Positions 1 through 64,000 of a stretch of DNA of 64,000 nt are shown piece by piece. The stretch comes from a virus, in the IMG/VR virus record IMGVR_UViG_3300002520_000085, positions 1 through 64,000 of that record. One strand, given 5' to 3'. The position numbers and the translations under genes were made by a program. Each line of letters opens with the position of its first letter. The stretch's first letter is position 1. Below the pieces are notes generated by a model, which was given only the letters and a program-made list of their open reading frames with translations, searched no databases and had not been told where the DNA came from.

Positions 1-776
1 ATGAATATTCCTAAGTATACAGAATCTTTTCGGAAAATTTTAATGCTTAAAAATTATTCTCAAAATACAATTCAAAATTATGTTTGTCAGATTGAGGTGT
101 TTTTAAGAAAAATGTCTGAAAATTTTACAGAACCCGCGAAAGTAAATGAAAAAAAACAACCAATACCAATAAACATGCACAATGTGCTTTGAGGTTGTTT
201 TATAAAACAATTATCCATCAACCGAATAAATTTAAGTTTATTCCGTATCCCAAAAAAGAAAAAAGCCTTCCGAGAGTAATAGACAAAGATTTTCTCATTT
301 CTCAAATTCAGAAAATTGAAAATGTGAAACATAAAGCAATTATCATGTTGGCTTTTTCTGCAGGTTTACGAGTTTCTGAGGTTTGCAATCTTTTAATTTC
401 CGATATAGACAGTAAGCAAAAACTTATTTTTATTCGGCAGGCAAAAGGAAAGAAAGACAGATTTGTACCACTTTCCGACAATGTTTTGCAAACGCTTCGT
501 GAATATTATAAAAAATACCATCCAAAAGAATATCTATTCAACGGACAGTTTGGAGGAAAATACACCCCAAGAAGTTGTAACCAAATCGTAAAAAAATATA
601 TCTCAAAAGATTGTCATTTTCATTTATTGCGGCATAGCAATGCCACCGCATTATTAGAATCTGGAACCGATTTACGAATTATACAAAGCCTTCTCGGTCA
701 CAATTCTGTAAAAACAACGCAAATATACACTCACGTTTCCGTGCAGTCTATTAGAAACATCAATACTCCAATTTGA
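1..776 (+). pseudogene. tyrosine site-specific recombinase (XerC/XerD-like phage integrase) split across two frames. SAM-like N-domain 1..192 (frame 1), catalytic domain 189..776 (frame 3, TTG start in the ORF track).
   Basis: ORF2 has the catalytic signature (GLRVSE Arg, HLLRHS, LGH, IYTHV Tyr). ORF1 resembles a core-binding domain. Frame change at ~185-192 implies a frameshift or sequencing error. Confidence 0.6.
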
Positions 777-3700
777 TTATGTCAAAAATTTCCCAAAATA
801 CCATCAACCAAATACAAGACGTAGAGCTATCTAAAGCCTTTCGTGGTTTTGTAGACCTTAAAAAATCGAGTTCTGTGTACAAAGCTCTTTCGCCTTTTAC
901 AGAAGAAAAAACACCGAGCTTTGTGGTTTCAGACGCAAAATCTATTTGGAAATGTTACGCTTCCGGAAAAGGAGGTAAGGATATTATTTCTTTCATCATG
1001 CAAAAAGAAAATCTAGATTTTCGTGCTGCAACAATGATGGCGGCGCAAGAACTTAATATCTTGGTAAGCTACGAAGAAGAAACTAAAGAAGCCAAAGAAA
1101 AGCGCGAGAAAAACGAAGTTTTACAAAGTATTGTTACCAAAGCAAACAATACTTATATCAAAAATTTTCAAAAATTACCTGCAGAACATTGGGCGAAAGT
1201 TTACATGATGCAAACCAGAGGTTTCAGCGAAGAAACGTTGGAGCATTTCGATATTGGTTTTGCTTTTGGTGATAACCGACTTACTTCGGTGATAAAAAAT
1301 GAAGGCTTACTTTCCGATGCTTTAGAATTGGGAATTGTAAAACAAAACGAGCACAACGAAGCCAATCATTACGATTTTTTCCGTGAAAGAATTGTTTTCC
1401 CAATCTACAATCAAAGAGCGTTTCCCGTTGGTTTTTCGGGAAGAAAAAGCCCTGAAAACGAAGATAAAAACATTGCAAAATATCTCAACTCTGTAGAGTC
1501 TAATATTTTCCATAAAAAAAATATTCTGTACGGGTTCAATTTAGCCAAAGAAGGCATTAAGTTTTTCCAATATGCTGTTTTGGTAGAAGGCGCTACAGAT
1601 GTAATGAGAATGCACCAAGTTGGATTCAACAACACGGTTGGTACACTTGGAACCGCGCTTTCGGTGGAACAAATTTCACTTTTAAAAAAGTACACCAACA
1701 AAGTTGTAATCTTCCGAGATAACGATAAAAATGAATCTGGACAAAAAGCCGCCAAAAGAGATATTGAAATTCTTTTGAAAAACGGTTTGATGGTTGATAT
1801 TATCGTTCCCGAACACGAAGGTGAAGATCCGGATTCTATAGGGCAAAAATTTGGTAAAGATTCAATTTCTTACATCTCTGCACTTATGCAGGATGCCGTT
1901 ATTTTTTTGGTGAAAGGTAAATATGAAGAGCTTACAAAAGATATTGAGCCAAACGCAAAAAAGAAAATCGTTCTTACACCACAGATTAAAAAAACTTTCG
2001 TTGAGTTTATCGTAAAAAATATGATGCTCTTCGAAAACCAAGTCGACAGAAATTTTTACATCAAATATATCGCAGACACCTTCAAAGGAGAGGTTTCCGA
2101 GAAAGATATTAATGATGTAATAAAAGCGGTAGAAGAGGAAGCGAAAACAAAAAAAGTAAAAACAAGTTGGGTAGACGAGTATTCTTTTGTGCTTCCGGAA
2201 TATGTTTCGGTTAAACTGGAAGATGTTTTGAAAGACATCAAAGAATACGGAATATTTCAAAGCAACAATAAAATTTTTGCAAAAAAAGGAACAAGTGAAC
2301 CATTTTATTTTGATGAAATTTCAAATTTCAGTATCGAAATTGTGCAGCACATGCAAGACGAAAAATTCCCAATGAAGTTGATAAAAGTTGCTAATGTTCA
2401 TGGGATTGAAAAAATATTCGATGTAAAATCTGATCTCATCAATACATTACAATCTTTTAAAAATGTAGTTACCGCTTTTGGAAACTTCTTCTTTTCTGGT
2501 TCTGCAGCCAATCACGAAAGTTTATTAAAATATCTTTTCGATAAAATGGGCAACGGTAGAAAAATAGATATTCTAGGTTGGCAACCAGAAGGTTTTTGGG
2601 TTTGGAATAATAAAATAATTATTCCAGGAGATTATGAAGAAGCTTTGAACAAAGAAGGGCTTTTTAAATACGATAACGAATCTTATTATATTCCGTCGGC
2701 AAACAAAAATTATGAAAAAAATATGTTTGCATTCGGACCACAAAAGAAATTTAAATCGATACCTTCAGAAATATCAGCGGCCAATTATTTCAACCAAGTT
2801 TATAAAGTACATCGTGAACATGCTATTACAGGGTTGCTTTTTGGGGTTGCTTCTTTATTTCAAGATATCGTTGTACACTACACCGGCTTTTTTCCAATCC
2901 TTTTTTATTTTGGTCCCGCTTCTACAGGTAAAGATAATTTAGCAGAAGCAATACAGTCGCTTTTAGGAGTTCCGCAAACTGCTATTCAGTTGGAAGGTGG
3001 AGCTTCAACAATTAAAGCTCAAATCCGAGAGTTTTCGCAGTTTAATAATGGTATTTCGCAACTTTCAGAATATAAAAGGGGAAATCCGCAACTTGATGGA
3101 GTTTTAAAAGGACTATGGGACAGACGAGGCTACAAACGTGGTTCTATAGAATCTAGAGTGGCAACTGATGAAATCCCGATTTTATCTTCTACCATTCTTA
3201 CAGGGAACGATTATCCAGATGCAGAAGCTTTAATAACACGCTGTTTGTGGGAAGAAATGAAAGTACAGGAATTTGACGAAAACGCAAAAATAGAGTACAA
3301 CAAACTGAAAGATATTATTAAAAAAGGAGTTTCCGGAATTTCAGATTATTTCATTAACAGAAGATCCTACTTCGAAGCTGAATTTTTAGAAATATACAGA
3401 AGTAATGTAAATCTTCTGAATGATTTAGATGCTTTCAGAGATACTACTTCAAGAATTATTTCAAACCTTAGTGTAATTCTAAGTATTTACAAGCTTTTTG
3501 AAAAAGAAAATTTCTTCCCTTTCGGGCAAAGCGAAATAATAAAACATTTTGCTGAAATGGTAGATAATCAAAAAAGAAAACTGGCATCGGCTTCACCGTT
3601 TATTAAGTTCTGGGATTGCTTCATTATGTGTATGCGTGGAAATGTAACCGACCGATTGATTGTGAATACAGACATTCGTATTGATGGTGCTACGTTGCTT

Positions 3701-4045
3701 TTCAATTTCAAAACAGCTTTTATGAAAATCCAAAGAATGTGGCTTGCTCAATATCAAGAAGCAGCACCAGATCAACGTAAAATGAAAGAGATTTTAAAAG
3801 AAGATTCTTCTTTCATTGCTGAAGGTGTAAAGGCAAGGGTTGATAAAGACGGAACGCCAACTTCGGCTTTCTCGGTAGATCTTTCTAAACTCGGTGCAAT
3901 ACATGGTGATATTATTCATCAAGTAAATGTACAGTTGAACCAAGGAACATTATTTAGTGAAAACGGAACGGTTGAAAAAGAAAGAGAAGAAGAAGAAGAA
4001 ACTCTTTTTGGTGATGATGATTTTGTGCCTTTCGCAGGCAGATAA
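773..4045 (+). CDS. phage DNA primase/helicase (degenerate CHC2 zinc-finger region, TOPRIM, P4/D5-type P-loop NTPase C-terminal domain)
   Basis: N-term EEKTPSFVVSDAKSIWKCYASGKGGKDIISFIM is zinc-finger-like. TOPRIM: VLVEGATDVMRM...VIFRDNDKNESG. Walker A: FGPASTGKDNLAE. 1090 aa, ATGA overlap with the upstream integrase. Confidence 0.8.
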   Translation: MIMSKISQNTINQIQDVELSKAFRGFVDLKKSSSVYKALSPFTEEKTPSFVVSDAKSIWKCYASGKGGKDIISFIMQKENLDFRAATMMAAQELNILVSYEEETKEAKEKREKNEVLQSIVTKANNTYIKNFQKLPAEHWAKVYMMQTRGFSEETLEHFDIGFAFGDNRLTSVIKNEGLLSDALELGIVKQNEHNEANHYDFFRERIVFPIYNQRAFPVGFSGRKSPENEDKNIAKYLNSVESNIFHKKNILYGFNLAKEGIKFFQYAVLVEGATDVMRMHQVGFNNTVGTLGTALSVEQISLLKKYTNKVVIFRDNDKNESGQKAAKRDIEILLKNGLMVDIIVPEHEGEDPDSIGQKFGKDSISYISALMQDAVIFLVKGKYEELTKDIEPNAKKKIVLTPQIKKTFVEFIVKNMMLFENQVDRNFYIKYIADTFKGEVSEKDINDVIKAVEEEAKTKKVKTSWVDEYSFVLPEYVSVKLEDVLKDIKEYGIFQSNNKIFAKKGTSEPFYFDEISNFSIEIVQHMQDEKFPMKLIKVANVHGIEKIFDVKSDLINTLQSFKNVVTAFGNFFFSGSAANHESLLKYLFDKMGNGRKIDILGWQPEGFWVWNNKIIIPGDYEEALNKEGLFKYDNESYYIPSANKNYEKNMFAFGPQKKFKSIPSEISAANYFNQVYKVHREHAITGLLFGVASLFQDIVVHYTGFFPILFYFGPASTGKDNLAEAIQSLLGVPQTAIQLEGGASTIKAQIREFSQFNNGISQLSEYKRGNPQLDGVLKGLWDRRGYKRGSIESRVATDEIPILSSTILTGNDYPDAEALITRCLWEEMKVQEFDENAKIEYNKLKDIIKKGVSGISDYFINRRSYFEAEFLEIYRSNVNLLNDLDAFRDTTSRIISNLSVILSIYKLFEKENFFPFGQSEIIKHFAEMVDNQKRKLASASPFIKFWDCFIMCMRGNVTDRLIVNTDIRIDGATLLFNFKTAFMKIQRMWLAQYQEAAPDQRKMKEILKEDSSFIAEGVKARVDKDGTPTSAFSVDLSKLGAIHGDIIHQVNVQLNQGTLFSENGTVEKEREEEEETLFGDDDFVPFAGR

Positions 4046-4094
4046 CTATTTTTTTAAGCCCTATAAGAGAAAAACTTCTGAAAACCTACTTTTT

Positions 4095-4310
4095 TTCGTC
4101 TACAATTTCTACAAGGGTTTAAAGTATTATAAATAAAGGATTTAGTATGTAGAATTTATTGTAGAAATTGTAGAAAGTTGTAGAAATATAAAACAAAGTT
4201 TCTACAAAATTCTACAAGAATGATTCTAAATAATATAAATAGAATCTTGTAAAGTGCTGTAAACAAACAGTTTTACATGTTTGTAGAAATTGTAGAAAAT
4301 GTAGAAGAAG
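4095..4310. repeat. iteron array: about 11 copies of TGTAGAA(A) in both orientations, ~9-10 bp spacing. Putative phage replication origin or regulatory site.
   Basis: Direct reading: tctacaatttctacaag, tgtagaatttattgtagaaattgtagaaagttgtagaaat, tttctacaaaattctacaag, ttgtagaaattgtagaaaatgtagaag. Non-coding, immediately 3' of the primase/helicase. Confidence 0.6.
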
Positions 4311-4344
4311 TTTTTAATACATCTGAGATAAATAACAAAAAAAA

Positions 4345-4593
4345 ATGCAAAAAAAATACTTTGAAAATGCGGAAGACTTTCAAAACTATGTGAAAGAACA
4401 TAAGCCGCAAGAAATTTGGCTCGATGATTTTTCGGAAACAAAACCTTATCTGAGTGGTTTGAAGTATTTTTTTCTGAAAAATAAAGAAATGGTAAGAGGC
4501 TCGTTTTCTTCGCAAACTTTTTATGTGAATAGTTTAGAAAACATTCATAATTCATTTGAGAAAGGAATGTATGTAAAAATAGAAACAAATTAA
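4345..4593 (+). CDS. hypothetical phage early protein (82 aa)
   Basis: ORF in the early gene block, no recognisable motif. Confidence 0.4.
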   Translation: MQKKYFENAEDFQNYVKEHKPQEIWLDDFSETKPYLSGLKYFFLKNKEMVRGSFSSQTFYVNSLENIHNSFEKGMYVKIETN

Positions 4594-4605
4594 ATTTTAA
4601 ATAAA

Positions 4606-4905
4606 ATGAAAACCAAAATCTACATCTCTGGTAAAATAACCGGTATAGAAGACAAAGCCTTCGAAATCTTCCAAAAAGCAGATGAGCATCTTCAGAGTAT
4701 GAATTTCGAAACCGTAAATCCTATGCTTCTCAAGCATAATCACGACAAAAGCTGGGAAAGCTACATGAAAGTTTGCCTGAAAGCTCTCATCGACTGCGAT
4801 AAAATATACATGCTCCTCAACTGGCGAGACAGCAAAGGCGCAATGATGGAACTGGAAGTCGCCAGAAAACTGGGCATCTCAGTAATTTTTGAAAAATATT
4901 TATAA
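4606..4905 (+). CDS. DUF4406 / nucleoside 2-deoxyribosyltransferase-like small protein
   Basis: MKTKIYISGKITGIED N-terminus and ~100 aa length typical of DUF4406, common in phages. Confidence 0.5.
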   Translation: MKTKIYISGKITGIEDKAFEIFQKADEHLQSMNFETVNPMLLKHNHDKSWESYMKVCLKALIDCDKIYMLLNWRDSKGAMMELEVARKLGISVIFEKYL

Positions 4906-5279
4906 TGTTCCCAAAACACAACATCCTTCCTCCAAAGGGAGACAACCCGATATTTAACGAGATGTATCAAAAGAAAATTGATTTTCATCCGTTGCCGTTC
5001 TGCGAGTTTTTCCAGGGGATGGATGTTTTGCAGATTTATGGCCAAGAAACGAAAGAGTACATCTATGCTTTGTATTTCAATAGTCGTTTGGTGGGCCACG
5101 TTTATCACGGAGATTTGTACTCAGAAAAACAAATTCTTCAGATAAAAGAACAGTTTTTCCCGCCAACTTGGGAAGAAATACAAAATTATGTAAATGAAAC
5201 CTCGGGCGTTTGGTACGCAAAAATGCACCAAAGCCAATACGCTTTTGTTTTCGATAGAGTTTTAAAAAAAATTGAGTGA
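4905..5279 (+). CDS. hypothetical phage protein (124 aa)
   Basis: ORF, ATGA-type overlap with neighbours. Confidence 0.45.
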   Translation: MFPKHNILPPKGDNPIFNEMYQKKIDFHPLPFCEFFQGMDVLQIYGQETKEYIYALYFNSRLVGHVYHGDLYSEKQILQIKEQFFPPTWEEIQNYVNETSGVWYAKMHQSQYAFVFDRVLKKIE

Positions 5280-5512
5280 TGAAATTATATTTTAATACAG
5301 CTTTAAAAGCATTGGAAGATAAAAATAATTTTCTTGTATGGTGGTTTCCTTGGAATGGAATGATTAGAAATAAAGATGGTGAAGAAGTTGGAGAAATATC
5401 TACTAAAATTATGGAAAAGCTTATTGATAGTGAAAAATTAACATTTATCGGTAGAGGTTCTGATTTATTAGACCATGAAAAATATTATAAACTTTTAAAA
5501 AAAATTGAGTGA
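5276..5512 (+). CDS. hypothetical phage protein (78 aa)
   Basis: ORF. Shares an identical 25-nt 3' end/junction with the previous gene. Confidence 0.4.
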   Translation: MMKLYFNTALKALEDKNNFLVWWFPWNGMIRNKDGEEVGEISTKIMEKLIDSEKLTFIGRGSDLLDHEKYYKLLKKIE

Positions 5513-5715
5513 TGAAACACCTAACAGTAAACGCAGAATACATCATTAAATCAGATTTAATTAAGATGTTAGAGGAATTTATAAAAGAATTAAAAAAGCC
5601 AGAAGAAACGGTATTATTTGAAGTTGAAAATAATATTGGAGGAAGCTTTAAAGCTGAGATTAAAACAGAAGAATTACCAGATTTAAGACAAAAAAACAAA
5701 GATGAAACAACTTGA
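5509..5715 (+). CDS. hypothetical phage protein (68 aa)
   Basis: ORF, translationally coupled. Confidence 0.4.
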   Translation: MMKHLTVNAEYIIKSDLIKMLEEFIKELKKPEETVLFEVENNIGGSFKAEIKTEELPDLRQKNKDETT

Positions 5716-6106
5716 ATTAGAATTAAAGGAAAGACTTCTTATTGTGGAAGGTGATTTTATGATTTATCATAATGGGAAACCATTAAAATACGTCTGCAAA
5801 GGTTCAGAATTAACGGAAGAAATAGCGAAAGGATTGGTTAAAAATGAAATCTCGGATTATTTGGTTGAGTGGGCTTATGATTATAAAAACGAAGAGGAAT
5901 TAAACTTAGATATTTTCAGTTGTTTAGAATCTTTCATTTCAGCGATAGAAGCACAAGGTTATTATTGGGGTGATAATCCAATTCGAGTACCAAAGCGGAC
6001 GGTTTACCAAGATGCCAATTTTAATGTAGATGAAATGGAGAAATTCAATATAGCCGAATACAGAACATTCAAACCCGAGAAAACTTTAATATTTAAAATA
6101 ATATGA
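5702..6106 (+). CDS. hypothetical phage protein (134 aa)
   Basis: ORF, overlapping starts/stops. Confidence 0.45.
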   Translation: MKQLELELKERLLIVEGDFMIYHNGKPLKYVCKGSELTEEIAKGLVKNEISDYLVEWAYDYKNEEELNLDIFSCLESFISAIEAQGYYWGDNPIRVPKRTVYQDANFNVDEMEKFNIAEYRTFKPEKTLIFKII

Positions 6107-6579
6107 AAACAAAAGAAGAACTTTTAAAAATATACTCGGCTTATTTGCCATATGGGTTGAAAGTAAAATTACATGAAAAAGATTCATTTTCAAACAAGGT
6201 TAAAGAGCTGTCAGGAATAATGGAGTTTGGATTATGTTTTTTAGGAAAAGGCGGATATTTCGGATTTACTGAAAGAAGCTTTGAAGATTTTAAACCAATC
6301 CTTTACTCAATGGATATGCTTACACAAGAAATCGAGCATAACGGCGAAAGGTTTGTTCCGATTGATAAAATAAAAGAATATAATTTAGGTCATGTAAATT
6401 GGATTTCAAACGAAAGGGAAGAATGGATTAATAGATATGGTTTTAATCACTGGTTTAAACATATCCCATTGGGAATTTACAATATTTTGTTAGAATGGCA
6501 CTTCAATATTTTCGGATTAGAAGAATCAGAATACATAAAAAAAGAAACTTTGAATTGGTCGGAAAATCCGAATAGTTAA
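6103..6579 (+). CDS. hypothetical phage protein (158 aa)
   Basis: ORF. Confidence 0.45.
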   Translation: MKTKEELLKIYSAYLPYGLKVKLHEKDSFSNKVKELSGIMEFGLCFLGKGGYFGFTERSFEDFKPILYSMDMLTQEIEHNGERFVPIDKIKEYNLGHVNWISNEREEWINRYGFNHWFKHIPLGIYNILLEWHFNIFGLEESEYIKKETLNWSENPNS

Positions 6580-6597
6580 AAATAAAAATTAGAAAAC

Positions 6598-7074
6598 ATG
6601 AAAATCACCATTCACTTACCTGTAACTCCCGCAATTAAAAAGTATCTCGATGTGCGGGTTGGTCCCAATTACAAAGTCGGTTCTGAAGACTGGTTTGGCG
6701 GTATTATTATTTCTGTTTTAGAAAATAAAAATAGCAATAAACATTACACGCTAAAAAACCACCGAGAAGAATCGGCAACCAAAGAATTTTCTTTTTTAAT
6801 GAGCCTTTCGTGTAGCGAGAAAAACGGAATTCTGATTCTTCCAAAACACGAAGTAATAATCAATAACATTATTGAAGATGCATTTCGTAGAGATATGTAT
6901 GTAAATGCCATCATCAACAAGAATCAATACAATATAGACTACAATACTACATTTCTTAACACCTTAGAATTCTACGATATTACAGATGAAGAAATGACTT
7001 TAGACGCCATTAAGAGAGATTTCAGCAGGAAAAAAGAAAGTATTGAAAAAAGAATGTTTCTACTGCCAAAATAA
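6598..7074 (+). CDS. hypothetical phage protein (158 aa)
   Basis: ORF. Confidence 0.45.
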   Translation: MKITIHLPVTPAIKKYLDVRVGPNYKVGSEDWFGGIIISVLENKNSNKHYTLKNHREESATKEFSFLMSLSCSEKNGILILPKHEVIINNIIEDAFRRDMYVNAIINKNQYNIDYNTTFLNTLEFYDITDEEMTLDAIKRDFSRKKESIEKRMFLLPK

Positions 7075-7108
7075 ACAATAAATATTTTTTCATTTTAAAG
7101 ACCGAAAA

Positions 7109-7609
7109 ATGCAAAATTTTACAAACCTACCCGAAAATTTCTTCCGAGAATTGAAAGGGATTTTAGTTTTCGACAAATCGAAAATTTCTTATCTCGACCA
7201 ACTCAAAGGAAAATTCCCCAATCCGGAAGAAGCACTTTACAAATATTGCGTACTTCCTGCCGATGTTTCAAGAGAAATTCCTACCGACATCAATTCGGGG
7301 AACGTCTCTTATGGAACCGATATTTCTATAAATCTTGTAGATTTAACCGTTCAAAACCGTGAAGATTGGTACGAACAGCTTAATAAATTCAACAAATTTG
7401 CTGTAATTCTTATTTCCAATACCGAAATGACCATGCTCGGAAATAACGATTTTCCGTTAAGCATTACGGTAAACGACAGCATTAAAGACGATGCTTCCGG
7501 AAGCGACACCTTCGTGATGCGCATCTACGGCGACAACGTAATTGCGCCAAAAGTGTACAAAATAATTCCAAAATTTAAAGTCCTTTTCTTTATTCCGCCT
7601 ATCCTATAG
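7109..7609 (+). CDS. hypothetical phage protein (166 aa)
   Basis: ORF. Confidence 0.45.
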   Translation: MQNFTNLPENFFRELKGILVFDKSKISYLDQLKGKFPNPEEALYKYCVLPADVSREIPTDINSGNVSYGTDISINLVDLTVQNREDWYEQLNKFNKFAVILISNTEMTMLGNNDFPLSITVNDSIKDDASGSDTFVMRIYGDNVIAPKVYKIIPKFKVLFFIPPIL

Positions 7610-7631
7610 TTTTGTCCGTGAAATCAATACG

Positions 7632-8450
7632 ATGAACGGAATTAACAACTATTTCAACGAGCCAATGATGATAGATCAGCCATTTTTAATGTCTGTTTTG
7701 TCATCATTGGTTCTTGGTTTTAAGTCAAATAGTTTTTTAAGACAGCAGGATATCAACAGAGAATTCAAAGAAGATATCAATCTTCAGATTTCTTCGATGG
7801 TAAATCGTGGTGCTTCTCAATTTCCTATTCAGATCAATATTGTAGGTCCCGTAATCAAATATTCAGACTGGTACTACACAGGAACTCAAACTATTCTTAA
7901 CATTCTTAAGCAGGTTGAAATGGATGACCGTATTTCTGGTGTTCTTTTCAATATTGATTCCGGCGGAGGAATGGGAGACGGAACCCGTGAACTGGCTAAT
8001 TTCATTCACAATATGGAAACGCCTTCCGTAGGTTATTCGAATGGTTTAGTTTGTTCGGCAGCTGAATATATTTTTGCCGCTTGCAACTACAGAACGCTGA
8101 ATCCTGATGCGAGTTACATCGGTTCTATCGGAACTTATTTTCCTTTTGCAAATTACCAGGGAATTTTCGAAAAACTTGGTGCCGAATTTAAAGACATCTA
8201 TGCTGAAGATTCATCTTTGAAAAATCTGTACTACCGAGAAATGGTAGAAAATAAAAACGACGCAATTTTTAAAGAAATGGCGGCGAATTTCAACAATGAA
8301 TTTGTAAGCGACATCAAAAAGTTTTACGGAACGAATTTGAAAGACGATGGTAAAGTTTTCAAAGGTCACATTTACAGACCGCAGGAAGCTTTGCAAATTG
8401 GTCTTGTTGATGAGCTGTGTAGTATTGAAGAAGCTATATTAAAATTTTAA
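7632..8450 (+). CDS. S49-family (SppA/ClpP-like) serine peptidase, putative prohead maturation protease
   Basis: FNIDSGGGMGDG...SNGLVCSAAEYIF resembles the S49/ClpP fold signature. Position ahead of the capsid-like gene. Confidence 0.6.
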   Translation: MNGINNYFNEPMMIDQPFLMSVLSSLVLGFKSNSFLRQQDINREFKEDINLQISSMVNRGASQFPIQINIVGPVIKYSDWYYTGTQTILNILKQVEMDDRISGVLFNIDSGGGMGDGTRELANFIHNMETPSVGYSNGLVCSAAEYIFAACNYRTLNPDASYIGSIGTYFPFANYQGIFEKLGAEFKDIYAEDSSLKNLYYREMVENKNDAIFKEMAANFNNEFVSDIKKFYGTNLKDDGKVFKGHIYRPQEALQIGLVDELCSIEEAILKF

Positions 8451-8453
8451 AAT

Positions 8454-8900
8454 ATGAAATACCCAAAATTAACTGCTCTTCTCGGTTTGGCAACTTTGGC
8501 GTTTCACTCAAGTGTTTGGGCGAAAAACCACGTAAGGCTTACCGAAGAAGAATGTCAAAAACTTGAGGATCATTTGGAAGCACAACCGGAAAACAACACC
8601 GAAGAGCTTACAAATCTTCAGACAAAATTTGATACGCTGCAGGAAAAGTACAATGCCCTTGAAGGCTCAAACAGTACTTTATCTACAGCCATCACAACCG
8701 CTTTAGAATTGAACGGCCTTACCGCCGAAACCGAAAATGCCACACCTGAAGAGGCTGTCGCTTTACTCGGTACAAAATGCAAGGAATATGGAAGTTCTGA
8801 AAACAGACACGCATTTCCTAAGAATGATGGGAAAGAAAAACCTGAAAACGGTCTTATCAACAACGTTGTTGATATGAATGATGCTCACAACAAAATTTAA
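8454..8900 (+). CDS. secreted/lipoprotein-like phage protein with signal peptide
   Basis: N-term MKYPKLTALLGLATLAFHSSVWA signal peptide. Confidence 0.45.
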   Translation: MKYPKLTALLGLATLAFHSSVWAKNHVRLTEEECQKLEDHLEAQPENNTEELTNLQTKFDTLQEKYNALEGSNSTLSTAITTALELNGLTAETENATPEEAVALLGTKCKEYGSSENRHAFPKNDGKEKPENGLINNVVDMNDAHNKI

Positions 8901-8906
8901 TAAACA

Positions 8907-9926
8907 ATGTCTGACAATTTAGATATCACAGCAATTGCGAACGAGATTGTTCGCTATGGTAAACAAAATCCTTTAGAATTGCAAGGTACAGTTCTATCTC
9001 CGGAGATTGTTGTAAACAAATTAAATCCTAAACCTTTATCGAAGGTAAAAGGAAAATGGACTTTCCCGTTGCTTTTAGTGGGCCACGTTATTCAGGCATT
9101 TTCTGATAAATGGACGCCGTACGGAATGGCGCAATTTCAGGCGAAAATTGCGAAAAACTTCCACCAAAAAGTAAACTTCCCGGTAAACCCTTACGATGCG
9201 TATGGTTCTTGGATTGAAGAAATGTATGAAGAAGAAAAAACGCCTGCTGAAATGCCGATTTCTAAGTACATCATGAATACCGTACTTCCGCCTGTAATTA
9301 TCAGCGATTTAAGTATTCTTTCCGTTACTGGGGAATACGATGCTACAGATGTAGGTTCGCCAACACCAACTTTTGGAAAATCGATGGATGGGCTTAATAA
9401 GATTGTAACCGATATGGTTGCAAACACTACGCATCCTGTTTTCAAAATTCCTACCGATGCAGCCGATAATATCGTAGATAGAGTAACGGCTTTTGAAAAA
9501 GGTCTTCCACAACATGTAAAAGTTGATTTCATCGTAGTTTCTATGAAAGAATTCACAGACTATGTTGAATTAAGAGAAACGCCAACAGATAAGTTTATCG
9601 ACTTCAATGATCCGCAAAGAGGGAAAACTAAATTCGGTAGAACGATTATCGGTATTCCTGGAAGAACCGATAACCAAATCTTAGCTTGGGTTTCTGGTAA
9701 CTTCTACAGAATTTACGACAGAAAAGACAATCCTGCAGTAATTGATATGGTACAAGTACAGGATTACATCATGAAGATCTTCTCTCAATTCCATTTAGGG
9801 TACGATTTTGCAGTAAATGAGCTTGTTTATGTAGAAACACAAGATGCAGACGATGAGAGAGGTTTGAATAACGCAGAGAAGAATGCTATGTTCTATCCGC
9901 ATGAAAACCTAAATGTAACACCATAA
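8907..9926 (+). CDS. putative major capsid protein (339 aa)
   Basis: Size and position after the S49 protease; no diagnostic motif. Confidence 0.4.
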   Translation: MSDNLDITAIANEIVRYGKQNPLELQGTVLSPEIVVNKLNPKPLSKVKGKWTFPLLLVGHVIQAFSDKWTPYGMAQFQAKIAKNFHQKVNFPVNPYDAYGSWIEEMYEEEKTPAEMPISKYIMNTVLPPVIISDLSILSVTGEYDATDVGSPTPTFGKSMDGLNKIVTDMVANTTHPVFKIPTDAADNIVDRVTAFEKGLPQHVKVDFIVVSMKEFTDYVELRETPTDKFIDFNDPQRGKTKFGRTIIGIPGRTDNQILAWVSGNFYRIYDRKDNPAVIDMVQVQDYIMKIFSQFHLGYDFAVNELVYVETQDADDERGLNNAEKNAMFYPHENLNVTP

Positions 9927-9933
9927 TTTTATC

Positions 9934-10356
9934 ATGGGAAAAGATACAAAACAAGAAGCTACTCCTCTTACTGAGGAGCAGCTTTTAGAAAAAGAAACTG
10001 CTCTTAACGAAAGAGAAGAAGTTTTGAATGCAAAAGAAAAAGAGCTTGAAGAAAAAGAAATCGCTCTTAACGCAAGAGAAGAAGCTTTGAACGCAAAAGA
10101 AAAAGAGCTTGAAGAAAAAGAAACCAACTTGAATGAGTTGGAAACTGATCTTCTAGCATCTCAAGGTAAAGAAGAGCCGGCGGAAGTAGTTCCAGGATTG
10201 GAGTTTACTTTCGAGAAAGAAAAATATAAATTCAAAGATTCTGCGCCTAAGAATCTTAGAATTGGTGGTAAGAAATTATCACAAGATGAAATTGCAAAAG
10301 ACAAAAATCTTGCTGCAAAAATTATTAAAACAAACCACGTTCAAAAATTTAAATAA
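9934..10356 (+). CDS. coiled-coil phage protein with internal 60-bp tandem repeat (scaffold/decoration-like)
   Basis: Repeated NAKEKELEEKE(I/T)ALNAREE units seen in sequence at 9997-10120. Confidence 0.5.
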   Translation: MGKDTKQEATPLTEEQLLEKETALNEREEVLNAKEKELEEKEIALNAREEALNAKEKELEEKETNLNELETDLLASQGKEEPAEVVPGLEFTFEKEKYKFKDSAPKNLRIGGKKLSQDEIAKDKNLAAKIIKTNHVQKFK

Positions 10357-10911
10357 ATGAGCTGCTTCGACGATATCAACTTAGAAAACGTAAACCACTG
10401 CCCAAATGACGAGACAGTGGCAGGTTTAGCAACGAAATTAAATTATATTCCGGAAGGGCAAGTTGAAACGCTTACGTTGCCAACTGTTACCGATGCTTCT
10501 ACTTATGAAGAAAGAGTAACCATTGCGCCTACAGGTTTAGTTCCTGTTACGGGGAAAGGTTTTAAGGAAATCGATATTTTGGTAGACCAAAACGAACTGA
10601 AAACCGAAATGGTTGGAACAAAAGGCAACATGAAATTGCGTACGCAAATTGAAGCTTTTATTCCTGGTTTCAAAGCTAAAGTTGTTGGGTTTTTACAAAC
10701 TCATAAAAACACACCGATGATTTTTAGTATTGTAGACAGTACGGGAACTCGATGGGTAATTGGCGACAAAAATAATCCAGCATTTATCGAATCTGCTCCT
10801 GGTACAACTGGGAAAACTTTCGAAGACAATTCTGGTATGACAGTTACTATTACAGCAAACTGTCCGCCAAGAAAATACGCAGGAACAATCACTTTACTTG
10901 CTGATGCTTAA
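10357..10911 (+). CDS. hypothetical phage structural protein (184 aa)
   Basis: ORF in the structural block. Confidence 0.45.
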   Translation: MSCFDDINLENVNHCPNDETVAGLATKLNYIPEGQVETLTLPTVTDASTYEERVTIAPTGLVPVTGKGFKEIDILVDQNELKTEMVGTKGNMKLRTQIEAFIPGFKAKVVGFLQTHKNTPMIFSIVDSTGTRWVIGDKNNPAFIESAPGTTGKTFEDNSGMTVTITANCPPRKYAGTITLLADA

Positions 10912-10916
10912 TTGTT

Positions 10917-11213
10917 ATGAAAGAACACATTATTTTATCGGTACCATCGGGAAGCAGAATTTTGCACAGCAATGGTTCTGTTGAAACTCTAAATAAAGTT
11001 CCCGATAATGCACTTGAACTTTTAGAAGCTGGAGCCACGCATTTAATGTTCAAAGAATCTGCAAAAGAACCTTTGAAAAAGCTTGGTAAAGAACGATTGA
11101 TGAGTTTGATTTCGGTTTTAAGAGCGCAGAAAAGAACGCGTGATTTGGCTATTGTAGAATTGGCTTTAGCTGAAAAAGAAGCCAATAAAAATTCAAAACC
11201 TGAAACTCCTTAA
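10917..11213 (+). CDS. hypothetical phage protein (98 aa)
   Basis: ORF. Confidence 0.4.
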   Translation: MKEHIILSVPSGSRILHSNGSVETLNKVPDNALELLEAGATHLMFKESAKEPLKKLGKERLMSLISVLRAQKRTRDLAIVELALAEKEANKNSKPETP

Positions 11214-11246
11214 TAGTTTCTATAATATTTGATTTAAAATTGTAAA

Positions 11247-11276
11247 ATCTCTCTCATTTTGGGAGAGATTTTTTTC
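11247..11276 (+). terminator. rho-independent terminator hairpin
   Basis: atctctctcattttgggagagat followed by a T-run. Confidence 0.5.
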
Positions 11277-11284
11277 TTAAAAAA

Positions 11285-11983
11285 ATGACAAGGGAAGAGC
11301 ATAAAAATTTAATTGATTTGTACCTCGCTTCCGGTGGTGATGCGAAGAAAATACAATTGTACCAATCTTTCAGCGCTGCGAATTTCGTAAAGCTGAAATA
11401 CTTTGTAAAGCAATTAAAAGTAGAACTTCCCGAAAATACCAAGCTTAGTACACCACCTACGAAGCTTAGTACACCACATCCAGAACCTAGTGCACCAGTT
11501 AAAGAAAGAAAAGGTATTTGGAATGATCTTATTTCGCAATATCCTGTAGAATTGCACCAGGAATACCAAAATCGTTACAAATATTGGTTAGAAGCCTGCA
11601 GTTTGAAAGTAGAGCTGAATGCAGTACATTATAAAGATGAGAAAACCGCCTACGAAATACAGGAGAAAATAATGTTTTGCTTCGAAAAGATGGATAAAGC
11701 GCAAAAAGCGTTGAACCATTACCAAAAAAACAAAAGAATTCTAAAAACCGAAACAAAGGTTGATTTTAGCGGTCTTTCTCCAATGGAATTGCTGAATAAA
11801 CGCAATGTAACCCGCTCCAATATTACGAAGCGAAAAGCTACCATTAAAAAAATGGAAGATGCACTCCCCAAAAGCGATCACCCCGATTTTAAACGCAAAC
11901 TACACTCTGTAAATCTGAAAATTGAACAGCTTCAAATGATGATTAATGAGTTGGAAGTTTTGGAGAAAATGGTTGGGAATTAA
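11285..11983 (+). CDS. hypothetical phage protein (232 aa) with 21-bp tandem duplication (TKLSTPPTKLSTP)
   Basis: ORF; tandem repeat seen at 11446-11487. Confidence 0.45.
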   Translation: MTREEHKNLIDLYLASGGDAKKIQLYQSFSAANFVKLKYFVKQLKVELPENTKLSTPPTKLSTPHPEPSAPVKERKGIWNDLISQYPVELHQEYQNRYKYWLEACSLKVELNAVHYKDEKTAYEIQEKIMFCFEKMDKAQKALNHYQKNKRILKTETKVDFSGLSPMELLNKRNVTRSNITKRKATIKKMEDALPKSDHPDFKRKLHSVNLKIEQLQMMINELEVLEKMVGN

Positions 11984-12026
11984 TCTTGTCCTTTCGCAAG
12001 GCTTTGTGTGAGGGTATTTTCGTTGT

Positions 12027-12608
12027 ATGGAAGTTGCAAAGTTCACACAAAATAATCTTTTACAACGTCTTAAAAATAATTATATAGACGATGAAAATTT
12101 CCCGCTAGAAAAAGCAGATCTCGAAAAGAAAAATATTTTGGAGAGAATTTGGGCTTTGCGAGCGGGTAATAAATATCATCAACAAGATATTATCGCTATT
12201 CTCATGCGACCAAAAGAGCGTGGCGGGGAAAATCTTTCCCGTTCTACAGCTTACCGAAATTATCAACTTTCTATGCAGCTTTTTGGCGAACTCGATAAGG
12301 TAGATGCGGCCGCCGAAAAAGCTGTTGCGCGTGCTACTTTTCACGATTTATACGTAAAAGCTTACCGAAACGGCGATTTTAAAACCGCAAATAAAGCCTA
12401 TGAAAATTATGTGAAACTGATACCGGAAGATTCAAAAAGTATTGATCCGGAAATGTTGAGCGCTTCTATTTTCAGACAGATTTTACCACCTGCCGTGAAG
12501 AGAATGTTTAAGAAATCTGCAGAACGTGGAGTAGTAGATCTTATGTTTTTAGGCGCTGAAGATGCAGAATGGAAGGAAGTAGATAACGAAGACGAAGACG
12601 ATGAGTAG
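12027..12608 (+). CDS. putative terminase small subunit
   Basis: Immediately upstream of and overlapping TerL; acidic C-terminus; position only. Confidence 0.35.
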   Translation: MEVAKFTQNNLLQRLKNNYIDDENFPLEKADLEKKNILERIWALRAGNKYHQQDIIAILMRPKERGGENLSRSTAYRNYQLSMQLFGELDKVDAAAEKAVARATFHDLYVKAYRNGDFKTANKAYENYVKLIPEDSKSIDPEMLSASIFRQILPPAVKRMFKKSAERGVVDLMFLGAEDAEWKEVDNEDEDDE

Positions 12609-14130
12609 TTTTTCACAATTTAAAATGCCTGTTAGAAACATCAATCACAATCTTATGCAGGCTGCGGTAACCGAGGCTATTATAGACGGAGTAAAAGAAA
12701 TTGATGTAGAGGCGGGAAGAGGAGCGGGTAAGTCTACGGTTTTAGGCAAAAAAATACATACCAATGTAAAAGAAATGCCTAAATCTACCGGTGTAGTGGT
12801 TGCTGAAACTTTCGTACAAATCAAAACCAGAACTTTAGCTTCTACAAAGGAGGGTTTAAAGATGTATGGCCTTCATGAAGATATTCATTATATCGTAGGT
12901 TCTTGCGGTAAGAAGAAAGGTTTTGAAATGCCTTTTCAATCTCCCGATTCTTGGCATAATGTTATTCATTTTTTTAATGGCACTATTGCGGTTTTTGTTT
13001 CTTTGGATGATCCCAATTCGGGGCGTGGTTTAAATGCTTCTTGGGTAGTTGGCGACGAGGCGGCGTTACTTGATTATACAAGATTATTCAATAACGTTTT
13101 AACGACCAATAGAACGGTAAAGGCAGAGTTTAAATACTCTAAATCGCTTAACTCGGTAATGTTTGTTTCTTCTGTTGCTATGTCGCAGAAAGGCGCTTGG
13201 TTTACAGAAAGAGAGGCTAAGAGTATTAAAAATCCTAAGAAATATAGGTTTATTAAAGCTAATGCTTTTGTAAATGCTCACAATCTTGCACCTGGTTGGA
13301 TTAAATATATGAAAGAGAATGCTCTTTCTAAGATGCTTTTTGAAGCCGAAATATTAAATATCCGACCTCGTGGTGTATTGGAAGGTTTTTATCCACAGCT
13401 CAAGGTAAGACATTATTATAATTCTAAAGACAATGTAGAGTTACTCGGAGGTGTGACCGAAGATTATACGCCGAGCTGTAAGTATGACCGTGATTTGGTG
13501 CGCAATGTACCACTAGATTTTAATCTTGACTTTGGTGGTAAGATTAATTGCGGGACCGTCTCGCAGTATCTTAGCACAACCAATGAGCTTAACTTTATTA
13601 AGGAGTTTTATGCAAAGTCTGTAGATAGTGAGAAGCTTAGTGATTTGGTTAAGAAGTTTATAGAATACTATGAGCCTCACAAATCTTCATGCAACGTTGT
13701 ACATCTTTACCACGACCGCTCCGGTTATAAGGAAGAAGCCAACAGTAAGACTACACTTGCGGAAGATGTAGAAAATCAATTGAGAAAGGCAGGATGGAAG
13801 GTTATAAATCGCACACCAAATACAAACAATCCTGGTCACATCATGAAGTTTAGACTTATTGAGGAAATATTGAGTGAGACTAACCACGAATTGCCAACGG
13901 TGCGCATCAATCAAGACCGTTGCCCGAATCTTATTATATCGATGGAGAATGCAGAAATCACGCATAAGAACTCAAACTTTGAGAAAGATAAAAGTAGTGA
14001 GCGTTCTAAGACTATACCGCAAGAACATGCAACGCATTTCAGTGATACTTTTGATTATAGGTTGTATTGGGGCTTCGGCTCGGTAATAGATCCTGCCTAT
14101 ACATCTTCGTTTATCATCCACAACCTGTAA
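12601..14130 (+). CDS. phage terminase large subunit
   Basis: Walker A-like VEAGRGAGKST, Walker B-like VVGDEAALL, 509 aa, followed by a terminator. Confidence 0.75.
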   Translation: MSSFSQFKMPVRNINHNLMQAAVTEAIIDGVKEIDVEAGRGAGKSTVLGKKIHTNVKEMPKSTGVVVAETFVQIKTRTLASTKEGLKMYGLHEDIHYIVGSCGKKKGFEMPFQSPDSWHNVIHFFNGTIAVFVSLDDPNSGRGLNASWVVGDEAALLDYTRLFNNVLTTNRTVKAEFKYSKSLNSVMFVSSVAMSQKGAWFTEREAKSIKNPKKYRFIKANAFVNAHNLAPGWIKYMKENALSKMLFEAEILNIRPRGVLEGFYPQLKVRHYYNSKDNVELLGGVTEDYTPSCKYDRDLVRNVPLDFNLDFGGKINCGTVSQYLSTTNELNFIKEFYAKSVDSEKLSDLVKKFIEYYEPHKSSCNVVHLYHDRSGYKEEANSKTTLAEDVENQLRKAGWKVINRTPNTNNPGHIMKFRLIEEILSETNHELPTVRINQDRCPNLIISMENAEITHKNSNFEKDKSSERSKTIPQEHATHFSDTFDYRLYWGFGSVIDPAYTSSFIIHNL

Positions 14131-14149
14131 ATTTTTATAAAAACATTGT

Positions 14150-14175
14150 AAACGCCCTATTTTAGGGCGTTTATT
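14150..14175 (+). terminator. rho-independent terminator
   Basis: aaacgccctattttagggcgttt hairpin plus T tract. Confidence 0.55.
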
Positions 14176-14705
14176 GTTATTAACCCTCTCATATATCACT
14201 TTTTTTAAAAACGGAAATTGTAGATAGAACTAAGGCGACCGTGGGATAGATCGTTACATTTTGGGATTTTTTGTAAAAATCACAAAATCAACTATTTGAA
14301 AATCAATTAACTATAAAAATAAGCGTGGGATTGGCTATGTTTTTTTAGTTGAAAAACTATGTCCTTTAGAATGGTTTTGTTGTAAAATACCTTTGATGCT
14401 GTGGAAAAAACAATGTTTTTGAGTGAAGTTTTGGAAAGAATGAAAGAAGCTCCTTTCACTTTGGAAATGCGCACGTTTAACAAGTACAATAAAAGCGGAG
14501 GCAAAACCATAATCTACGAAGATTGTGAACTTTTGCGACCACCCAAAAAAAAAGGAGTAAAACGCCTTGCAGATCCTACACCTTTTAAAAACCCCAACCA
14601 CTTCGAAAACAGAACAAGAAATATAAAATTACCCACCGGAGAAATAAAAACAATCCACATTATTTTTATTATTCGGTTTAATGGGATTTTAGTAGGTTAT
14701 TAATT

Positions 14706-15248
14706 ATGGGACAATTAAAAGAATTTTTTCAGTGGCTTTTAGATAGCGTTAAGATTTGGATTATTATTCAGCCTTGGCAATCTGGTCTTAGAGTAAGAAT
14801 GGGCAAAAAAATTAAGCATTTAAAGCAGGGAATTTATTTTAGACTGCCTTATTTTGATTCAGTTTTTGTACAAGAAAACAGACTTAGAATTATTCAGATG
14901 TCATTACAAACGCTTACCACTAAAGATTTGAATGCAATTACAATAGAAGGCGCTGTAGGATATACAATTAAAGATATTGAAAAATTATACAATACGCTGT
15001 ATCAGCCAGAAACTACTATTTCAAATCTTGTAAAAAGTAAGATTGCAGAATATATATTTACTAGAAAACATTGTGAAATTTTGCCTTCAGAAATTGAAAA
15101 AGATATTCTAAAAGACTTGCAAAATCTTGATTACGGTTTGAATATCGAATATTTCAGAATTCAAAATTTTGCTATTGTAAAAACATTTAGATTAATTCAA
15201 GACCAGTCTTGGAATATGGAAGGTTTAAGCATGACAGATAAGCAATAA
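14706..15248 (+). CDS. hypothetical phage protein (180 aa)
   Basis: ORF. Confidence 0.45.
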   Translation: MGQLKEFFQWLLDSVKIWIIIQPWQSGLRVRMGKKIKHLKQGIYFRLPYFDSVFVQENRLRIIQMSLQTLTTKDLNAITIEGAVGYTIKDIEKLYNTLYQPETTISNLVKSKIAEYIFTRKHCEILPSEIEKDILKDLQNLDYGLNIEYFRIQNFAIVKTFRLIQDQSWNMEGLSMTDKQ

Positions 15249-15249
15249 T

Positions 15250-16581
15250 ATGAGCACAAAAATAGCACAAGGAATTTACTCGGTTGGAGGTAATAGAGTA
15301 GCTGCGGTTTTCAGCAGCGCAAAAAATCTACCTGTACATACGCCATCAAAAATTCAAAAATCAAATGGCGATTCAGATGTTTGTTTTTGGGGTGATGACA
15401 ATCTTTACCCAATTAATTTTGAAAAAGAATTTAAAGATTCAGGTACTGGAATTGGTGGGCATGATATTTTATCTGATGTGCACTTTGGCACTGGTTTTTC
15501 GCTGTATAAGGAGACTGAAGAAGGGGTTACTGAAGATTATAGAGCCGTGCCATTTAGAGCTTATCCAGAGATTTATTCATTTTTAAGAAGAGTAAAAATC
15601 GATTTATTTTACAAAGCAGTTATTCGTGATTATGAAAAATGGAGATGGACCCCTGTAGAATATTTACTTTCTCCAGATACATCAAAAGTAATTTCAATAA
15701 AAAGACACGATACAAGTTGGGGACGATTTCAAATTCCAAATGAAAAAACGGGACTCATTGAAAATATTGTTATTAACAGCGACTGGCAAAATAGGAATAA
15801 AGATTTTGATGAAATTATACCTTGTTTCGACCAAATGATTTCTGTTGATGAGCTTAAAGAAGAAGTTAAAAAAAGAAAAATAACACGTTTTGTTATTCCT
15901 CACATGGATGCTTTGAGCGTTCAAAAAGTTTATCCTTTGGTAGGTTTCCATTCTTCATACAGAAACGGTTGGATGAAAGTTGTTTTGGCTATTCCAGAAC
16001 TGAAAAAATTCATGTTTGAAAACCAACTCAACTGGCAATATTTAGTTTTCATTGCAGACGATTATTTTGCTCACATTTACGGTGATGCTTGGAAAGAAAT
16101 GCCACCAGAAAAAAAAGAAGAAAAACGTGTAGAATTAATTAATAAGCTAGATGATAAAATTGCAGGAAATAAGGGAGGCGGAACTTCAATTATTTCTCCG
16201 TTTTTCAGAGACAAAAATACAGGTGAGCTTATTAAAGGAATTCAAATCGAGGTTATCAAAAAAGACAACACCAACGGCGACTTCCTTCTAGACGCATCCG
16301 CAGGAAATTCAGAAATCCTTTTCCCAATGGGAGTAGATCCTTGCTTATTGGGTGCAGGAATTCCAGGAGGGAAAAACCTTTCGGGTTCTGGCTCAGACAA
16401 AAGAGAAGCTTACACCATTCTTTGCTCAAGACTTCCGGCAAAGCACGCCGTTACTTTAGAAATCTTCCTCACGATTCGCGATTGGAACGGTTGGCCACAA
16501 GATTTAATTGGAAAATTTCCAAACGTGCAACTTACCACGTTAGATAAAAATCCGACGGGGCAAACTGCCGTTGTCAACTAA
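15250..16581 (+). CDS. putative portal protein (443 aa)
   Basis: Size and position after the terminase; no motif. Confidence 0.3.
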   Translation: MSTKIAQGIYSVGGNRVAAVFSSAKNLPVHTPSKIQKSNGDSDVCFWGDDNLYPINFEKEFKDSGTGIGGHDILSDVHFGTGFSLYKETEEGVTEDYRAVPFRAYPEIYSFLRRVKIDLFYKAVIRDYEKWRWTPVEYLLSPDTSKVISIKRHDTSWGRFQIPNEKTGLIENIVINSDWQNRNKDFDEIIPCFDQMISVDELKEEVKKRKITRFVIPHMDALSVQKVYPLVGFHSSYRNGWMKVVLAIPELKKFMFENQLNWQYLVFIADDYFAHIYGDAWKEMPPEKKEEKRVELINKLDDKIAGNKGGGTSIISPFFRDKNTGELIKGIQIEVIKKDNTNGDFLLDASAGNSEILFPMGVDPCLLGAGIPGGKNLSGSGSDKREAYTILCSRLPAKHAVTLEIFLTIRDWNGWPQDLIGKFPNVQLTTLDKNPTGQTAVVN

Positions 16582-16611
16582 AATATATTTTTTCATTTTA
16601 AGGTTAAAAAA

Positions 16612-17514
16612 ATGCAAAAACTTACAAAAGAACAATACATGGAGTTTGTGGGAGTAGATAAAAACTTCCACGAACACACAGTTTCCACTCACGAAGAATC
16701 TGCTTTCAGAAAATACATCTATCCGTATATTTCCGAAACTGTTTTGGATGGTTTAATTGCTTCCGAAGAAGAAGCTCAACAAAAAATTTCGCAACTCATT
16801 TTAAAAGCCGCAGCCAATTATACATTTGTAAAAGCTTTCCCTTCCATTAAAGTGAAGCTTTCAAACTATGGAGTTTTTAAATATGAAGCCGAAAAAACCA
16901 AAGCCGCAGAATGGTACGATTACCGCGACTTATTTTTATCGTACGTAAAAACCGCAGATGAATCTTTTTCTGATGCCTTGTCAGAAATTAATAAAATTGA
17001 CGAGCTAAAATCCCAGTGCGCATTCTTTACCGAATTTTCATTCGAGCCAATTCCAACGCCAGAAGAATTCAACAGAATTTATTCAATTAATAAATCGATG
17101 GAGGTTTATTTGAATTTGGTCCCGCTCATGCGAAGAGCGTGGCAATTCGGAATTCAAAATCAAATAAAAGCGTGTAGCATTTCAGACTTTTCGGGAAATG
17201 CAGAACTTTTCGCATTATTAAAAGATGCTATTGCCTATTCTGCACTCGGAAATGCACTGCGTTTTTCCCAGTTTACATTTTTATCTTCTGGAATTGCGAT
17301 TCAATATGACGAGTTTCCGTGGCAAAAAACCGTCATACTTTCCGAAGAAGCCAAAACAAAACTCGAAGAAGAGTTCAAAAAACTATCTTCAGAATCAATC
17401 GGAAGCTTAATTTCATATCTAAAAGAAAACTCCACCGATTTTCCGTGTTATCAACCCGAAACCGCCAAAGCAGTTCGGGAGATAATCGAAAAAAAATCAG
17501 GGCTTTACCTTTAA
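16612..17514 (+). CDS. hypothetical phage protein (300 aa)
   Basis: ORF. Confidence 0.45.
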   Translation: MQKLTKEQYMEFVGVDKNFHEHTVSTHEESAFRKYIYPYISETVLDGLIASEEEAQQKISQLILKAAANYTFVKAFPSIKVKLSNYGVFKYEAEKTKAAEWYDYRDLFLSYVKTADESFSDALSEINKIDELKSQCAFFTEFSFEPIPTPEEFNRIYSINKSMEVYLNLVPLMRRAWQFGIQNQIKACSISDFSGNAELFALLKDAIAYSALGNALRFSQFTFLSSGIAIQYDEFPWQKTVILSEEAKTKLEEEFKKLSSESIGSLISYLKENSTDFPCYQPETAKAVREIIEKKSGLYL

Positions 17515-17528
17515 AGAATGTCCTTTTG

Positions 17529-17554
17529 TAGCGGGTTTTAGCCCGCTATTTTTG
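17529..17554 (+). terminator. rho-independent terminator
   Basis: tagcgggttttagcccgcta hairpin plus T-run. Confidence 0.5.
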
Positions 17555-17571
17555 TTTCAAATAGATACAGA

Positions 17572-20526
17572 ATGGCACATGTTTTTGAAGAAGTTACCGG
17601 CTCTGCGGGTGCGCTCTCTTTTCAGTTTAACGGACAGTTTGCGCTGAAAAATTACAACGTTGAAATTGTGAACGGAAACCGTTTAAAAGTAGTTTCTACC
17701 ACAAACGAAATGTTTTCTTTACTCGAAGCAGATATTTCGGAAGTTGAGATTAATGGAGTAACATACACAGATCCAATCGCCGCACAAATTGCACTAACCT
17801 CATTAGTACACAGCGATGCCGAACCAGTAGTTCTTACAAAAGAACAATACATGGCTTTAGCAGCGGCAATTCAAGCAGCAGATCGTGGTAAAGTTTTACC
17901 AGATACTCTCGCACCAGTTGGAGGTTGGGAAACTGGTTGGTACACACCTGGATTATTCGAAAATTCAGATCCAGGAACAAATTACCCCAATCAAAACAAT
18001 CTGAAAGCTAAAAAAGGTTTTATCACCAAGTTTTTGTACAACGGCGTTACTTGGGATTATATAGAATATGAGCTTCCAAAAGCATCACAAAACATTCCGC
18101 AATTCGCAGACCTTAATTTCCCTGTTACCAATACAGCGACTGAAAAAATACAATGTATAGATAATTTTGGTTTTTATCAATTGCTAGATGGGCAAACTTC
18201 TACAAGTTCAGATACACCGTCTATTTCACCTACTATTTGGAAAGAAACAGGTAGATCTGATGAAAGTATTGTTAAAATTGCTCAAGGTGTTTCAAATCCC
18301 AAAAAATCTATTGTAGTTTCAGGAGCGTTTCAGAATGATTCAGAACAAAATTATTATAGAGATTTGCCTATTGCTATGACAGATAATGCTTATTTAAATA
18401 GTATAGGAATAACTAAATTAAACTGGACTGCAAGAAGTGGTAATGTAGAAAGTTATTGGTATTTTAATAATGGAGTCGAAACAGATAAAGGACTCGGAAA
18501 TATAATTGAGACTCAGAACGGAAGATATATGAAAATCGAATGGTATATTTTCTCTAAAACAGGAGTGCAACCATCTAGCGATACATCTAGTAGGCTAGGA
18601 GCTTTTATCATTACAAGTACTGGTAACACTCCTTTAATAGGTAGTGATTCGGTAAATGGTGCAGTTACTCTTATACAAGTTGCTGCGGATGTTTTTAAAG
18701 TTGAAAAAATATTACTATTTGAATATACCGGAACTTACACAACAATAGGCGTTTCTACAGTGCTAGAAGATGCTGATGTACCAGTTGGATTTGTAAATGG
18801 TGATTTTGCCGTAACCGGTTTAAAAATAGCTTTTGCAGACACGAAAGAAGAATTATACGGTGAAATTATAGGTGATTGGCAACCTAATGCTAATTACATA
18901 ACACAAGCTGAGGGGGACGCAAGATATGTTCAATCAGCGGATTTACCTAGTTTTACTGTTGATTTATCAAGGAATATTATTGAATCGCAAAGTCAATTAG
19001 CACCATTTTTTAAAAAACGTAAAGCTAAAAAAGTAGATGCTTATAATCGAATAACTATCGCAGAAGTAGGAGATTCTATTTTTGGAGGACAAGATTCAAC
19101 ATGGGGGATTTCTAACTCAGAAGATTTTAATAATCCTTCGGAAACTCAAGCAGGATATATTACGGGGCATTTTCCTCCAAACATGTGGCAGAAAAACGTT
19201 GCTTATTATATTTTAAAAGCACTTCAATATGAAGATGCAGATGTAAAATATTACAACCATGTAGCTTCTGAGGTTACTAAATCAGGCACATGGTCGAATA
19301 TTTATCCCGTAGGTGCTGATTCGTTAAGACTTTGTAGTACATCTGAAACTAACGCAGGAATCCAACTGTCTTTTACAGGTGCTAAATTTGCTAAATTTAT
19401 TTGGTCTACTTATAATTTTAACAGCAAAACAAGAAGGTTAGAATTAATGGTCTCAACAAACGGCGGTTCTACCTTTCAAAAAATTTCAGATGCTGGATTG
19501 ACGAGTAGTATTGTATTAGACACAGACAGCGCATTTCAAATTCCAAATGAAGATTTGAAATGGGGTAATGTTATTATCAGTGGATTTAATGAAGCTACAA
19601 ATTATATTTTTAGGGTTAGGAAAATAGATGGAAGTGGCATATTGGATGCGTGGGGTTTTGAAACATGGTCTAATCCTAGAATTGATGTTATTGTGACAGC
19701 AGAAGGAAGTAATTTAGCATCTTCGCAATTAGACAGACCAGACAGATTTTATCACTCGATTTATAACCAAGACTTAGTAATTTATAACGCTCCTTATCTC
19801 AATGACCTTGGAATAGGTCGCATTAATAATTTCTTTGGCGATATCACATTAGCACAATCTCCTATTACAGGATGGGCGGATTATGTGTTCTATAGAGCCG
19901 CTGAAACAGGTTTATATGTAAATTTCAACAACTTATATCTGTATGAAGGAGAGTACTTAGAATGGTTTGGAGGAGCTTGGAGAAAAGGAAGTACTACACT
20001 TTATAATGAAATTGATGTTAATTATCTTAATGATAATAAATCTGTTTTTGAAAGAATCCGACAGCAGGGAGTGCCAACGCTATGCGTTATGACTCACGAT
20101 GCTGTTTCATTCGCAGACAAACCGTTTACTTTCGATTATGCACTAAAACTTCAAAAATTGATGTTAAAGGAAGCAGGAATCACATATATTGATTTAAATT
20201 ATTATCAGAAAGAGAATGCTATTACAGGAATCTTCGCACCTGACGGGACGCATTTAAACGATTCTGGAGTTGAATTATATAGTGATTTAATTTTATCAGT
20301 ACTTGATGTAAATAGCGATTTTTTAGGTGTTCCAAGCTCTTTTTTTACAACTAAAAAATTAACAGGAAATTCAAATACTACAAACGTAGATTTTGGTTTT
20401 GAATTTAAAGAGATTCCTACAATTAGAATTTTCAATAATTCTACAATTGTAATTTCCTCTAAAACTAAAAAAGGATTTACAGTCACAGGAAGTGGTGATT
20501 TTGATTGGGAAGCTTTTATAAACTAA
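17572..20526 (+). CDS. large tail fibre/tailspike-like protein with SGNH/GDSL hydrolase domain (putative receptor-modifying esterase)
   Basis: 984 aa. GDSL block I ITIAEVGDSIFGG and block V-like DGTHLNDSG seen in translation. Gly/Thr/Ser/Asn-rich beta-type composition typical of fibres. Confidence 0.55.
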   Translation: MAHVFEEVTGSAGALSFQFNGQFALKNYNVEIVNGNRLKVVSTTNEMFSLLEADISEVEINGVTYTDPIAAQIALTSLVHSDAEPVVLTKEQYMALAAAIQAADRGKVLPDTLAPVGGWETGWYTPGLFENSDPGTNYPNQNNLKAKKGFITKFLYNGVTWDYIEYELPKASQNIPQFADLNFPVTNTATEKIQCIDNFGFYQLLDGQTSTSSDTPSISPTIWKETGRSDESIVKIAQGVSNPKKSIVVSGAFQNDSEQNYYRDLPIAMTDNAYLNSIGITKLNWTARSGNVESYWYFNNGVETDKGLGNIIETQNGRYMKIEWYIFSKTGVQPSSDTSSRLGAFIITSTGNTPLIGSDSVNGAVTLIQVAADVFKVEKILLFEYTGTYTTIGVSTVLEDADVPVGFVNGDFAVTGLKIAFADTKEELYGEIIGDWQPNANYITQAEGDARYVQSADLPSFTVDLSRNIIESQSQLAPFFKKRKAKKVDAYNRITIAEVGDSIFGGQDSTWGISNSEDFNNPSETQAGYITGHFPPNMWQKNVAYYILKALQYEDADVKYYNHVASEVTKSGTWSNIYPVGADSLRLCSTSETNAGIQLSFTGAKFAKFIWSTYNFNSKTRRLELMVSTNGGSTFQKISDAGLTSSIVLDTDSAFQIPNEDLKWGNVIISGFNEATNYIFRVRKIDGSGILDAWGFETWSNPRIDVIVTAEGSNLASSQLDRPDRFYHSIYNQDLVIYNAPYLNDLGIGRINNFFGDITLAQSPITGWADYVFYRAAETGLYVNFNNLYLYEGEYLEWFGGAWRKGSTTLYNEIDVNYLNDNKSVFERIRQQGVPTLCVMTHDAVSFADKPFTFDYALKLQKLMLKEAGITYIDLNYYQKENAITGIFAPDGTHLNDSGVELYSDLILSVLDVNSDFLGVPSSFFTTKKLTGNSNTTNVDFGFEFKEIPTIRIFNNSTIVISSKTKKGFTVTGSGDFDWEAFIN

Positions 20527-20536
20527 ATTGACAACA

Positions 20537-20562
20537 AGCACTCTCTTTCTGGGAGTGCTTTA
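20537..20562 (+). terminator. terminator-like hairpin
   Basis: agcactctctttctgggagtgct. Confidence 0.4.
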
Positions 20563-20577
20563 AAACAAAATATTAAA

Positions 20578-21057
20578 ATGATACTAGAATTTTTAAAAGA
20601 AGATTACGAGGCAATTATCATGAAGCTAGTTGTAATTGGCGTGTTATGGTGCGCTGTACTGCTTTCGATGATGATTGATTTTTATTTTGGGATTCGGAAA
20701 GCCAAACAAATTGGAGAAGTTCGAAGTTTTGAAGGCTATAAAAGAAGTGTGGCAAAGTTTAATCAATATTTTGGAATGCTCCTTTATGCTTTTATTTTTG
20801 ACACCATTGTTCCGATTTCTTATTTTTTTGAATTTCCAATTTCGGCAATTCCTGTAGTTTCTCTTTTAGCAACGGTTGCGCTTGTTTTTACGGAAGCAAA
20901 ATCCGTCCATGAAAAAGCGGATGATAAACAACGTAGAAAGGTAAATGCTTCGTTAATGCAGGTTTTAGAACTTCTTGAAAAAAAAGACGATGTTTTACAT
21001 GAATTACTCGATAATTATAAAAAACAAAAAGAAAATGAAAACATTGAAAATCCTTAG
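20578..21057 (+). CDS. putative holin (3 predicted TM segments)
   Basis: Hydrophobic segments VVIGVLWCAVLLSMMI, FGMLLYAFIF, AIPVVSLLATVALVF with a charged C-terminus; precedes the spanin-like and endolysin genes. Confidence 0.45.
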   Translation: MILEFLKEDYEAIIMKLVVIGVLWCAVLLSMMIDFYFGIRKAKQIGEVRSFEGYKRSVAKFNQYFGMLLYAFIFDTIVPISYFFEFPISAIPVVSLLATVALVFTEAKSVHEKADDKQRRKVNASLMQVLELLEKKDDVLHELLDNYKKQKENENIENP

Positions 21058-21727
21058 TGCCATTTTGCTGATGTCGGCAATATGGTCATGCGGAACTCGC
21101 TCTGTTGACAAAAACAAATACGTCCAAAAATCGGAAGAAAACAAGGAGCAAAATTCAGAAGTAAAAAAAGAATCTGAAAACAAAGAAACTGCGGTTATTT
21201 CCACCGAAAATAATTCAACAAGTGTAATAAATGCACAAGTTAAAATCGCCGAAATTGATAAGCAAAATGAACTTTCAACAAAAACGAAAACTGATTCTGA
21301 ATCTTCGGAAACTAAACTCTTTATTTCTGAATATTATCCAAATGGATTTTTAAAATCTAAAACAGAATATTCAGCAAATCAATCAAAACTTTTGCAGGAA
21401 AATTCCCAACTTAAAAAGGAAAATGAATCTTTTTACTCAACGATTTTAGCAAAAGAGGAAGAAAATAAAATTACTTCTGTTCAAAATTCTTTTTTAGAAA
21501 AAAACAACAAAGCAAAATCCGACAGCATTGGAAAATTAAAGAAGCAAATCGAAAACTTTTCAAAAAATACATCAAATAAAACCGAAAGAAAAGCTTATCC
21601 AGTTTGGGTTTGGATTTTACTAGGAGTTATCATCGGAAAATTTGGATGGGATATTTTAAAGTTGTTTTGGCAAAAAATAAAAGCTTCCCAATGGTGGCTA
21701 CAATTAATTTCAAAAATTAAAAAATGA
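21035..21727 (+). CDS. unimolecular-spanin-like lipoprotein (N-terminal lipobox and C-terminal TM)
   Basis: MKTLKILSAILLMSAIWSCG lipoprotein signal, coiled-coil middle, C-terminal TM VWVWILLGVIIGKFGW. True start taken at ATG 21035, not the track start 20975. Confidence 0.45.
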   Translation: MKTLKILSAILLMSAIWSCGTRSVDKNKYVQKSEENKEQNSEVKKESENKETAVISTENNSTSVINAQVKIAEIDKQNELSTKTKTDSESSETKLFISEYYPNGFLKSKTEYSANQSKLLQENSQLKKENESFYSTILAKEEENKITSVQNSFLEKNNKAKSDSIGKLKKQIENFSKNTSNKTERKAYPVWVWILLGVIIGKFGWDILKLFWQKIKASQWWLQLISKIKK

Positions 21728-22134
21728 GAGATATAGATTACCTCGTTGTGCATTGCACAGCCACACAGCCAGAAACTAAAGTTGAAAGTATTCAAAATTA
21801 CTGGAGAAAAAATTTAGGATGGAAAAGTCCAGGCTATCATTATATGATTAAGGCAGATGGAGAAATAGTTCCACTTCTTTCGATTGAAAAAGTGAGCAAT
21901 GGCGTTGCCGGCTATAATTCTAAGATTATCAACATTAGCTATATTGGAGGAATTGATAAAGCAGGAAAGCCGAAAGATACAAGAACTTCGGAGCAAAAGG
22001 CATCAATTTTGAAGCTTTTAAAAGATTTAAAAAAACGATTTCCTTCTGCTAAAATTCAAGGTCATAGAGATTTTCCGAAAGTAAATAAAGCCTGTCCCAG
22101 CTTTGATGCAAAAATGGAGTATTCAAAAATTTAG
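21724..22134 (+). CDS. N-acetylmuramoyl-L-alanine amidase endolysin (amidase_2/PGRP, T7-lysozyme-like)
   Basis: YLVVHCTAT...SPGYHYMI...GYNSKIINISYIGG...GHRDFPKVNKACPSFD are zinc-amidase motifs. Confidence 0.8.
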   Translation: MRDIDYLVVHCTATQPETKVESIQNYWRKNLGWKSPGYHYMIKADGEIVPLLSIEKVSNGVAGYNSKIINISYIGGIDKAGKPKDTRTSEQKASILKLLKDLKKRFPSAKIQGHRDFPKVNKACPSFDAKMEYSKI

Positions 22135-22189
22135 TTTAACCAAAGATGTCGAATTCGACACCTTTAAAAAAAATGAGATGTTTTTATCT

Positions 22190-22215
22190 GCCCTCACAAG
22201 TTTGAGGGCTTTTTT
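22190..22215 (+). terminator. rho-independent terminator
   Basis: gccctcacaagtttgagggc plus tttttt. Confidence 0.6.
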
Positions 22216-22266
22216 CATGTCCTTTTCTTCACACCTCCGATTTTTCACTTTTACAAAAAATAAAAA

Positions 22267-23034
22267 ATGAAAATTACGGTTGCAAAATCCTGGCAAGAAC
22301 TCACCAATTGGCAATTGGAAGAGATTATCGATCTCTATCTTCACCATTTCGAAAAAGAACCGCAGAAAACGTTTGATAAAATGATTTTCGTACTCTTTCA
22401 AAAAAAGAAAGGTTTTTTTACCCGCCTCAAGCTCTGGAAAATCATACGCTTGGTTCCGATATCGGAGTTGTACGAGTTTGGAGAATTTCTTTTGCAACCG
22501 CCAAAACTTCACGTTTTCCCAGAAGTTGAAAATCTTATAAAACCTGCAGACCGCCTTGGTGATATTTCTTCTAAACATTTTTCGTTTACAGACCAATTTT
22601 TCCAGGAATGGATTTCCACAAAAAACGATGAAGCTTTAAAAAGATTGTGCGCCAATATCTACATAATAAACGAAAATTTCGACGAACAAAAATTGAAAGA
22701 CGTTGCACAAACTACAAGTAAACTAAGCCGAAAAAAACGGCAAGTAATAGGTTTTACGTACATGTCTTGCTACCATCATTTAGCAGCGCAATATCCTACA
22801 GTTTACCCAAAACCGAAAGAAGAAGATCCGGAAGCAAAACCAAAACTAAAACCGCAGAAAAAACACACGCCATTTTCAGAAATTATCATCAATATGGTGA
22901 TGAACGAAGAAAGCCAACCGCTCGGAAACTTCCATCAAACTAACAATACAAGAATTTACGACTTCTTGAACGTGTTATCAAAAATTATAATCAAAAACAA
23001 AAAAGCCGAAGAAAATGCCAACCGAAAAAAATAG
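22267..23034 (+). CDS. hypothetical moron protein (255 aa)
   Basis: ORF downstream of the lysis terminator. Confidence 0.45.
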   Translation: MKITVAKSWQELTNWQLEEIIDLYLHHFEKEPQKTFDKMIFVLFQKKKGFFTRLKLWKIIRLVPISELYEFGEFLLQPPKLHVFPEVENLIKPADRLGDISSKHFSFTDQFFQEWISTKNDEALKRLCANIYIINENFDEQKLKDVAQTTSKLSRKKRQVIGFTYMSCYHHLAAQYPTVYPKPKEEDPEAKPKLKPQKKHTPFSEIIINMVMNEESQPLGNFHQTNNTRIYDFLNVLSKIIIKNKKAEENANRKK

Positions 23035-23518
23035 TTATCTAAAAATGAAAGATTACTTCGAAGATCTCGTAAGTAAATCTACACTCGTGCACTCTTTTGC
23101 AGGATATTTCCGCAGAGAATTGCTTAATAATATGCAATCTCCCGATTGGGATTCGCCATATCTCGCCTTATTCGATTATGAACTTTCACTTTCGGGACCA
23201 GAGCAAAACACGGTTTCTGTTCGCGAAATTGGTTTTGCCGTGATGTTTAATAATATCGATGAAAGCGACCTCGAAGCGCAATACAAAGCCATTGACGATG
23301 CTGAAAAAATTGTTATGAAATTTTTAGCAAGAATAAAACTGGATGCAGCCAATCCAGAGCATTTTTTGCATGGCTCTTTTGTGAAAGAAAATACAAACAT
23401 CACACCGGTAGAACTAGATACACAGTCTTTCGGTGCAGAATGTAGATTGCAGTTTAAAAACTCCCAAACTTTAAAAGCCGACGCAGCAGACTGGACAGAC
23501 GATTTCCTCACCTGCTAA
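23015..23518 (+). CDS. hypothetical moron protein (167 aa)
   Basis: ORF overlapping the previous one by 20 nt. Confidence 0.45.
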   Translation: MPTEKNSYLKMKDYFEDLVSKSTLVHSFAGYFRRELLNNMQSPDWDSPYLALFDYELSLSGPEQNTVSVREIGFAVMFNNIDESDLEAQYKAIDDAEKIVMKFLARIKLDAANPEHFLHGSFVKENTNITPVELDTQSFGAECRLQFKNSQTLKADAADWTDDFLTC

Positions 23519-23546
23519 ATTTTTTCATCATTTTTATTTTTTACTT

Positions 23547-23576
23547 CCCAACCCTGTAAGGTTGGGGTTTTTCTTT
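23547..23576 (+). terminator. rho-independent terminator
   Basis: cccaaccctgtaaggttgggg plus T-run. Confidence 0.6.
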
Positions 23577-23584
23577 TCCCACTT

Positions 23585-23637
23585 CCCACAAAAAAAAACA
23601 TTCTTTTTTTCTATATTAGTAGAAAAATTTTTAACCA
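23585..23637 (+). promoter_or_regulatory. conserved ~53-bp promoter/regulatory block, copy 1 (cccacaaaaa...ttctttttttctatattagtagaaaaatttttaacca)
   Basis: Near-identical copy at 25010-25064. Each lies between a terminator and a start codon; -7-like TAnnTTTG context for Bacteroidetes sigma-A. Confidence 0.5.
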
Positions 23638-23644
23638 GAAAACT

Positions 23645-24733
23645 ATGCAAACTATGGAAACTTTTGATGAAGTTTTAGATTATATTGTTGAACACGTGCA
23701 GACGATACCAAGCCGAAAAAGGTATTGGTTAATTCGTACCAATTCAGGACAATTTTATGATACTTTTAAAGAAAATAATTTTGTAGGATTAGATCATTCT
23801 CAAATTAGCCTAAGAGAACTATCAAAACTTCGAACGCGTTACAGAGATGATCTGTTATTTTTGTCTGCAATAAAAGAACAAATTGCTGATTTTTATACTC
23901 CAGATTTAGAAACCGGTGAAAGAACAAAAAATGATCGCGCTATTTCTCTTATTGCAAATCAGATTTTTAAATTTTATACACAGGTAAAAAAAGGAGATTT
24001 AGTAATAATACCTTCTTACAGCAGCTCGAAAGTCGCTTTCGGAATCGTTGATGAAACTTTTATTGCTGAATTTACTGAGGAAGAGTTAGATAAAATTGAT
24101 ATTGCAGAGCAATTTTTGAATAAAAGAGTCACATGGATAAACGATTTTGATAGGACATCTTTAGATCCAAACATTTATAAAATGTTTACTGCACATCAAG
24201 CAATTACTGAAGTAGGTAAATACGCAGATGTTATTGAAAGAACCCTACAAGACTTTTTCATACTTGAAAATGAAGCCCACTTGATAATTAATGTTCAAAA
24301 ACCAGATGGAATAAATGCTCGCAGTTTATTTGGATTAGGAAATAGTTTCTTAGATATTTTACAGGATGTGATTGACACACTTGAAATACAAGGTGTTTCC
24401 GCCAATGATTTTGAAGTAGAAGTAAATATTAACAGCCCTGGTAAAATTGATTTAAAATCAAGAATTAAAAAAGGAACGGTTTTGGCATTTTTCACTTTAG
24501 CTGTCTTTGGTGGAGGTTACGAAAGCCAAAGCTTTAAACTAAAATCAGATGGCTTACCAGGATTAATTAAAGCAATAACAGACGCTATTAATAATTACAG
24601 AGATGCTGAACAAGATAGAGCTATGCAAAAAGAAATATTCGACCAATATAAAGACAAACTTGATGTGAAACAAGTAGATGATATGATCAAAATAATGAAA
24701 CAAGTAGATGATAATCAGGATAAGCCAAAATAA
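23645..24733 (+). CDS. hypothetical moron protein (362 aa), own promoter and terminator
   Basis: ORF; no recognisable domain. Confidence 0.5.
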   Translation: MQTMETFDEVLDYIVEHVQTIPSRKRYWLIRTNSGQFYDTFKENNFVGLDHSQISLRELSKLRTRYRDDLLFLSAIKEQIADFYTPDLETGERTKNDRAISLIANQIFKFYTQVKKGDLVIIPSYSSSKVAFGIVDETFIAEFTEEELDKIDIAEQFLNKRVTWINDFDRTSLDPNIYKMFTAHQAITEVGKYADVIERTLQDFFILENEAHLIINVQKPDGINARSLFGLGNSFLDILQDVIDTLEIQGVSANDFEVEVNINSPGKIDLKSRIKKGTVLAFFTLAVFGGGYESQSFKLKSDGLPGLIKAITDAINNYRDAEQDRAMQKEIFDQYKDKLDVKQVDDMIKIMKQVDDNQDKPK

Positions 24734-24760
24734 TTTGTACATTTGCAAAAATAAACCACA

Positions 24761-24970
24761 ATGCCCTCAATTTTAAATCTAATCTCAGTGGCTAGTGCAT
24801 TCTTATTTGGAGTTGGTTGTTTGTATTGGATAATGGATGTTACCATTGGCAAGTTGAAATTTTTACATTCGGAAAAAGAATGGCATGGACTGCAAGTAAA
24901 AGATTTTGTTTTTTTAATCTCAGCTGCAATTCTTTTGATTAGTATTTTTGATTTTTATAAACCTTATTAA
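24761..24970 (+). CDS. small membrane protein (69 aa, 2 TM)
   Basis: Hydrophobic SVASAFLFGVGCLYWIM and FLISAAILLISIF. Confidence 0.4.
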   Translation: MPSILNLISVASAFLFGVGCLYWIMDVTIGKLKFLHSEKEWHGLQVKDFVFLISAAILLISIFDFYKPY

Positions 24971-24976
24971 AAATAT

Positions 24977-25004
24977 AACCCCGCCATCGCGGGGTTTTTC
25001 TTTT
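24977..25004 (+). terminator. rho-independent terminator
   Basis: aaccccgccatcgcggggtt plus T-run. Confidence 0.6.
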
Positions 25005-25009
25005 ACGGG

Positions 25010-25064
25010 TGCCCACAAAAACAAAAAAATTCTTTTTTTATATATTAGTAGAAAAATTTTTAAC
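25010..25064 (+). promoter_or_regulatory. conserved promoter/regulatory block, copy 2
   Basis: cccacaaaaacaaaaaaattctttttttatatattagtagaaaaatttttaacca, near-identical to 23585-23637. Confidence 0.5.
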
Positions 25065-26169
25065 CATGAAAAAAATAATGACTTACGACTTAATGGTCGC
25101 AGGAACTCAATTTATTGATCCTTCTTTGAATATGCCTAGATTTATGAACGCTTCCGGTTTACAAACTGGAGATTCTGTAATTCTAAAATTAGAACCTAAT
25201 AATCCAGTTGATAAATTTGCAGTTGCAGTTTTAAATAAAAATTTTCTAATTGGGTATATTCCTAAAAATGAAAACTTAGAAATTGCATATTACTTAGATC
25301 ATCCGGATAAATATGATGTACAAACTTTCGTAAAGAAGAAAGATGATTCTCGAGATATGCTTGTTTTATTGATAGATGTTTTGGCAAAAAATGAAACAGC
25401 AGAAAAAGTTGAAATTTCAATTTTACGAGATTGGATGAATAGCTTAAGAAAACCGCAAAGCCAAAACACAGCAGTTCCTCAGAATGTAGGATCAACAAAA
25501 AAAGGGACTAGCGGTTGCGTAATAGCTTTGTACGTAGTAATTTCTGTACTTATTGGTTTAGTTTTATTGGGATTATTGGTGAATACATGTGCTTCTAATA
25601 TGGAAACAAGCAAAGGTTCAGATTCTATCGCTATAAATGTAGATTCTACCGCTGTAAGTACAAATACGAAAACTATTGAAAAAAAGAAAAAAGATTCAGC
25701 AACCATCGCAAAATTGAAGCCTTTGTTTAGAGTAGAAAAAGATGAGTTTCAAGATATTTCTTGGGTTCATGGGAAAAATGAACCTCCTTACAGAAATTCA
25801 AATGGATTTTATTGCTACTTTGCAGAAGATGATAATGGTAATGTTTCAAATTTTAGATTTGTTGGGCAATATGCTGCCGAAGATTGGATATTTTTTAAAA
25901 AACTTACCTTTAATATTGATGGAAAAAATATAGATTTTTACCCACAAAATTTAAATTCAGACCATGATACTACAATTTGGGAATGGTACGACGATCAGGT
26001 AGACGCCACTACTTTTTTAACACTTTACGCTATTTCTAAAGCTAAAACAGTGAAAGTGAGATTTCACGGACAACAGTATTATGATGATAAAGTAATGTCT
26101 GAAAAAAGCAAAAGCAACATTAAAAATGCTCTAGAATATTATGTTGCAAGAGGTGGTAAAATAGAATAA
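25064..26169 (+). CDS. membrane-anchored HIRAN-domain protein (N-terminal HIRAN, single TM, ~200-aa C-terminal domain)
   Basis: MVAGTQFIDP...GDSVILKLEPNNPVDKFAVAV...IGYIPK matches the HIRAN consensus. TM: CVIALYVVISVLIGLVLLGLLV. Start taken at ATG 25064 (MKKIMTYDL) because the track start 25009 lies inside the promoter block. Confidence 0.55.
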
Positions 26170-26175
26170 AAATAA

Positions 26176-26207
26176 ATCCCGCAAAACTATTGCGGGATAT
26201 ATTTTTT
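26176..26207 (+). terminator. rho-independent terminator
   Basis: atcccgcaaaactattgcgggat plus T-run. Confidence 0.6.
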
Positions 26208-26491
26208 ATCGTAAATTTGTCTCGATAGAAATAACAAGACGAGGAAAGTCTCTAAATTTTCCAATACATTTTAACGATATTATACAAGCTCGGTCTTGGT
26301 GATTAATGGTAAAGCTTTTCCTCGGAATTGTTGTTTGTAGCAAAACACCACGAAAACCAAGACTTTCTTTTTTCGTGGTTTTAAGAGGAAAACTTTTAAA
26401 ACAAAAATAAATGCTACAAACAACACACACAGCCAAAAACCAAAGAACCAGTAAGTTTTTAGGCAACAGAAGAAAAAGACAACTAGGGAAA

Positions 26492-26698
26492 ATGTATGTT
26501 TCTGTACTCCCAGAAAACAAAAACCTAACAGCAAAAAAAAGAATACCCATTTTTTGCAGAATTCTACAAGGTATTTATCACGTAAAATACAAATCTGAAG
26601 AAACCGGAAGATTTGCGCAAGGTTTCGGTGCTACCCTCGAAATCGCCTTCGAAAACATGAACAAACATTTCACCGAAAAATATATTTTGCCATGCTAA
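26492..26698 (+). CDS. hypothetical small protein (start at MYVSVL)
   Basis: ORF; upstream part of the track ORF 26411.. is probably non-coding. Confidence 0.3.
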   Translation: MYVSVLPENKNLTAKKRIPIFCRILQGIYHVKYKSEETGRFAQGFGATLEIAFENMNKHFTEKYILPC

Positions 26699-26961
26699 TT
26701 AATCCAGAATCTTTCGAGTACCAGCTTTCGCACCGCCTTTCACACATGCAGGATCGTGCGCAGAAAACGAAGAAATACATTACAAAAATTCTTCAGATCA
26801 AAAAGCAAATAGAAATTGGCGATCCTATAGATGATGAAGATTTCAAACTTTTAGATACGATGCTCGATGATATAATATTTATCCGGGAACTTTGTGTAGA
26901 AAGTGAAGATTTCGGTAATTTTATTCACTATCATAGTGGCATAGATGCTTACTTAGATTAA
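26692..26961 (+). CDS. hypothetical protein (89 aa)
   Basis: ORF followed by a strong terminator. Confidence 0.4.
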   Translation: MLINPESFEYQLSHRLSHMQDRAQKTKKYITKILQIKKQIEIGDPIDDEDFKLLDTMLDDIIFIRELCVESEDFGNFIHYHSGIDAYLD

Positions 26962-26984
26962 ATTTAACTAACTTTTATATTCCA

Positions 26985-27024
26985 AACCCCGCTGTCCTTT
27001 CCTTTCGACAGCGGGGTTTTTACT
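26985..27024 (+). terminator. rho-independent terminator
   Basis: aaaccccgctgtcctttcctttcgacagcggggttt plus tt. Confidence 0.6.
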
Positions 27025-27043
27025 TTTATCAAAAAAAATTACG

Positions 27044-27355
27044 ATGGTAGATTATAAAGAAGAAATGATCGCTGTTTTTTGCAGATATTACGCTCCTACA
27101 GGAGAAGAGTACAACAAAAAACACATGACTACTACAGAAATAGATTTTCTTTTTCGTGGTATTATTCCCAATCTACCCAATTCTGAACACGATGTGTACG
27201 AGCTAATGAAAGAGCTTGGTTTCTTCCAGGAAAAAGTAATTATCTACGAAGAAAAAATAATTGTAGAAGAGAATTTAAAAAAAGGAATTCAGCAAGAAGT
27301 AGACCTTATCCCTGTAGGACAAGTTTTTAAATGGGTAGTTTTTGAAAAAGATTAA
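27044..27355 (+). CDS. hypothetical phage protein (103 aa), possibly a tail assembly chaperone by position
   Basis: ORF immediately upstream of the TMP module. Confidence 0.35.
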   Translation: MVDYKEEMIAVFCRYYAPTGEEYNKKHMTTTEIDFLFRGIIPNLPNSEHDVYELMKELGFFQEKVIIYEEKIIVEENLKKGIQQEVDLIPVGQVFKWVVFEKD

Positions 27356-27358
27356 ATC

Positions 27359-27829
27359 ATGAATAAAACCTTTGATGATAGATTAATTGGTAAACAGGCC
27401 GCCGCAAAACTAAACACCACTTTGCGTGCGAAAACTTCTGGTTTTGCAGATCACGTAACCCGCCCCGTAAACCAACCTTCTTTAAAAGATTCTAAAGCCG
27501 TCGCAAGACTTAAAAACTACGGATTAGTAAAAAACGGAACAAAAAGCTATTATTTGCGTGCGATTTCTATCGTAATGCCGAAACACGGTTTTATCCGTCA
27601 TTATGGGGTTCACATCAATCGTGCAGCAGGAGAACGTACTCGAGAAAAACCACGCTCTTTTAAATATCATTACCGAAGCCATTCTATGAAACAAGAAGCA
27701 AAACCTTTCTTGGATTCTGCAATTCAATCTTCCGGAGTTGTAGATTTTGTTGCCGAAAAAATTGCCGAAGCAAGAGGTGAAGAAATTGCACAGAATATTT
27801 CGGTTTCTATTCGAAATTTTTCACAATAG
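27359..27829 (+). CDS. hypothetical phage protein (156 aa)
   Basis: ORF. Confidence 0.4.
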   Translation: MNKTFDDRLIGKQAAAKLNTTLRAKTSGFADHVTRPVNQPSLKDSKAVARLKNYGLVKNGTKSYYLRAISIVMPKHGFIRHYGVHINRAAGERTREKPRSFKYHYRSHSMKQEAKPFLDSAIQSSGVVDFVAEKIAEARGEEIAQNISVSIRNFSQ

Positions 27830-27884
27830 TCTTGTCCTTTCAAACACTCCGCCAAAGAATCACATTTGATAAAAATATTATTCT

Positions 27885-30800
27885 ATGGCAGGAAGCAATG
27901 TTCCCGCAAATGTTGTTATTAGAATCAACGACAGGGAAGTTACCAATTCTTTTAGAGGTATAAACGCCGAAGTGCGCCGTTTACAACGTGAGCTTAATGG
28001 GGCAGAAGTAGGCTCTGAAGAATTCACACGCACATTCAACGAACTTCAAGTTGCGAGAAGGCATTTAGAAAGCGTACGAACAGAAATCCAAGGAACGACA
28101 CAAGATTTAAGAGAGAGCTCTACAGAAATAAAAAATTTCAGCGATCTAGGTTCTTTTCTTGGCGACAAATTTTCTAACGGTCTTTCGGGAGCTAATCTTT
28201 CTTTTCGTGGTCTTGGAACTACAATTAAGACTTTTGCGGTAGAATCTTGGGCTGCAATTGGTTCAATCCCAATTATCGGATGGATTGCCGCTTTAGTTGC
28301 AGGGATTGGTTTGGTGGTGAAAGAAGTTTTTGATTTTAATAAGGAATTGAATGAAGCTAATAAATTGGCTTCTGATGTTACAAAATTACAAGGAAGAGAA
28401 CTTGATTCAATTACAAACAGGAGTCAAAATCTTGAAAAATTAGTTGGATTCGACCGCCAAGAAACTTTAGAAGCGGCAAAAGCGGGGGTTATGTCTTTCA
28501 AAATAACCTATACCGAAGCCATGAATGAAATAGAAAATGGCGCAGTAAGAGGAGGGAGAGCGAATAAAGAATTTCTAAATTCATTAACTGAGTACGCCCC
28601 TTTTTTAGGTAAGGCAGGATATTCCTTCAAAGAATTTGTAGCTATTGTAAACACGGGATATGATTTGTCTATATATAAAGATAAACTTCCGGATGCGTTG
28701 AAAGAATTTGATATTTCAATGCGTGAGCAAACTAAATCTACTCGCGATGCATTAGTAAATGCTTTTGGAGCGACCTTCGCAGACGATTTATTAAAAAGAG
28801 TTTCTGATGGAAAACTTTTAATGAAAGATGCTCTCATTGAAATTAAAAAAGAATCAGATAAATATCATCTTTCAGAAAAACAACAGGCGCAGATTACAGC
28901 AGATATTATGCGAGGTGCTGCGGAAGATGCTTCCGGAAGTGCAATGGTTTTAATGGCAGTTACTAAAGCCCTTGTTGATCAAAATAAACCGCTCACGGAA
29001 GCTCAGCAAATTTTAAAAGATCAGATAGATAGTTATAATGAATTAGGTGAAGCAAAAATTGATGCATTAAAATCGGATGCTATTCTTGCATTTCAAAGAG
29101 ATTTAGAACATTTATGGATTAATATTCAAAAAGGGTTTTATAATGTAATAACCATTTTAAGATCAGTAAATACTTATACACAAACAGCTATACTTACAAT
29201 TTCACAATATTTAGCTGTGCTAAATGTGAGAGTTATGGGCGTTTTCAAGGGAATGTTAGCAGATTTGGGAAACGTAGCTTCAGCATTTTTCGAACTTGGG
29301 AAACTAGCTAAATCTGCCTATAACTTAGACTTTGAAAAAGTAGATCAGTCTTTTGATACCATAAAATCAAAACTAAAAAGCAGTTTAAGTAATACGAAGA
29401 AAGCGTTTAGCGAATTTGGAAAGGAATCTGGTATTAGTTTTATGAATAACTATAATAAGATTTTAGCCAATGACAAAGCTAAAGCTGATGCGCAAAGATA
29501 TGTAGATTCATTAAGAGAAAATGCCAGCAAAAAAACAAACAATTTTGATGGAACTGCGGGAAATGATCCTAATAAAGCGAAAAAAGATGCAGAAGCTCGT
29601 GCCAAAAAACTTGCTGCCGAAAACGAAAAACTGCGTAAAGAAATTCAAAAAGATCTTGAATATTCTGAAAATGATCTAGAAAAATCTGAAAAAAGAAAAC
29701 AAGACCTTAAAAACCAATATCGCTCCGAAGAAATTGCTTTAATGAAAGACGGCTTGCAAAAAGAACTTGCTCAAGCCGATTTTGCTCGTGCGCAAGAATT
29801 ACAAAAACTTTCTGCAAATGGAGAAGAAATTCAGGCCAAAATTTTAGAGCTCGAAAAAAAGAAACTCGAAGCAAAATCTCCTGTCGCAAAAGCCAATTAC
29901 GACAAAGCTTTAAAAGAAGAGCTCGAGGCAAGATATCAGAATGATCTTTTAATTGAAAAAACTGAGCAGACGCATCAATTTAGATTAAAAACGATTAAAG
30001 AAAAATGGCAGGCTTCAGATATTGAGAAAATTGTAAAGGCAGGGGCTAAAAAATTAGAATTATCAGCTCAGCAAAAAGAGCAGGAAATTCAAAATATTAC
30101 CTCTCTTGAAGATGCAAAATATCAGCTTCAGAATGCACAATATCTAAAACTTACAGGCGAAGAATTAAGGCAGATTGACACGCTTGAGAAAGCAAAAGCC
30201 GCCTTACGTGAAAATGCTTCTCGTGCGATGCTCGAAGAATCTAGAAAACTAGCCGAAGAAAATCTTGCAATTTTAGAAGAATCTGTAAAATCTATGACGG
30301 ATGGACCAGAGAAAGAAAAGCTAATGGAGTATATCGATACTTTGAAGGCTAGAATTCTGGAATTAAAAGGTTCTATTCAAAAAGGAGGTGAGCAAGATGC
30401 GGGGAAAGCATTAGAAGACCAAAACAAAGCAAAATCAAAAGTAGATATACTTGGCTTTTCTGCCAAAGACTGGGAAGATACATTTAAAAATACAGATGAT
30501 ATTTCCGGTAAATTAGCCGCCATGGGCATGATCTTCCAGGCGTTAGGAAATGCAGCACAAATGTTCGGCGATCTTCAAAGAGCCTTGGGCGAAAGAGAGC
30601 TAAAAAACTTTACCAAAATACAAAAAGCAAAAAAATCACAGCTTGACAAAAATCTCGCTTCCGGCTTAATTTCTCAGGAAGAATACAACAAGCGCACAGA
30701 AGCGATGGATATTGAACTTGCCAATAAGCAAGCTGAAATAGAATACAAGCAAGCGAAAGCAGATAAAATATCTAAATTGTTTTCTGCTATTGGAGCGACA

Positions 30801-31340
30801 GCTTTAGGGGTAGCCAACGCTTTATCAGCTGGTCCCGCAGGAATAGTTTTAGCCGCCATCGTCGGTGCATTAGGAGCTGTACAAATCGCCACCATTGCAG
30901 CACAGCCACTCCCTGAAAAGCCAAGTTTTGCAGACGGTGGTTTCACGGGCAAAGGTTTTGGTTTTCCAGATAAAACTGGCTTCAAACAAGCAGGCTTTGT
31001 ACACGAAAACGAATGGGTTGCCCCCGAATGGATGACAAAACACCCAAGAATTTCAAAAGACATTAAGCGGTTAGAATTTATGCGACAAAATGGTCCATCT
31101 TCTTACGCAGATGGCGGTTATACAGAAACTTCTTCTAATTCTACCAATACAACTACGGCAACAGCTTCAGAAAGTAACGATTCTCTTCGCTCACTTTTCG
31201 TGAGATTGCTCGGCATTTTCCAAAGAATAGACGACAACGGAGGTTTAGAAGCTTTTATCGTAGACAATCCGCAGAACCAAAAAAAGGTTTACCAAATGAC
31301 TAAAAAAAGAGAATCATTAGAAAATAAAAATAAACATTAA
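27885..31340 (+). CDS. tail tape measure protein
   Basis: 1151 aa, long alpha-helical/coiled-coil middle, hydrophobic glycine-rich segments (IIGWIAALVAGIGLVV; AGPAGIVLAAIVGALGAV), position upstream of the tail genes. Confidence 0.75.
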   Translation: MAGSNVPANVVIRINDREVTNSFRGINAEVRRLQRELNGAEVGSEEFTRTFNELQVARRHLESVRTEIQGTTQDLRESSTEIKNFSDLGSFLGDKFSNGLSGANLSFRGLGTTIKTFAVESWAAIGSIPIIGWIAALVAGIGLVVKEVFDFNKELNEANKLASDVTKLQGRELDSITNRSQNLEKLVGFDRQETLEAAKAGVMSFKITYTEAMNEIENGAVRGGRANKEFLNSLTEYAPFLGKAGYSFKEFVAIVNTGYDLSIYKDKLPDALKEFDISMREQTKSTRDALVNAFGATFADDLLKRVSDGKLLMKDALIEIKKESDKYHLSEKQQAQITADIMRGAAEDASGSAMVLMAVTKALVDQNKPLTEAQQILKDQIDSYNELGEAKIDALKSDAILAFQRDLEHLWINIQKGFYNVITILRSVNTYTQTAILTISQYLAVLNVRVMGVFKGMLADLGNVASAFFELGKLAKSAYNLDFEKVDQSFDTIKSKLKSSLSNTKKAFSEFGKESGISFMNNYNKILANDKAKADAQRYVDSLRENASKKTNNFDGTAGNDPNKAKKDAEARAKKLAAENEKLRKEIQKDLEYSENDLEKSEKRKQDLKNQYRSEEIALMKDGLQKELAQADFARAQELQKLSANGEEIQAKILELEKKKLEAKSPVAKANYDKALKEELEARYQNDLLIEKTEQTHQFRLKTIKEKWQASDIEKIVKAGAKKLELSAQQKEQEIQNITSLEDAKYQLQNAQYLKLTGEELRQIDTLEKAKAALRENASRAMLEESRKLAEENLAILEESVKSMTDGPEKEKLMEYIDTLKARILELKGSIQKGGEQDAGKALEDQNKAKSKVDILGFSAKDWEDTFKNTDDISGKLAAMGMIFQALGNAAQMFGDLQRALGERELKNFTKIQKAKKSQLDKNLASGLISQEEYNKRTEAMDIELANKQAEIEYKQAKADKISKLFSAIGATALGVANALSAGPAGIVLAAIVGALGAVQIATIAAQPLPEKPSFADGGFTGKGFGFPDKTGFKQAGFVHENEWVAPEWMTKHPRISKDIKRLEFMRQNGPSSYADGGYTETSSNSTNTTTATASESNDSLRSLFVRLLGIFQRIDDNGGLEAFIVDNPQNQKKVYQMTKKRESLENKNKH

Positions 31341-31343
31341 GAT

Positions 31344-33266
31344 ATGCCAACAATTAATTTAACGGTAAACCCGCCATCGCAAAACATAACTTGGCAAAGA
31401 GGCACGGCTTTTCCCACGCTTGTAGATTTAGGTGTTTCAGCAGCAGAAGATGCTTTTGTAGATTTTCAGTTTAATTTTGAAAATACAACAGTTAATTGGC
31501 TATATCTCACGGGAACGGATGTAATGACAGACCCGAATGCGATATATTTTCCTCCTGGAAGTAGTGCGACAACTGTCACTCCAGTTTTGCAAAATATTAA
31601 TTTATTGACAGGGAATTCTTATGCGGGAAAAATTATTTTCACGCGTGGTTCTATCCAAAGAACACACACGGTAAATCTTACGATTTTGGGCGCTTATTCG
31701 GCAATAAAATCAGAAAAAGACAATTACAGCGTAGTTTATAACCGAATTACAGACACGCTTTCGGGAGATACTTTGGTAAATATTCTCAACAACACCACAT
31801 CCGCAAACCTCAGTTTCGAAACCAATGGATCTTTATTCCTGGAGAAAACCGTAACAAATAATTTTTCGCTTGAAGAAGATTCCGCTTTTCCTTTTTCTAC
31901 AAACACAGAATTGCCGACCACGGGAAATAAAATCGTTTCTTGCCGTCTTAAAGATTCAACAGGCAATATCGTTTATGCGTTTACGGTAACAATTACAGTT
32001 ATAAATACCAATGATATTACGACTGATTTTCCGCAGGTAGATTTTACGATTTACAAGCATTTAGCCGAAACGAAAACAAAGGTTTTACAAATTATAAACC
32101 CTGCAAATCTAGATTTTACGGTTACGGCTCCAAGTTTTGTAACCATTTCACCGACGTCGGGAAATAGCTCCGTATATCTTACTATTGAAACCGATAATTC
32201 AGCGACTTTATTGGCGCAAACATATTCGGGAAATGTAGAAATTGCCTACGGAACGAAAGTTTTAATCGTTCCAATTACAGTAAAAAACGTCGATTTCCTT
32301 GATTTTCCTGTAGGAGACTACAATTTTTGCCTTGATGATTTTAAATTGACAGCTCACAGGATTTCCGACGAAGCAAAGCTCGTAAGAATTTCGCCCGAAA
32401 TTGTCATGAAAACCGCCAACGGAGATTTCACCGTAAAACCTGCCTATCAAATTGCCTATTTTGAAGACAAAGCCACGACAGATTTAGGTAGAAAAATACA
32501 CAATTATTTCCCGATTTTTGACAAACCTATTTTTGAAAATTCGGGAGCAGATTTCGACAACCGTTTTATTTACAATCCGGCTATTGTCTCCGTAACCGTA
32601 GAAGAATTAAATGCAGATTATGAAGTTGTTTTCACGAAAACGATTTCAGACATTAAATTGTTTCCTGGTAAAAAACCGAAAATGTTCCCTGCATTTACAA
32701 ACTCTGCATTAAAGAGAATCTACAGCAACACAGCGCATCTTTTTTCTTATCTCACAACAGAAGTGCAGCCTATTGATATAATTGGACAAAATTTGTCCAC
32801 AAATCCTTTTTCTCCGGATGAAGTGCATTCTGTTTTTTTTGAGGACAAAGATGAGTTGATGACTTTCGGAGACTACAAAAATGTTCTTGGAATCGATTTT
32901 ATGAGAATGGAAAAAGGAGACGATCAAATTTTTGTACAGTTTATCAATCAAAATTTAGTTCCAGAATTGTTGATTTTTAATGGGTTTTTCCAAATGAACG
33001 AAGAGTATAATCACAATTACGAAGATGCGGAAGGTTTTGTGAAAAAATACAGCACTTCAACAATTAAAAAGGCGACACTTCAAACCGGTTATTTATTTAA
33101 AGATGAAGCTTTGATTGTGGAAGAATTAATAAAATCTGTTTTGGCTTTTATTAAAATTGGAGACGAAATTTTTGAAGCTTTTCCTATCACATCAAAAACT
33201 ACCTCACGAAATTCTGCAAGCAATTTGCAAATTTTTGAAATTGAATTTTTAATCGCAATTAAATAA
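31344..33266 (+). CDS. phage tail structural protein (distal tail/baseplate-like, 640 aa)
   Basis: Directly follows the TMP; Thr/Asn/Ser-rich beta composition. Confidence 0.5.
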   Translation: MPTINLTVNPPSQNITWQRGTAFPTLVDLGVSAAEDAFVDFQFNFENTTVNWLYLTGTDVMTDPNAIYFPPGSSATTVTPVLQNINLLTGNSYAGKIIFTRGSIQRTHTVNLTILGAYSAIKSEKDNYSVVYNRITDTLSGDTLVNILNNTTSANLSFETNGSLFLEKTVTNNFSLEEDSAFPFSTNTELPTTGNKIVSCRLKDSTGNIVYAFTVTITVINTNDITTDFPQVDFTIYKHLAETKTKVLQIINPANLDFTVTAPSFVTISPTSGNSSVYLTIETDNSATLLAQTYSGNVEIAYGTKVLIVPITVKNVDFLDFPVGDYNFCLDDFKLTAHRISDEAKLVRISPEIVMKTANGDFTVKPAYQIAYFEDKATTDLGRKIHNYFPIFDKPIFENSGADFDNRFIYNPAIVSVTVEELNADYEVVFTKTISDIKLFPGKKPKMFPAFTNSALKRIYSNTAHLFSYLTTEVQPIDIIGQNLSTNPFSPDEVHSVFFEDKDELMTFGDYKNVLGIDFMRMEKGDDQIFVQFINQNLVPELLIFNGFFQMNEEYNHNYEDAEGFVKKYSTSTIKKATLQTGYLFKDEALIVEELIKSVLAFIKIGDEIFEAFPITSKTTSRNSASNLQIFEIEFLIAIK

Positions 33267-33268
33267 GC

Positions 33269-33595
33269 ATGGAAACAAAAATTATATCAGAATTTGGAAC
33301 TGAAGATTTAAGCGATGTTTTATTCACCATCGAAGAAAGCAATTCTAAAGTTGCCGACACGATGTTTACAAAATTTACATTGCCTTTTGATGTGAAAGTA
33401 ACGCCTGATTTTATTAAAAAGTATGGAGATTACAGAAGCTATGAAAGTAATAATTTGAAAAATAAAATTATTTCTCAATTTCAATTTGAAAACAAGATTC
33501 ACGACGCCGAAAGATTTATACAGAGCATCATCGATGATACGCTGACTAATCAAATTGATTTTGGTTTTGATGAATTGCCGAATTCTTTCTTTTGA
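33269..33595 (+). CDS. hypothetical tail-module protein (108 aa)
   Basis: ORF; overlaps the next ORF by 41 nt in another frame. Confidence 0.4.
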   Translation: METKIISEFGTEDLSDVLFTIEESNSKVADTMFTKFTLPFDVKVTPDFIKKYGDYRSYESNNLKNKIISQFQFENKIHDAERFIQSIIDDTLTNQIDFGFDELPNSFF

Positions 33596-35042
33596 AAAAT
33601 TTGTCGTTCCGGATATCCATATCTACGCCAAAGAAGTCGCTGCCAAAACATGGCCGGAGACAAATTTTAATTTTCCGAGAATCTATTCAAAAAAATATGA
33701 TTCTGATGAAAGTTTTAACGATTTTGACGGATATTACAACGACTTGCTTCCCGATGGAAGCGAAATGAAGCGAAATTATATTGATGGAGGAGGCACGCCG
33801 AGAAATATTAACATCATTCATCCATGTGTGCATCCTATCTACATTTTAATGAAAGGATTTTCAGACGCAAATCTTGAGCTCGAAGGCGATATTCTTACAG
33901 ATCCAGTTCTGCAAAAGAAATGGGTTTTTTCCGGAACCGAATATTTTTCGAGGTTTTCACAAAAACGATACGGACTCGACGTCAATGGTGATGATTTCGT
34001 TTCTTACAACGGTTTTGTTGCGACGTACATCAACAGTTTGACCGTTGAGAAAAAAGGAAAATACAAAATCGTAGGCTATTTTAATGCGAAAGGAATCGGA
34101 AGTGATAATTTATCTTCCATCAGAATGAATGGTATTTTGATCTGGCAGATAGGGAGCCACTACACGCAGGAGCAGGATCTGTTTTTCAACATCGATCTTA
34201 ATATTGAAAATGATAATACCGTACTTACATTTTTTCACCGCCGTGGCTATTCTTCAGCAGCTTCAACCGTGATTCATGTCGACTTAATCGGCGATGAGCT
34301 GATAGCCTCAGACACCGTTGATACTGGAGTGATCACCAATAAAAACGAAATCGATTTAGCCAGAGCCGTTCCCGACATGACGTTCGGCGAGTATTTTACG
34401 AAAATTAAAAACTGGCTGAATTACGACCTCGACATTATTGACAACCGCGCAATTATGAACAGAATTGCGACCGAAGAAATCACCGGAGTAAAAGATTTCA
34501 CCGCTTTCGAAGGCGCAAAACCGAAACGCACATTTCTCAACCAGCGTTCCTGGCTTATGAAATTTGCCGACCTCGACGGTGAAGAAAAAAAGGATTCCAT
34601 GTATTTCGACAACAATGGTCCGAAGCTCAACGGCACAGAAAAAGAAGATACCAACGTGATCGAAATCGATGGCTACGTCCTTCCACAAAGATTACCAAAG
34701 GAAAACGGCTACAATACCGCCTACGTTTTGAAAGATTCTTCCACAACACTCGCCCTCGTAGACTACGACGGACTGAAAAACGGACAAAACAACGCCAACA
34801 ACGCCACCGACTGCGATTTTCCTCAGCTGTTTGAAAGCCATTGGAAAAACTGGTTAAAACTTCGTTTGAATGGCCAAGAATTCAATTGGACTAAAATTGT
34901 AAACGCAGAACAGTTTTCGCAATTCAGCATTAAAAATTTCATTTATGCCTACAATAATGTGCACATAATTAAGAACTGGAGCAAAAACAAACTCAACCGA
35001 GAATTGTACAGCGTAGAATTTACAACAGAAACGGTAAGTTAA
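33555..35042 (+). CDS. phage tail/baseplate protein (495 aa)
   Basis: ORF in the tail module; last + strand gene before the integrase. Confidence 0.45.
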   Translation: MILVLMNCRILSFEKFVVPDIHIYAKEVAAKTWPETNFNFPRIYSKKYDSDESFNDFDGYYNDLLPDGSEMKRNYIDGGGTPRNINIIHPCVHPIYILMKGFSDANLELEGDILTDPVLQKKWVFSGTEYFSRFSQKRYGLDVNGDDFVSYNGFVATYINSLTVEKKGKYKIVGYFNAKGIGSDNLSSIRMNGILIWQIGSHYTQEQDLFFNIDLNIENDNTVLTFFHRRGYSSAASTVIHVDLIGDELIASDTVDTGVITNKNEIDLARAVPDMTFGEYFTKIKNWLNYDLDIIDNRAIMNRIATEEITGVKDFTAFEGAKPKRTFLNQRSWLMKFADLDGEEKKDSMYFDNNGPKLNGTEKEDTNVIEIDGYVLPQRLPKENGYNTAYVLKDSSTTLALVDYDGLKNGQNNANNATDCDFPQLFESHWKNWLKLRLNGQEFNWTKIVNAEQFSQFSIKNFIYAYNNVHIIKNWSKNKLNRELYSVEFTTETVS

Positions 35043-36256
35043 GCCAAATCTGAAAACTCGCCTTCCTCACTCGGAAACTCATTTATATCATCTAGAACAG
35101 CATCAATAATTTTCCTGTGAACTTCATCTTTGATTTTCACAGGAAATTTTCCTTCGTAAATAGACAAAGTATCGCCTTGCGAATGCCCAACTAATTCTTT
35201 TATAATGTCTCGATTTTGGTAAAGCTCCATGCTTCCAATGTGAATAAACGTATAGCGAGGTGTTTTTGAATCGACGTGAGAAAAAATATTGCATTGTGAA
35301 ACGGCTTTTCTAATTCTTTCTACATAATTTTTGCGGTAAGTTTCATAATCGTACTTATGAATTGGCAAAATAAACAGAGAATCTTCTTCGTGGAAGAAAT
35401 CAATTATTTTTTTTGCTTCCGGAAATATTTTATTATTAATTACTTCCTGCGTATTACCTTTTGCACGCATTTTTTTTATTCTGCCGTTTTTTATATCAGA
35501 TTTTCTTAAGGTAGCAATATCAATAAAATCAAGACCACCAAGATAAAAGCACAGCATGAAGTATTTATAGTGAACAGATTTTGAGGAACTTTTTAATAAA
35601 GTTTTCATTTCATCGCTCGTAAAATATTTGTCTTTTGTCGGCTTTTCTTTCTCCATAATTCTTGTAAATGGATACGTGCCTTCATTTTTGTAAATTCCGC
35701 GCCTAACTGCTTCGTTGTAGATGGCTTTTAGTTTTGATAAATAAGTATTTATTCCAGAAGCGCTACACGTCGCCGATTTTTCAATTTTAAACTTGGTTAA
35801 AAACTCGTACGTAATTTCTTCAAAAGACAATGTAGGCTTGTATTCTTTCCAGACATTCAAATTGTATTGGTAAACACCGGCATTGCCTTTTGTTTTTAAA
35901 ACTTTACTTTTATTTTCAAGCTTTTTCTTTTCTTCAGCAATCCGAGTTTCCCAAAAATCATAAACATCACCATCTTTCCCGAAGATGTAATTTTTTATTT
36001 GCAAAGAGGTGCGTTTTAAATTTGATTTTTGAAGTTTGTTAATTTTAAATTTTATATCTAATATTTTTTCGATAACAACAGAATAATTTGGATGAGATTT
36101 TTTCGGCTCTTCTTTTTCAAAATCCCAATGTTCTGCGAATGAAAATAAATTAATAGAAGGATAACACCGATCAGATTTAGAAATAAAAATATTAATAACA
36201 ATTGGATGTCCCTTTTGCCTATTTCTACTTTGATCTAACGTTATATTTACTTTCAT
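35039..36256 (-). CDS. tyrosine integrase, Bacteroidetes phage-integrase type with N-terminal arm-binding domain
   Basis: C-terminal TPRYTFIHIGSM...LVGHSQGDTLSIYEG matches the catalytic region. 405 aa. Adjacent to the 3' end of tRNA-Thr(GGT). Confidence 0.7.
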   Translation of the reverse strand: MKVNITLDQSRNRQKGHPIVINIFISKSDRCYPSINLFSFAEHWDFEKEEPKKSHPNYSVVIEKILDIKFKINKLQKSNLKRTSLQIKNYIFGKDGDVYDFWETRIAEEKKKLENKSKVLKTKGNAGVYQYNLNVWKEYKPTLSFEEITYEFLTKFKIEKSATCSASGINTYLSKLKAIYNEAVRRGIYKNEGTYPFTRIMEKEKPTKDKYFTSDEMKTLLKSSSKSVHYKYFMLCFYLGGLDFIDIATLRKSDIKNGRIKKMRAKGNTQEVINNKIFPEAKKIIDFFHEEDSLFILPIHKYDYETYRKNYVERIRKAVSQCNIFSHVDSKTPRYTFIHIGSMELYQNRDIIKELVGHSQGDTLSIYEGKFPVKIKDEVHRKIIDAVLDDINEFPSEEGEFSDLA

Positions 36257-36404
36257 CTTTTAAAATGTCTGAAAAATGTCTGAACAAATATAATATTTTG
36301 TAAGTATTTTGTAAGTATTTTAATCGGAATTTTAAATATGAAAAGTTAATGTAAAGCTTTAAGGAAAAAGAAAAACACGCTGTAAATCAACGTGTTTCAA
36401 AGTG

Positions 36405-36476
36405 AGCCAACTACGGGACTTGAACCCGTGACCTCTTCCTTACCAAGGAAGCACTCTACCGCTGAGCTAAGTCGGC
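36405..36476 (-). tRNA. tRNA-Thr (anticodon GGT)
   Basis: Reverse complement GCCGACTTAGCTCAGCGGTAGAGTGCTTCCTTGGTAAGGAAG...GGTTCAAGTCCCGTAGTTGGCT folds as a cloverleaf; anticodon loop TTGGTAA. Confidence 0.8.
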
Positions 36477-36515
36477 GTAAAATAAAAAATCACACTAAAA
36501 GCGTGATTTTTATTG

Positions 36516-36588
36516 AGCGGAAGACGGGGGTCGAACCCGCGACATTCAGCTTGGAAGGCTGACGCTCTACCAACTGAGCTACTTCCGC
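36516..36588 (-). tRNA. tRNA-Gly (anticodon TCC), copy 1
   Basis: Reverse complement GCGGAAGTAGCTCAGTTGGTAGAGCGTCAGCCTTCCAAGCTGAATGTCGCGGGTTCGACCCCCGTCTTCCGCT. Confidence 0.8.
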
Positions 36589-36610
36589 AATTTTGTTTCC
36601 AAAATTATTG

Positions 36611-36647
36611 GTACAGTCAGTCCCATTTAGCCACTCTGGAATCTCCC
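36611..36647 (-). pseudogene. truncated tRNA-Tyr remnant (5' half through anticodon GTA only), copy 1
   Basis: Reverse complement GGGGAGATTCCAGAGTGGCTAAATGGGACTGACTGTA closely resembles the tRNA-Tyr acceptor 5' strand, D-arm and anticodon loop. No matching 3' half before tRNA-Gly begins. Confidence 0.5.
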
Positions 36648-36666
36648 CGAGTTTATATTAAAATAG

Positions 36667-36740
36667 AGCTTCCAGAGGGATTCGAACCCACGACCCCGAG
36701 ATTACAAATCACGTGCTCTGGCCAACTGAGCTATGGAAGC
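36667..36740 (-). tRNA. tRNA-Thr (anticodon TGT), copy 1
   Basis: Reverse complement GCTTCCATAGCTCAGTTGGCCAGAGCACGTGATTTGTAATCTCGGGGTCGTGGGTTCGAATCCCTCTGGAAGC; anticodon loop TTTGTAA. One U-U mismatch in both the anticodon stem and the T stem, hence moderate confidence on isotype. Confidence 0.6.
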
Positions 36741-36832
36741 GTTTTAATATATTCTAAACTGAAAGCTGAGAGAAAAGCTACTCTGCACCAAATTCAGCAG
36801 TAAAAAATTATCTTATAATAAGAATAATTTTG

Positions 36833-36905
36833 AGCGGAAGACGGGGGTCGAACCCGCGACATTCAGCTTGGAAGGCTGACGCTCTACCAACTGAGCTACT
36901 TCCGC
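36833..36905 (-). tRNA. tRNA-Gly (TCC), copy 2
   Basis: Identical to copy 1. Confidence 0.8.
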
Positions 36906-36930
36906 AATTTTGTTTCCAAAATTATTGGGT

Positions 36931-36967
36931 TACAGTCAGTCCCATTTAGCCACTCTGGAATCTCCCC
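36931..36967 (-). pseudogene. truncated tRNA-Tyr remnant, copy 2
   Basis: Identical to copy 1. Confidence 0.5.
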
Positions 36968-36984
36968 GAGTTTATATTAAAAAG

Positions 36985-37058
36985 AGCTTCCAGAGGGATT
37001 CGAACCCACGACCCCGAGATTACAAATCACGTGCTCTGGCCAACTGAGCTATGGAAGC
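36985..37058 (-). tRNA. tRNA-Thr (TGT), copy 2
   Basis: Identical to copy 1. Confidence 0.6.
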
Positions 37059-37166
37059 ATAATAAAAAAGAATTCAAAAGATCGCTGTTCCTTTTTTGCG
37101 TGTGCAAATATAGAACGGATTTTTTGAATTCTAAAATTTTTTTGTATGTTTTTTTAAACTTTTTTA

Positions 37167-37457
37167 CTAGGCCATTTCTTTTTTCTTGATTAATAGCTTC
37201 TTAGCTGTATCTACGCAAGAATCTAAACTTTCTTCAAATGACGCGCATGTCTTTTTTACAACAATATCATCACCCGGAACGACTAAGATAAGCTCTGTAG
37301 TCTTATTGGCACCGTCTGAAGCGTTTTCAACTTTTAAGAAGATTTTACACTCCTGTATTTTGTCGTAGAAAGTGTCTAGTTTGTTTACTTTTTTTTCAAT
37401 GTGATCTTCTAGTGGTTCATGTGGTGTTAAACCAATTGATTGTACTGTGATCTTCAT
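37167..37457 (-). CDS. hpf: ribosome hibernation promoting factor / ribosome-associated inhibitor A (YfiA family)
   Basis: 96 aa, MKITVQSIGLTPHEPLEDHIEKKVNKLDTFYDKI matches the N-terminus of the HPF/RaiA family. Conserved neighbourhood with xer and rpsU. Confidence 0.8.
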   Translation of the reverse strand: MKITVQSIGLTPHEPLEDHIEKKVNKLDTFYDKIQECKIFLKVENASDGANKTTELILVVPGDDIVVKKTCASFEESLDSCVDTAKKLLIKKKEMA

Positions 37458-38368
37458 AATTCTTCTTTTTTAGCGGCTCTGGGATGAGCCAGATTAAACA
37501 CTTTTTTTAGTTGTTCTATATTAGCATTCGTATATACTTGTGTACTTGCAAGACTAGAATGTCCTAATATTTTTTTTACTTTTGATATTTCAGCACCATT
37601 ATCTAAAACGTGTGTAGCAAAGCTATGTCTTAGAATATGGGGGCTCTTTTTTTTCTTTGATGTTACAATACTAAGGTACTTATTAACGGCTAAGTAAACA
37701 AATTTTTCGGTGAGTTTTTTTCCATTTTTATTTACGAAAAAATATTCAGCGAAATCTGATTGCGCGCTTCTTATACTAAGGTATTGTGAGAGTAGCGATT
37801 GTAGGTTATCTGAGATGGGAATATAGCGTTCTTTATTGCCTTTTCCTATTATCTTTAGCTCTCGTGTATCTAGATTTACATTTTCAAATATCAAGCCACA
37901 CAGTTCTGCTTTTCGCATGCCTGTTTGGTAAAGTGTTTCAATGATGCAGTGTTCCAGGATATTATCTTTTTCAGAAAATGCTTTTTCTTCTAAAGTTTTC
38001 ATTTCTTCCGGAGAAATTGGAATCTGTTTTTCTGCGTAAAACTTTAGTGAACTTACATTTTCAACTGGTGAAGCTTTAATTTCATCAATTTTTAGTAAGA
38101 ATTTATAAAAGCTTCTTAGGGTTGAGATTTTTCTATTGATGCTTCGTTTGGCGATTTTCTTTTCGCTAAGGTCTATTATAAAGTTGCGAATTACTTTTTT
38201 ATCAACCACCAAAATGTTGTCTGAAGCCTCTGTTTTTAGATAGAATTCGGAAAAATCTTCCAAATCTTTTTTGTAGCTCGTAACGGTGTGAGGAGAATAA
38301 CGTTTTTCGTACGTGATGTATTGAAGAAATTTATCTATCATAGGTATATAAACAAAAAATTCACTCAA
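37454..38368 (-). CDS. chromosomal tyrosine recombinase XerC/XerD family
   Basis: ILRHSFATHVLDNGAEISKVKKILGHSSLASTQVYTN catalytic motifs (R, HxxR, H, Y). 304 aa. Conserved rpsU-xer-hpf context. Confidence 0.75.
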   Translation of the reverse strand: MSEFFVYIPMIDKFLQYITYEKRYSPHTVTSYKKDLEDFSEFYLKTEASDNILVVDKKVIRNFIIDLSEKKIAKRSINRKISTLRSFYKFLLKIDEIKASPVENVSSLKFYAEKQIPISPEEMKTLEEKAFSEKDNILEHCIIETLYQTGMRKAELCGLIFENVNLDTRELKIIGKGNKERYIPISDNLQSLLSQYLSIRSAQSDFAEYFFVNKNGKKLTEKFVYLAVNKYLSIVTSKKKKSPHILRHSFATHVLDNGAEISKVKKILGHSSLASTQVYTNANIEQLKKVFNLAHPRAAKKEEL

Positions 38369-38419
38369 TAAATATAACTATTTATAGAGTGAATTTAGTA
38401 TGTGGTTTAAGAAAATTTC

Positions 38420-38617
38420 TTAAGCCTGCTCTTCTTTGCTTAGATTTCTCTGCTTGTGAGCTGCTTTAAGTCTAGCTTGTCTTAAAGTAACTGAAGGCTT
38501 AATGAATTGTTGTCTAGCTCTTAGCTGACGTACAGTTCCTGTCTTGTCGAATTTTCTTTTATATTTTTTAAGTGCTCTGTCGATAGACTCTCCGTCTTTT
38601 ACTGGAATTATTAACAT
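38420..38617 (-). CDS. rpsU: 30S ribosomal protein S21
   Basis: 65 aa, basic. VKDGESIDRALKKYKRKFDKTGTVRQLRARQQF matches the S21 family. Confidence 0.85.
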   Translation of the reverse strand: MLIIPVKDGESIDRALKKYKRKFDKTGTVRQLRARQQFIKPSVTLRQARLKAAHKQRNLSKEEQA

Positions 38618-38767
38618 ATTTTACATCTCATTTTGGATTGCAAAACTAGTGATTTTTTGGAGAATAGCAAATTTATTGCGGTAATTTTTTATGTTTTTTT
38701 AATATTGCTTTCTATAACTAGGTTTATAAAGGTAAATTTTTTATATATTTGCTGTCACTTTACACAT

Positions 38768-39170
38768 GGGGTTGACTGGTTTCGACAGCAAGACCAATGG
38801 GTAAGTAAGCATGCAGAGAACCGTAGCGCGATCTCTATAATCCCTTGCTACAAAATTTTAACTGGCAACGAAGAGTTCGCTCTTGCAGCTTAATAATTGA
38901 AGTTTAGTAGATTCAAGCGTTTTCCCGAAGATTTTAGTAAGGAAGCAAGATGTTCCACAAATGCTCTGTTCTGCGGCGTTTGATTCTGGAATATAGGAAT
39001 GCGGAAATAAGTCTTATCTCGCTTCGCGATACGATCGAAAATCTTAGAAGATAAGCTGAAAGTTGGGTGTCTACTCTCTGCTTTCAGTCGAAAATAAATA
39101 GTAGAATAAGCATGTAGAAATCTTATGTATTGCTTGTTTGGACGAGGGTTCGAATCCCTCCAACTCCACA
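38768..39170 (+). ncRNA. ssrA: tmRNA (transfer-messenger RNA), tag peptide ...GNEEFALAA
   Basis: 5' GGGGTTGACTGGTTTCGAC pairs with 3' CAACTCCA. tRNA-like T-arm GGACGAGGGTTCGAATCCCTC. In-frame tag reading frame ctggcaacgaagagttcgctcttgcagcttaataa. Confidence 0.85.
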
Positions 39171-39173
39171 AAA

Positions 39174-39206
39174 AATCCTGTAAAGTGTTGATTTACAGGA
39201 TTTTTT
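39174..39206 (+). terminator. tmRNA rho-independent terminator
   Basis: atcctgtaaagtgttgatttacaggat plus tttttt. Confidence 0.7.
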
Positions 39207-39210
39207 ATTA

Positions 39211-39234
39211 TTAGGTGCTAAATTAGGTGCTAAT
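39211..39234. repeat. 24-bp direct repeat TTAGGTGCTAAATTAGGTGCTAAT (left copy), candidate att or integrase arm site of the tmRNA-associated element
   Basis: 23/24 identical to 58193-58216, ~19 kb away, at the opposite end of the integrase-bearing island. Confidence 0.55.
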
Positions 39235-39256
39235 TATTTCTTTTTATATTTTACAC

Positions 39257-39955
39257 TTAAGACAGGCTTCTTTCCAGATTTAGTTTTATTTTCTCCCAGC
39301 TAGGTAATACTTCGGCTAATGTTCTATAAAAATCTTTTGAATGATTGGGATGAATTAAATGGCAAAGCTCGTGCAGGATAACATACTCTATACAAGCCTT
39401 ATTTGCTTTTATCAACTCTGTATTCAATATGATATTGCCATTCATTGAGCAACTTCCCCAACGTTTTTTCATAAACCGATGAGTGAGTTTTATGTCATAA
39501 GTATTAAACTGTGGAAACTGAGAAAGTAATTGATCTAGCAATTCTTTGAAAACACTATCCGCCTTGCTTTTATAAAATTTTTGAATGATTTGTTCTATAT
39601 TATCATTTTTAGTTGTGATGGTAAACAAACCTTTCCCTAAATTAATATTGGTTTTATTTTGTTCCGTTTTATTAATCACCAATTTATACTGCCTTCCTAG
39701 ATAACGATGGGTTTCTCCAGGAATATATAATCTTTTTTTGGTAAATGGTCTGAACAATTCAAATGTGCGTTGTTGTTGCAAAATCCACTTAGATTTTGGT
39801 TTTATTTTTTCTACAATTTTTTCTATTGATGTATTTTTAGGAACTGTAATCTGGATATTACCTTCTGGAAAAACTCGTAAATCCATCGTCTTTCTGTCCG
39901 AATAAATAACTTCTGCTTCGATATTTTTCTTACCGTACTTATATTCAATCTTCAT
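39257..39955 (-). CDS. DUF45/M48-family zinc metallopeptidase (YgjP-like), Type I R-M associated
   Basis: HEXXH motif VILHELCHLIHPNHS; 232 aa; stop is 2 nt from the hsdR start. Confidence 0.65.
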   Translation of the reverse strand: MKIEYKYGKKNIEAEVIYSDRKTMDLRVFPEGNIQITVPKNTSIEKIVEKIKPKSKWILQQQRTFELFRPFTKKRLYIPGETHRYLGRQYKLVINKTEQNKTNINLGKGLFTITTKNDNIEQIIQKFYKSKADSVFKELLDQLLSQFPQFNTYDIKLTHRFMKKRWGSCSMNGNIILNTELIKANKACIEYVILHELCHLIHPNHSKDFYRTLAEVLPSWEKIKLNLERSLS

Positions 39956-39957
39956 CC

Positions 39958-42900
39958 TTAATCCATTTGCTTTTTAGCTATTTTAATCACTTCTTCTACA
40001 AAGTCATCTAAAATATCAAAAGGAATTTGATGATCCATTTCCAATGATAAGCTATAAAAATAGTCATCTAATTCACTCCAAATTTGCTTTTCAATTTCTT
40101 TGTTCAACTTCCAGTCAACGATAGCTCTATTGTTTTCTCTAGTTATATTTTTTATTAATTCTTTAATTTTTAAAGCAATTTCAGCATTTTGCAATCTATC
40201 TCCTAAAAATGTAAACAATTTCGCATTTATAAAATTATAAAATGCTACCGCTATTTTGTTTCCTTCAATTATTACTGGTACATCGTCTTGTTTTCCTGAT
40301 TGGAATCGTTCTTCAAAATCTTTCATTTTGTTTAGATATTCCGTTTCGTCAATACGACTTTGCTTATAATCCAAAATAGTTTCTTTTATTAACTCTGAAA
40401 GTTTTTTATAGAAAATAGGATCCTCATCCATTTTAATGGAAATCCCTTTTGAAGTACGTGCAGCAATATGATCTGCCTTTGCTGCTTTACCAATTAACTT
40501 TTCTACTTCTTCATCTCTCTCTTGTTTATTAAAAATATCAATAGGTTCTGTTATTCTTAGAACTTCACCATCTGTCGTAATGTGCTTATCAATCAGTTTT
40601 TGAACTTGAGTTTCATAAGCTTTAAAATCGATTTCATCATAGTACCTGCGTTTAACATCAATTCTTAACTGCACAAAAAACTTAATATCTTTTTTATACT
40701 TTTCAATAACAATATCATTTTTCACATCATTAAATTCTATGGTTGCCATTGCAAGACCAAAGAGCCTAACAAATTTGGATAGTTTTTCGTAAAATAAATG
40801 ACGTTGTTCTTCATCCCCTAAATGAACCGCATAAGCTTCGGTGTCGTATTTGTTTTTTATTCCTGAAAAAATATTCCAAACCTCTGAATGCGATTGTGGT
40901 AAATCTTTAATAATATCCTTTACATTCGTTACCGAACCTTTAACATCCTCTGGGTTCATTTCATCAGATCCGGAATAGATTTCTATTGCTTTATCTAAAT
41001 TTTCCAGGTTACCATAGTAATCTACAATTAGTCCATAATCTTTACCTTCAGCCAATCTATTAACTCTAGCAATCGCTTGCAAAAGAGTATGTTCCTTTAA
41101 GCTTCTTGTTAAATAAAGAACTCTATTTTTAGGAGCATCAAAACCTGTTAATAATTTATCTACTACAATAATAATTTCAGGATCATCTTGTTTCTTGAAA
41201 GCATTAATTATAGACTTTTCGTATTTTTCTTGAGTACCATATTTATCCATCATTGCTTTGTGAAATGATAAGACTAAATCTTCGTTTTCCTCAAAAGCAT
41301 CTTCGTGATTCTCACGAGTATCAGGAGCAGAAATAACAACATCTGAAGTCACCTTACCAATCTCATTAAGATATTTGCGGTATAAAATAGCTGTTGTCTT
41401 ATTAGGTGCCACCAACTGAGCTTTAAAACCAGTACCTTGAATGAAATTGACAAAATGCTCTGTTATGTCCCAAGCTCTATCATAAATTACTTGGTCTGCT
41501 TTATTAATGGCATTTTTGGAACTGTATTTTCTTTTTAAACCCGCTTTTCCATACTTCGTTAATGGTTCTGCTACTTTCTCAAAGAAATTATCAAGAGGCT
41601 TCTCATTTACAGTAATAGAATTGTGACGCCCTTCATAAAGTAAAGGAACGACAGCCCCATCTTCTACCGCATCTTTAATTGTATATTCATCTATTACCCC
41701 ACCAAATTTATCTGCTGTATTTTTTTCAGACTTCATTAAAGGCGTCCCAGTAAATGCAATAAAACATCCATTGGGGAAGGTTTTCTGCATTTTGACATTG
41801 AACGTTTTGTACTGACTACGGTGACCTTCGTCTATTAATACAAAAATCTCCGAAGAAGAAAACCCATCTGGCTCTTGATTGACTGCGGCTTTGAACTTAT
41901 TGATAATGGTAGTAATAACCGCATCTGACGTACTTTTCAATAATTCTATAAGATGCTTACCTGTGGCCGCTTCTTCCACAGGAATATTGCATTTCTGAAA
42001 AGTTTCTGTAATTTGAGAATTAAGATCTATACGGTCTGTAACTAATATTATTTTAGGATTTTTAATTTTTTTGCTCAAAGCAATTTGTTCCGCCAACATT
42101 ACCATTGTCAGCGATTTACCACTCCCTTGTGTATGCCAAATAACACCACCTTTTCTCTTACCAGAAGCCCCAATATCTTCAATTTGCTTAATGGTTTTTG
42201 TTATTCCATAATATTGCTGATATCTTGCTATCTTTTTAATACCTTCATCATATAGAATAAAACTAAACATCAACTCCAATAACCTTTTGGGATCACAAAT
42301 ACTGTATAGTAATTTGTCTTGTTCAGTAACCGCTACTTCTAACTTACCCAATTCTTTGAAATGCTTGATTGTGGGCCAATATCTTGTTTTAAAGATCTCT
42401 GTATGGCTATCGGTTGGCAGCTCTTGTTGTTTTAGATCGAATAAATTTTGAAAAAAAGACGCCTCTTTTTTAGCACTCGTAAACTTTTCTTTCCAAACCG
42501 ACCAGAATTTTGCAGGCGTAGCTGTTGTAGCATATTTAGCATCGCTTACCGCAAGTGATAAAAGTATATTAGAATAGACATATAAATCTCTGATACCATC
42601 TTCTTGTTGGTTGCGCAAATGTTGAGAAATCCCTTCTTCTACAGGCTGTTTTATCGAATTAGACTTACACTCTATAACCACCATAGGAATACCGTTTATA
42701 AACAGTACAATGTCTGGTCTATAACTGTCTGAACGATTAGAACGTGTTACCGAAAACTCCTCTGATACATGATAAGAATTGTTTTGTGGGTTTTCCCAGT
42801 CGATGTACTTGAAAGAATAGCTTTTACGGTCTTGATTAATGGTTTGGTCGAAACTTTTACCTAAAGTAATTAAATCATAAAAATGCTGGTTGGCATTAAT

Positions 42901-43167
42901 AAAACCCAGATGAAGTGGCAATTCTTTTAAAGTTTCGATAGCCAAGTCTATGTTACTCTCTGAAAAGTCGTGAGTCTGCCCTTTATAATCTATTTTATTG
43001 TTTTTTTTGAGCTGTTCTCTAAGTATATCGGTGAGGATTACATTCGTTTTTCTGTTGTCACGAAGCTCTAAAGCTTGATCGGGAGCTATATAAGTATAAC
43101 CCATTTTTATCAGCATTTGCAATGCTGGTATTTGACTTATATGATCTTCTGTGTATGATGGTGTCAT
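39958..43167 (-). CDS. hsdR: Type I restriction enzyme R subunit (HsdR)
   Basis: Walker A GSGKSLTMVMLAEQ, DEAH-box VLIDEGHRSQ, helicase motifs, 1069 aa. Confidence 0.9.
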   Translation of the reverse strand: MTPSYTEDHISQIPALQMLIKMGYTYIAPDQALELRDNRKTNVILTDILREQLKKNNKIDYKGQTHDFSESNIDLAIETLKELPLHLGFINANQHFYDLITLGKSFDQTINQDRKSYSFKYIDWENPQNNSYHVSEEFSVTRSNRSDSYRPDIVLFINGIPMVVIECKSNSIKQPVEEGISQHLRNQQEDGIRDLYVYSNILLSLAVSDAKYATTATPAKFWSVWKEKFTSAKKEASFFQNLFDLKQQELPTDSHTEIFKTRYWPTIKHFKELGKLEVAVTEQDKLLYSICDPKRLLELMFSFILYDEGIKKIARYQQYYGITKTIKQIEDIGASGKRKGGVIWHTQGSGKSLTMVMLAEQIALSKKIKNPKIILVTDRIDLNSQITETFQKCNIPVEEAATGKHLIELLKSTSDAVITTIINKFKAAVNQEPDGFSSSEIFVLIDEGHRSQYKTFNVKMQKTFPNGCFIAFTGTPLMKSEKNTADKFGGVIDEYTIKDAVEDGAVVPLLYEGRHNSITVNEKPLDNFFEKVAEPLTKYGKAGLKRKYSSKNAINKADQVIYDRAWDITEHFVNFIQGTGFKAQLVAPNKTTAILYRKYLNEIGKVTSDVVISAPDTRENHEDAFEENEDLVLSFHKAMMDKYGTQEKYEKSIINAFKKQDDPEIIIVVDKLLTGFDAPKNRVLYLTRSLKEHTLLQAIARVNRLAEGKDYGLIVDYYGNLENLDKAIEIYSGSDEMNPEDVKGSVTNVKDIIKDLPQSHSEVWNIFSGIKNKYDTEAYAVHLGDEEQRHLFYEKLSKFVRLFGLAMATIEFNDVKNDIVIEKYKKDIKFFVQLRIDVKRRYYDEIDFKAYETQVQKLIDKHITTDGEVLRITEPIDIFNKQERDEEVEKLIGKAAKADHIAARTSKGISIKMDEDPIFYKKLSELIKETILDYKQSRIDETEYLNKMKDFEERFQSGKQDDVPVIIEGNKIAVAFYNFINAKLFTFLGDRLQNAEIALKIKELIKNITRENNRAIVDWKLNKEIEKQIWSELDDYFYSLSLEMDHQIPFDILDDFVEEVIKIAKKQMD

Positions 43168-43203
43168 TTATAATATTGGTTTGGTTCAATAGTATTTTTA
43201 TAA

Positions 43204-44337
43204 TTATGCTGATTGATGAACAATATCAATCGCTTTCACAAAACCTCCAAGTTCTCTATTTTGGTCGAATATAGTCATCGATAAATCTGCTTTAGGCATC
43301 CACACACGACCTAGTTGAACAGCTAAAGAAACAGGCATTGCAGGAAAAATATTTAATATAGCTTCTTGACCGTGTAATCTTTTAATTTCTCTATAAGCTT
43401 CTTTCATTTTTTCTCCAAAATCTGTAATCTGTTTACGTGATTTTACGAAGTCGTTATCCGGATGATCTATTTTGATGCTGTATATAGAGGTATCATCTCC
43501 TAAAACAGAAGTTATACGATCATCTGTAATTGTATCACTTAATTCAATCTTTAAAGCAATATTTGTTTTGACTTCTGCTGCTAGTTCTAAGTTATATACC
43601 GTATCGATATCAGCTTCAAAATTCCAAGTATCTGGATTTCTCCTTTTTTGACGTACATCTACAGAATAGATATCATTTAACATTGTTCCTAATTTCATTA
43701 AAATAGGCATAGGCCCAAATGGAAACAATGAAATATGCTTTATCTCTCCACTGTTTAATAATGGAAATAAAAAACGTTCAAATTTTTGATTAAGATTCCT
43801 TAATTCATCAATCCAAAAATTTGGATCTGAATCTTTATTTAAAGAATTAATGACCCCTAAATCAATATTTTTAGCTTCGGCTGGATAATAATCAGGAGCT
43901 AAAAATTGACTAACAATACTATATTGAACATTGGGTGTGTGAACTCCGATATTCATATTCAATGTTACAATATGACTTTGTTTATCTGGAGCAATTGCAC
44001 AAGCATTTGCAATACGATTTTCGTGCTCCGTTTTCATTTCTACTAATAAACTTTCAGGATTACCTGCAACATCATCCCTATCAATCAAGCGATGGTGTGT
44101 ATCGCATAATAACATTAAATTTGAAATATCATCGGCCAATTGTACAGATCTTGTACTACAACCACGTGGTCCACCTGGACTATCGGCCACGATATGAGCT
44201 ATATATGATTGATTGAAATTTCTTTTCGTTAAAATGTCAGTATGTAGAATTTTATTACAACCTCTGTATTGGCATCTACCACCAGAGATAGACCAAAGCA
44301 TGTATTTATTTTTATCTGAAATAGATGTCACACTCAT
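43204..44337 (-). CDS. HNH nuclease fusion protein (N-terminal HNH, ~250-aa C-terminal domain of unknown function) between hsdS and hsdR
   Basis: CQYRGCNKILH...AHIVADSPGGPRG...NLMLLCDTHHRLID is a canonical HNH. ATGA overlap with the hsdS stop; 36 nt from the hsdR start. Confidence 0.65.
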   Translation of the reverse strand: MSVTSISDKNKYMLWSISGGRCQYRGCNKILHTDILTKRNFNQSYIAHIVADSPGGPRGCSTRSVQLADDISNLMLLCDTHHRLIDRDDVAGNPESLLVEMKTEHENRIANACAIAPDKQSHIVTLNMNIGVHTPNVQYSIVSQFLAPDYYPAEAKNIDLGVINSLNKDSDPNFWIDELRNLNQKFERFLFPLLNSGEIKHISLFPFGPMPILMKLGTMLNDIYSVDVRQKRRNPDTWNFEADIDTVYNLELAAEVKTNIALKIELSDTITDDRITSVLGDDTSIYSIKIDHPDNDFVKSRKQITDFGEKMKEAYREIKRLHGQEAILNIFPAMPVSLAVQLGRVWMPKADLSMTIFDQNRELGGFVKAIDIVHQSA

Positions 44338-45533
44338 ACCGTACGTACTTTACCGGTTAATAATTGCTGCATTAATCCTTTCTTTTGAAGTTTTAAAGCC
44401 TCTAATTTTTGTTGGTATTGTTTTACTTCTTGGTTGGCTGTATTTAGGATTTCTGCAATGGCATTTTGTTCTTCTAATGATGGATTTGGTAAAATAATCG
44501 TTGAAAAATCATCGTAACTAATATTTTTACCGTCTCTGATACCAATTACAGCAACTGATAAGCGTCCAATTAAATCTTCACTTTTGAAATAATATTTATA
44601 AAAATCATCATTAATTGGATTAATCGATTTTAAAACAGTATAAGCTGGACTTACAAGTCCTGTATATTCAGAATATTCAATACCACCTTGGAATGATCTT
44701 AAGCTAATTACAAAATCACCTTTTTCAACTAATTTATATGTCTTTAAACTACCAGAAGGCATTGTTACACGAGTTTCAATCATATCTCGAGGAATCATAC
44801 CAAATTCTTGAGTTGCTGATAATAATACTGAATCCTCTGGGTTATTTTTTATCGAAACACTTTTAAAAAGTTCATTCGCTAAAGATTTTATAAATTCTTT
44901 ACCCTCAAATCCTTTCACGCGCTTTTTACCTGTCAACAACGAAAACGCTAACGCCTTATTTCTAGCTTCTAGTTTTTTGATAATGGAATCGGTTTCTTGG
45001 ATGGCTTTATCCCACGTAGACAATACATCGGCAATTTTTTGTTGCTCTGGTAGTGGTGGAAGTGGGATATCAAAATCATTAATTGCTTTTGTGTCCAAAA
45101 ATGGTTGTGCTGCACCAACAAATGCTTTTTGTTTTTGCTGTTCAATGTAATTTGATTGTAAACTTAAAAAGATATATGATTTATTTTGATTTGCATTTAC
45201 TCTAATTCTTGGGGCGTTATAGCTATGTGGCAAATTAAACCATTCACATTTAGGTAGAAAAACAGCTCCAGCTGTAGCACCAGTTCCTGCAAATAAAATA
45301 TCTCTCTCATTCAAAAGAAAGTTATTTATGTTTTCAAAATCTTTTATGTAAACTGGTTTATCTTCAAAAAAATCATTAATGCGTATAAAGCGTATGCCTT
45401 CTTCATTAACATATTCTAAATATTGAGAACCAGCACCTCTTTTAACTTGCCCAATATCTTTTATTTTTACTAATTCCCAATCTGTAGGGATAGGTCCGAT
45501 GGATGTATTTTTATATTGTGTTGTTTTTATCAT
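44334..45533 (-). CDS. hsdS: Type I R-M specificity subunit (HsdS), two target-recognition domains
   Basis: Conserved repeats LPPLPEQQKIADVLSTWDKAIQ and LPNPSLEEQNAIAEILNTANQEV, 399 aa. Confidence 0.85.
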   Translation of the reverse strand: MIKTTQYKNTSIGPIPTDWELVKIKDIGQVKRGAGSQYLEYVNEEGIRFIRINDFFEDKPVYIKDFENINNFLLNERDILFAGTGATAGAVFLPKCEWFNLPHSYNAPRIRVNANQNKSYIFLSLQSNYIEQQKQKAFVGAAQPFLDTKAINDFDIPLPPLPEQQKIADVLSTWDKAIQETDSIIKKLEARNKALAFSLLTGKKRVKGFEGKEFIKSLANELFKSVSIKNNPEDSVLLSATQEFGMIPRDMIETRVTMPSGSLKTYKLVEKGDFVISLRSFQGGIEYSEYTGLVSPAYTVLKSINPINDDFYKYYFKSEDLIGRLSVAVIGIRDGKNISYDDFSTIILPNPSLEEQNAIAEILNTANQEVKQYQQKLEALKLQKKGLMQQLLTGKVRTV

Positions 45534-45546
45534 TTTTGTAATGTTT

Positions 45547-46329
45547 TTATGCTAGGTCTTGGTCTGTAATCGTAAAAACAGACTTTATTGCATGTAGTGC
45601 ATCTTCGCTTTTTGCGCCTTTCATTCCCATTGCTTTAAACACATCGGGTGTAGGTAAATCCTCTTTTATCATTTTAAGGAATTCTATCATCAGCTCTTTG
45701 ATGGGTTTTGGCAATTCAAAACGCTCTTCTCCAGTAAATAGCAAAGCTAATTTGAGGCAATCGTTTTTATGCTTTTTTAGGTGTTTGCTGTCTTCTTTGC
45801 TTCCATTAGCAATACGCCCCGTAATGTCTAAATATGCTTTTGCCTTTAAAGCAATTAAAGCTTCTGTATTTGCACGATGCACATCTGACACGATCACACT
45901 ATGTTCTCTAATAAATTGATAGAAGGTGTCGTCTAATAAAATGGCAGATAAGCTACTTAAATCATCATCTGCCGGAATAGGCGTTAAGTGCATCTCAGGA
46001 TCTAATTCAATCAAATCTGGTTTACGTGAAAACAATTCTATCTGCTGTGGAAAATCTTCGTTTTCCGGATCCATAAATCGATAGTATTGGCGTTCGTCGC
46101 TGCTTATTTCTTTTCGGTTGTAATTGCCCTCTTTTATAAATTGCCAAAATTTTTTTAAGAATTCCGGATTTAAAGCTTCTATCACTAAAATGATGTCAAT
46201 ATCTTTTGTGGCACGAGCTACTAATCCTTCATCTTCTATTATCATATCGCAAGCAGTACCACCGATAATGATATAATTATCTGGAAACGCAGCAAAATAT
46301 GCTTTAAATTGTTCTATGCCTTTTACCAT
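45547..46329 (-). CDS. AbiEii/MenT-like (DUF1814) nucleotidyltransferase toxin candidate
   Basis: IIGGTACDMI...ATKDIDIILVIE fits the GGTAL...DIDF pattern of the AbiEii NTase family. 260 aa. 7-nt overlap with the upstream gene. Confidence 0.45.
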   Translation of the reverse strand: MVKGIEQFKAYFAAFPDNYIIIGGTACDMIIEDEGLVARATKDIDIILVIEALNPEFLKKFWQFIKEGNYNRKEISSDERQYYRFMDPENEDFPQQIELFSRKPDLIELDPEMHLTPIPADDDLSSLSAILLDDTFYQFIREHSVIVSDVHRANTEALIALKAKAYLDITGRIANGSKEDSKHLKKHKNDCLKLALLFTGEERFELPKPIKELMIEFLKMIKEDLPTPDVFKAMGMKGAKSEDALHAIKSVFTITDQDLA

Positions 46330-47366
46330 ATAAATCGATTGATTAAGTGTTCTAATTCCATTTGCACACGTTCGTCTTGATCTTCTTTATAGGTTAAGAA
46401 TAAAGAGATTGGATCGACCTTGTCGTATGCTGATTGACTGATTCTGTTGATGAAACTTGGATCGTATTTCCATATTTGAAATAGATATTCTCCACCAAAT
46501 TCATTGAATGTATTGGGTTGGTTATTCTTCTTGATTAAGTTAAATGTTTGATTATCTATAGCAAAAGCCATTTGATTGCTTGGGTTTATATTGGTGTACT
46601 CCGTTAAGGCAGTATTTCCTGCTTTTAATAATGGTAAATTCCAATTGAAATTATATGCTACAAAATACTCTTTAGCAATGGGATTGATAAAAATGTTGTT
46701 TTGTAGTCCTTTTTCCCACAATGTTTTTCTATCGAATTTGAATTGGAACATTTTATAACGACCACGCTGTACGATTTCTATTAATTCTAATTCGGCTAAA
46801 TTTTCGACTGCACGAGAAACGTTGATGGTATTTACCTGAAATTGGTTTGCAATTTCTTTTAATGGAATATCTTCGATTGTATATCGATTATTTGTATTCA
46901 GCAAATGTGCAATGACTAATACCTGAGCAAAAGGTTGCAAGGTTTGTGCAGTACGACCTTTTGTTTGGTATCTGTATTCTGTAAAATCGATGAATACGTA
47001 TGGTATATACAGTTGCTTAAACGGTACGATAAATGCTCGTTTTTTTTCGATTAATCGTTTACGATTATAGGCTTCCATTTCGTCCACACAAAGAATAATG
47101 GGTTGATTAATTCTTTCTTCAATATTTGCTAGTTGTGTGTCTATGGCTGCAATTGTAAACTCGTCATCCGTTTCTGCATAGGCAATGACGAATTTTTTAT
47201 TTAACATCAACAACTCGTACCACTCATAGGCATTACGTAAATATATGGGTAATTGATTAAGGATATCCTTGCTTAAAGGGCTTACCTCGCAATGAATTCC
47301 TATCGTTTCGTTGATGTAATTTTTTAGCTGAATCATAATACTAACATTAAAATTGCACGATAACAA
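46323..47366 (-). CDS. AbiEi-like / wHTH-containing putative cognate antitoxin-regulator
   Basis: wHTH-like KEIANQFQVNTINVSRAVENLAELELIEIVQRGRY; overlaps the downstream NTase gene; 347 aa. Confidence 0.3.
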   Translation of the reverse strand: MLSCNFNVSIMIQLKNYINETIGIHCEVSPLSKDILNQLPIYLRNAYEWYELLMLNKKFVIAYAETDDEFTIAAIDTQLANIEERINQPIILCVDEMEAYNRKRLIEKKRAFIVPFKQLYIPYVFIDFTEYRYQTKGRTAQTLQPFAQVLVIAHLLNTNNRYTIEDIPLKEIANQFQVNTINVSRAVENLAELELIEIVQRGRYKMFQFKFDRKTLWEKGLQNNIFINPIAKEYFVAYNFNWNLPLLKAGNTALTEYTNINPSNQMAFAIDNQTFNLIKKNNQPNTFNEFGGEYLFQIWKYDPSFINRISQSAYDKVDPISLFLTYKEDQDERVQMELEHLINRFIW

Positions 47367-47401
47367 ATATAATGTTATTATGCAGAAAAAGCGTTACTAA
47401 T

Positions 47402-48136
47402 TTAAAAATGAATTATTTTGTTGCAATCCTTAATTTCCGAAGACTTATCCAATTGATTGGTAATTAAGCTCGTGTTCCTTATATTTATCATCTCATTGGC
47501 TGTATGTGTATGACCATAAATCCAATACAGTGGTTGGTATTTTACAATCAAATCCTCTAAAGAAGATCCATAAACAGTACTGAAATTTTCTTGTTCCGGA
47601 ATAGATAACATTACAGGACAATGATGTGTTACTACGATGGTTTTACTGGGATTTGCAGTTTGAAATTTATGCTCCAAAAAACTCAATGCATCGTTATGAA
47701 ATGCATTATAATCGAACGCATCTATATAATCCTCTTGGTTTTTAATGTATTTAAAATCGTTGATGTGATATTGTAAAAACCATCTTTTGTTTAGGTCTAC
47801 ATTAGACCATAAAGTAGAGCAAATCAATTCATAATCCTCTAGCAACACCGATTGGTTATTGATTAAAAATACATTTTCTCGAATGGGAATATTACAGGAT
47901 TGATATGATTGGTAATCTGAGCCATAAAATTCATGATTTCCAGGAATCCAAAAAACTTTAGTAAAAGCCTGACTGATATGATCTAGAAAAAAATTAATTT
48001 GATCGATCTGGTTTAATGGTATAATATCGCCCGCAAGAACTAAATAATCCGCACAAGGTTGAACAGGATATTTTTTAAAAAACATCCTGTTGTTAAGTGA
48101 TTCTAAATGAAGATCTGAAATGTATTGTATTTTCAT
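47402..48136 (-). CDS. calcineurin-like metallophosphoesterase
   Basis: MPP motifs SDLHLE, LAGDI, GNHEF, VTHH, GHTH. 244 aa. ATGA overlap with the upstream 144-aa gene. Confidence 0.8.
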   Translation of the reverse strand: MKIQYISDLHLESLNNRMFFKKYPVQPCADYLVLAGDIIPLNQIDQINFFLDHISQAFTKVFWIPGNHEFYGSDYQSYQSCNIPIRENVFLINNQSVLLEDYELICSTLWSNVDLNKRWFLQYHINDFKYIKNQEDYIDAFDYNAFHNDALSFLEHKFQTANPSKTIVVTHHCPVMLSIPEQENFSTVYGSSLEDLIVKYQPLYWIYGHTHTANEMINIRNTSLITNQLDKSSEIKDCNKIIHF

Positions 48137-48570
48137 TATTTTTTTGAATTACCGTGTTCTACACCACCACCATGCCATTCGCCAGTTACTAACCAAATTT
48201 CGTAATGATATAGCCATTCTATTGCCCATGGAATAATTGTACTTGCAATCATTTTACCTTCATGCCACTCCTTATCTTTAGGATAATATAAACACAACTC
48301 TTGTAAATCATGATTGTATACATGCTTGAGTCTGGTTTCGTTTTCAGGTAAACTTAATTTCTCAGGATTAACAACAAATGTTTTTGGTTTGCTACTCACT
48401 TCATAAATTATCTTAACTGTATATTTATCTCCCAGAGGAGATGACTTTAGTACACCTTCCCAAGTAAATCCCTTATTCTTGTTAAGAATTAATTTCGATT
48501 CAGGATAATACTGTTTTAATAAACGTAGTTGTTCTTTTAAAGGTATTTTATTAATCTTCTTCAATACCAA
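48136..48570 (-). CDS. hypothetical 144-aa protein in the NTase-phosphoesterase cassette
   Basis: ORF overlapping both neighbours; no recognisable motif. Confidence 0.5.
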   Translation of the reverse strand: MVLKKINKIPLKEQLRLLKQYYPESKLILNKNKGFTWEGVLKSSPLGDKYTVKIIYEVSSKPKTFVVNPEKLSLPENETRLKHVYNHDLQELCLYYPKDKEWHEGKMIASTIIPWAIEWLYHYEIWLVTGEWHGGGVEHGNSKK

Positions 48571-49837
48571 AAAATTTATGGGGTTTAATAGAATTAATTG
48601 ATGTTAAACCAGCCGTAGCTGTACCCACAACTCCGAGTTTACGATCAATATTATTTTGTCCTGATTCCGTTAATAATCTACTACGATTAGCATACTCGCT
48701 AAACGTTTTAAGTACAGCATCTTTTCCGAATGAATTTTTAAGCGATTCAGAAATATTTTGCAATCCTGTTTTAGATTGCGCATCTCTTAAATCAGCTTTC
48801 ACTTGCTCTAACCATCTGTAAAAATTTTCACGTCTAACCGATCCTTCGTCGTTCCAACGATCTGCAAAATTTTCTTTCCTATTCGTAGGGTTGGAAATCC
48901 ATTCAACATCTTTGTTTAAGTTAGGATCAAAAACAAATTCTATTTCATCTTCCATACGATTAATTACCCCCCACAATGCATCAATTAACTCTTCTTCCTC
49001 TCGGTACGCACGAGCTGCTAAAGTTGTTATGATACAAGAAATAGGTTTTTGTTTTTTCACATCTTCATCTTGTTCATGAGTAAAATAAATATCACGATGT
49101 CTCTTTAAAAGTTGAACCACTTTTTGTAGTGGTAAACGTGCCTCTTGATACTCTGGTACAGGCTTTACAGCTTCATTCAATGAAAATGTTCTTTTTTTCA
49201 TCCCTTTAATTGTTTTAGCTATATTCATAAACCAAATAGCATACCCATAAGGATTGCTTTGTTTCCAAAATTCTGATCTAACTTCAGTATCATACCCACT
49301 CTCTTCTTTATCAGTAATACTTAATCGTAGTTGATCAAAATCCTCGTAACTATCCGCACTCATTGCCTTTTCCAATATGATTGCATAACCAGAAGATATT
49401 AATGCTGGTAAAATATCCATATGATATCTTTGATTCGCAGATTCAGTATTTTCTCTATAATTTAGTGTCCAACATCTACGTCCTTCTTCATCCAGCATTT
49501 CCCTATAGCGATCACTTTCTTTTAAACGATTACCTACAGCATTTTTTAAATGATATTGTGCCCAATTTTCTGGTTTTCTCTTGAATTCGCATACAACATC
49601 TAGATCGATATCATCATTAGGATCTATAGGCTGGATTGTTGTACCGATAATAAATGAACCTTGAGGTTTAATGTATGGCTGATAAACAGATAATGATGAA
49701 TTATCATTAGATAAAAATTTCCCGACTGCTTTATAACTTTGAATAGCAGCTTCATGTTGCGACTTAGAAATACTAAGATTTTTCACTAGAGTTTCTAGTA
49801 TTTCGTTAAATTGAAATTTGTGATTTGGTGTATTCAT
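48551..49837 (-). CDS. cGAS/DncV/OAS-like nucleotidyltransferase (CD-NTase-like)
   Basis: GSFIIGTTIQPIDPNDDIDLDVV (GS...DxD) and downstream HMDILPAL (third-Asp h-D-h-LPA pattern of OAS/cGAS-type NTases). 428 aa. 21 nt after the hsdM stop. Confidence 0.55.
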   Translation of the reverse strand: MNTPNHKFQFNEILETLVKNLSISKSQHEAAIQSYKAVGKFLSNDNSSLSVYQPYIKPQGSFIIGTTIQPIDPNDDIDLDVVCEFKRKPENWAQYHLKNAVGNRLKESDRYREMLDEEGRRCWTLNYRENTESANQRYHMDILPALISSGYAIILEKAMSADSYEDFDQLRLSITDKEESGYDTEVRSEFWKQSNPYGYAIWFMNIAKTIKGMKKRTFSLNEAVKPVPEYQEARLPLQKVVQLLKRHRDIYFTHEQDEDVKKQKPISCIITTLAARAYREEEELIDALWGVINRMEDEIEFVFDPNLNKDVEWISNPTNRKENFADRWNDEGSVRRENFYRWLEQVKADLRDAQSKTGLQNISESLKNSFGKDAVLKTFSEYANRSRLLTESGQNNIDRKLGVVGTATAGLTSINSIKPHKFFGIEED

Positions 49838-49858
49838 TATTAGTTTTTTTTAAAAAAT

Positions 49859-51388
49859 TTATATCAAATTTAATTCTTTAAGATATTGCTCCATCTTAGC
49901 TTCTGTTTCTGCTAATTGTTCTTTCAGGTTAACAATGTCTGTATGCACGTCTTTTATTTCTACTTGTGCTTCTTCCTCAAAAGTATCAATATAACGAGGG
50001 ATATTAAGGTTGTACTCATTATCCTTAATATCTTGAAGCGTTGCACGATAAGAAAATTTATCGGTAAGAACTTCACCTTTTTCGGTTTCTAAAGATGGAA
50101 GAGCTTTGAATTTTTTGAATTCGGCAACAATTTTATCAATGTTCGCATTGGACATTTTGTTTTGGTTTTTCCATGATTCAAACTCCGCACTCGCATCAAT
50201 AAACAATACGTCTTTATTTGCCCCTTTAGCTTTGTTGAATAAAAGAATAGCGGCAGGAATTCCTGTTCCATAAAATAAATTAGCCGGTAATCCAATAACT
50301 GCTTCTAGTAAATTTTCGTCTATTAATTGCTGACGAATTTTTCCTTCACTACTTCCTCTAAACAAAACACCGTGCGGAACAATAACGCCCACTTTACCTT
50401 TATCTTCGAAAGTAGTTTCTATCATATGCGTAATAAATGCGTAATCTCCTTTTGATTTTGGAGGCACACCACGATGGAAACGATTGAACTCGTCTGCTGC
50501 AGCCTGTTCTGCGCCCCATTTATCTAAAGAGAAAGGAGGATTAGCCACCACAATATCAAACTTCATTAAAGCATCTGCTTCTTTTAGTTGTGGATTATTA
50601 AGAGTATCTCCCCATTCGATTACCGCATTATCTTCTTCGTGCAAAAACATATTCATACGAGCTAAAGCCCAAGTAGAACCATTATTTTCTTGTCCGTACA
50701 ACGCATAATTTTTACCTTCGATTTCTTTTGCTACTTTAATGAGCAAAGAACCAGAGCCACAAGCAGGATCGCAAATACGGTCACCAGCTTGAGGATTTAT
50801 CAATTTAGCCAATAATGTACTGACTTCTGAAGGGGTATAAAATTCACCAGCTTTTTTTCCTGCTTCGCCCGCAAACATCGAAATCAAATATTCATAACTG
50901 TCGCCAATCACATCATTGTTTGCCAAATGCGAGGGCTCTAAATTAAGTTCTGATAAATCTGTTAAAAGATTTTTCAAGATTTGGTTACGTTGTTTAGTTG
51001 GACCAAAAGCCGTTTCCGAATTGAATGAAATACTACGAAAAACCATTGCCAGTTTTGAACGGTTTTCATCTTCCAATTTCGTTAAAGCGATGTCTATTAG
51101 TTCGCCAATGTTGCTTTCGTTTCGGTTTTCAAATAAAAAATCGAAAGAACTTTGTTCAGGTAAAAAGAAACGCTCCCGTTTTAATTGACGTTTTACCATA
51201 TCTTCGTTGCCGTCGTACTTTATTCTTAATTCATTGGCTTTCTCTTTCCATACGTCCGATAAATATTTAACGAAAAGCAAGGTTAAAATATAATCTTTAT
51301 AAGAGCCACTTCCCATTACAGGTCTTAGAGAATCACAAGCTTTCCAAACGATTCTATTAATGTCTTGTTGTGTTAGTTTTGTTTCCAT
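49859..51388 (-). CDS. hsdM: Type I R-M DNA methyltransferase subunit (HsdM), N6-adenine
   Basis: DPACGSGSLL (motif I) and VVANPPFS (motif IV NPPF), 509 aa. Confidence 0.9.
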   Translation of the reverse strand: METKLTQQDINRIVWKACDSLRPVMGSGSYKDYILTLLFVKYLSDVWKEKANELRIKYDGNEDMVKRQLKRERFFLPEQSSFDFLFENRNESNIGELIDIALTKLEDENRSKLAMVFRSISFNSETAFGPTKQRNQILKNLLTDLSELNLEPSHLANNDVIGDSYEYLISMFAGEAGKKAGEFYTPSEVSTLLAKLINPQAGDRICDPACGSGSLLIKVAKEIEGKNYALYGQENNGSTWALARMNMFLHEEDNAVIEWGDTLNNPQLKEADALMKFDIVVANPPFSLDKWGAEQAAADEFNRFHRGVPPKSKGDYAFITHMIETTFEDKGKVGVIVPHGVLFRGSSEGKIRQQLIDENLLEAVIGLPANLFYGTGIPAAILLFNKAKGANKDVLFIDASAEFESWKNQNKMSNANIDKIVAEFKKFKALPSLETEKGEVLTDKFSYRATLQDIKDNEYNLNIPRYIDTFEEEAQVEIKDVHTDIVNLKEQLAETEAKMEQYLKELNLI

Positions 51389-51389
51389 A

Positions 51390-51974
51390 TTATTTGCTAA
51401 AATTATTAATGATTTGATTGAACAATACTTGTTTTTTTTCTTTCAACTGTTCAAGAATTTCTATTTCTTTTTTATGAATTTTATACATATCTACAATTTT
51501 TTTCTGCATTTCCATCGAATGTATAGGAATTTCAAAATCTAACAACTCTTTCTTTCTTATCGATGGAATGGAACTTCCTGCGCTTACCTGATTAAAATAG
51601 GAAATACTTTTGGAGTGGTTTAAAATACACGTCACATAATCTGGTAAAACCACCGTTGAATCTACTTTTATAATATAGAAAATAGAAGAAGCAACAGCGT
51701 CTCCCATTTCTTTATCGTATTTAAAAGCAAAAAACTTCATTCCTTTGCTTACAAAAAGAATTTCATCCTGTCTAAGAAGGATATTTTCTGAAATTTCATC
51801 AGCATTTACATAAGAATCTACATTATTCAGATACATTCCATTGTCTGAAAAGTTTTTCACTTGCAGATAAGGAATCCCCTTTTTATTAGATGCTTTTATA
51901 TATTGCCCGAAACTTAAAGCACAAATGTTTTGCAACTTTGTTTTGGTAATTTTAATCATTGTAGAGTTTTTCAA
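51390..51974 (-). CDS. hsdS: half-size HsdS (single TRD plus conserved C-terminal repeat)
   Basis: IPSIRKKELLDFEIPIHSMEMQKKIVDMY...ILEQLKEKKQVLFNQII is the conserved HsdS region; 194 aa; stop is 1 nt from the hsdM start. Confidence 0.7.
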   Translation of the reverse strand: MKNSTMIKITKTKLQNICALSFGQYIKASNKKGIPYLQVKNFSDNGMYLNNVDSYVNADEISENILLRQDEILFVSKGMKFFAFKYDKEMGDAVASSIFYIIKVDSTVVLPDYVTCILNHSKSISYFNQVSAGSSIPSIRKKELLDFEIPIHSMEMQKKIVDMYKIHKKEIEILEQLKEKKQVLFNQIINNFSK

Positions 51975-52114
51975 ATATCATTTTGCAAATATAGAATTAT
52001 ATTTCTGAATTCACAAAATAATTTTTTGTAGAATTTTTCAAAAAAATACATTTTTCAAAAATCTATTCTAAATAATTTATGATAAAAAATAAAAAAAATT
52101 AATATTAAGAACAA

Positions 52115-53269
52115 TTACCTTCTTGGTTTTATGTTTTTTTGAACATTCTCTATTTCTTGTGATTGTCTATTATTATTCCCACCACCCAACAAATTCAAAA
52201 GATAAGCTGTTTTATTTGAATCCTTAAAAACCTCCTCAAAAGCCGAAACAGGAATTTGATTTTCTTTTGAAGTTTTTTCCAATATCTCAATCATTTTATC
52301 TTTTCGTTCAGCATCGTTTAAACTGTGAAGATTCGGAATTTTTATACTTTCTTGTATGATGGCTTTTTTAAGTGTGTTTTCTACAGATCCTAAATATTTT
52401 TTCTTTTCAACAGCAAAAGCCTTTTCATTGGTCAGGAGTGTGGAGTTTTTGCTTTTGAAAAAGAAAACTTCTTTTTTTAGACTTTCAATCTTGGTATTGA
52501 GTTCTGCTATCTGTTTCTCTTTGGAGTCCAGTTCTGTTTTATTTTTAAGAAGTTGAATATTATTTGTTTTGATTGCCTTTTTGTAGTTTTCAATGGTTTT
52601 GTCCGTTTTTATTTTCTGAAAACCAAGAAAATCGGATTCTTTAACAATTAAATCTTCAGATTTTTTAGACTCCACCTCTTGTTGCATTTGGCTGTATCGT
52701 TCCTCCAAAATTTTCAAATCTTCTTCCTTTTTCTTGATTTTAAATTCAACTGCTTCTAATCTTGCTAACGAACCTGAAATTCCTCTTTCCATTTCCAAAC
52801 ATTCCGCCGCTAAATCCTGCATTTTAGAATAGTGAAAAGATTGATGCTTTAGCATTTTTCCAGTTTCCAAATCTTGCCAATCTGCAACTAAATGAGCGTG
52901 ATAATTCGGTTTCCATTCTTTGGTGTCTTTATCATAATGACCTTCATCTTTATGTATGGCAATCTGAAAAATTCGGATTTTAAGTTCTTCTTCTAGTCTT
53001 TTTGACAAATTATGCAAATCCTGCATCGTCGTATTTTCTTTAATTACAACCACAGCTTCCCGAACTGGCATTGCATTTTTCTGTAATTTTCTTCCTGATT
53101 TTTCTTTGCAAAAAGCTTCTATTTTTAACAGTCGATCAGCAATCTTTTGTTCCATCCAATATTCATTTTTGTGAGTTAAATCTTTGCGGATGTAATCAAA
53201 AGATTTCTTTCTGAAATTATGAATTTCGGAATCAGATTTTACTACTTTAAAATTGATGGAAGTTTTCAT
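52115..53269 (-). CDS. MobV-family (Mob_Pre) mobilisation relaxase
   Basis: N-terminal relaxase domain with NYHAHLV histidine motif; coiled-coil C-terminus; 384 aa. Confidence 0.7.
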   Translation of the reverse strand: MKTSINFKVVKSDSEIHNFRKKSFDYIRKDLTHKNEYWMEQKIADRLLKIEAFCKEKSGRKLQKNAMPVREAVVVIKENTTMQDLHNLSKRLEEELKIRIFQIAIHKDEGHYDKDTKEWKPNYHAHLVADWQDLETGKMLKHQSFHYSKMQDLAAECLEMERGISGSLARLEAVEFKIKKKEEDLKILEERYSQMQQEVESKKSEDLIVKESDFLGFQKIKTDKTIENYKKAIKTNNIQLLKNKTELDSKEKQIAELNTKIESLKKEVFFFKSKNSTLLTNEKAFAVEKKKYLGSVENTLKKAIIQESIKIPNLHSLNDAERKDKMIEILEKTSKENQIPVSAFEEVFKDSNKTAYLLNLLGGGNNNRQSQEIENVQKNIKPRR

Positions 53270-53279
53270 TTTTATTTAA

Positions 53280-53420
53280 ATTTGATGTATTAAACCTGTA
53301 ACTTTTTTATTCAGGGTAACTAACAACCTGTATCTATTTTATACAGGGTAACTGATACCCTTGCTTTATTTTAAAAGGTTCTGGGGAATTAAACCTTGTA
53401 CTATTTTTTACAGGTTAAAG
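53280..53420. promoter_or_regulatory. oriT-like region with CAGGGTAACT / AACCTGTA repeats upstream of mob
   Basis: ttcagggtaactaacaacctgt...atacagggtaactgatacc...aaaccttgtact...tacaggttaaag. Confidence 0.4.
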
Positions 53421-53527
53421 CCTCGCAGAGCGAAGAAGAAACTTTGTTGGGAGAGCATCGACCTTCAAAGTTGCGAATGAGCTCCTAACTTCTGCGTGTA
53501 GTTGGTAAAAAATATCCGCACGCATAA

Positions 53528-54333
53528 TCAGCGTTTTCTTTTGTAAGTTTGATGAGCTTGATTGATTTCGTTTTCCTCCTGTTCTTGTTTTGGGTTCAAT
53601 TCTATCCGCTGTTGTTTTTCGATTTCAGTGTTATTTCTGAAAACGAAGTAGTCATTCAAATCTTTATGAAGAGCATAAATTTCGGAATGATCTTTTGCTT
53701 CGGGAAATGATTTCAGAATTTCATTTTTACAAGTTTCACCTGCTTTATCATTGTCTAAAAACAAATGGATTTCGGAATAATTTTTTAAATAGCCTTTAAA
53801 AAATGGTTTCATCTCCACAAAAGACAAAGCATCCATAAATCCTTCAAAAACGACTATTCTTTTTCCTGTTTCATTTTGACCTTGGCTTTCATTATTGAAA
53901 TTTACAATTGAAATATCCTTTTTCAGAACTGATCCTTTGTAAAAGGAATTTCTAAGCTCCCAACCTCCAGAAAAATTTTCAAAACCAATAGCGTAAAGTT
54001 TCTTTTCTCCAATGGTAAAATGAATTTCTTTAACTAACGGATATACTACTTTTGAAAGCCCTCTTTGATGAAGATAGCTTTTAAGATGTTCGTTATGGAG
54101 TTTTTTGATTTCGGTGATTTGATAATTTGGTTTTGAATTTATTGAATGAATAACATTCTGCTGTTGAAAAGAAGAAAAATTTTGCTTTTCTGCCCGAGTT
54201 TAAAAGAGGCTTGGGTTTCTGTGGAAAAAGGATTAAGATACCAAGCTTCTTTTTCATTTTGTTTCGTTGGATGGTGTCCGAGTGAAATAAGGACTTCTTC
54301 CAACTTTACAGAGTTGAATTGGTTGCAGTTCAT
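53528..54333 (-). pseudogene. degraded toprim/primase-like gene (fragments 54139-54333 and 53528-53836 in different frames)
   Basis: 53528..53836 carries the TOPRIM-like LFLDNDKAGE. The 54139..54333 fragment is primase-N-like. No intact ORF spans them. Confidence 0.4.
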
Positions 54334-54339
54334 AAGTGT

Positions 54340-54600
54340 AAAATGTTAGGGGTTGATTTTTGGAAATATTTTGATGAAATGATGAGAAAACCGTATAATG
54401 ATTTGACTGTAAGTAAAATACATTCTCATCAAAGTATCATCATCTCATCAAACTTCAAATTTTTTGCTCATCGGTCTTTCATCAAAAATCAAGGTTTTAA
54501 AATTTGATGAGGATTTTGATGAGATATAAATTGTTGATTTTCTTCTTATTATCAATTAATTCATCATTTCATCAAATTTTTGAAGAATAAAATCTTTTTT
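54340..54600. repeat. iteron-like TCATCAAA/TTTGATGA repeats (at least 8 copies, both orientations), putative element ori
   Basis: tttgatgaaatgatgag, catctcatcaaacttc, tttcatcaaaaatc, atttgatgaggattttgatgagat, ttcatcatttcatcaaattt. Confidence 0.55.
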
Positions 54601-55794
54601 TATCGTGAAGTAGCGTCCTGTTTTATTCGATTGATAAAAACTTCCACTATAATCAATATCATATTTTATGTAAGCCAAAGAGTTATTTTGTGGTTCTAGT
54701 TTCCAGCTTTCTTTAAGGAGTTTTCTGATGTCGTTTACAGTCCAATAATGGTTTCTGAACATTCTTCCGAGCATATTGAAAATATCTTGCGGAATGACTT
54801 GGATTTCTTTTTCTTCGGTACTCTCAAAAAACTCGTACAAAAGCTCAATAATTTTTGATTCAAGTTTGTTATTATTCTTCCATACTAACTTCTGTAAAGC
54901 CTTTGTTCTTATCTCGGAATCAGTAAACCACATTCGGGTTTGTTTCTGGCTAAAGAACGATCTTTGAATCAGATAGCGAAGGAAATAGGGAATTTCTTTA
55001 ATTAGGTTTTGCAGGAATTCAGTATTCTCTGTTTTTATAGATTTAACTTTGATAATCCAAAACCGAATTTCTTCTTCATCAATCTGAATAAAATTATCTT
55101 CATTGTTGGAACAAAGAATGAATTTTCCAAAAAATTCAACTTCCTCACGATCTTTTCCTTTCGCTTCTTTCTTGTCTTTATCGGTTGTGGAAAGGTATTT
55201 TAATCGTTCTGTGATTTCTTTTTTATCAAAAAACACTTCATCAATAGCTACAATGAGCATTGAAGCCCAATCCGAATTGAATTGACTGCTGAATGAATCT
55301 CCTTTAATGTAGGTCATATTCAACCCGAAAATGGATTTGAGCCATTTGATAAAAGTGGATTTTCCCGTAGAACGCTCTTTGCTTACCAAACATAAAATCG
55401 GAAGCATTTGGGTAGGTTTTTCAAGCAAGATTTTGATATAATCTAAACCCAACTCAAGCTGTTCTCCGAAAATATGTTCCATAAAGTTCAGGGAAAACTG
55501 AATTTTTTCTTTGAGAGCATCTGAATTTAGGCTTTCTTCAATTGGTTGATAAGGAATTTCATTGTATATATTGTAAAATCCTTCAATTATTTTTTCATAA
55601 TTCAGATGATTGGGAATACAGCAAAAACCGTCATATTTCGGAACTTGTGAAACATAAGTTTTTCCGTAGTCGCTGATAATGGTTTCCCGATTCCAACGAA
55701 CCAGTATGGAAATTTTATCGCCTGAAATTAAGGGTTTTTCTATGGTTTTGTAGTAGGTGGTTCCTACTCTTAGGTAAAGAATTTTTTCGCTCAT
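54556..55794 (-). CDS. P-loop NTPase replication protein (VirE / primase-C-terminal-like)
   Basis: Walker A ERSTGKSTFIKW and Walker B-like LIVAIDEVFF; 412 aa; adjacent iterons. Confidence 0.55.
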   Translation of the reverse strand: MSEKILYLRVGTTYYKTIEKPLISGDKISILVRWNRETIISDYGKTYVSQVPKYDGFCCIPNHLNYEKIIEGFYNIYNEIPYQPIEESLNSDALKEKIQFSLNFMEHIFGEQLELGLDYIKILLEKPTQMLPILCLVSKERSTGKSTFIKWLKSIFGLNMTYIKGDSFSSQFNSDWASMLIVAIDEVFFDKKEITERLKYLSTTDKDKKEAKGKDREEVEFFGKFILCSNNEDNFIQIDEEEIRFWIIKVKSIKTENTEFLQNLIKEIPYFLRYLIQRSFFSQKQTRMWFTDSEIRTKALQKLVWKNNNKLESKIIELLYEFFESTEEKEIQVIPQDIFNMLGRMFRNHYWTVNDIRKLLKESWKLEPQNNSLAYIKYDIDYSGSFYQSNKTGRYFTIKKDFILQKFDEMMN

Positions 55795-55867
55795 TTTTTT
55801 GGATTTTAATTCCGTGGGAATACGGAAGGTTAGGGAATGGTGTTTTGGATAAACAAATGAAAAATGT

Positions 55868-56146
55868 TTATCTTTTGTACTTCAATGATTTTACTTCATT
55901 TAAAGCATTCATCAAATCCAAGTGATTGATACGATAAAATCTGCCTATTTTTTCGGCTTTGATATTCCCTTTGAGAACGTGGGAGCGAACCGTTTGATAA
56001 TCTAACTTCAAAATTTCTGATGCCTCTTTAAAGGAATAAAATTTTTTTTTTAGTTCAATTTCGGGTTCTTTTTTTATGGAATAGATAAGTTCTTTTAACT
56101 CTTCTAATCCGTCCATAATGGGTTGAAATGGATTGACTGTTTGCAT
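55868..56146 (-). CDS. HTH excisionase/DNA-binding protein (Xis-like, HTH_17 type)
   Basis: FKEASEILKLDYQTVRSHVLKGNIKAEKIGRFYRI; 92 aa; upstream of the integrase. Confidence 0.6.
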   Translation of the reverse strand: MQTVNPFQPIMDGLEELKELIYSIKKEPEIELKKKFYSFKEASEILKLDYQTVRSHVLKGNIKAEKIGRFYRINHLDLMNALNEVKSLKYKR

Positions 56147-56223
56147 ATATTTATTTTAAAATTCTATGCAAATATTCCTCGTTTATGTGTTTAATCTATA
56201 AATTATAGTAAATTCAGTAAAAT

Positions 56224-56952
56224 TTAATACTTTATCATAAATTCTTTTGATAAGTCATCAAATAGTTTTTTCTCCTCGTCTTTGGTTGGGTAGGGTGTAG
56301 CACTAGAAAAAGAAGAAGGAGATATTTCGAAATTAAAATCGTCTTTCAAAAATTTTACTATGTCAATATTTTTGACTTTTTTTATAATACCATTTTTTTT
56401 GAGAAAAGTTAAGATGCCCGCAAAAAAGATAATCGGGATGTCTATTTTGTTATTTTCATTCAAGTAAGAATTATTCTTCATTATTGAAATGAATTTATTA
56501 TAGTTTTCCTTATTTGCAAAGATTGATTGGAATGTTTTTTTAGGCTTTTTATTCTCATTTATAATGAAATAATAAAAAAGCGTTTCTTGTGCACCTTTTA
56601 AAAAATTTTCTTCTAAAACTACAGTGTTGGCAGCAGATAATAAGCTTTTGGATTCTTTAGCATACTTTTTTAAACAATACTTTATTTTATCTTCGAAAGT
56701 ATGTTCATTGGAATTTTCCAGCGCTTTAAAGTGTGTGGCAAAAAAATTTTCAATGTTATTATATTCTATTTGAGCTTCAAATTTCTCCAGCTCATTTAAC
56801 TTTACATTAGCAGCTTTTTCTCTAATAGCATTAATAATATCATAAAGCAATTCTTTTATATTTTTTCCTTTAATAATTCGACTGACAATAAAAGGTATTG
56901 CTATAATTTCTGCACCAGGATTGTATTTGAGATATAAATTGTTTTGTTTCAT
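56224..56952 (-). CDS. hypothetical protein (242 aa) coupled to the integrase
   Basis: ORF with its start overlapping the integrase stop. Confidence 0.45.
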   Translation of the reverse strand: MKQNNLYLKYNPGAEIIAIPFIVSRIIKGKNIKELLYDIINAIREKAANVKLNELEKFEAQIEYNNIENFFATHFKALENSNEHTFEDKIKYCLKKYAKESKSLLSAANTVVLEENFLKGAQETLFYYFIINENKKPKKTFQSIFANKENYNKFISIMKNNSYLNENNKIDIPIIFFAGILTFLKKNGIIKKVKNIDIVKFLKDDFNFEISPSSFSSATPYPTKDEEKKLFDDLSKEFMIKY

Positions 56953-58193
56953 TATTTAAAAACTTCATTCATATAATTAACTTTATCTTCTTCGCTCGGG
57001 CGGTAATAATTATTGAAAACCTCCAAACTTCTATGTCCAGTATAAGACATAATTACCTTATCTGGAACTCGTTTATTTTTCATTATTGTAATAAAACTTC
57101 TTCTAGCGGTATGGCTGGATATTCTTTCCCAAAACTCAGATTTTTTATCTATCAATTCATCGCCATATCTCATTGTCTTTTTTATTTCATCCGTAAACGC
57201 CATTTTCTGAAAAACTTCCTTTATAAATTTGTTCATTCTTTGATTGGAAATACTTGGAAGTGCATAATCATACTTTTCTAAAATCGCTCGTGAGATACTG
57301 TTCAATGGAATTGAGAGATTTTTAGTTTTGCTTTTCAAATCGACTACACGAATAAAATCTCCTTGAATATCTTCTTTTGAAATACTACTGTAATTTCCAA
57401 AACGCATCCCTGTAACACAACCCAAAACAAATAAATCTCTTACTCTTTCTAATCGTTTATTTTTGGTGAAATCGTAATTGTAAATCTCTTCCACTTGCTG
57501 ATAGTTTAATGCAATTTCGTCTGTCCTGAATTTTGATGGCTTTTTGAAATTGAGAAAACTATTATTGTATGTATATTTCTTTTCAAAAGACCATCCTAAA
57601 AAGGTTTTTAACAATCCAACATTACGATGAACAGTATTTGCCGAATGCTTCTTTTCTTCAATACAGTATTTAAGAAATTTGTTATAAAGTTTTTCATCAA
57701 AATTTCCGAGGGTAATTTTAACTTTATAATCTTTTTGGAAATCTTCAAGCAAAGTCTTGTTACATTTATACCTTTTTAGTGTCGAAATAGAAATAGAATT
57801 TCCTGTATAATCGTTTTCTTTTTCATTTAAAAAATCCTGATAAACTCTAAAAAAATCACTTTTTACAGTTACCTTTTTAAAATGTTCATCAAATCTCTGT
57901 TTAATTACGTCCGTGGTCAGTTCTTCATTAATATTCTTATAACGATTAACTATCTCAGTGAAAAAACCACTATATCTATCTAATTGCTTTTTAATACTTC
58001 TGTGATTTTCTGCTTTTTGAGTTCTTCCATTCAAATCATTTGGCTGTCTATTTTCAAAATCCCATTCAGATGGTTTTATTTTTTCTCCAGTAGAGTAGAT
58101 GAAATTCTTATTTTCATTCCCAAAATAAGAGCGGAAATAAATAAGAGTTTCCTTTTCGCTATTAGGTTCTTTGAGTTTAAATGTTGAATTCAT
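56952..58193 (-). CDS. tyrosine integrase of the tmRNA-associated mobilisable element
   Basis: C-terminal HTARRSFITIMKNKRVPDKVIMSYTGHRSLEVFNNYYRP catalytic motifs; 413 aa. Confidence 0.8.
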   Translation of the reverse strand: MNSTFKLKEPNSEKETLIYFRSYFGNENKNFIYSTGEKIKPSEWDFENRQPNDLNGRTQKAENHRSIKKQLDRYSGFFTEIVNRYKNINEELTTDVIKQRFDEHFKKVTVKSDFFRVYQDFLNEKENDYTGNSISISTLKRYKCNKTLLEDFQKDYKVKITLGNFDEKLYNKFLKYCIEEKKHSANTVHRNVGLLKTFLGWSFEKKYTYNNSFLNFKKPSKFRTDEIALNYQQVEEIYNYDFTKNKRLERVRDLFVLGCVTGMRFGNYSSISKEDIQGDFIRVVDLKSKTKNLSIPLNSISRAILEKYDYALPSISNQRMNKFIKEVFQKMAFTDEIKKTMRYGDELIDKKSEFWERISSHTARRSFITIMKNKRVPDKVIMSYTGHRSLEVFNNYYRPSEEDKVNYMNEVFK

Positions 58194-58216
58194 TAGGTGC
58201 TAAAATAGGTGCTAAT
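58193..58216. repeat. 24-bp direct repeat TTAGGTGCTAAAATAGGTGCTAAT (right copy)
   Basis: Matches 39211-39234 at 23/24; abuts the integrase start codon. Confidence 0.55.
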
Positions 58217-58331
58217 ATTTATATAATTAAGCATAAAAACAATGTATTTTTATTTATACAAATATATATAAAATATTGGTAAATAGCATATTTATATAAA
58301 ATTAGATATAATGAATTTAATAATGTTCATT

Positions 58332-58345
58332 TCCCTCCAACTCCA
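58332..58345. repeat. 14-bp duplicate of the tmRNA 3' end (CCCTCCAACTCCAC), candidate attR core
   Basis: Identical to tmRNA 39156-39169; ~110 bp outside the right 24-bp repeat. Confidence 0.5.
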
Positions 58346-58528
58346 CTTTTCAAACTAAAGAGAATTTGTAAATTATTGAATTTTAAATAATTACATTTTC
58401 TCTTTTTTGCTTTTGTACCCAAAATTGTACCCGAGTTTTTGAAATGTACTTTTTTAAATCTGTTTGAATTTAATTAAACTTATTTGAATTTTGAGAATAC
58501 AATAAGTTATTGTAATAGTACAAATATA

Positions 58529-59053
58529 CTACGATTTAAAGTAATGTCCGTTACATTCAAAATAATCAAACATTATACTCCTTGCCGTAGTTTCCCAATC
58601 TATCACTACCCAATTAGGAATATTAAAAGTATCATCTTCATATAGCCATTGTACAAAATCTTCATCACTTCCAAACTCGCCGTAATAGAAATTATTTACA
58701 TACTCATAAAGGCTTTGAAACTCCATTTTACCTAAGCAATCTAAACACGCTTCGTAAACCTCTACTTCATGTCCTGAATCACTGATTTGTTCCAGAACAT
58801 CGTATATATCTTTTGATATATGGCACTCGCTCAATAGTCCTAGTTTTTCCAGAATCGGACATTCATAGTCCTGAAACATAAATTCGGGGTCTTGTTCATC
58901 AGAATGCAATTCATACATTGCGGTAATTAGTTCGTCATAGCTTCCATAGTCGCTAAGATTAAGCCATTTCCCAAATAATGAGCCGTTGTTGTACTTCCTG
59001 TACGTTCCTACATAGATACTAGCAGTATCAAGACAATTTTGTAAATTTGCCAT
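58529..59053 (-). CDS. ardA: ArdA-family anti-restriction protein (DNA mimic, anti-Type I R-M)
   Basis: IYVGTYRKYNNGSLFGKWLNLSDYGSYDEL N-terminal signature; strongly acidic; 174 aa. Confidence 0.7.
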   Translation of the reverse strand: MANLQNCLDTASIYVGTYRKYNNGSLFGKWLNLSDYGSYDELITAMYELHSDEQDPEFMFQDYECPILEKLGLLSECHISKDIYDVLEQISDSGHEVEVYEACLDCLGKMEFQSLYEYVNNFYYGEFGSDEDFVQWLYEDDTFNIPNWVVIDWETTARSIMFDYFECNGHYFKS

Positions 59054-60106
59054 GTTAATAAGTTTTAGATGTATTAAAATTTATTGATGTTGCCTAGCAA
59101 GTACGCCAATACTTCTAGGCATTTTTGTTTTTATATCGAACCTTGTACACAAAGAAACAAGGCTTGCTTTTAGTAGTAAAGTACAGAATAAAGATACGTA
59201 AAAAACACGATAACCACCAGTTTTTCAGGCACTTTTTAACCAAAATATTAACACTTTGCAAGACTGGTTAAAAACTTTTTAACCACTCCAAGTGCATAGA
59301 AACAAAAACAGTTATCAAAAAATAACATTATGCAGATAGGGGGCTAATAGAAAAAAGATCTTTAACCCCACATTAAACAGGATTAGTACCTTCTGATTAG
59401 ATGCCTGTAAATAAATTTCAGAATTTGACCAAGGAATTGTGTATTATCCGATCTTATTTTTTTGATACGGCTGGACGGGGGTACTTTTATATGCTACGCT
59501 TTGACGGGATGGGGTAAATGGGAGTATATGTATTGCTCATTCAGTCTGGCAATTCTCTAACTACAAATCCTGAACATCTAAAACACCTAACGGGTTCACC
59601 TCAAAGAATCCCAAAATATTAGTATTAGTAGGTATTAGAATGTTTAAGTATAGTATAAATGTTATTATATAAGTATGATGATGCAGAATTTATTAAGCTA
59701 TAGTATTACAGTTAATTACGAGGATTTGGGGTTAATCAACAGATAATATATTGACAAAACTAAAGTTGTTGAGAAACTAGTTTTTTTATGCCCCGACCAA
59801 CATTAAAGATCGCTTACCACACCTAATCACAACTTACTACAAGTATTTGAAAAAATTCTTATCTTAGTCGCTCAAATTTTATCGAAAAAAAAATAAAGCG
59901 TTAGCTTTTATTCTGTTATAGGGAATCTGGTAAATTCAAAATGTAACACGGAATAAACAGTTGATGCTCACGTCATATGGCGTGGGCTATTCTTGTTTGT
60001 GTTACAGGCTTACCAGAGCCCCCTATTACAGATTGAGTTTAGTCCCACGCTTTCTGTTTTATTAAACCTTCACTTTGGGACTGGGTGATAAATAATAAAT
60101 CACTTT

Positions 60107-60619
60107 ATGAAAAAGATCTTTATTTCCGTATGTCTGCTAATCGGAATTTCTTGTTTTTCTCAAACTGCAACCAAAAAGTACAATCCATTCTACAACCGAT
60201 ATGATTACTTTGATTCGGGAGGTAATATGATAGGCTATGAAAAGTACAATAACTTATCAAAACAATGGGAATATTACACAACAGGTACTACTTCACAACC
60301 TAAACAGCCGACGCAATATCGTGATCCACAACAATTAAATATTTCAGGTCTAGGAAATGCTACAAGTATTTTACAGAATAGATATAACAGTAACGTGCAG
60401 CAAGTTCAAAACACAGTAAATTCTATAACCGATCAAATCAATAATTTGGAAGTAACTGATGAACAAAGATTACTTATTTCAGATACTTTTCAAAAAAAAT
60501 GTGTTGATGAAATAAATCGAACAAGAATTAATTATTCATCAGCAAATGAAACGAACCGTATTATAAAGTGGTTGTATGATTCTGTGAATACGATAATTAA
60601 AAATGTCACAGCAAATTAA
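60107..60619 (+). CDS. secreted/lipoprotein-like protein (170 aa)
   Basis: MKKIFISVCLLIGISCFSQ signal; Q/N-rich. Confidence 0.5.
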   Translation: MKKIFISVCLLIGISCFSQTATKKYNPFYNRYDYFDSGGNMIGYEKYNNLSKQWEYYTTGTTSQPKQPTQYRDPQQLNISGLGNATSILQNRYNSNVQQVQNTVNSITDQINNLEVTDEQRLLISDTFQKKCVDEINRTRINYSSANETNRIIKWLYDSVNTIIKNVTAN

Positions 60620-60625
60620 ATTAGC

Positions 60626-61513
60626 ATGAGTAAAAAGATCTTGAATATCGACCATAATTTCGTAGATACTTTAATGCTTGGATTTGTGTTTGCATTTCTC
60701 ACAGTTTTTGCAGTTGCACACTTTAGCACTTACTCATACATTCCTAACTTAGGTAAGCCTATTATTGGTTACGGAGGTCAGGTAATTGTACCTGATTCAT
60801 TTGAGACCAGCATAACTCCCATAGGCGCATTATATCAAACTACGCCATTCGGAACAAAAATAAATCTACCTACAAATGGAATGATGTGCAGTGAACTGAT
60901 TTTTAAGGATTCGGACTTCAAAAAATATCCTAATCAGGTTGTGCTGTACTTCAAAGCTATATTTAGCGATTACAAATATTTACTGTCCTTTTGGTTGGCA
61001 TATACCTTAATTATTCTGTTTTTCAAAAGATACCGATTAAAGGTTTTGATTTTAATACTCCCAATCACAATAACAAACTGTGATAATAAGATCGTGCAGG
61101 AAAAGGTTCCAACAACGGCAGTAGCCGATACAGCCATTCAAACTACTCAGTCGACAACTAACTTATCTCGGCATAAAATAGAGCCTGTAAAGCATTCTTT
61201 TGTGGTTTTTAAAGTAAGAGATAAATTTTTCGATCATAAAGAATCTCTAATGGTTACAGGGATATTTAATACTCCTTTACTTATCACAAAAGACGAAGAA
61301 TATATGATACTGGATAATGTACAAGAACAATGTAAATTAAATTTATTTGACCAGGAAATTATTGAACGATTTATGATGAGATTTAATAGTTATACAGAAG
61401 CAAGTCGCGAAAAAGAAAAGATATTAAGAATAAACAATTCTTCACTAAACAATTCATATCCTAAAGAATATGACTTTGAGTTAATAGATTCCGCTAGACT
61501 TAGTCAGCCTTGA
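60626..61513 (+). CDS. membrane protein (295 aa, at least 2 TM)
   Basis: Hydrophobic LMLGFVFAFLTVFAVAHF and LLSFWLAYTLIILFF. Confidence 0.5.
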   Translation: MSKKILNIDHNFVDTLMLGFVFAFLTVFAVAHFSTYSYIPNLGKPIIGYGGQVIVPDSFETSITPIGALYQTTPFGTKINLPTNGMMCSELIFKDSDFKKYPNQVVLYFKAIFSDYKYLLSFWLAYTLIILFFKRYRLKVLILILPITITNCDNKIVQEKVPTTAVADTAIQTTQSTTNLSRHKIEPVKHSFVVFKVRDKFFDHKESLMVTGIFNTPLLITKDEEYMILDNVQEQCKLNLFDQEIIERFMMRFNSYTEASREKEKILRINNSSLNNSYPKEYDFELIDSARLSQP

Positions 61514-61718
61514 CAAAATTTAAATTCTAAAATATTCTAATTAATTAGGAAATCAAAAAAAACACGTCAAGTTTTGACGTGTTTTAAATTTAACTTGCAA
61601 ACAAATATATGACCTATGTATGAAATTCAAAAGACTTATTTGTTGTAATGCATAAACGTTCTTATACAAAAATAAAAGTCAAAAAAAATGTTGTAGAAGA
61701 ATTTACAATTCCATATTT

Positions 61719-63230
61719 TTGGACAAAATAGTCCAAACAAAAAAGCATACAAATATGGAAGTTACATTTGGAGAATACATAAAGCAAAAAAGAAATGAAT
61801 TAGGTTTCCCACTTCGCAAGGTTGCTTCGCATATCGATATTGACCCTTCAACACTAGGAAAAATTGAAAAAGATGAGCGTCAATTAAATATTGAACAATT
61901 TGACAATTTGAGTCAAATTTTGCAAACTGACAAAAACACCCTATTAAATTACCATTATTCAACAAGAATTTTCGACGATTTGAAATACTATCCAAAATAT
62001 CAAGAGGTTTTGAATATTGTCAATGACCAGTTGACACAACATTTAACTAAGCAAACATCAATAAGATTTGATGACGATTGGAGAGAAAAAGAATTTTCAA
62101 ACCCAAATGCAACCATTAGAATTGGGACAATGTTCTCAGGAATTGGAGCGATTGAATATGCTTTAAAACGATTGAATTTGAAATCAAAAATTCAATTTGC
62201 CAGTGACATTGATACTTTTGCTAAACAAAGTTATTTTGCAAATTATGAAATTGATGAAAGTAATTGGTATAATGATGTTCGAGATATTGATGGTAAGAAA
62301 TACAAAGGAAAACTTGATTTACTTGTTGGTGGAAGTCCCTGCCAGTCTTTTTCAATGGTTGGTAAACGCAGAGGTTTTGATGACACAAGAGGAACTTTAT
62401 TCTATGAATTTGCAAGAGTTGTAAAAGAAAGTCAACCTAATGTTTTTATTTTTGAAAATGTAAAAGGTCTGATAAGCCATGACAGTGGAAATACTTTTGA
62501 AATAATTAAAGCAACATTCGATGAACTTGGTTACAAATACTTTTACCAAGTTTTAAATGCCAAAAATTATGGAATGCCCCAGCATAGGGAAAGAATTTTT
62601 GTGATAGGCTTCAAGAATAAAAAAACAGAATTTGCTTTTCCAGAACCAATTGAGTTAGAATATAAAATGCAGGATTTTTTAGAAGATTTTACAGACAGTA
62701 AATATTATCTAAAAGAGAAAGGAGTGAAATTCGTCACTAGTTCTAAAAATAGAAATAAGAGATATACTCAAATAAATGGAGAAATTGCACTTTGCCAAAA
62801 AGCTAACCAACAGTTTAACTGGCACGGTGATTTTGTTTTTGAACAAGGAGAAAGCGAATTTGATGAATTTATTTTTGATGTAAATGATGTTGAAGAAAAA
62901 TATTATCTTTCCGATAAAGTGCGCGATTATGTTTTAAGCAGCGGAACAAAAACTTTCAAAACATCAATAAAAACAGACCTTGAAGTTGCAAGACCACTTT
63001 TACAGAGCATGCATAAAATGCATAGAGCTGGAGTAGATAATTATGTAACACACAAAGGAAAGATCAGGAAACTGACACCTAAAGAATGTCTCCGTCTAAT
63101 GGGATTCAGAGACGATTTCATACAGGTTGTAAGTGATACCCAAATGTACAGGCAGGCTGGAAACAGTATAGTTGTAGACGTACTCATTGCTTTACTTAAA
63201 CAAATGGATATTACCAAATACGTAGGATAA
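61719..63230 (+). CDS. C-5 cytosine DNA methyltransferase with N-terminal XRE-type HTH domain
   Basis: HTH: IKQKRNELGFPLRKVASHIDIDPSTLGKIEKDE. m5C motifs I FSGIGA, IV GGSPCQSFS, VI ENVKGL, VIII QHRERIF, X AGNSIVV. Confidence 0.85.
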   Translation: MDKIVQTKKHTNMEVTFGEYIKQKRNELGFPLRKVASHIDIDPSTLGKIEKDERQLNIEQFDNLSQILQTDKNTLLNYHYSTRIFDDLKYYPKYQEVLNIVNDQLTQHLTKQTSIRFDDDWREKEFSNPNATIRIGTMFSGIGAIEYALKRLNLKSKIQFASDIDTFAKQSYFANYEIDESNWYNDVRDIDGKKYKGKLDLLVGGSPCQSFSMVGKRRGFDDTRGTLFYEFARVVKESQPNVFIFENVKGLISHDSGNTFEIIKATFDELGYKYFYQVLNAKNYGMPQHRERIFVIGFKNKKTEFAFPEPIELEYKMQDFLEDFTDSKYYLKEKGVKFVTSSKNRNKRYTQINGEIALCQKANQQFNWHGDFVFEQGESEFDEFIFDVNDVEEKYYLSDKVRDYVLSSGTKTFKTSIKTDLEVARPLLQSMHKMHRAGVDNYVTHKGKIRKLTPKECLRLMGFRDDFIQVVSDTQMYRQAGNSIVVDVLIALLKQMDITKYVG

Positions 63231-64000
63231 TGAACCAAATTGAAATATTAGAACAAGACTATGAAATTTTAGGTACGTTAAAGAATATAAACATTGCTGA
63301 TTCTTTTGTAAGTCCCTTGAACAAAATCGGGGATGGTAATGGAGAAGCAAAACTATACATAGGGCAAGCTGGAAAAAAAATTACAGATTTTTTTGGAGAA
63401 AGAGGATTTGAGTCTAATTGTTTTTTATTGAAAGAAGACTTAATCCAATATTTGGATGAAATAAGAAAAGAACATCTAGCTCCGACACAGGATTATAGAG
63501 AAAAAGACCAGTTTGACAGACTATGGGAAACTAAGCTCGAAAAAGTTCTTTGTTTAGATGAGTTGGTAGAATTTAAAATTAAAGATCAAAATAACTTACA
63601 AGGCCAACGAGTATATATAAACTCCAATGCCGAAGGATATAAATTAATTCGTGATATTTCTCTTCCAGTCATTTCACATCTTGAAATAACCAAAGTTAGA
63701 AATGTTGAAGATAACATAATAAAATATTACTTCTACTTATTTTCAGACTATGTAAATGAGATAATTGAAGAGGAAGATGCTAAACTAGAAGATTCTGAAT
63801 TTGAACCATTTAATCCAGAGCTGATATCTATTGACACAAAAAAAATAACAATGGATACACTTTTACGAAGATTAAAACAAGGTACAATAAATCTTAACCC
63901 TGATTTTCAAAGAAATTCCGTTTGGACAATGGATAAAAAATGTCAACTCATTGAATCTCTAATGCTAAAAATTCCACTTCCTATGTTTTATGTTTCAGCA
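63230..64000 (+). CDS. DUF262 (GmrSD-N / ParB-like nuclease domain) protein, 5' partial, continues past the window end
   Basis: Start ATG overlaps the MTase stop (taATG). C-terminal visible part LNPDFQRNSVWTMDKKCQLIESLMLKIPLPMFYV matches the DUF262 N-terminal motif region. Confidence 0.5.
   Translation, partial: MNQIEILEQDYEILGTLKNINIADSFVSPLNKIGDGNGEAKLYIGQAGKKITDFFGERGFESNCFLLKEDLIQYLDEIRKEHLAPTQDYREKDQFDRLWETKLEKVLCLDELVEFKIKDQNNLQGQRVYINSNAEGYKLIRDISLPVISHLEITKVRNVEDNIIKYYFYLFSDYVNEIIEEEDAKLEDSEFEPFNPELISIDTKKITMDTLLRRLKQGTINLNPDFQRNSVWTMDKKCQLIESLMLKIPLPMFYVSA

Follow-up and report, generated by a model that had tools for sequence, protein, structure and literature searches.

A cap5 gene, a CBASS cyclase and a CBASS E2 interleaved with a Type I restriction-modification operon

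Gene content of the operon and its island

The window, the whole 64,000-nt stretch of DNA that was analysed, contains an operon of 11 tightly packed, co-oriented genes, with intergenic distances of -20 to +36 nt. Its framework is a Type I restriction-modification (R-M) chassis in the order half-size hsdS, hsdM, slot 1, hsdS, slot 2, hsdR and ygjP. In the window, slot 1 holds a cyclase-E2 gene pair and slot 2 holds the gene under study, cap5, whose strand (minus) the original prediction had left unstated. The features are:

38768-39169: tmRNA gene
39155..39169, plus strand: attL, copy of a 15-nt direct repeat at the tmRNA 3′ end
39257..39955, minus strand: YgjP-like metallopeptidase, last gene of the chassis (PF01863, 4.8e-53)
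39958..43167, minus strand: hsdR, Type I restriction/translocase subunit (HSDR_N, SWI2_SNF2, T1R_D3-like and ResIII matches; PADLOC REase_I, 2.3e-195)
43204..44337, minus strand: cap5, predicted HNH-SAVED effector nuclease of CBASS, 377 aa, ATG start
43222-43953, minus strand: SAVED domain of cap5, about aa 129-372
43993-44337, minus strand: HNH domain of cap5, about aa 1-115
44334..45533, minus strand: hsdS, full-size specificity subunit (Methylase_S, 2.3e-29, in two stretches; PADLOC Specificity_I, 3e-89)
45547..48136, minus strand: three-gene cargo cassette between E2 and hsdS
45547-46329, minus strand: NTase-fold AbiEii/MenT-like protein of the cassette, 260 aa
46323-47366, minus strand: wHTH protein of the cassette, 347 aa
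47402-48136, minus strand: metallophosphoesterase of the cassette
48136..48570, minus strand: CBASS E2, ubiquitin-conjugating-like putative regulator of the cyclase, 142-144 aa
48551..49837, minus strand: CD-NTase, CdnG-like cyclase, putative signal synthase of CBASS, 428 aa
49859..51388, minus strand: hsdM, Type I methyltransferase (N6_Mtase, 6.7e-105; HsdM_N, 1.6e-22)
51390..51974, minus strand: half-size hsdS-like gene, first of the chassis, 194 aa (weak NCBIfam S-subunit matches)
56952-58193, minus strand: tyrosine integrase of the island (integrase domains)
58332..58346, plus strand: attR, second copy of the 15-nt repeat, beside the integrase

The outer genes of the chassis are regular members of it: the half-size hsdS-like gene, whose identical product carries a weak Methylase_S match, precedes hsdM in most chassis loci, and ygjP comes after hsdR in nearly every one. 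Domain matches identify the ORF upstream of cap5 as HsdS and the one downstream as HsdR, as originally described. The junctions are also as described, with the cap5 start overlapping the hsdS stop by 4 nt (an ATGA overlap that reads GGTATGAGTG) and the cap5 end separated from the hsdR ATG by 36 nt (43168-43203). The ratio dN/dS of cap5 is 0.07-0.11 when compared with four orthologs, and a homolog search recovers 1988 homologs at E<=1e-20; cap5 is therefore a genuine gene that purifying selection maintains. The cyclase, the E2 and cap5 are co-oriented in one gene string, yet they are not contiguous. The cyclase and E2 are 3.8 kb upstream of cap5 with four genes between, and such a distance between effector and cyclase-E2 is unusual for CBASS.

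Within the cargo cassette, the 260-aa protein has no match to PDB sequences in a profile search, and fold comparison gives modest NTase/MenT matches. The combination of metallophosphoesterase, wHTH protein and MenT-like NTase is widespread and unnamed, and we flag it as a defence candidate.

The operon belongs to a 19-kb island that encodes an integrase and is integrated at the tmRNA gene. ARAGORN and Rfam both detect this tmRNA, and the exact 15-nt repeat that bounds the island occurs in two copies where zero are expected. Chryseobacterium sp. TY3 (JBJZOS010000007) is an example of a strain with the island. Across the operon, sigma-70 sites number 62 versus 67 expected from shuffles, in a scan that leaves out Bacteroidota promoters, and intrinsic terminators number 7 versus 6.4 expected from shuffles. 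Neither count improves on the shuffles, and neither bears on transcript structure. The R-M and CBASS genes are probably transcribed together and transferred as a unit, providing layered defences.

Family identity of Cap5, the cyclase and the E2

The product of cap5 is an ordinary member of the Cap5 family, judged by its sequence, and by itself it extends no knowledge of that family. The original prediction had raised a SAVED/CARF-like ligand sensor as a possible identity for the C-terminal domain, and Pfam bears this out with a match at residues 182-372 to SAVED, a fused double-CARF-like domain (PF18145, 1.3e-44); NCBIfam likewise returns SAVED (1.2e-41). The full-length protein matches the CBASS 'Effector Endonuclease' model of PADLOC (PDLC00739, 5e-144), the best PADLOC matches are CBASS effectors without exception, and residues 5-367 align end to end with AsCap5 (PDB 7rwk, 2.5e-84). 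Structure prediction followed by Foldseek, the check suggested for this domain at the outset, agrees: the top 37 PDB matches are all Cap5, and the SAVED region of the AF2 model (pLDDT 85-97) aligns with the Cap5 SAVED domains 7rws and 8ysq at a TMt of 0.80. The HNH half of the same model is of low confidence (pLDDT <50), and we therefore make no structural statement on the active site.

The HNH call made originally is also correct. Its motif strings are each found in the translation, as CQYRGC (C22-C27), AHIVA (A47-A51) and NLMLLCDTHHRLID (N73-D86), and across 21 homologs with identities down to 53%, the HNH/Zn residues C22, C27, H48, N73, C78, H81 and H82 are invariant. The Pfam HNH_2 match is weak and falls under its gathering score (19.8 versus 21 bits), so that membership rests on these invariant residues and on the alignment of the region with the HNH domain of AsCap5.

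The ligand-contact residues are kept as well. In the same 21 homologs R233, K349 and D351 never vary, and D222 almost never does. According to the 7rwk alignment, R233 corresponds to AsCap5 R231 and LlCap5 R234, which recognises the 2′-5′ linkage (PMC8568899), and K349, D351 and D222 correspond to AsCap5 K347, D349 and D220, any of which lowers activity when mutated (PMC8568899). The position of AsCap5 R310 is a lysine (K312) in the window protein. In the Cap5 family, a cyclic dinucleotide alone activates the nuclease in vitro (PMC8568899, PMC12141522).

The operon also contains the candidate source of such a ligand. The OAS-like NTase noticed originally is a cGAS/DncV-like nucleotidyltransferase in the co-oriented string, with Pfam matches to DncV-like_NTFase and SMODS, a PADLOC match to Cyclase PDLC00780 (7e-124) and PDB matches to the cGAMP synthase 9woo (2e-54) and to SmCdnG 8hsb (3.3e-39). 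Its provisional placement in clade G is based on resemblance to SmCdnG instead of a phylogeny. Its residues G60, S61, D78, D80 and D141 (GS...DxD...D) and its C-terminal G424 are invariant among the 13 orthologs that share the window's gene order (arrangement A, below). The overlapping ORF next to it encodes an E2 (PADLOC PDLC00863, 1.1e-47), whose identical product carries a precomputed Pfam E2-CBASS match (PF26395) and whose H83 and C93 are invariant in the arrangement-A orthologs. No E1 or JAB match was found in the operon with Pfam or PADLOC. In the characterised SmCdnG-SmE2 pair, the E2 ligates the cyclase C-terminus (PMC12948482). Because the cyclase and E2 share the 11-gene operon with cap5, we assign cap5 to an E2-type (type II-short) CBASS as its effector; the suggestion that the operon's NTase supplies a ligand, which had been offered only as the alternative, is the right reading, the NTase being a CD-NTase with an E2 partner.

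Embedding of Cap5 in Type I operons

We compared the loci of the 80 nearest species-level Cap5 homologs. A CdnG gene is present in 74 of them, and the six exceptions are contig ends or IS disruption. One exception, locus L025, has Cap5 next to hsdR with no cyclase and was considered as a PrrC-like case; it was rejected as an IS630-type disruption that has left a 3′ remnant of hsdS. Most homologs (52/80) are standalone CBASS loci outside any such R-M operon, and 33 of these 52 are flanked on each side by 5 kb or more of sequence. The remaining 28/80 belong to several phyla and lie inside the Type I R-M chassis, where at least five gene orders occur, and CBASS genes interleaved with R-M genes recur in many Bacteroidota.

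The window's order (cyclase-E2, hsdS, Cap5), which we call arrangement A, is found in 14 species. The position between hsdS and hsdR that the original prediction likened to the prrC slot is thus a real and repeated one. The split order and its 4-nt hsdS/cap5 overlap are conserved in 10 loci from three chassis lineages, with hsdM identities down to about 60%. In other chassis loci, Cap5 lies beside hsdM, AbiTii or TIR genes come between hsdS and cap5, or further genes come between cap5 and hsdR. The AbiTii insertion is precise, at a gene boundary, and gives an example of cargo entry into a Type I operon; no repeat or att-like motif was found at its junction.

A survey of HNH genes at the hsdS-hsdR junction had been proposed, and we surveyed slot 2 in 46 related R-M operons. 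The junction does prove to be an occupied site, filled in 34/46, mostly by other defence genes (AbiTii, Schlafen, YhcG, TIR, DUF3800, PLD and others), but Cap5 is not tied to it. In this R-M family the hsdS-hsdR junction is a generic cargo slot, and CBASS occupies only 3/46 of the hsdM-anchored operons. Slot 1, like slot 2, regularly receives other defence genes in this chassis. E2-CBASS systems with patatin effectors are likewise embedded in the window's R-M family.

Cap5 alleles recombine independently of hsdM and hsdR. Pairwise identities of Cap5 track those of hsdM and hsdR weakly (rho 0.55-0.58, versus 0.94 for hsdM-hsdR). In a neighbour-joining tree drawn without support values, embedded Cap5 proteins are intermixed with standalone ones, and arrangement A may have had one origin or several. 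Between the window and locus L002, dS is 0.176 for cap5 versus 0.003-0.024 for hsdM, cdnG and hsdR. Locus L005 has a foreign Cap5 allele in an operon that otherwise belongs to lineage iii.

The general embedding of defence systems in Type I R-M is known ('guilt by embedding', bioRxiv 10.1101/2024.01.29.577857), with examples in DarTG2, embedded in the EPEC RRDM island (PMC12255303), and TgvAB, embedded in V. cholerae VPI-2 (PMC11411939). A Type I operon slot that hosts accessory defence has been proposed to be a recombination hotspot (PMC12255303, PMC11411939, bioRxiv 10.1101/2024.01.29.577857). In the searchable literature we found no description of a CBASS that lies within a Type I R-M operon or is divided by one, although an older mention under SMODS/SAVED is possible. 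The window's cap5 belongs to a known family, and its composite arrangement is a recurrent one.

Proposed activation, rival explanations and known systems

Cap5, the cyclase and the E2 each belong to their assigned families, keep their catalytic and ligand-contact residues and occur together in one operon. How they would act is a proposal modelled on homologs that have been characterised. Once a phage infects, the cyclase, under E2 regulation, would make a cyclic dinucleotide, most likely 3′,2′-cGAMP by analogy with homologs at moderate identity. The cyclic dinucleotide would bind the SAVED domain of a Cap5 dimer, SAVED-SAVED stacking would build the active oligomer, and its HNH domains would then degrade DNA without discrimination, so that the cell dies or is arrested, as in abortive infection. 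Combined with the chassis, the result would be a layered defence with restriction first and suicide second. We give a probability of about 0.85 to this reading, in which cap5 is the effector of an E2-type CBASS, carried as cargo in a Type I R-M chassis and activated by nucleotide without R-M. We infer that Cap5 activation needs no R-M proteins; the 28/80 embedding and the conserved hsdS-cap5 junction may leave room for some R-M coupling that is not required.

The headline of the original prediction was a different one: Cap5 as a PrrC-like latent nuclease, masked by HsdMSR and freed when phage anti-restriction blocks the enzyme. Its appeal lies in the position of cap5, which occupies the prrC slot and is translationally coupled to hsdS, and in the precedent of PrrC itself (PMC12707154). 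The protein, however, lacks PrrC-type domains: Pfam, PADLOC and NCBIfam return HNH and SAVED only, with neither an ABC-ATPase-like N-domain nor an anticodon-nuclease C-domain. Its ligand pocket is intact and conserved, its cognate cyclase is in the operon, and its homologs need the cyclic dinucleotide alone in vitro (PMC8568899). The genomic evidence points the same way, as 52 of the 80 homologs dispense with the chassis, CdnG accompanies cap5 wherever the contig allows, Cap5 elsewhere sits beside hsdM or is parted from hsdS (by AbiTii or TIR) or from hsdR by other genes, and Cap5 alleles swap between R-M lineages. The PrrC-like model does not survive these observations well, and we regard it as very improbable. 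Less credible still is a standalone McrA-like Type IV HNH enzyme, the outcome that the original prediction had set against itself, or an orphan effector in decay that has no relation to the cyclase. An HNH motif is present and the cyclase is four genes away, but the domain order with a C-terminal SAVED partner is that of Cap5 and not McrA, which led us to reject the Type IV assignment. The non-HNH domain is a second-messenger sensor, no modified-DNA-binding module was detected in Cap5, and the split order is conserved in 14 species. Nor is cap5 decaying, since its dN/dS is low and its catalytic and ligand residues are invariant.

There is a subtler form of coupling, in which the cyclase and E2 sense Type I inhibition by anti-restriction proteins, or restriction products, and Cap5 backs up R-M through the cyclic nucleotide. 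The triggers of CBASS are mostly ill-defined, which leaves space for such a signal. The recurrence of Cap5 in a single R-M family across several gene orders and phyla, the patatin-effector E2-CBASS in that same family, and the maintenance of the split order with its 4-nt hsdS/cap5 overlap in 10 loci of three lineages all favour it. On the other side, the chassis hosts many unrelated cargos, most Cap5 homologs are standalone and the modules are exchanged independently; because the slot is recombination-permissive, with its many cargos and CBASS in few operons, the embedding can be explained without a functional link. At the level of invariant residues, the cyclase and E2 have no domain specific to the embedded copies. 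We consider this indirect coupling unlikely.

Equally doubtful is the broader idea that recurrent embedding is functional, with E2-CBASS serving as a signalling 'guard' of restriction in this Type I family. The cyclase and E2 might fire once anti-restriction proteins block the R-M complex or it is overwhelmed; alternatively, translational coupling to hsdS might adjust the amount of Cap5 to that of the R-M complexes. If the guard reading were true, the split order would have been selected so that losing either system is costly, CBASS would gain a defined trigger, and the logic of PrrC would extend to second-messenger immunity. The comparative result is worth keeping in any case: roughly one in three of the nearest species-level Cap5 systems sits within a single Type I R-M family, and a split order around hsdS, with a translationally coupled hsdS-cap5 junction, is kept through deep chassis divergence. 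The family may be a tractable natural system for asking whether embedded defences share only a promoter and a vehicle or communicate, and how cargo enters Type I operons at exact gene boundaries, as in the AbiTii insertion and the Cap5 allele swap.

Compared with the prr locus, where PrrC accompanies the EcoprrI Type IC R-M system, the window likewise has an abortive-infection nuclease gene between hsdS and hsdR, but the two families are unrelated. PrrC joins an ABC-ATPase to an anticodon nuclease (ACNase), targets tRNA-Lys and is activated by R-M inhibition or Stp with dTTP, whereas Cap5 joins HNH to SAVED, would target DNA and would respond to a cyclic dinucleotide for which the operon has a dedicated synthase. 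PrrC itself is nearly always embedded in Type I R-M ('almost exclusively'), and most Cap5 genes are not.

The known Cap5 proteins (AsCap5, 7RWK; LlCap5, 7RWM/7RWS; PsCap5, 8FM1/8FMH/9DIF) have the same two-domain architecture and length as the window protein, which keeps the HNH/Zn residues and the SAVED contacts, and here too a CdnG-type cyclase and an E2 are in the same operon. Unlike the known genes, the window's cap5 is set apart from its cyclase, with hsdS and the three-gene cassette between the two. The described E2-CBASS, or type II-short, systems (SmCdnG-SmE2, PMC12948482; AsCdnG-Cap5, PMC8568899) similarly have a long SmCdnG-like CD-NTase, a small E2 with a conserved Cys whose ORF overlaps the cyclase, and a SAVED-nuclease effector, and the cyclase C-terminal Gly and E2 Cys93 of the window match those of SmCdnG-SmE2. 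Those systems are compact three-gene operons, in contrast to the window's set, which is interleaved with Type I R-M genes. DarTG2, TgvAB and the 'guilt by embedding' cases are comparable in placing complete accessory systems in the hsdS-hsdR or hsdM-hsdS slot. The window differs from DarTG2 and TgvAB in that a multi-gene signalling system is divided between two slots, with the effector placed apart from its synthase and regulator, and in that its R-M family has hosted E2-CBASS repeatedly.

Cap5 and its cyclase partners

The gene between hsdS and hsdR is, by its sequence, an intact Cap5, the HNH-SAVED effector nuclease of CBASS. The original prediction of an HNH nuclease in this position was exact in its coordinates, the gene lies on the minus strand, and the motif strings CQYRGC, AHIVA and NLMLLCDTHHRLID are all present in the reading frame. 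The gene lies between a full-size HsdS and an HsdR as described, its start shares the hsdS stop (ATGA), its stop precedes the hsdR ATG by 36 nt, and the OAS-like NTase proposed for the operon is a cGAS/DncV-like nucleotidyltransferase upstream in the same gene string.

Genes of the operon, in order and co-oriented
51390-51974, half-size hsdS-like gene, upstream of hsdM
hsdM
48551-49837, CD-NTase (cdnG), DncV-like_NTFase and SMODS (Pfam), PADLOC Cyclase 7e-124
48136-48570, CBASS E2, overlapping the cyclase frame, PADLOC 1.1e-47, PF26395 E2-CBASS
metallophosphoesterase
347-aa wHTH protein
260-aa protein
44334-45533, full-size hsdS
43204-44337, minus strand, cap5, 377 aa, ATG start
39958-43167, hsdR
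39257-39955, YgjP-like metallopeptidase, after hsdR

The C-terminal domain, for which a SAVED-like fold had been guessed, is indeed SAVED (Pfam PF18145, 1.3e-44, residues 182-372; NCBIfam, 1.2e-41). The PADLOC CBASS 'Effector, Endonuclease' model matches the product end to end (5e-144), the Asticcacaulis sp. Cap5 crystal structure 7RWK aligns to residues 5-367 (2.5e-84), and DwCap5, LlCap5 and PsCap5 align as well. In an AlphaFold model built with 21 homologs as input, the SAVED half is confident (pLDDT 85-97) and the HNH half poor; the top 37 Foldseek matches in the PDB are all Cap5 structures, with a TMt of 0.80 to isolated Cap5-SAVED domains. The 21 aligned homologs, some as little as 53% identical, all share the HNH/Zn residues C22, C27, H48, N73, C78, H81 and H82 as well as R233, K349 and D351, and D222 is nearly invariant. 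R233 aligns with AsCap5 R231 and LlCap5 R234, which reads the 2'-5' linkage of 3',2'-cGAMP, and K349, D351 and D222 align with AsCap5 K347, D349 and D220; mutants of these three AsCap5 residues are less active (PMC8568899). The cap5 dN/dS ratio against four orthologs is 0.07-0.11.

The suggestion that the operon's NTase could supply a ligand was also right, as the enzyme is a CD-NTase with an E2 partner. It matches a cGAMP synthase (2e-54) and SmCdnG (3.3e-39) in the PDB. In 13 orthologous operons, cyclase residues G60, S61, D78, D80, D141 and the C-terminal G424 are kept, together with E2 residues H83 and C93. In the E2-CBASS class, E2 ligates the cyclase C-terminus (PMC12948482), and the two window proteins carry the features of that class, including the cyclase C-terminal Gly and the E2 Cys. 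Pfam and PADLOC domain searches of the operon gave no hit to E1, to JAB or to further accessory proteins of CBASS.

The island and its surroundings

The 11 genes span 51974 to 39257 and are spaced by -20 to +36 nt, and the operon edge lies 88 nt past the 3' terminus of a tmRNA gene. The 15 nt that close this gene, TCCCTCCAACTCCAC (39155-39169), recur once, just beyond a tyrosine integrase (two copies versus zero expected). This repeat pair encloses the operon and, at 52115-58193, a 384-aa ORF with no Pfam match, a DUF5906/VapE-like gene and the integrase. Because the repeat is an exact tmRNA 3' end with an integrase adjacent, the defence operon is the cargo of an integrative island of ~19.2 kb that sits at this gene.

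Other features of the window
773-4045, DnaG-type primase
27885-31340, tape-measure-like protein, 1151 aa
within the prophage-like region 1-36256, HIRAN protein
35039-36256, integrase at the end of that region
36404-37058, array of five tRNA genes (Thr/Gly repeated), next to this integrase
37454-38368, XerC/D-like recombinase
38768-39169, tmRNA gene
56952-58193, tyrosine integrase of the island
58332-58346, second copy of the 15-nt repeat
58529-59053, ArdA anti-restriction gene, just beyond attR
61719-63230, HTH-fused C5 cytosine DNA methyltransferase, just beyond attR

The features listed for the first ~35 kb resemble those of a prophage. An anti-Type-I-R-M gene, ardA, adjoins a Type I R-M island; it and the C5 methyltransferase probably belong to another mobile element.

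Cargo slots and exchange of modules

We scanned one genome per species and analysed the best 80 of 230 Cap5 relatives by tblastn and ORF maps, defining the chassis as half-hsdS, hsdM ... hsdS ... hsdR, ygjP. The chassis embeds Cap5 in 28 of these 80 loci, with hsdM 54-100% identical to the window's. The remaining 52 hold a compact, free-standing CBASS, and 33 of these have flanking sequence of 5 kb or more on either side.

Gene orders of embedded loci
A, hsdM-cdnG-E2-hsdS-cap5-(0-2.2 kb cargo)-hsdR, the window's order, 14 species, Bacteroidota
B, hsdM-cap5-cdnG-E2-hsdS-hsdR, Pirellulales, Balneolales, Aminicenantes and others; E2 of a 260-aa type or fused to the cyclase
C, hsdS-cap5-cdnG-E2-hsdR
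D, cdnG-E2-cap5-hsdS
E, hsdS-cdnG-E2-cap5-hsdR

Three more loci are truncated or IS-disrupted forms of order A. A cyclase gene lies alongside Cap5 in 74 of the 80 loci; the remaining six are at contig ends or, for L025, carry an IS630-type insertion. We rejected the apparent orphan Cap5 beside hsdR at L025:8863-9983, which is an order-A operon cut by an IS630/Tc1-type transposase, with a 20-codon hsdS 3' remnant kept in front of cap5. Another order-A operon holds extra cargo between cap5 and hsdR (L018:11124-15284: patatin, a TM-GGDEF protein, phosphoesterase, DUF3800 and two short ORFs resembling a split nucleotidyltransferase), which may be a second nucleotide-signalling module.

As a check on whether this slot is peculiar to Cap5, we retrieved 80 metagenomic loci with HsdM similarity as the sole criterion. 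Both hsdM and hsdR were present in 46 of the 80 fetched, and seven of the 46 were empty; slot 1 (hsdM|hsdS) was filled in 25 and slot 2 (hsdS|hsdR) in 34. The cargo genes of the two surveys include AbiTii, Schlafen/AlbA_2, YhcG (PDC-S02), DUF1883-TIR (PDC-S66), Tin, DUF3800, PD-Lambda-3_B, PLD-like, RhuM and the phosphoesterase cassette found in the window. CBASS occurs in only three of the 46 loci, all with patatin effectors. In this R-M family, the 'PrrC position' is therefore a slot for cargo in general. In metagenomic loci L094, L101, L103 and L114, E2-CBASS with patatin (CapV-like) effectors occupies the same chassis; the order is hsdM-patatin-cyclase-E2-hsdS where slot 1 is used and hsdS-patatin-cyclase-E2-hsdR where slot 2 is. 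It is thus E2-CBASS generally, and not only Cap5, that is associated with this chassis. The R-M family keeps a fixed frame, as in the window and most of the related loci L002-L161: a half-size hsdS-like gene (~185-215 aa) immediately precedes hsdM in addition to the full-size hsdS, and a YgjP-like metallopeptidase lies directly 3' of hsdR.

Pairwise identity matrices of 12 order-A operons resolve three lineages of the chassis. The identities of hsdM and hsdR track each other closely (rho 0.94), followed by cdnG (0.83-0.85), and Cap5 is the least coupled (0.40-0.62). At locus L005, the chassis and cyclase belong to lineage iii (88-93% identical to L018/L019), but the Cap5 shares 78% identity with the window group and 53-54% with lineage iii; Cap5 was replaced on its own in this lineage. 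By implication, alleles of the effector can be exchanged between cyclases, in keeping with a ligand common to them. Over the operon, the DNA of the window is 98-99% identical to that of Chryseobacterium sp. TY3 (L002), with two exceptions forming one patch: swapped hsdS target-recognition regions, and a 1002-bp AbiTii cassette exactly at the hsdS-stop/cap5-start junction (L002:8999-10000 and L003:9023-9982, versus window 44336/44337), where no repeat or att-like motif was seen. Between these two operons, dS is 0.176 for cap5 versus 0.003-0.024 for hsdM, cdnG and hsdR. The weak Cap5 correlation, the L005 allele and the cap5 dS argue against tight co-adaptation of Cap5 with R-M subunits, in a sample that is small and phylogenetically non-independent. 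Against this, the 4-nt hsdS/cap5 overlap is kept in 10 loci, and lineages whose HsdM proteins are only ~60% identical still have order A; the composite operon is therefore a stable, successful unit.

Proposed mechanism and relation to known systems

On infection, by analogy with characterized systems, the E2-regulated CdnG-like cyclase would make a cyclic dinucleotide. Our best guess is 3',2'-cGAMP, because it activates AsCap5, the nearest solved Cap5, and LlCap5, and the Arg reading the 2'-5' linkage is conserved. The dinucleotide would bind SAVED, and SAVED stacking would form the active oligomer, a tetramer in PsCap5 (PMC8568899, PMC12141522); the HNH domains would then degrade DNA, leading to abortive infection (PMC8568899, PMC12141522). 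Type I restriction and then CBASS suicide would act as successive layers within one operon on one mobile island.

The original prediction instead proposed that the nuclease may be a PrrC-style guard of the R-M enzyme. Its positional analogy to prrC is real, with cap5 between hsdS and hsdR, but the guard model finds no support: the slot takes general cargo, Cap5 swaps alleles relative to R-M, and 52 of 80 loci are standalone. A weaker form, tying the sensing step of CBASS to the state of the R-M system, we consider improbable. Ligand activation of Cap5 by its own cyclase is the reading we prefer.

In a literature search that did not include the SMODS/SAVED founding paper, we found no description of an E2-CBASS that is interwoven with Type I R-M genes and divided by them, or of such a layout recurring among a third of the close homologs of Cap5; the split arrangement is a modest new comparative observation. 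Cap5, E2-CBASS and defence genes embedded in Type I R-M operons are already known, and a general cargo slot agrees with the published embedding of PrrC, DarTG2, TgvAB and PADLOC PDC candidates in such operons.

Follow-up and report, generated by a model that had tools for sequence, protein, structure and literature searches.

An E2-CBASS (type II short) with its probable effector beyond hsdS in a type I restriction-modification operon, and a neighbouring putative AbiE/MenAT-like cassette led by a phosphoesterase

The window, which is the whole 64,000-nucleotide stretch of viral DNA analysed here, carries a known defence system, E2-CBASS, in an unusual split layout, and next to it a cassette that is modestly novel. 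The cyclase and its stand-alone E2 protein are encoded on one side of hsdS, the specificity gene of a type I restriction-modification (R-M) operon, and the nuclease Cap5 is encoded on the other; together they form a type II-short (E2) CBASS that is split around hsdS within the operon. We place at about 80% the probability of the full reading, in which this CBASS (cyclase and E2 in a first cargo slot, Cap5 in a second) and a separate cassette of a metallophosphoesterase (MPP), a winged-helix (wHTH) protein and a nucleotidyltransferase (NTase) are two cargo modules of one R-M operon.

All of these genes belong to a single, tightly packed predicted operon on the minus strand (39257–51974), which is carried by an integrative mobilisable element. 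From hsdM through the YgjP-like gene, the gaps and overlaps between genes range from -20 to +65 nt. The scaffold is a type I R-M system made up of a half-hsdS, hsdM, hsdS, hsdR and a YgjP-like peptidase gene, and it has two cargo slots: the hsdM–hsdS interval (slot 1) and the hsdS–hsdR interval (slot 2). The operon begins with the half-hsdS (51390–51974), the product of which is a single-domain, HsdS-like protein (Pfam Methylase_S, 1.3e-6; PADLOC Specificity_I, 2.5e-17), and this gene stands upstream of hsdM in most of the related R-M scaffolds with a covered upstream flank. This is followed by hsdM (49859–51388), an ORF for the 509-aa methyltransferase, and the equivalent 509-aa gene in contigs with an identical cyclase has the precomputed Pfam domains HsdM_N and N6_Mtase. 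The full, two-domain hsdS (44334–45533; Methylase_S, 2.3e-29, in two stretches; Specificity_I, 3e-89) divides the cargo slots. Here, hsdR (39958–43167) is an ORF for the 1069-aa restriction subunit, with HSDR_N, ResIII and SWI2_SNF2 precomputed by Pfam for the equivalent 1069-aa gene of near-identical contigs. The last gene (39257–39955) encodes the YgjP-like metallopeptidase (Pfam YgjP-like, 4.8e-53), and in related scaffolds it comes after hsdR too. A repeat search of the half-hsdS against hsdS produced short, chance-level inverted repeats only and hence no evidence for an hsdS shufflon. In a scan of 38.8–52.4 kb for sigma-70 promoters and terminators, sites were no commoner than in shuffled sequence, and Bacteroidota promoters fall outside the models of that scan.

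The earlier note described a three-gene cassette (47402–49837), and its ORFs are present on the minus strand, in slot 1, with lengths of 428, 144 and 244 aa. The cyclase and MPP motifs claimed for them are present too and are conserved among homologues. The tight packing is confirmed as well: the cyclase gene begins 21 nt after the end of hsdM and shares 14–20 nt with the E2 gene, and the stop of E2 and the start of MPP share one base (TAATG). The 428-aa protein (48551–49837) was correctly taken for a cGAS/CD-NTase-type enzyme, as it matches the PADLOC Cyclase model (PDLC00780, 7e-124) and Pfam SMODS and DncV-like_NTFase; it is a CdnG-like, cGAS/DncV-like CD-NTase of CBASS. The catalytic core comprises G60-S61, D78-x-D80 and H139-M140-D141-I-L-P, and in the alignment of homologues G60-S61, D78, D80 and D141 are invariant. 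Matches in the PDB are 9woo_A (2e-54) and SmCdnG (8hsb_A, 3.3e-39). With SmCdnG as one of its two closest solved relatives, the cyclase would be clade G-like, an indirect assignment; clade G accounts for 74% of E2-CBASS cyclases (bioRxiv 10.1101/2022.05.25.493364; PMC12948482).

Further support for the E2-CBASS identity comes from the C-terminus of the cyclase, which reads H-x-F-x-G424. H420, F422 and G424 are invariant in the homologue alignment and are followed by two to four variable residues, which in the window are IEED. G424 corresponds to G406 of SmCdnG, where the HMMER alignment to 8hsb_A stops, and the conserved motif with its short tail therefore matches the published processing of SmCdnG at G406/E407, which was reported together with a thioester at C101 of SmE2 (bioRxiv 10.1101/2022.05.25.493364; PMC12948482).

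The 144-aa protein (48136–48570), which had been left as a protein of no assigned function or a sensor, is instead a stand-alone CBASS E2, that is, a Cap2-like E2 domain alone (PADLOC E2 PDLC00863, 1.1e-47; precomputed Pfam PF26395, E2-CBASS). It matches SmE2 of Serratia (PDB 8hsb_B) at 7.8e-18, and Cys93 is aligned to the catalytic Cys101. The start is a TTG, giving 144 aa, and gene callers pick the second TTG, which gives 142 aa. Neither an E1 (ThiF) nor a JAB domain occurs in the scanned products of the operon or in the precomputed Pfam domains of the equivalent hsdM and hsdR. The view that the locus does not match a canonical CBASS is thus not borne out, as the cyclase–E2 pair fits E2-CBASS, or type II short (bioRxiv 10.1101/2022.05.25.493364; PMC12948482).

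The absence of a SAVED, STING or TM effector beside the cyclase, also claimed, holds literally for the adjacent genes, but an HNH-SAVED nuclease, Cap5, which the earlier note left unconnected, is encoded in the same gene string (43204–44337; PADLOC Effector/Endonuclease PDLC00739, 5e-144; SAVED_HNH, 1.5e-123; Pfam SAVED, 1.3e-44; PDB 7rwk_A, 2.5e-84). The gene lies on the same strand, 3.8 kb downstream of E2, and its start overlaps the stop of hsdS by 4 nt. Cap5 is probably the effector of the cyclase–E2 CBASS. Counting against the pairing are the four genes between E2 and Cap5.

The steps by which such a system would act are taken from characterised homologues. Here, Cys93 of E2 would attack the C-terminus of the cyclase at Gly424, strip the IEED tail and conjugate the cyclase, and this conjugation would regulate or prime the enzyme. 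In response to phage infection, the cyclase would produce a cyclic dinucleotide, the precedent for CdnG–Cap5 pairs being 3'2'-cGAMP. Binding of the signal by the SAVED domain would then cause Cap5 to oligomerise, and the HNH nuclease would degrade DNA and thereby abort the infection.

How the parts are arranged elsewhere was seen in 80 species-level cyclase loci. Of 78 related loci, 55 have E2 as the gene directly downstream of the cyclase, and Cap5 is directly adjacent in 39 of the 80, in compact Cap5-CDN-E2 or CDN-E2-Cap5 operons. In addition, 23 of the 80 are embedded behind an hsdM of the same family as that of the window, and among these the gene right after hsdS is Cap5 in eight and a CapV-like patatin in 11 (PADLOC Phospholipase, 1.7e-92; the sole slot-2 gene in locus L042). 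Many Bacteroidota share the order hsdM-cyclase-E2-hsdS-effector-hsdR, in which the effector is either Cap5 or a CapV-like patatin, and at least four of their cyclase lineages show it. The R-M-embedded loci do not form one tight clade in a neighbour-joining tree of the cyclases, which is a rough tree without support values. Slot 2 of many patatin loci additionally contains a short CD-NTase of its own or a GGDEF protein, and there the patatin may have a partner other than the slot-1 cyclase.

The recurring split raises the question of a functional coupling between R-M and CBASS. Conceivably, the interleaving itself is functional and type I R-M and E2-CBASS work as one integrated defence unit, in which signal maker and effector flank the specificity gene. 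This seems unlikely; if true, the CBASS would be co-expressed or co-inherited with the restriction complex, or triggered by its activity or failure.

On another reading, to which we give a low probability, the parts are unrelated cargo that share the R-M scaffold by chance: the cyclase–E2 pair would be an orphan or have its effector elsewhere, and Cap5 would be a leftover or respond to a different cyclase. Mosaic identities speak for it: loci L025, L026 and L104 carry a divergent cyclase and E2 (about 78–80% and 56% identity), and their Cap5 is ~95% identical throughout. The swap of cyclase–E2 with retention of Cap5 could reflect a modular exchange of compatible parts, or independence. Across scaffolds the slots house many unrelated defence genes, including pAgo, PDC-S02, PDC-M04 and AbiTii, and in several loci a patatin with a cyclase of its own occupies slot 2 alongside a slot-1 cyclase–E2. 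Against this, Cap5-cyclase-E2 is the dominant compact operon among the relatives (the 39 loci above), and wherever slot 2 of an R-M-embedded cyclase–E2 locus was sampled in full, hsdS is immediately followed by a CBASS-type effector, either Cap5 or patatin. Moreover, Cap5 was never seen in sampled R-M scaffolds lacking a cyclase; among R-M scaffolds sampled independently of the cyclase, it occurs only alongside cyclase and E2 (L104). No other cyclase or effector was seen in the annotated ~35–58 kb of the window.

The four genes that separate E2 from Cap5 are hsdS and the three genes of the cassette (45547–48136). The first of these encodes a 244-aa, calcineurin-like metallophosphoesterase (47402–48136; Pfam Metallophos, 6.7e-14; PADLOC PDC-S10, 6.9e-14; phrog_1649, 9e-43), in which the motifs D8-x-H10, G36-D37, G66-N67-H68-E69, H171 and G208-H209-x-H211 are conserved in the homologue alignment. 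Its AF2 model (pLDDT 92) is closest to Mycobacterium tuberculosis PptH (6unc; E 1.5e-10, TM 0.68), followed by MPPED2, Rv0805, Dbr1 and GpdQ. An Mre11/SbcD-like nuclease was rejected, as Mre11 first appears at rank 24 (E 1.4e-5, TM 0.51) and MPP is a single 244-aa domain with no capping domain. Against the NCBIfam model for CpdA (NF008359), MPP scores 38 bits with a cut-off of 225, in a partial match over residues 29–102, and against TIGR03729 it scores 51 bits with a cut-off of 148. One phage metallophosphoesterase is reported to damage host DNA (PMC12287305), and MPP itself matches phrog_1649.

The second protein, of 337 aa (46323–47336, or up to 47366 if an upstream TTG is the start), has a central MarR-like winged helix and is a putative antitoxin or regulator. 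The evidence consists of weak matches to MarR-type wHTH domains in eight of nine family members (MarR, 3.7e-4) and a weak PADLOC AbiEi match (5.5e-4) over the wHTH. Its gene overlaps the downstream 260-aa gene by 7 nt and is always found with it, and the pair is conserved down to 32–55% identity. A search of PDB sequences returned nothing usable for the 337-aa protein and nothing for the 260-aa protein, whether as a single sequence or as a profile.

The 260-aa protein (45547–46329) is a putative toxin, a DUF1814-superfamily-like (AbiEii/MenT-like) NTase. Pfam, including AbiEii/DUF1814, gives no family for it or for any of nine family members (E <= 1). In its structure model, which is of moderate quality (pLDDT 72) with a poorly modelled catalytic loop, it is predicted to have the NTase fold of solved DUF1814-superfamily members. 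The AbiEii/MenT motifs I to IV are defined as hG[GS]x(~15)DhD with a family-specific Arg in motif II, KLxAaxxR and +DxxD (PMC3985639). In the 260-aa family, I22-G23-G24, then 18 residues, and D43-I44-D45, with R39 four residues before D43, are all invariant, and the resulting R-x-T-x-D-x-D spacing equals that of R63/T65/D67/D69 in AbiEii. L161-K162-A-K-A165-Y166...R172 resembles motif III with a longer spacing, and in the motif IV region, K186-H187-x-x-D190, His replaces the first Asp. This NTase family has >6,700 matches; its members lack Pfam domains, and any name supplied by the source goes no further than "AbiEii toxin".

These three genes travel together. The block of MPP, 337-aa and 260-aa genes was found in five of five loci reached through the 260-aa protein, with or without CBASS or R-M. 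It lies behind E2 (the window, L024–26, L030 and L104), before the cyclase (L033, L047 and L048) or just before hsdR (L056 and L184–188), and it is free of any R-M system in L189, L191 and L192. It stands alone in Algoriphagus pacificus (by CRISPR-Cas), Solitalea lacus (by an IS110 transposase and an integrase) and Belliella marina. A blastn search of the cassette against plasmids gave no match. The segment thus reads as a separate, self-contained AbiE/MenAT-like cassette with a phosphoesterase in front, the function of which is putative.

That the block is instead an accessory of type I R-M, such as a regulator of restriction or modification, and not an autonomous toxin–antitoxin (TA) or defence module, is improbable. 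Most of its occurrences are inside R-M operons of one family, in either slot, and the winged helix of the 337-aa protein would bind DNA, as a regulator might. Neither its free-standing occurrence in the three genomes named above nor the R-M scaffolds of the same family that do without it (e.g. L051, L059 and L069) agrees with this role.

Least of all does the survey favour the earlier proposal that cyclase, 144-aa protein and MPP are one undescribed signalling module with MPP as signal-activated effector or signal remover, which is very improbable. Points in its favour are the one-base E2/MPP overlap, the cyclase-E2-MPP order repeated in L024–26, L030 and L104, the weak, partial CpdA match and structural neighbours that include Rv0805 and MPPED2, both cyclic-nucleotide phosphodiesterases, and Dbr1, a 2'-5' phosphodiesterase. 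However, just 4 of the 80 cyclase loci have MPP directly behind E2, and all four are close relatives, their cyclases sharing at least 75% identity with that of the window. Of 47 metagenome loci seeded with MPP, only 2 contain a cyclase. The 144-aa protein is no sensor but an E2, and MPP has no SAVED, STING or CARF nucleotide-sensor domain. On this co-occurrence, MPP was rejected as effector or signal degrader of the CBASS, and, since MPP keeps its 337- and 260-aa partners before the cyclase, before hsdR and in loci without cyclase or E2, the trio is refuted as a unit.

For the cassette itself, a mechanism is suggested by AbiE/MenAT, where phosphorylation of T65, a reversible modification, neutralises AbiEii (PMC3985639; PMC11375011; bioRxiv 10.64898/2026.01.19.700257). 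The NTase toxin would be kept inactive by antitoxin-induced phosphorylation of Thr41, which MPP would reverse; this is the least secure step of the account. MPP could then be a phosphoesterase dedicated to re-activating a DUF1814-type toxin once it has been phosphorylated, a step left open by the AbiE/MenAT field. Alternatively, MPP might undo the nucleotidylation of a target by the toxin. About two thirds of MPP homologues (~40% identity) have no wHTH and NTase neighbours, so MPP is able to work alone.

Tools and readers that expect contiguous operons would call the complete E2-CBASS of the window incomplete or novel, and, as the same split occurs in many Bacteroidota, this amounts to a systematic blind spot for defence annotation. 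This family of type I R-M operons is a two-slot carrier that exchanges defence cargo, including CBASS halves, pAgo, Abi genes and candidate PDC systems. The widespread cassette of MPP, wHTH and DUF1814-like NTase, in turn, offers a natural test for dedicated, re-activating phosphoesterases of AbiE/MenT-type toxins.

The closest known counterpart of the cyclase–E2 pair is the Serratia marcescens E2-CBASS, SmCdnG–SmE2 (PDB 8hsb; bioRxiv 10.1101/2022.05.25.493364; mLife PMC12948482). Both have a CdnG-type cyclase of ~400–430 aa followed by an overlapping, stand-alone E2 of ~145–160 aa, aligned catalytic cysteines (C101/C93), a C-terminal Gly with a short removable tail (G406-E/G424-IEED) and neither an E1 nor a JAB partner. 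They differ in their low sequence identity (E 3e-39 and 8e-18) and in the place of the effector, which in the window is four genes off, beyond hsdS, with the whole system embedded in a type I R-M operon. With CdnG–Cap5 CBASS (Vibrio cholerae VcCdnG–VcCap5, PMC12804361; SAVED effectors 7rwk and 8fm1) the window shares a clade-G-like cyclase and an HNH-SAVED protein aligned over nearly its full length, and the same logic would be expected, namely binding of a cyclic dinucleotide by SAVED, oligomerisation of Cap5 and degradation of DNA. In the window, however, cyclase and Cap5 are parted by hsdS and a three-gene cassette, and 3'2'-cGAMP, the precedent, is a candidate product.

The cassette resembles the type VII (formerly type IV) TA systems AbiE and MenAT (PMC3985639; PMC11375011; bioRxiv 10.64898/2026.01.19.700257) in having a wHTH gene that overlaps a downstream gene for a ~260-aa NTase. 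In addition, the NTase has the hGG...R-x-T-x-D-x-D pattern, which includes the Arg specific to the family and places a Thr where the phosphoacceptor lies, and its best structural matches are in the DUF1814 superfamily; the protein sizes would fit the COG4861–COG4849 branch. Unlike these systems, it has no Pfam AbiEii match, a deviating motif IV and a wHTH that is central, not N-terminal, and a conserved metallophosphoesterase before the pair was not found in the cited AbiE/MenAT literature. PptH (6unc), Rv0805 and MPPED2 are, like MPP, compact, single-domain metallophosphoesterases with a full set of metal ligands (TM 0.68 and about 0.55), but sequence identity is 13–17% and the fold of MPP does not reveal its substrate. 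Finally, TgvAB of Vibrio cholerae VPI-2 (PMC11411939) is like the window in placing independent defence genes, with complementary protection, between the hsd genes of an active type I R-M operon, whereas the window has two slots and one multi-gene system, the CBASS, that is split by hsdS, a layout that recurs in several cyclase lineages.

The operon is an unbroken run of minus-strand genes (51974-39257) in which the spacing of neighbouring genes is -20 to +65 nt. In order of transcription, it comprises a single-domain HsdS-like gene (half hsdS, 51390-51974), hsdM, the gene for a 428-aa cyclase (48551-49837), that for a 144-aa protein with a TTG start (48136-48570), that for a 244-aa calcineurin-like metallophosphoesterase (MPP, 47402-48136), genes for a 337-aa and a 260-aa protein, the full hsdS (44334-45533), the gene for a 377-aa HNH-SAVED protein (43204-44337), hsdR and a YgjP-like peptidase gene. 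The cyclase and 144-aa genes overlap by 14-20 nt, and one base is common to the stop of the latter and the start of the MPP gene (TAATG). Between MPP and the 337-aa gene lies a gap of 65 nt (47337-47401). The three ORFs from cyclase to MPP, which an earlier note had proposed to be a single signalling module, have the coordinates and strand assigned there. In addition, the motifs read in them are present and invariant among homologues, both in the cyclase (G60-S61, D78-x-D80 and H139-M-D141-I-L-P) and in MPP (D8-x-H10, G36-D37, G66-N-H-E69, H171 and G208-H-x-H211).

The cyclase, which had been recognised as cGAS/OAS-like, is a CBASS CD-NTase (PADLOC Cyclase, 7e-124; Pfam SMODS/DncV-like), and among solved structures it is closest to a cGAMP synthase (9woo_A, 2e-54) and to SmCdnG of Serratia marcescens (8hsb_A, 3.3e-39). 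The 144-aa protein was thought to be unknown and is instead a stand-alone CBASS E2 (PADLOC E2, 1.1e-47; precomputed Pfam PF26395 E2-CBASS), which matches SmE2 in the PDB (8hsb_B, 7.8e-18). In the Serratia system, the E2 cleaves off the residue following G406, forms a thioester through Cys101 and then an isopeptide with G406, and this conjugation regulates the cyclase (bioRxiv 10.1101/2022.05.25.493364; PMC12948482). The window pair is alike in both positions: Cys93 aligns with the catalytic Cys101, and the alignment of the cyclase to SmCdnG ends exactly at G424, the equivalent of G406. Across the cyclase family, the C-terminus consists of an invariant H-x-F-x-G and a tail of 2-4 residues that vary. 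Because the cyclase is a CD-NTase, its partner an E2 and the C-terminal Gly matches the Serratia system, the two proteins are, as judged from sequence, an E2-CBASS (type II short). Several hundred members of this type have been catalogued, with cyclases mostly of clade G (bioRxiv 10.1101/2022.05.25.493364; PMC12948482).

The effector lies further downstream. The 377-aa protein is Cap5, nearly full length (PADLOC endonuclease effector, 5e-144; SAVED_HNH, 1.5e-123; Pfam SAVED, 1.3e-44; PDB 7rwk_A, 2.5e-84). CBASS of the CdnG-Cap5 type has been studied in depth: binding of 3'2'-cGAMP by SAVED switches on the HNH nuclease (PMC12804361). Relatives of the window cyclase were compared in 80 species-level loci. 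The gene directly downstream of the cyclase is E2 in 55 of 78 loci of this set, and Cap5 immediately adjoins in 39 of the 80, forming compact Cap5-cyclase-E2 or cyclase-E2-Cap5 operons. In 23 of the 80, the cyclase is embedded behind a same-family hsdM; among these, the first gene past hsdS is Cap5 in 8 loci and a CapV-like patatin phospholipase in 11 (PADLOC, 1.7e-92). When R-M scaffolds were sampled independently of the cyclase, Cap5 was present only where the cyclase-E2 pair was. We conclude that the window encodes a complete E2-CBASS whose effector is displaced beyond hsdS, the link between cyclase and Cap5 being drawn from their co-occurrence.

MPP was the third member of the proposed signalling module, and this grouping does not hold, as cyclase, 144-aa protein and MPP are not a unit. 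Of the 80 cyclase loci, only 4 have MPP directly behind E2, and among 47 metagenome loci seeded with MPP, 2 contain a cyclase. Instead, MPP opens another, distinct cassette, which is AbiE-like and uncharacterised. The block conserved around MPP homologues consists of MPP followed by two proteins of 334-347 aa and 255-260 aa, whose genes overlap by 7 nt, and each of the five look-ups that started from the 260-aa protein gave it in full. Its position varies: after E2 (the window and comparison loci L024-26, L030 and L104), ahead of the cyclase (L033, L047, L048), immediately before hsdR (L056, L184-188), in R-M operons entirely without a cyclase (L019-L023) and without any R-M system (Algoriphagus pacificus, Solitalea lacus, Belliella marina). 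In A. pacificus (L189, 1-9036), the free-standing block (MPP, 340 aa and 256 aa) lies between a type I CRISPR-Cas cluster (Cas3, Cas5d, Cas7/DevR) and DUF2971 and AAA_21 genes, which is a defence-island setting with no type I R-M system. Of the MPP homologues at around 40% identity, some two thirds occur without the two partner genes, so the enzyme family is broader than the cassette. A metagenome copy with an identical cyclase has an MPP frame shortened to 202 aa (L010, 2550-3158), and no MPP gene is called there.

The structure model of MPP is confident (pLDDT 92) and best matches the M. tuberculosis phosphopantetheinyl hydrolase PptH (E 1.5e-10, TM 0.68), followed by MPPED2, Rv0805, Dbr1 and GpdQ, with Mre11 far lower. 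MPP also matches the PADLOC candidate defence system PDC-S10 and, over its full length, the phage metallo-phosphoesterase family phrog_1649 (9e-43). Since a phage metallophosphoesterase is reported to damage host DNA (PMC12287305), relatives of MPP serve both sides of the phage-host conflict. A MarR-like winged helix occupies the centre of the 337-aa protein. Sequence searches of Pfam and PDB gave no match for the 260-aa protein, whose invariant residues include G23-G24 and R39-x-T41-x-D43-x-D45. The spacing of the latter is that of AbiEii R63/T65/D67/D69. Motif IV of the 260-aa protein, K-H-x-x-D, departs from the AbiEii/MenT family pattern (PMC3985639). The predicted architecture is an AbiE/MenAT-type pair plus a phosphoesterase. 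In AbiEii and the MenT toxins, the antitoxin induces phosphorylation of the equivalent Thr/Ser and thereby silences the toxin, which a phosphatase can reverse in vitro (PMC11375011; bioRxiv 10.64898/2026.01.19.700257). By analogy, MPP would be the in vivo phosphatase that dephosphorylates an AbiE/MenT-type toxin, although we consider such a toxin-reactivating role rather unlikely.

The operon is borne on an integrative mobilisable element whose backbone spans 52115-63230 and encodes a relaxase-like protein (52115-53269), a Toprim fragment (53528-53836), VapE/DUF5906 (54556-55794), an HTH_17 excisionase-like protein (55868-56146), a tyrosine integrase (56952-58193), the anti-restriction protein ArdA (58529-59053) and an HTH-fused C5 cytosine methyltransferase (61719-63230). 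This element adjoins a prophage-like region. The latter (1-36256, plus strand) directly abuts the defence-carrying element and includes a DnaG-type primase (773-4045), a HIRAN-domain protein (25009-26169), a tape-measure-like protein (27885-31340) and, at its end, a tyrosine integrase (35039-36256).

The scaffold order common to this R-M family is half-hsdS, hsdM, a first cargo slot, hsdS, a second slot, hsdR and the YgjP-like gene, and most scaffolds whose sequence reaches far enough upstream have a single-domain hsdS-like gene ahead of hsdM. Cargo in other species includes pAgo, PDC-S02, PDC-M04, AbiTii and SMODS-SLATT, as well as patatin, paired with either a GGDEF protein or another short cyclase. 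In the second slot (L030, 15417-17191; also L032, L033, L036, L048, L053, L056, L061, L062 and L073), the CapV-like patatin, the sole gene there in L042, can have behind it a GGDEF protein with two TM segments (7 loci), another short CD-NTase (7 loci) or both, and the patatin-GGDEF pairing looks like a CBASS analogue using a GGDEF cyclase. Identity to the window is mosaic along the L025 operon (cyclase 78%, E2 56%, MPP 94%, Cap5 95%). Relative to the window, hsdS alleles vary across L001-L005 and L024 (392, 399 or 409 aa, with only 48% identity in L024), while the remaining operon genes of these copies are 94-100% identical, which suggests that specificity domains have been swapped. No long repeats linking half hsdS to hsdS were found. 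The mosaic identity and variable hsdS fit a model in which conserved hsd genes recombine with one another and so exchange the cargo. A rough cyclase tree suggests R-M-embedded cyclases in several lineages.

Type I R-M operons are already known to harbour defence genes, such as TgvAB (PMC11411939), and the joint presence of R-M and CBASS on mobile elements of Weeksellaceae has been noted previously. Functional coupling of R-M and CBASS is conceivable, at a low probability. No description of a CBASS split by hsdS was found in the literature; the system itself is known, and its split layout is unusual but recurs.
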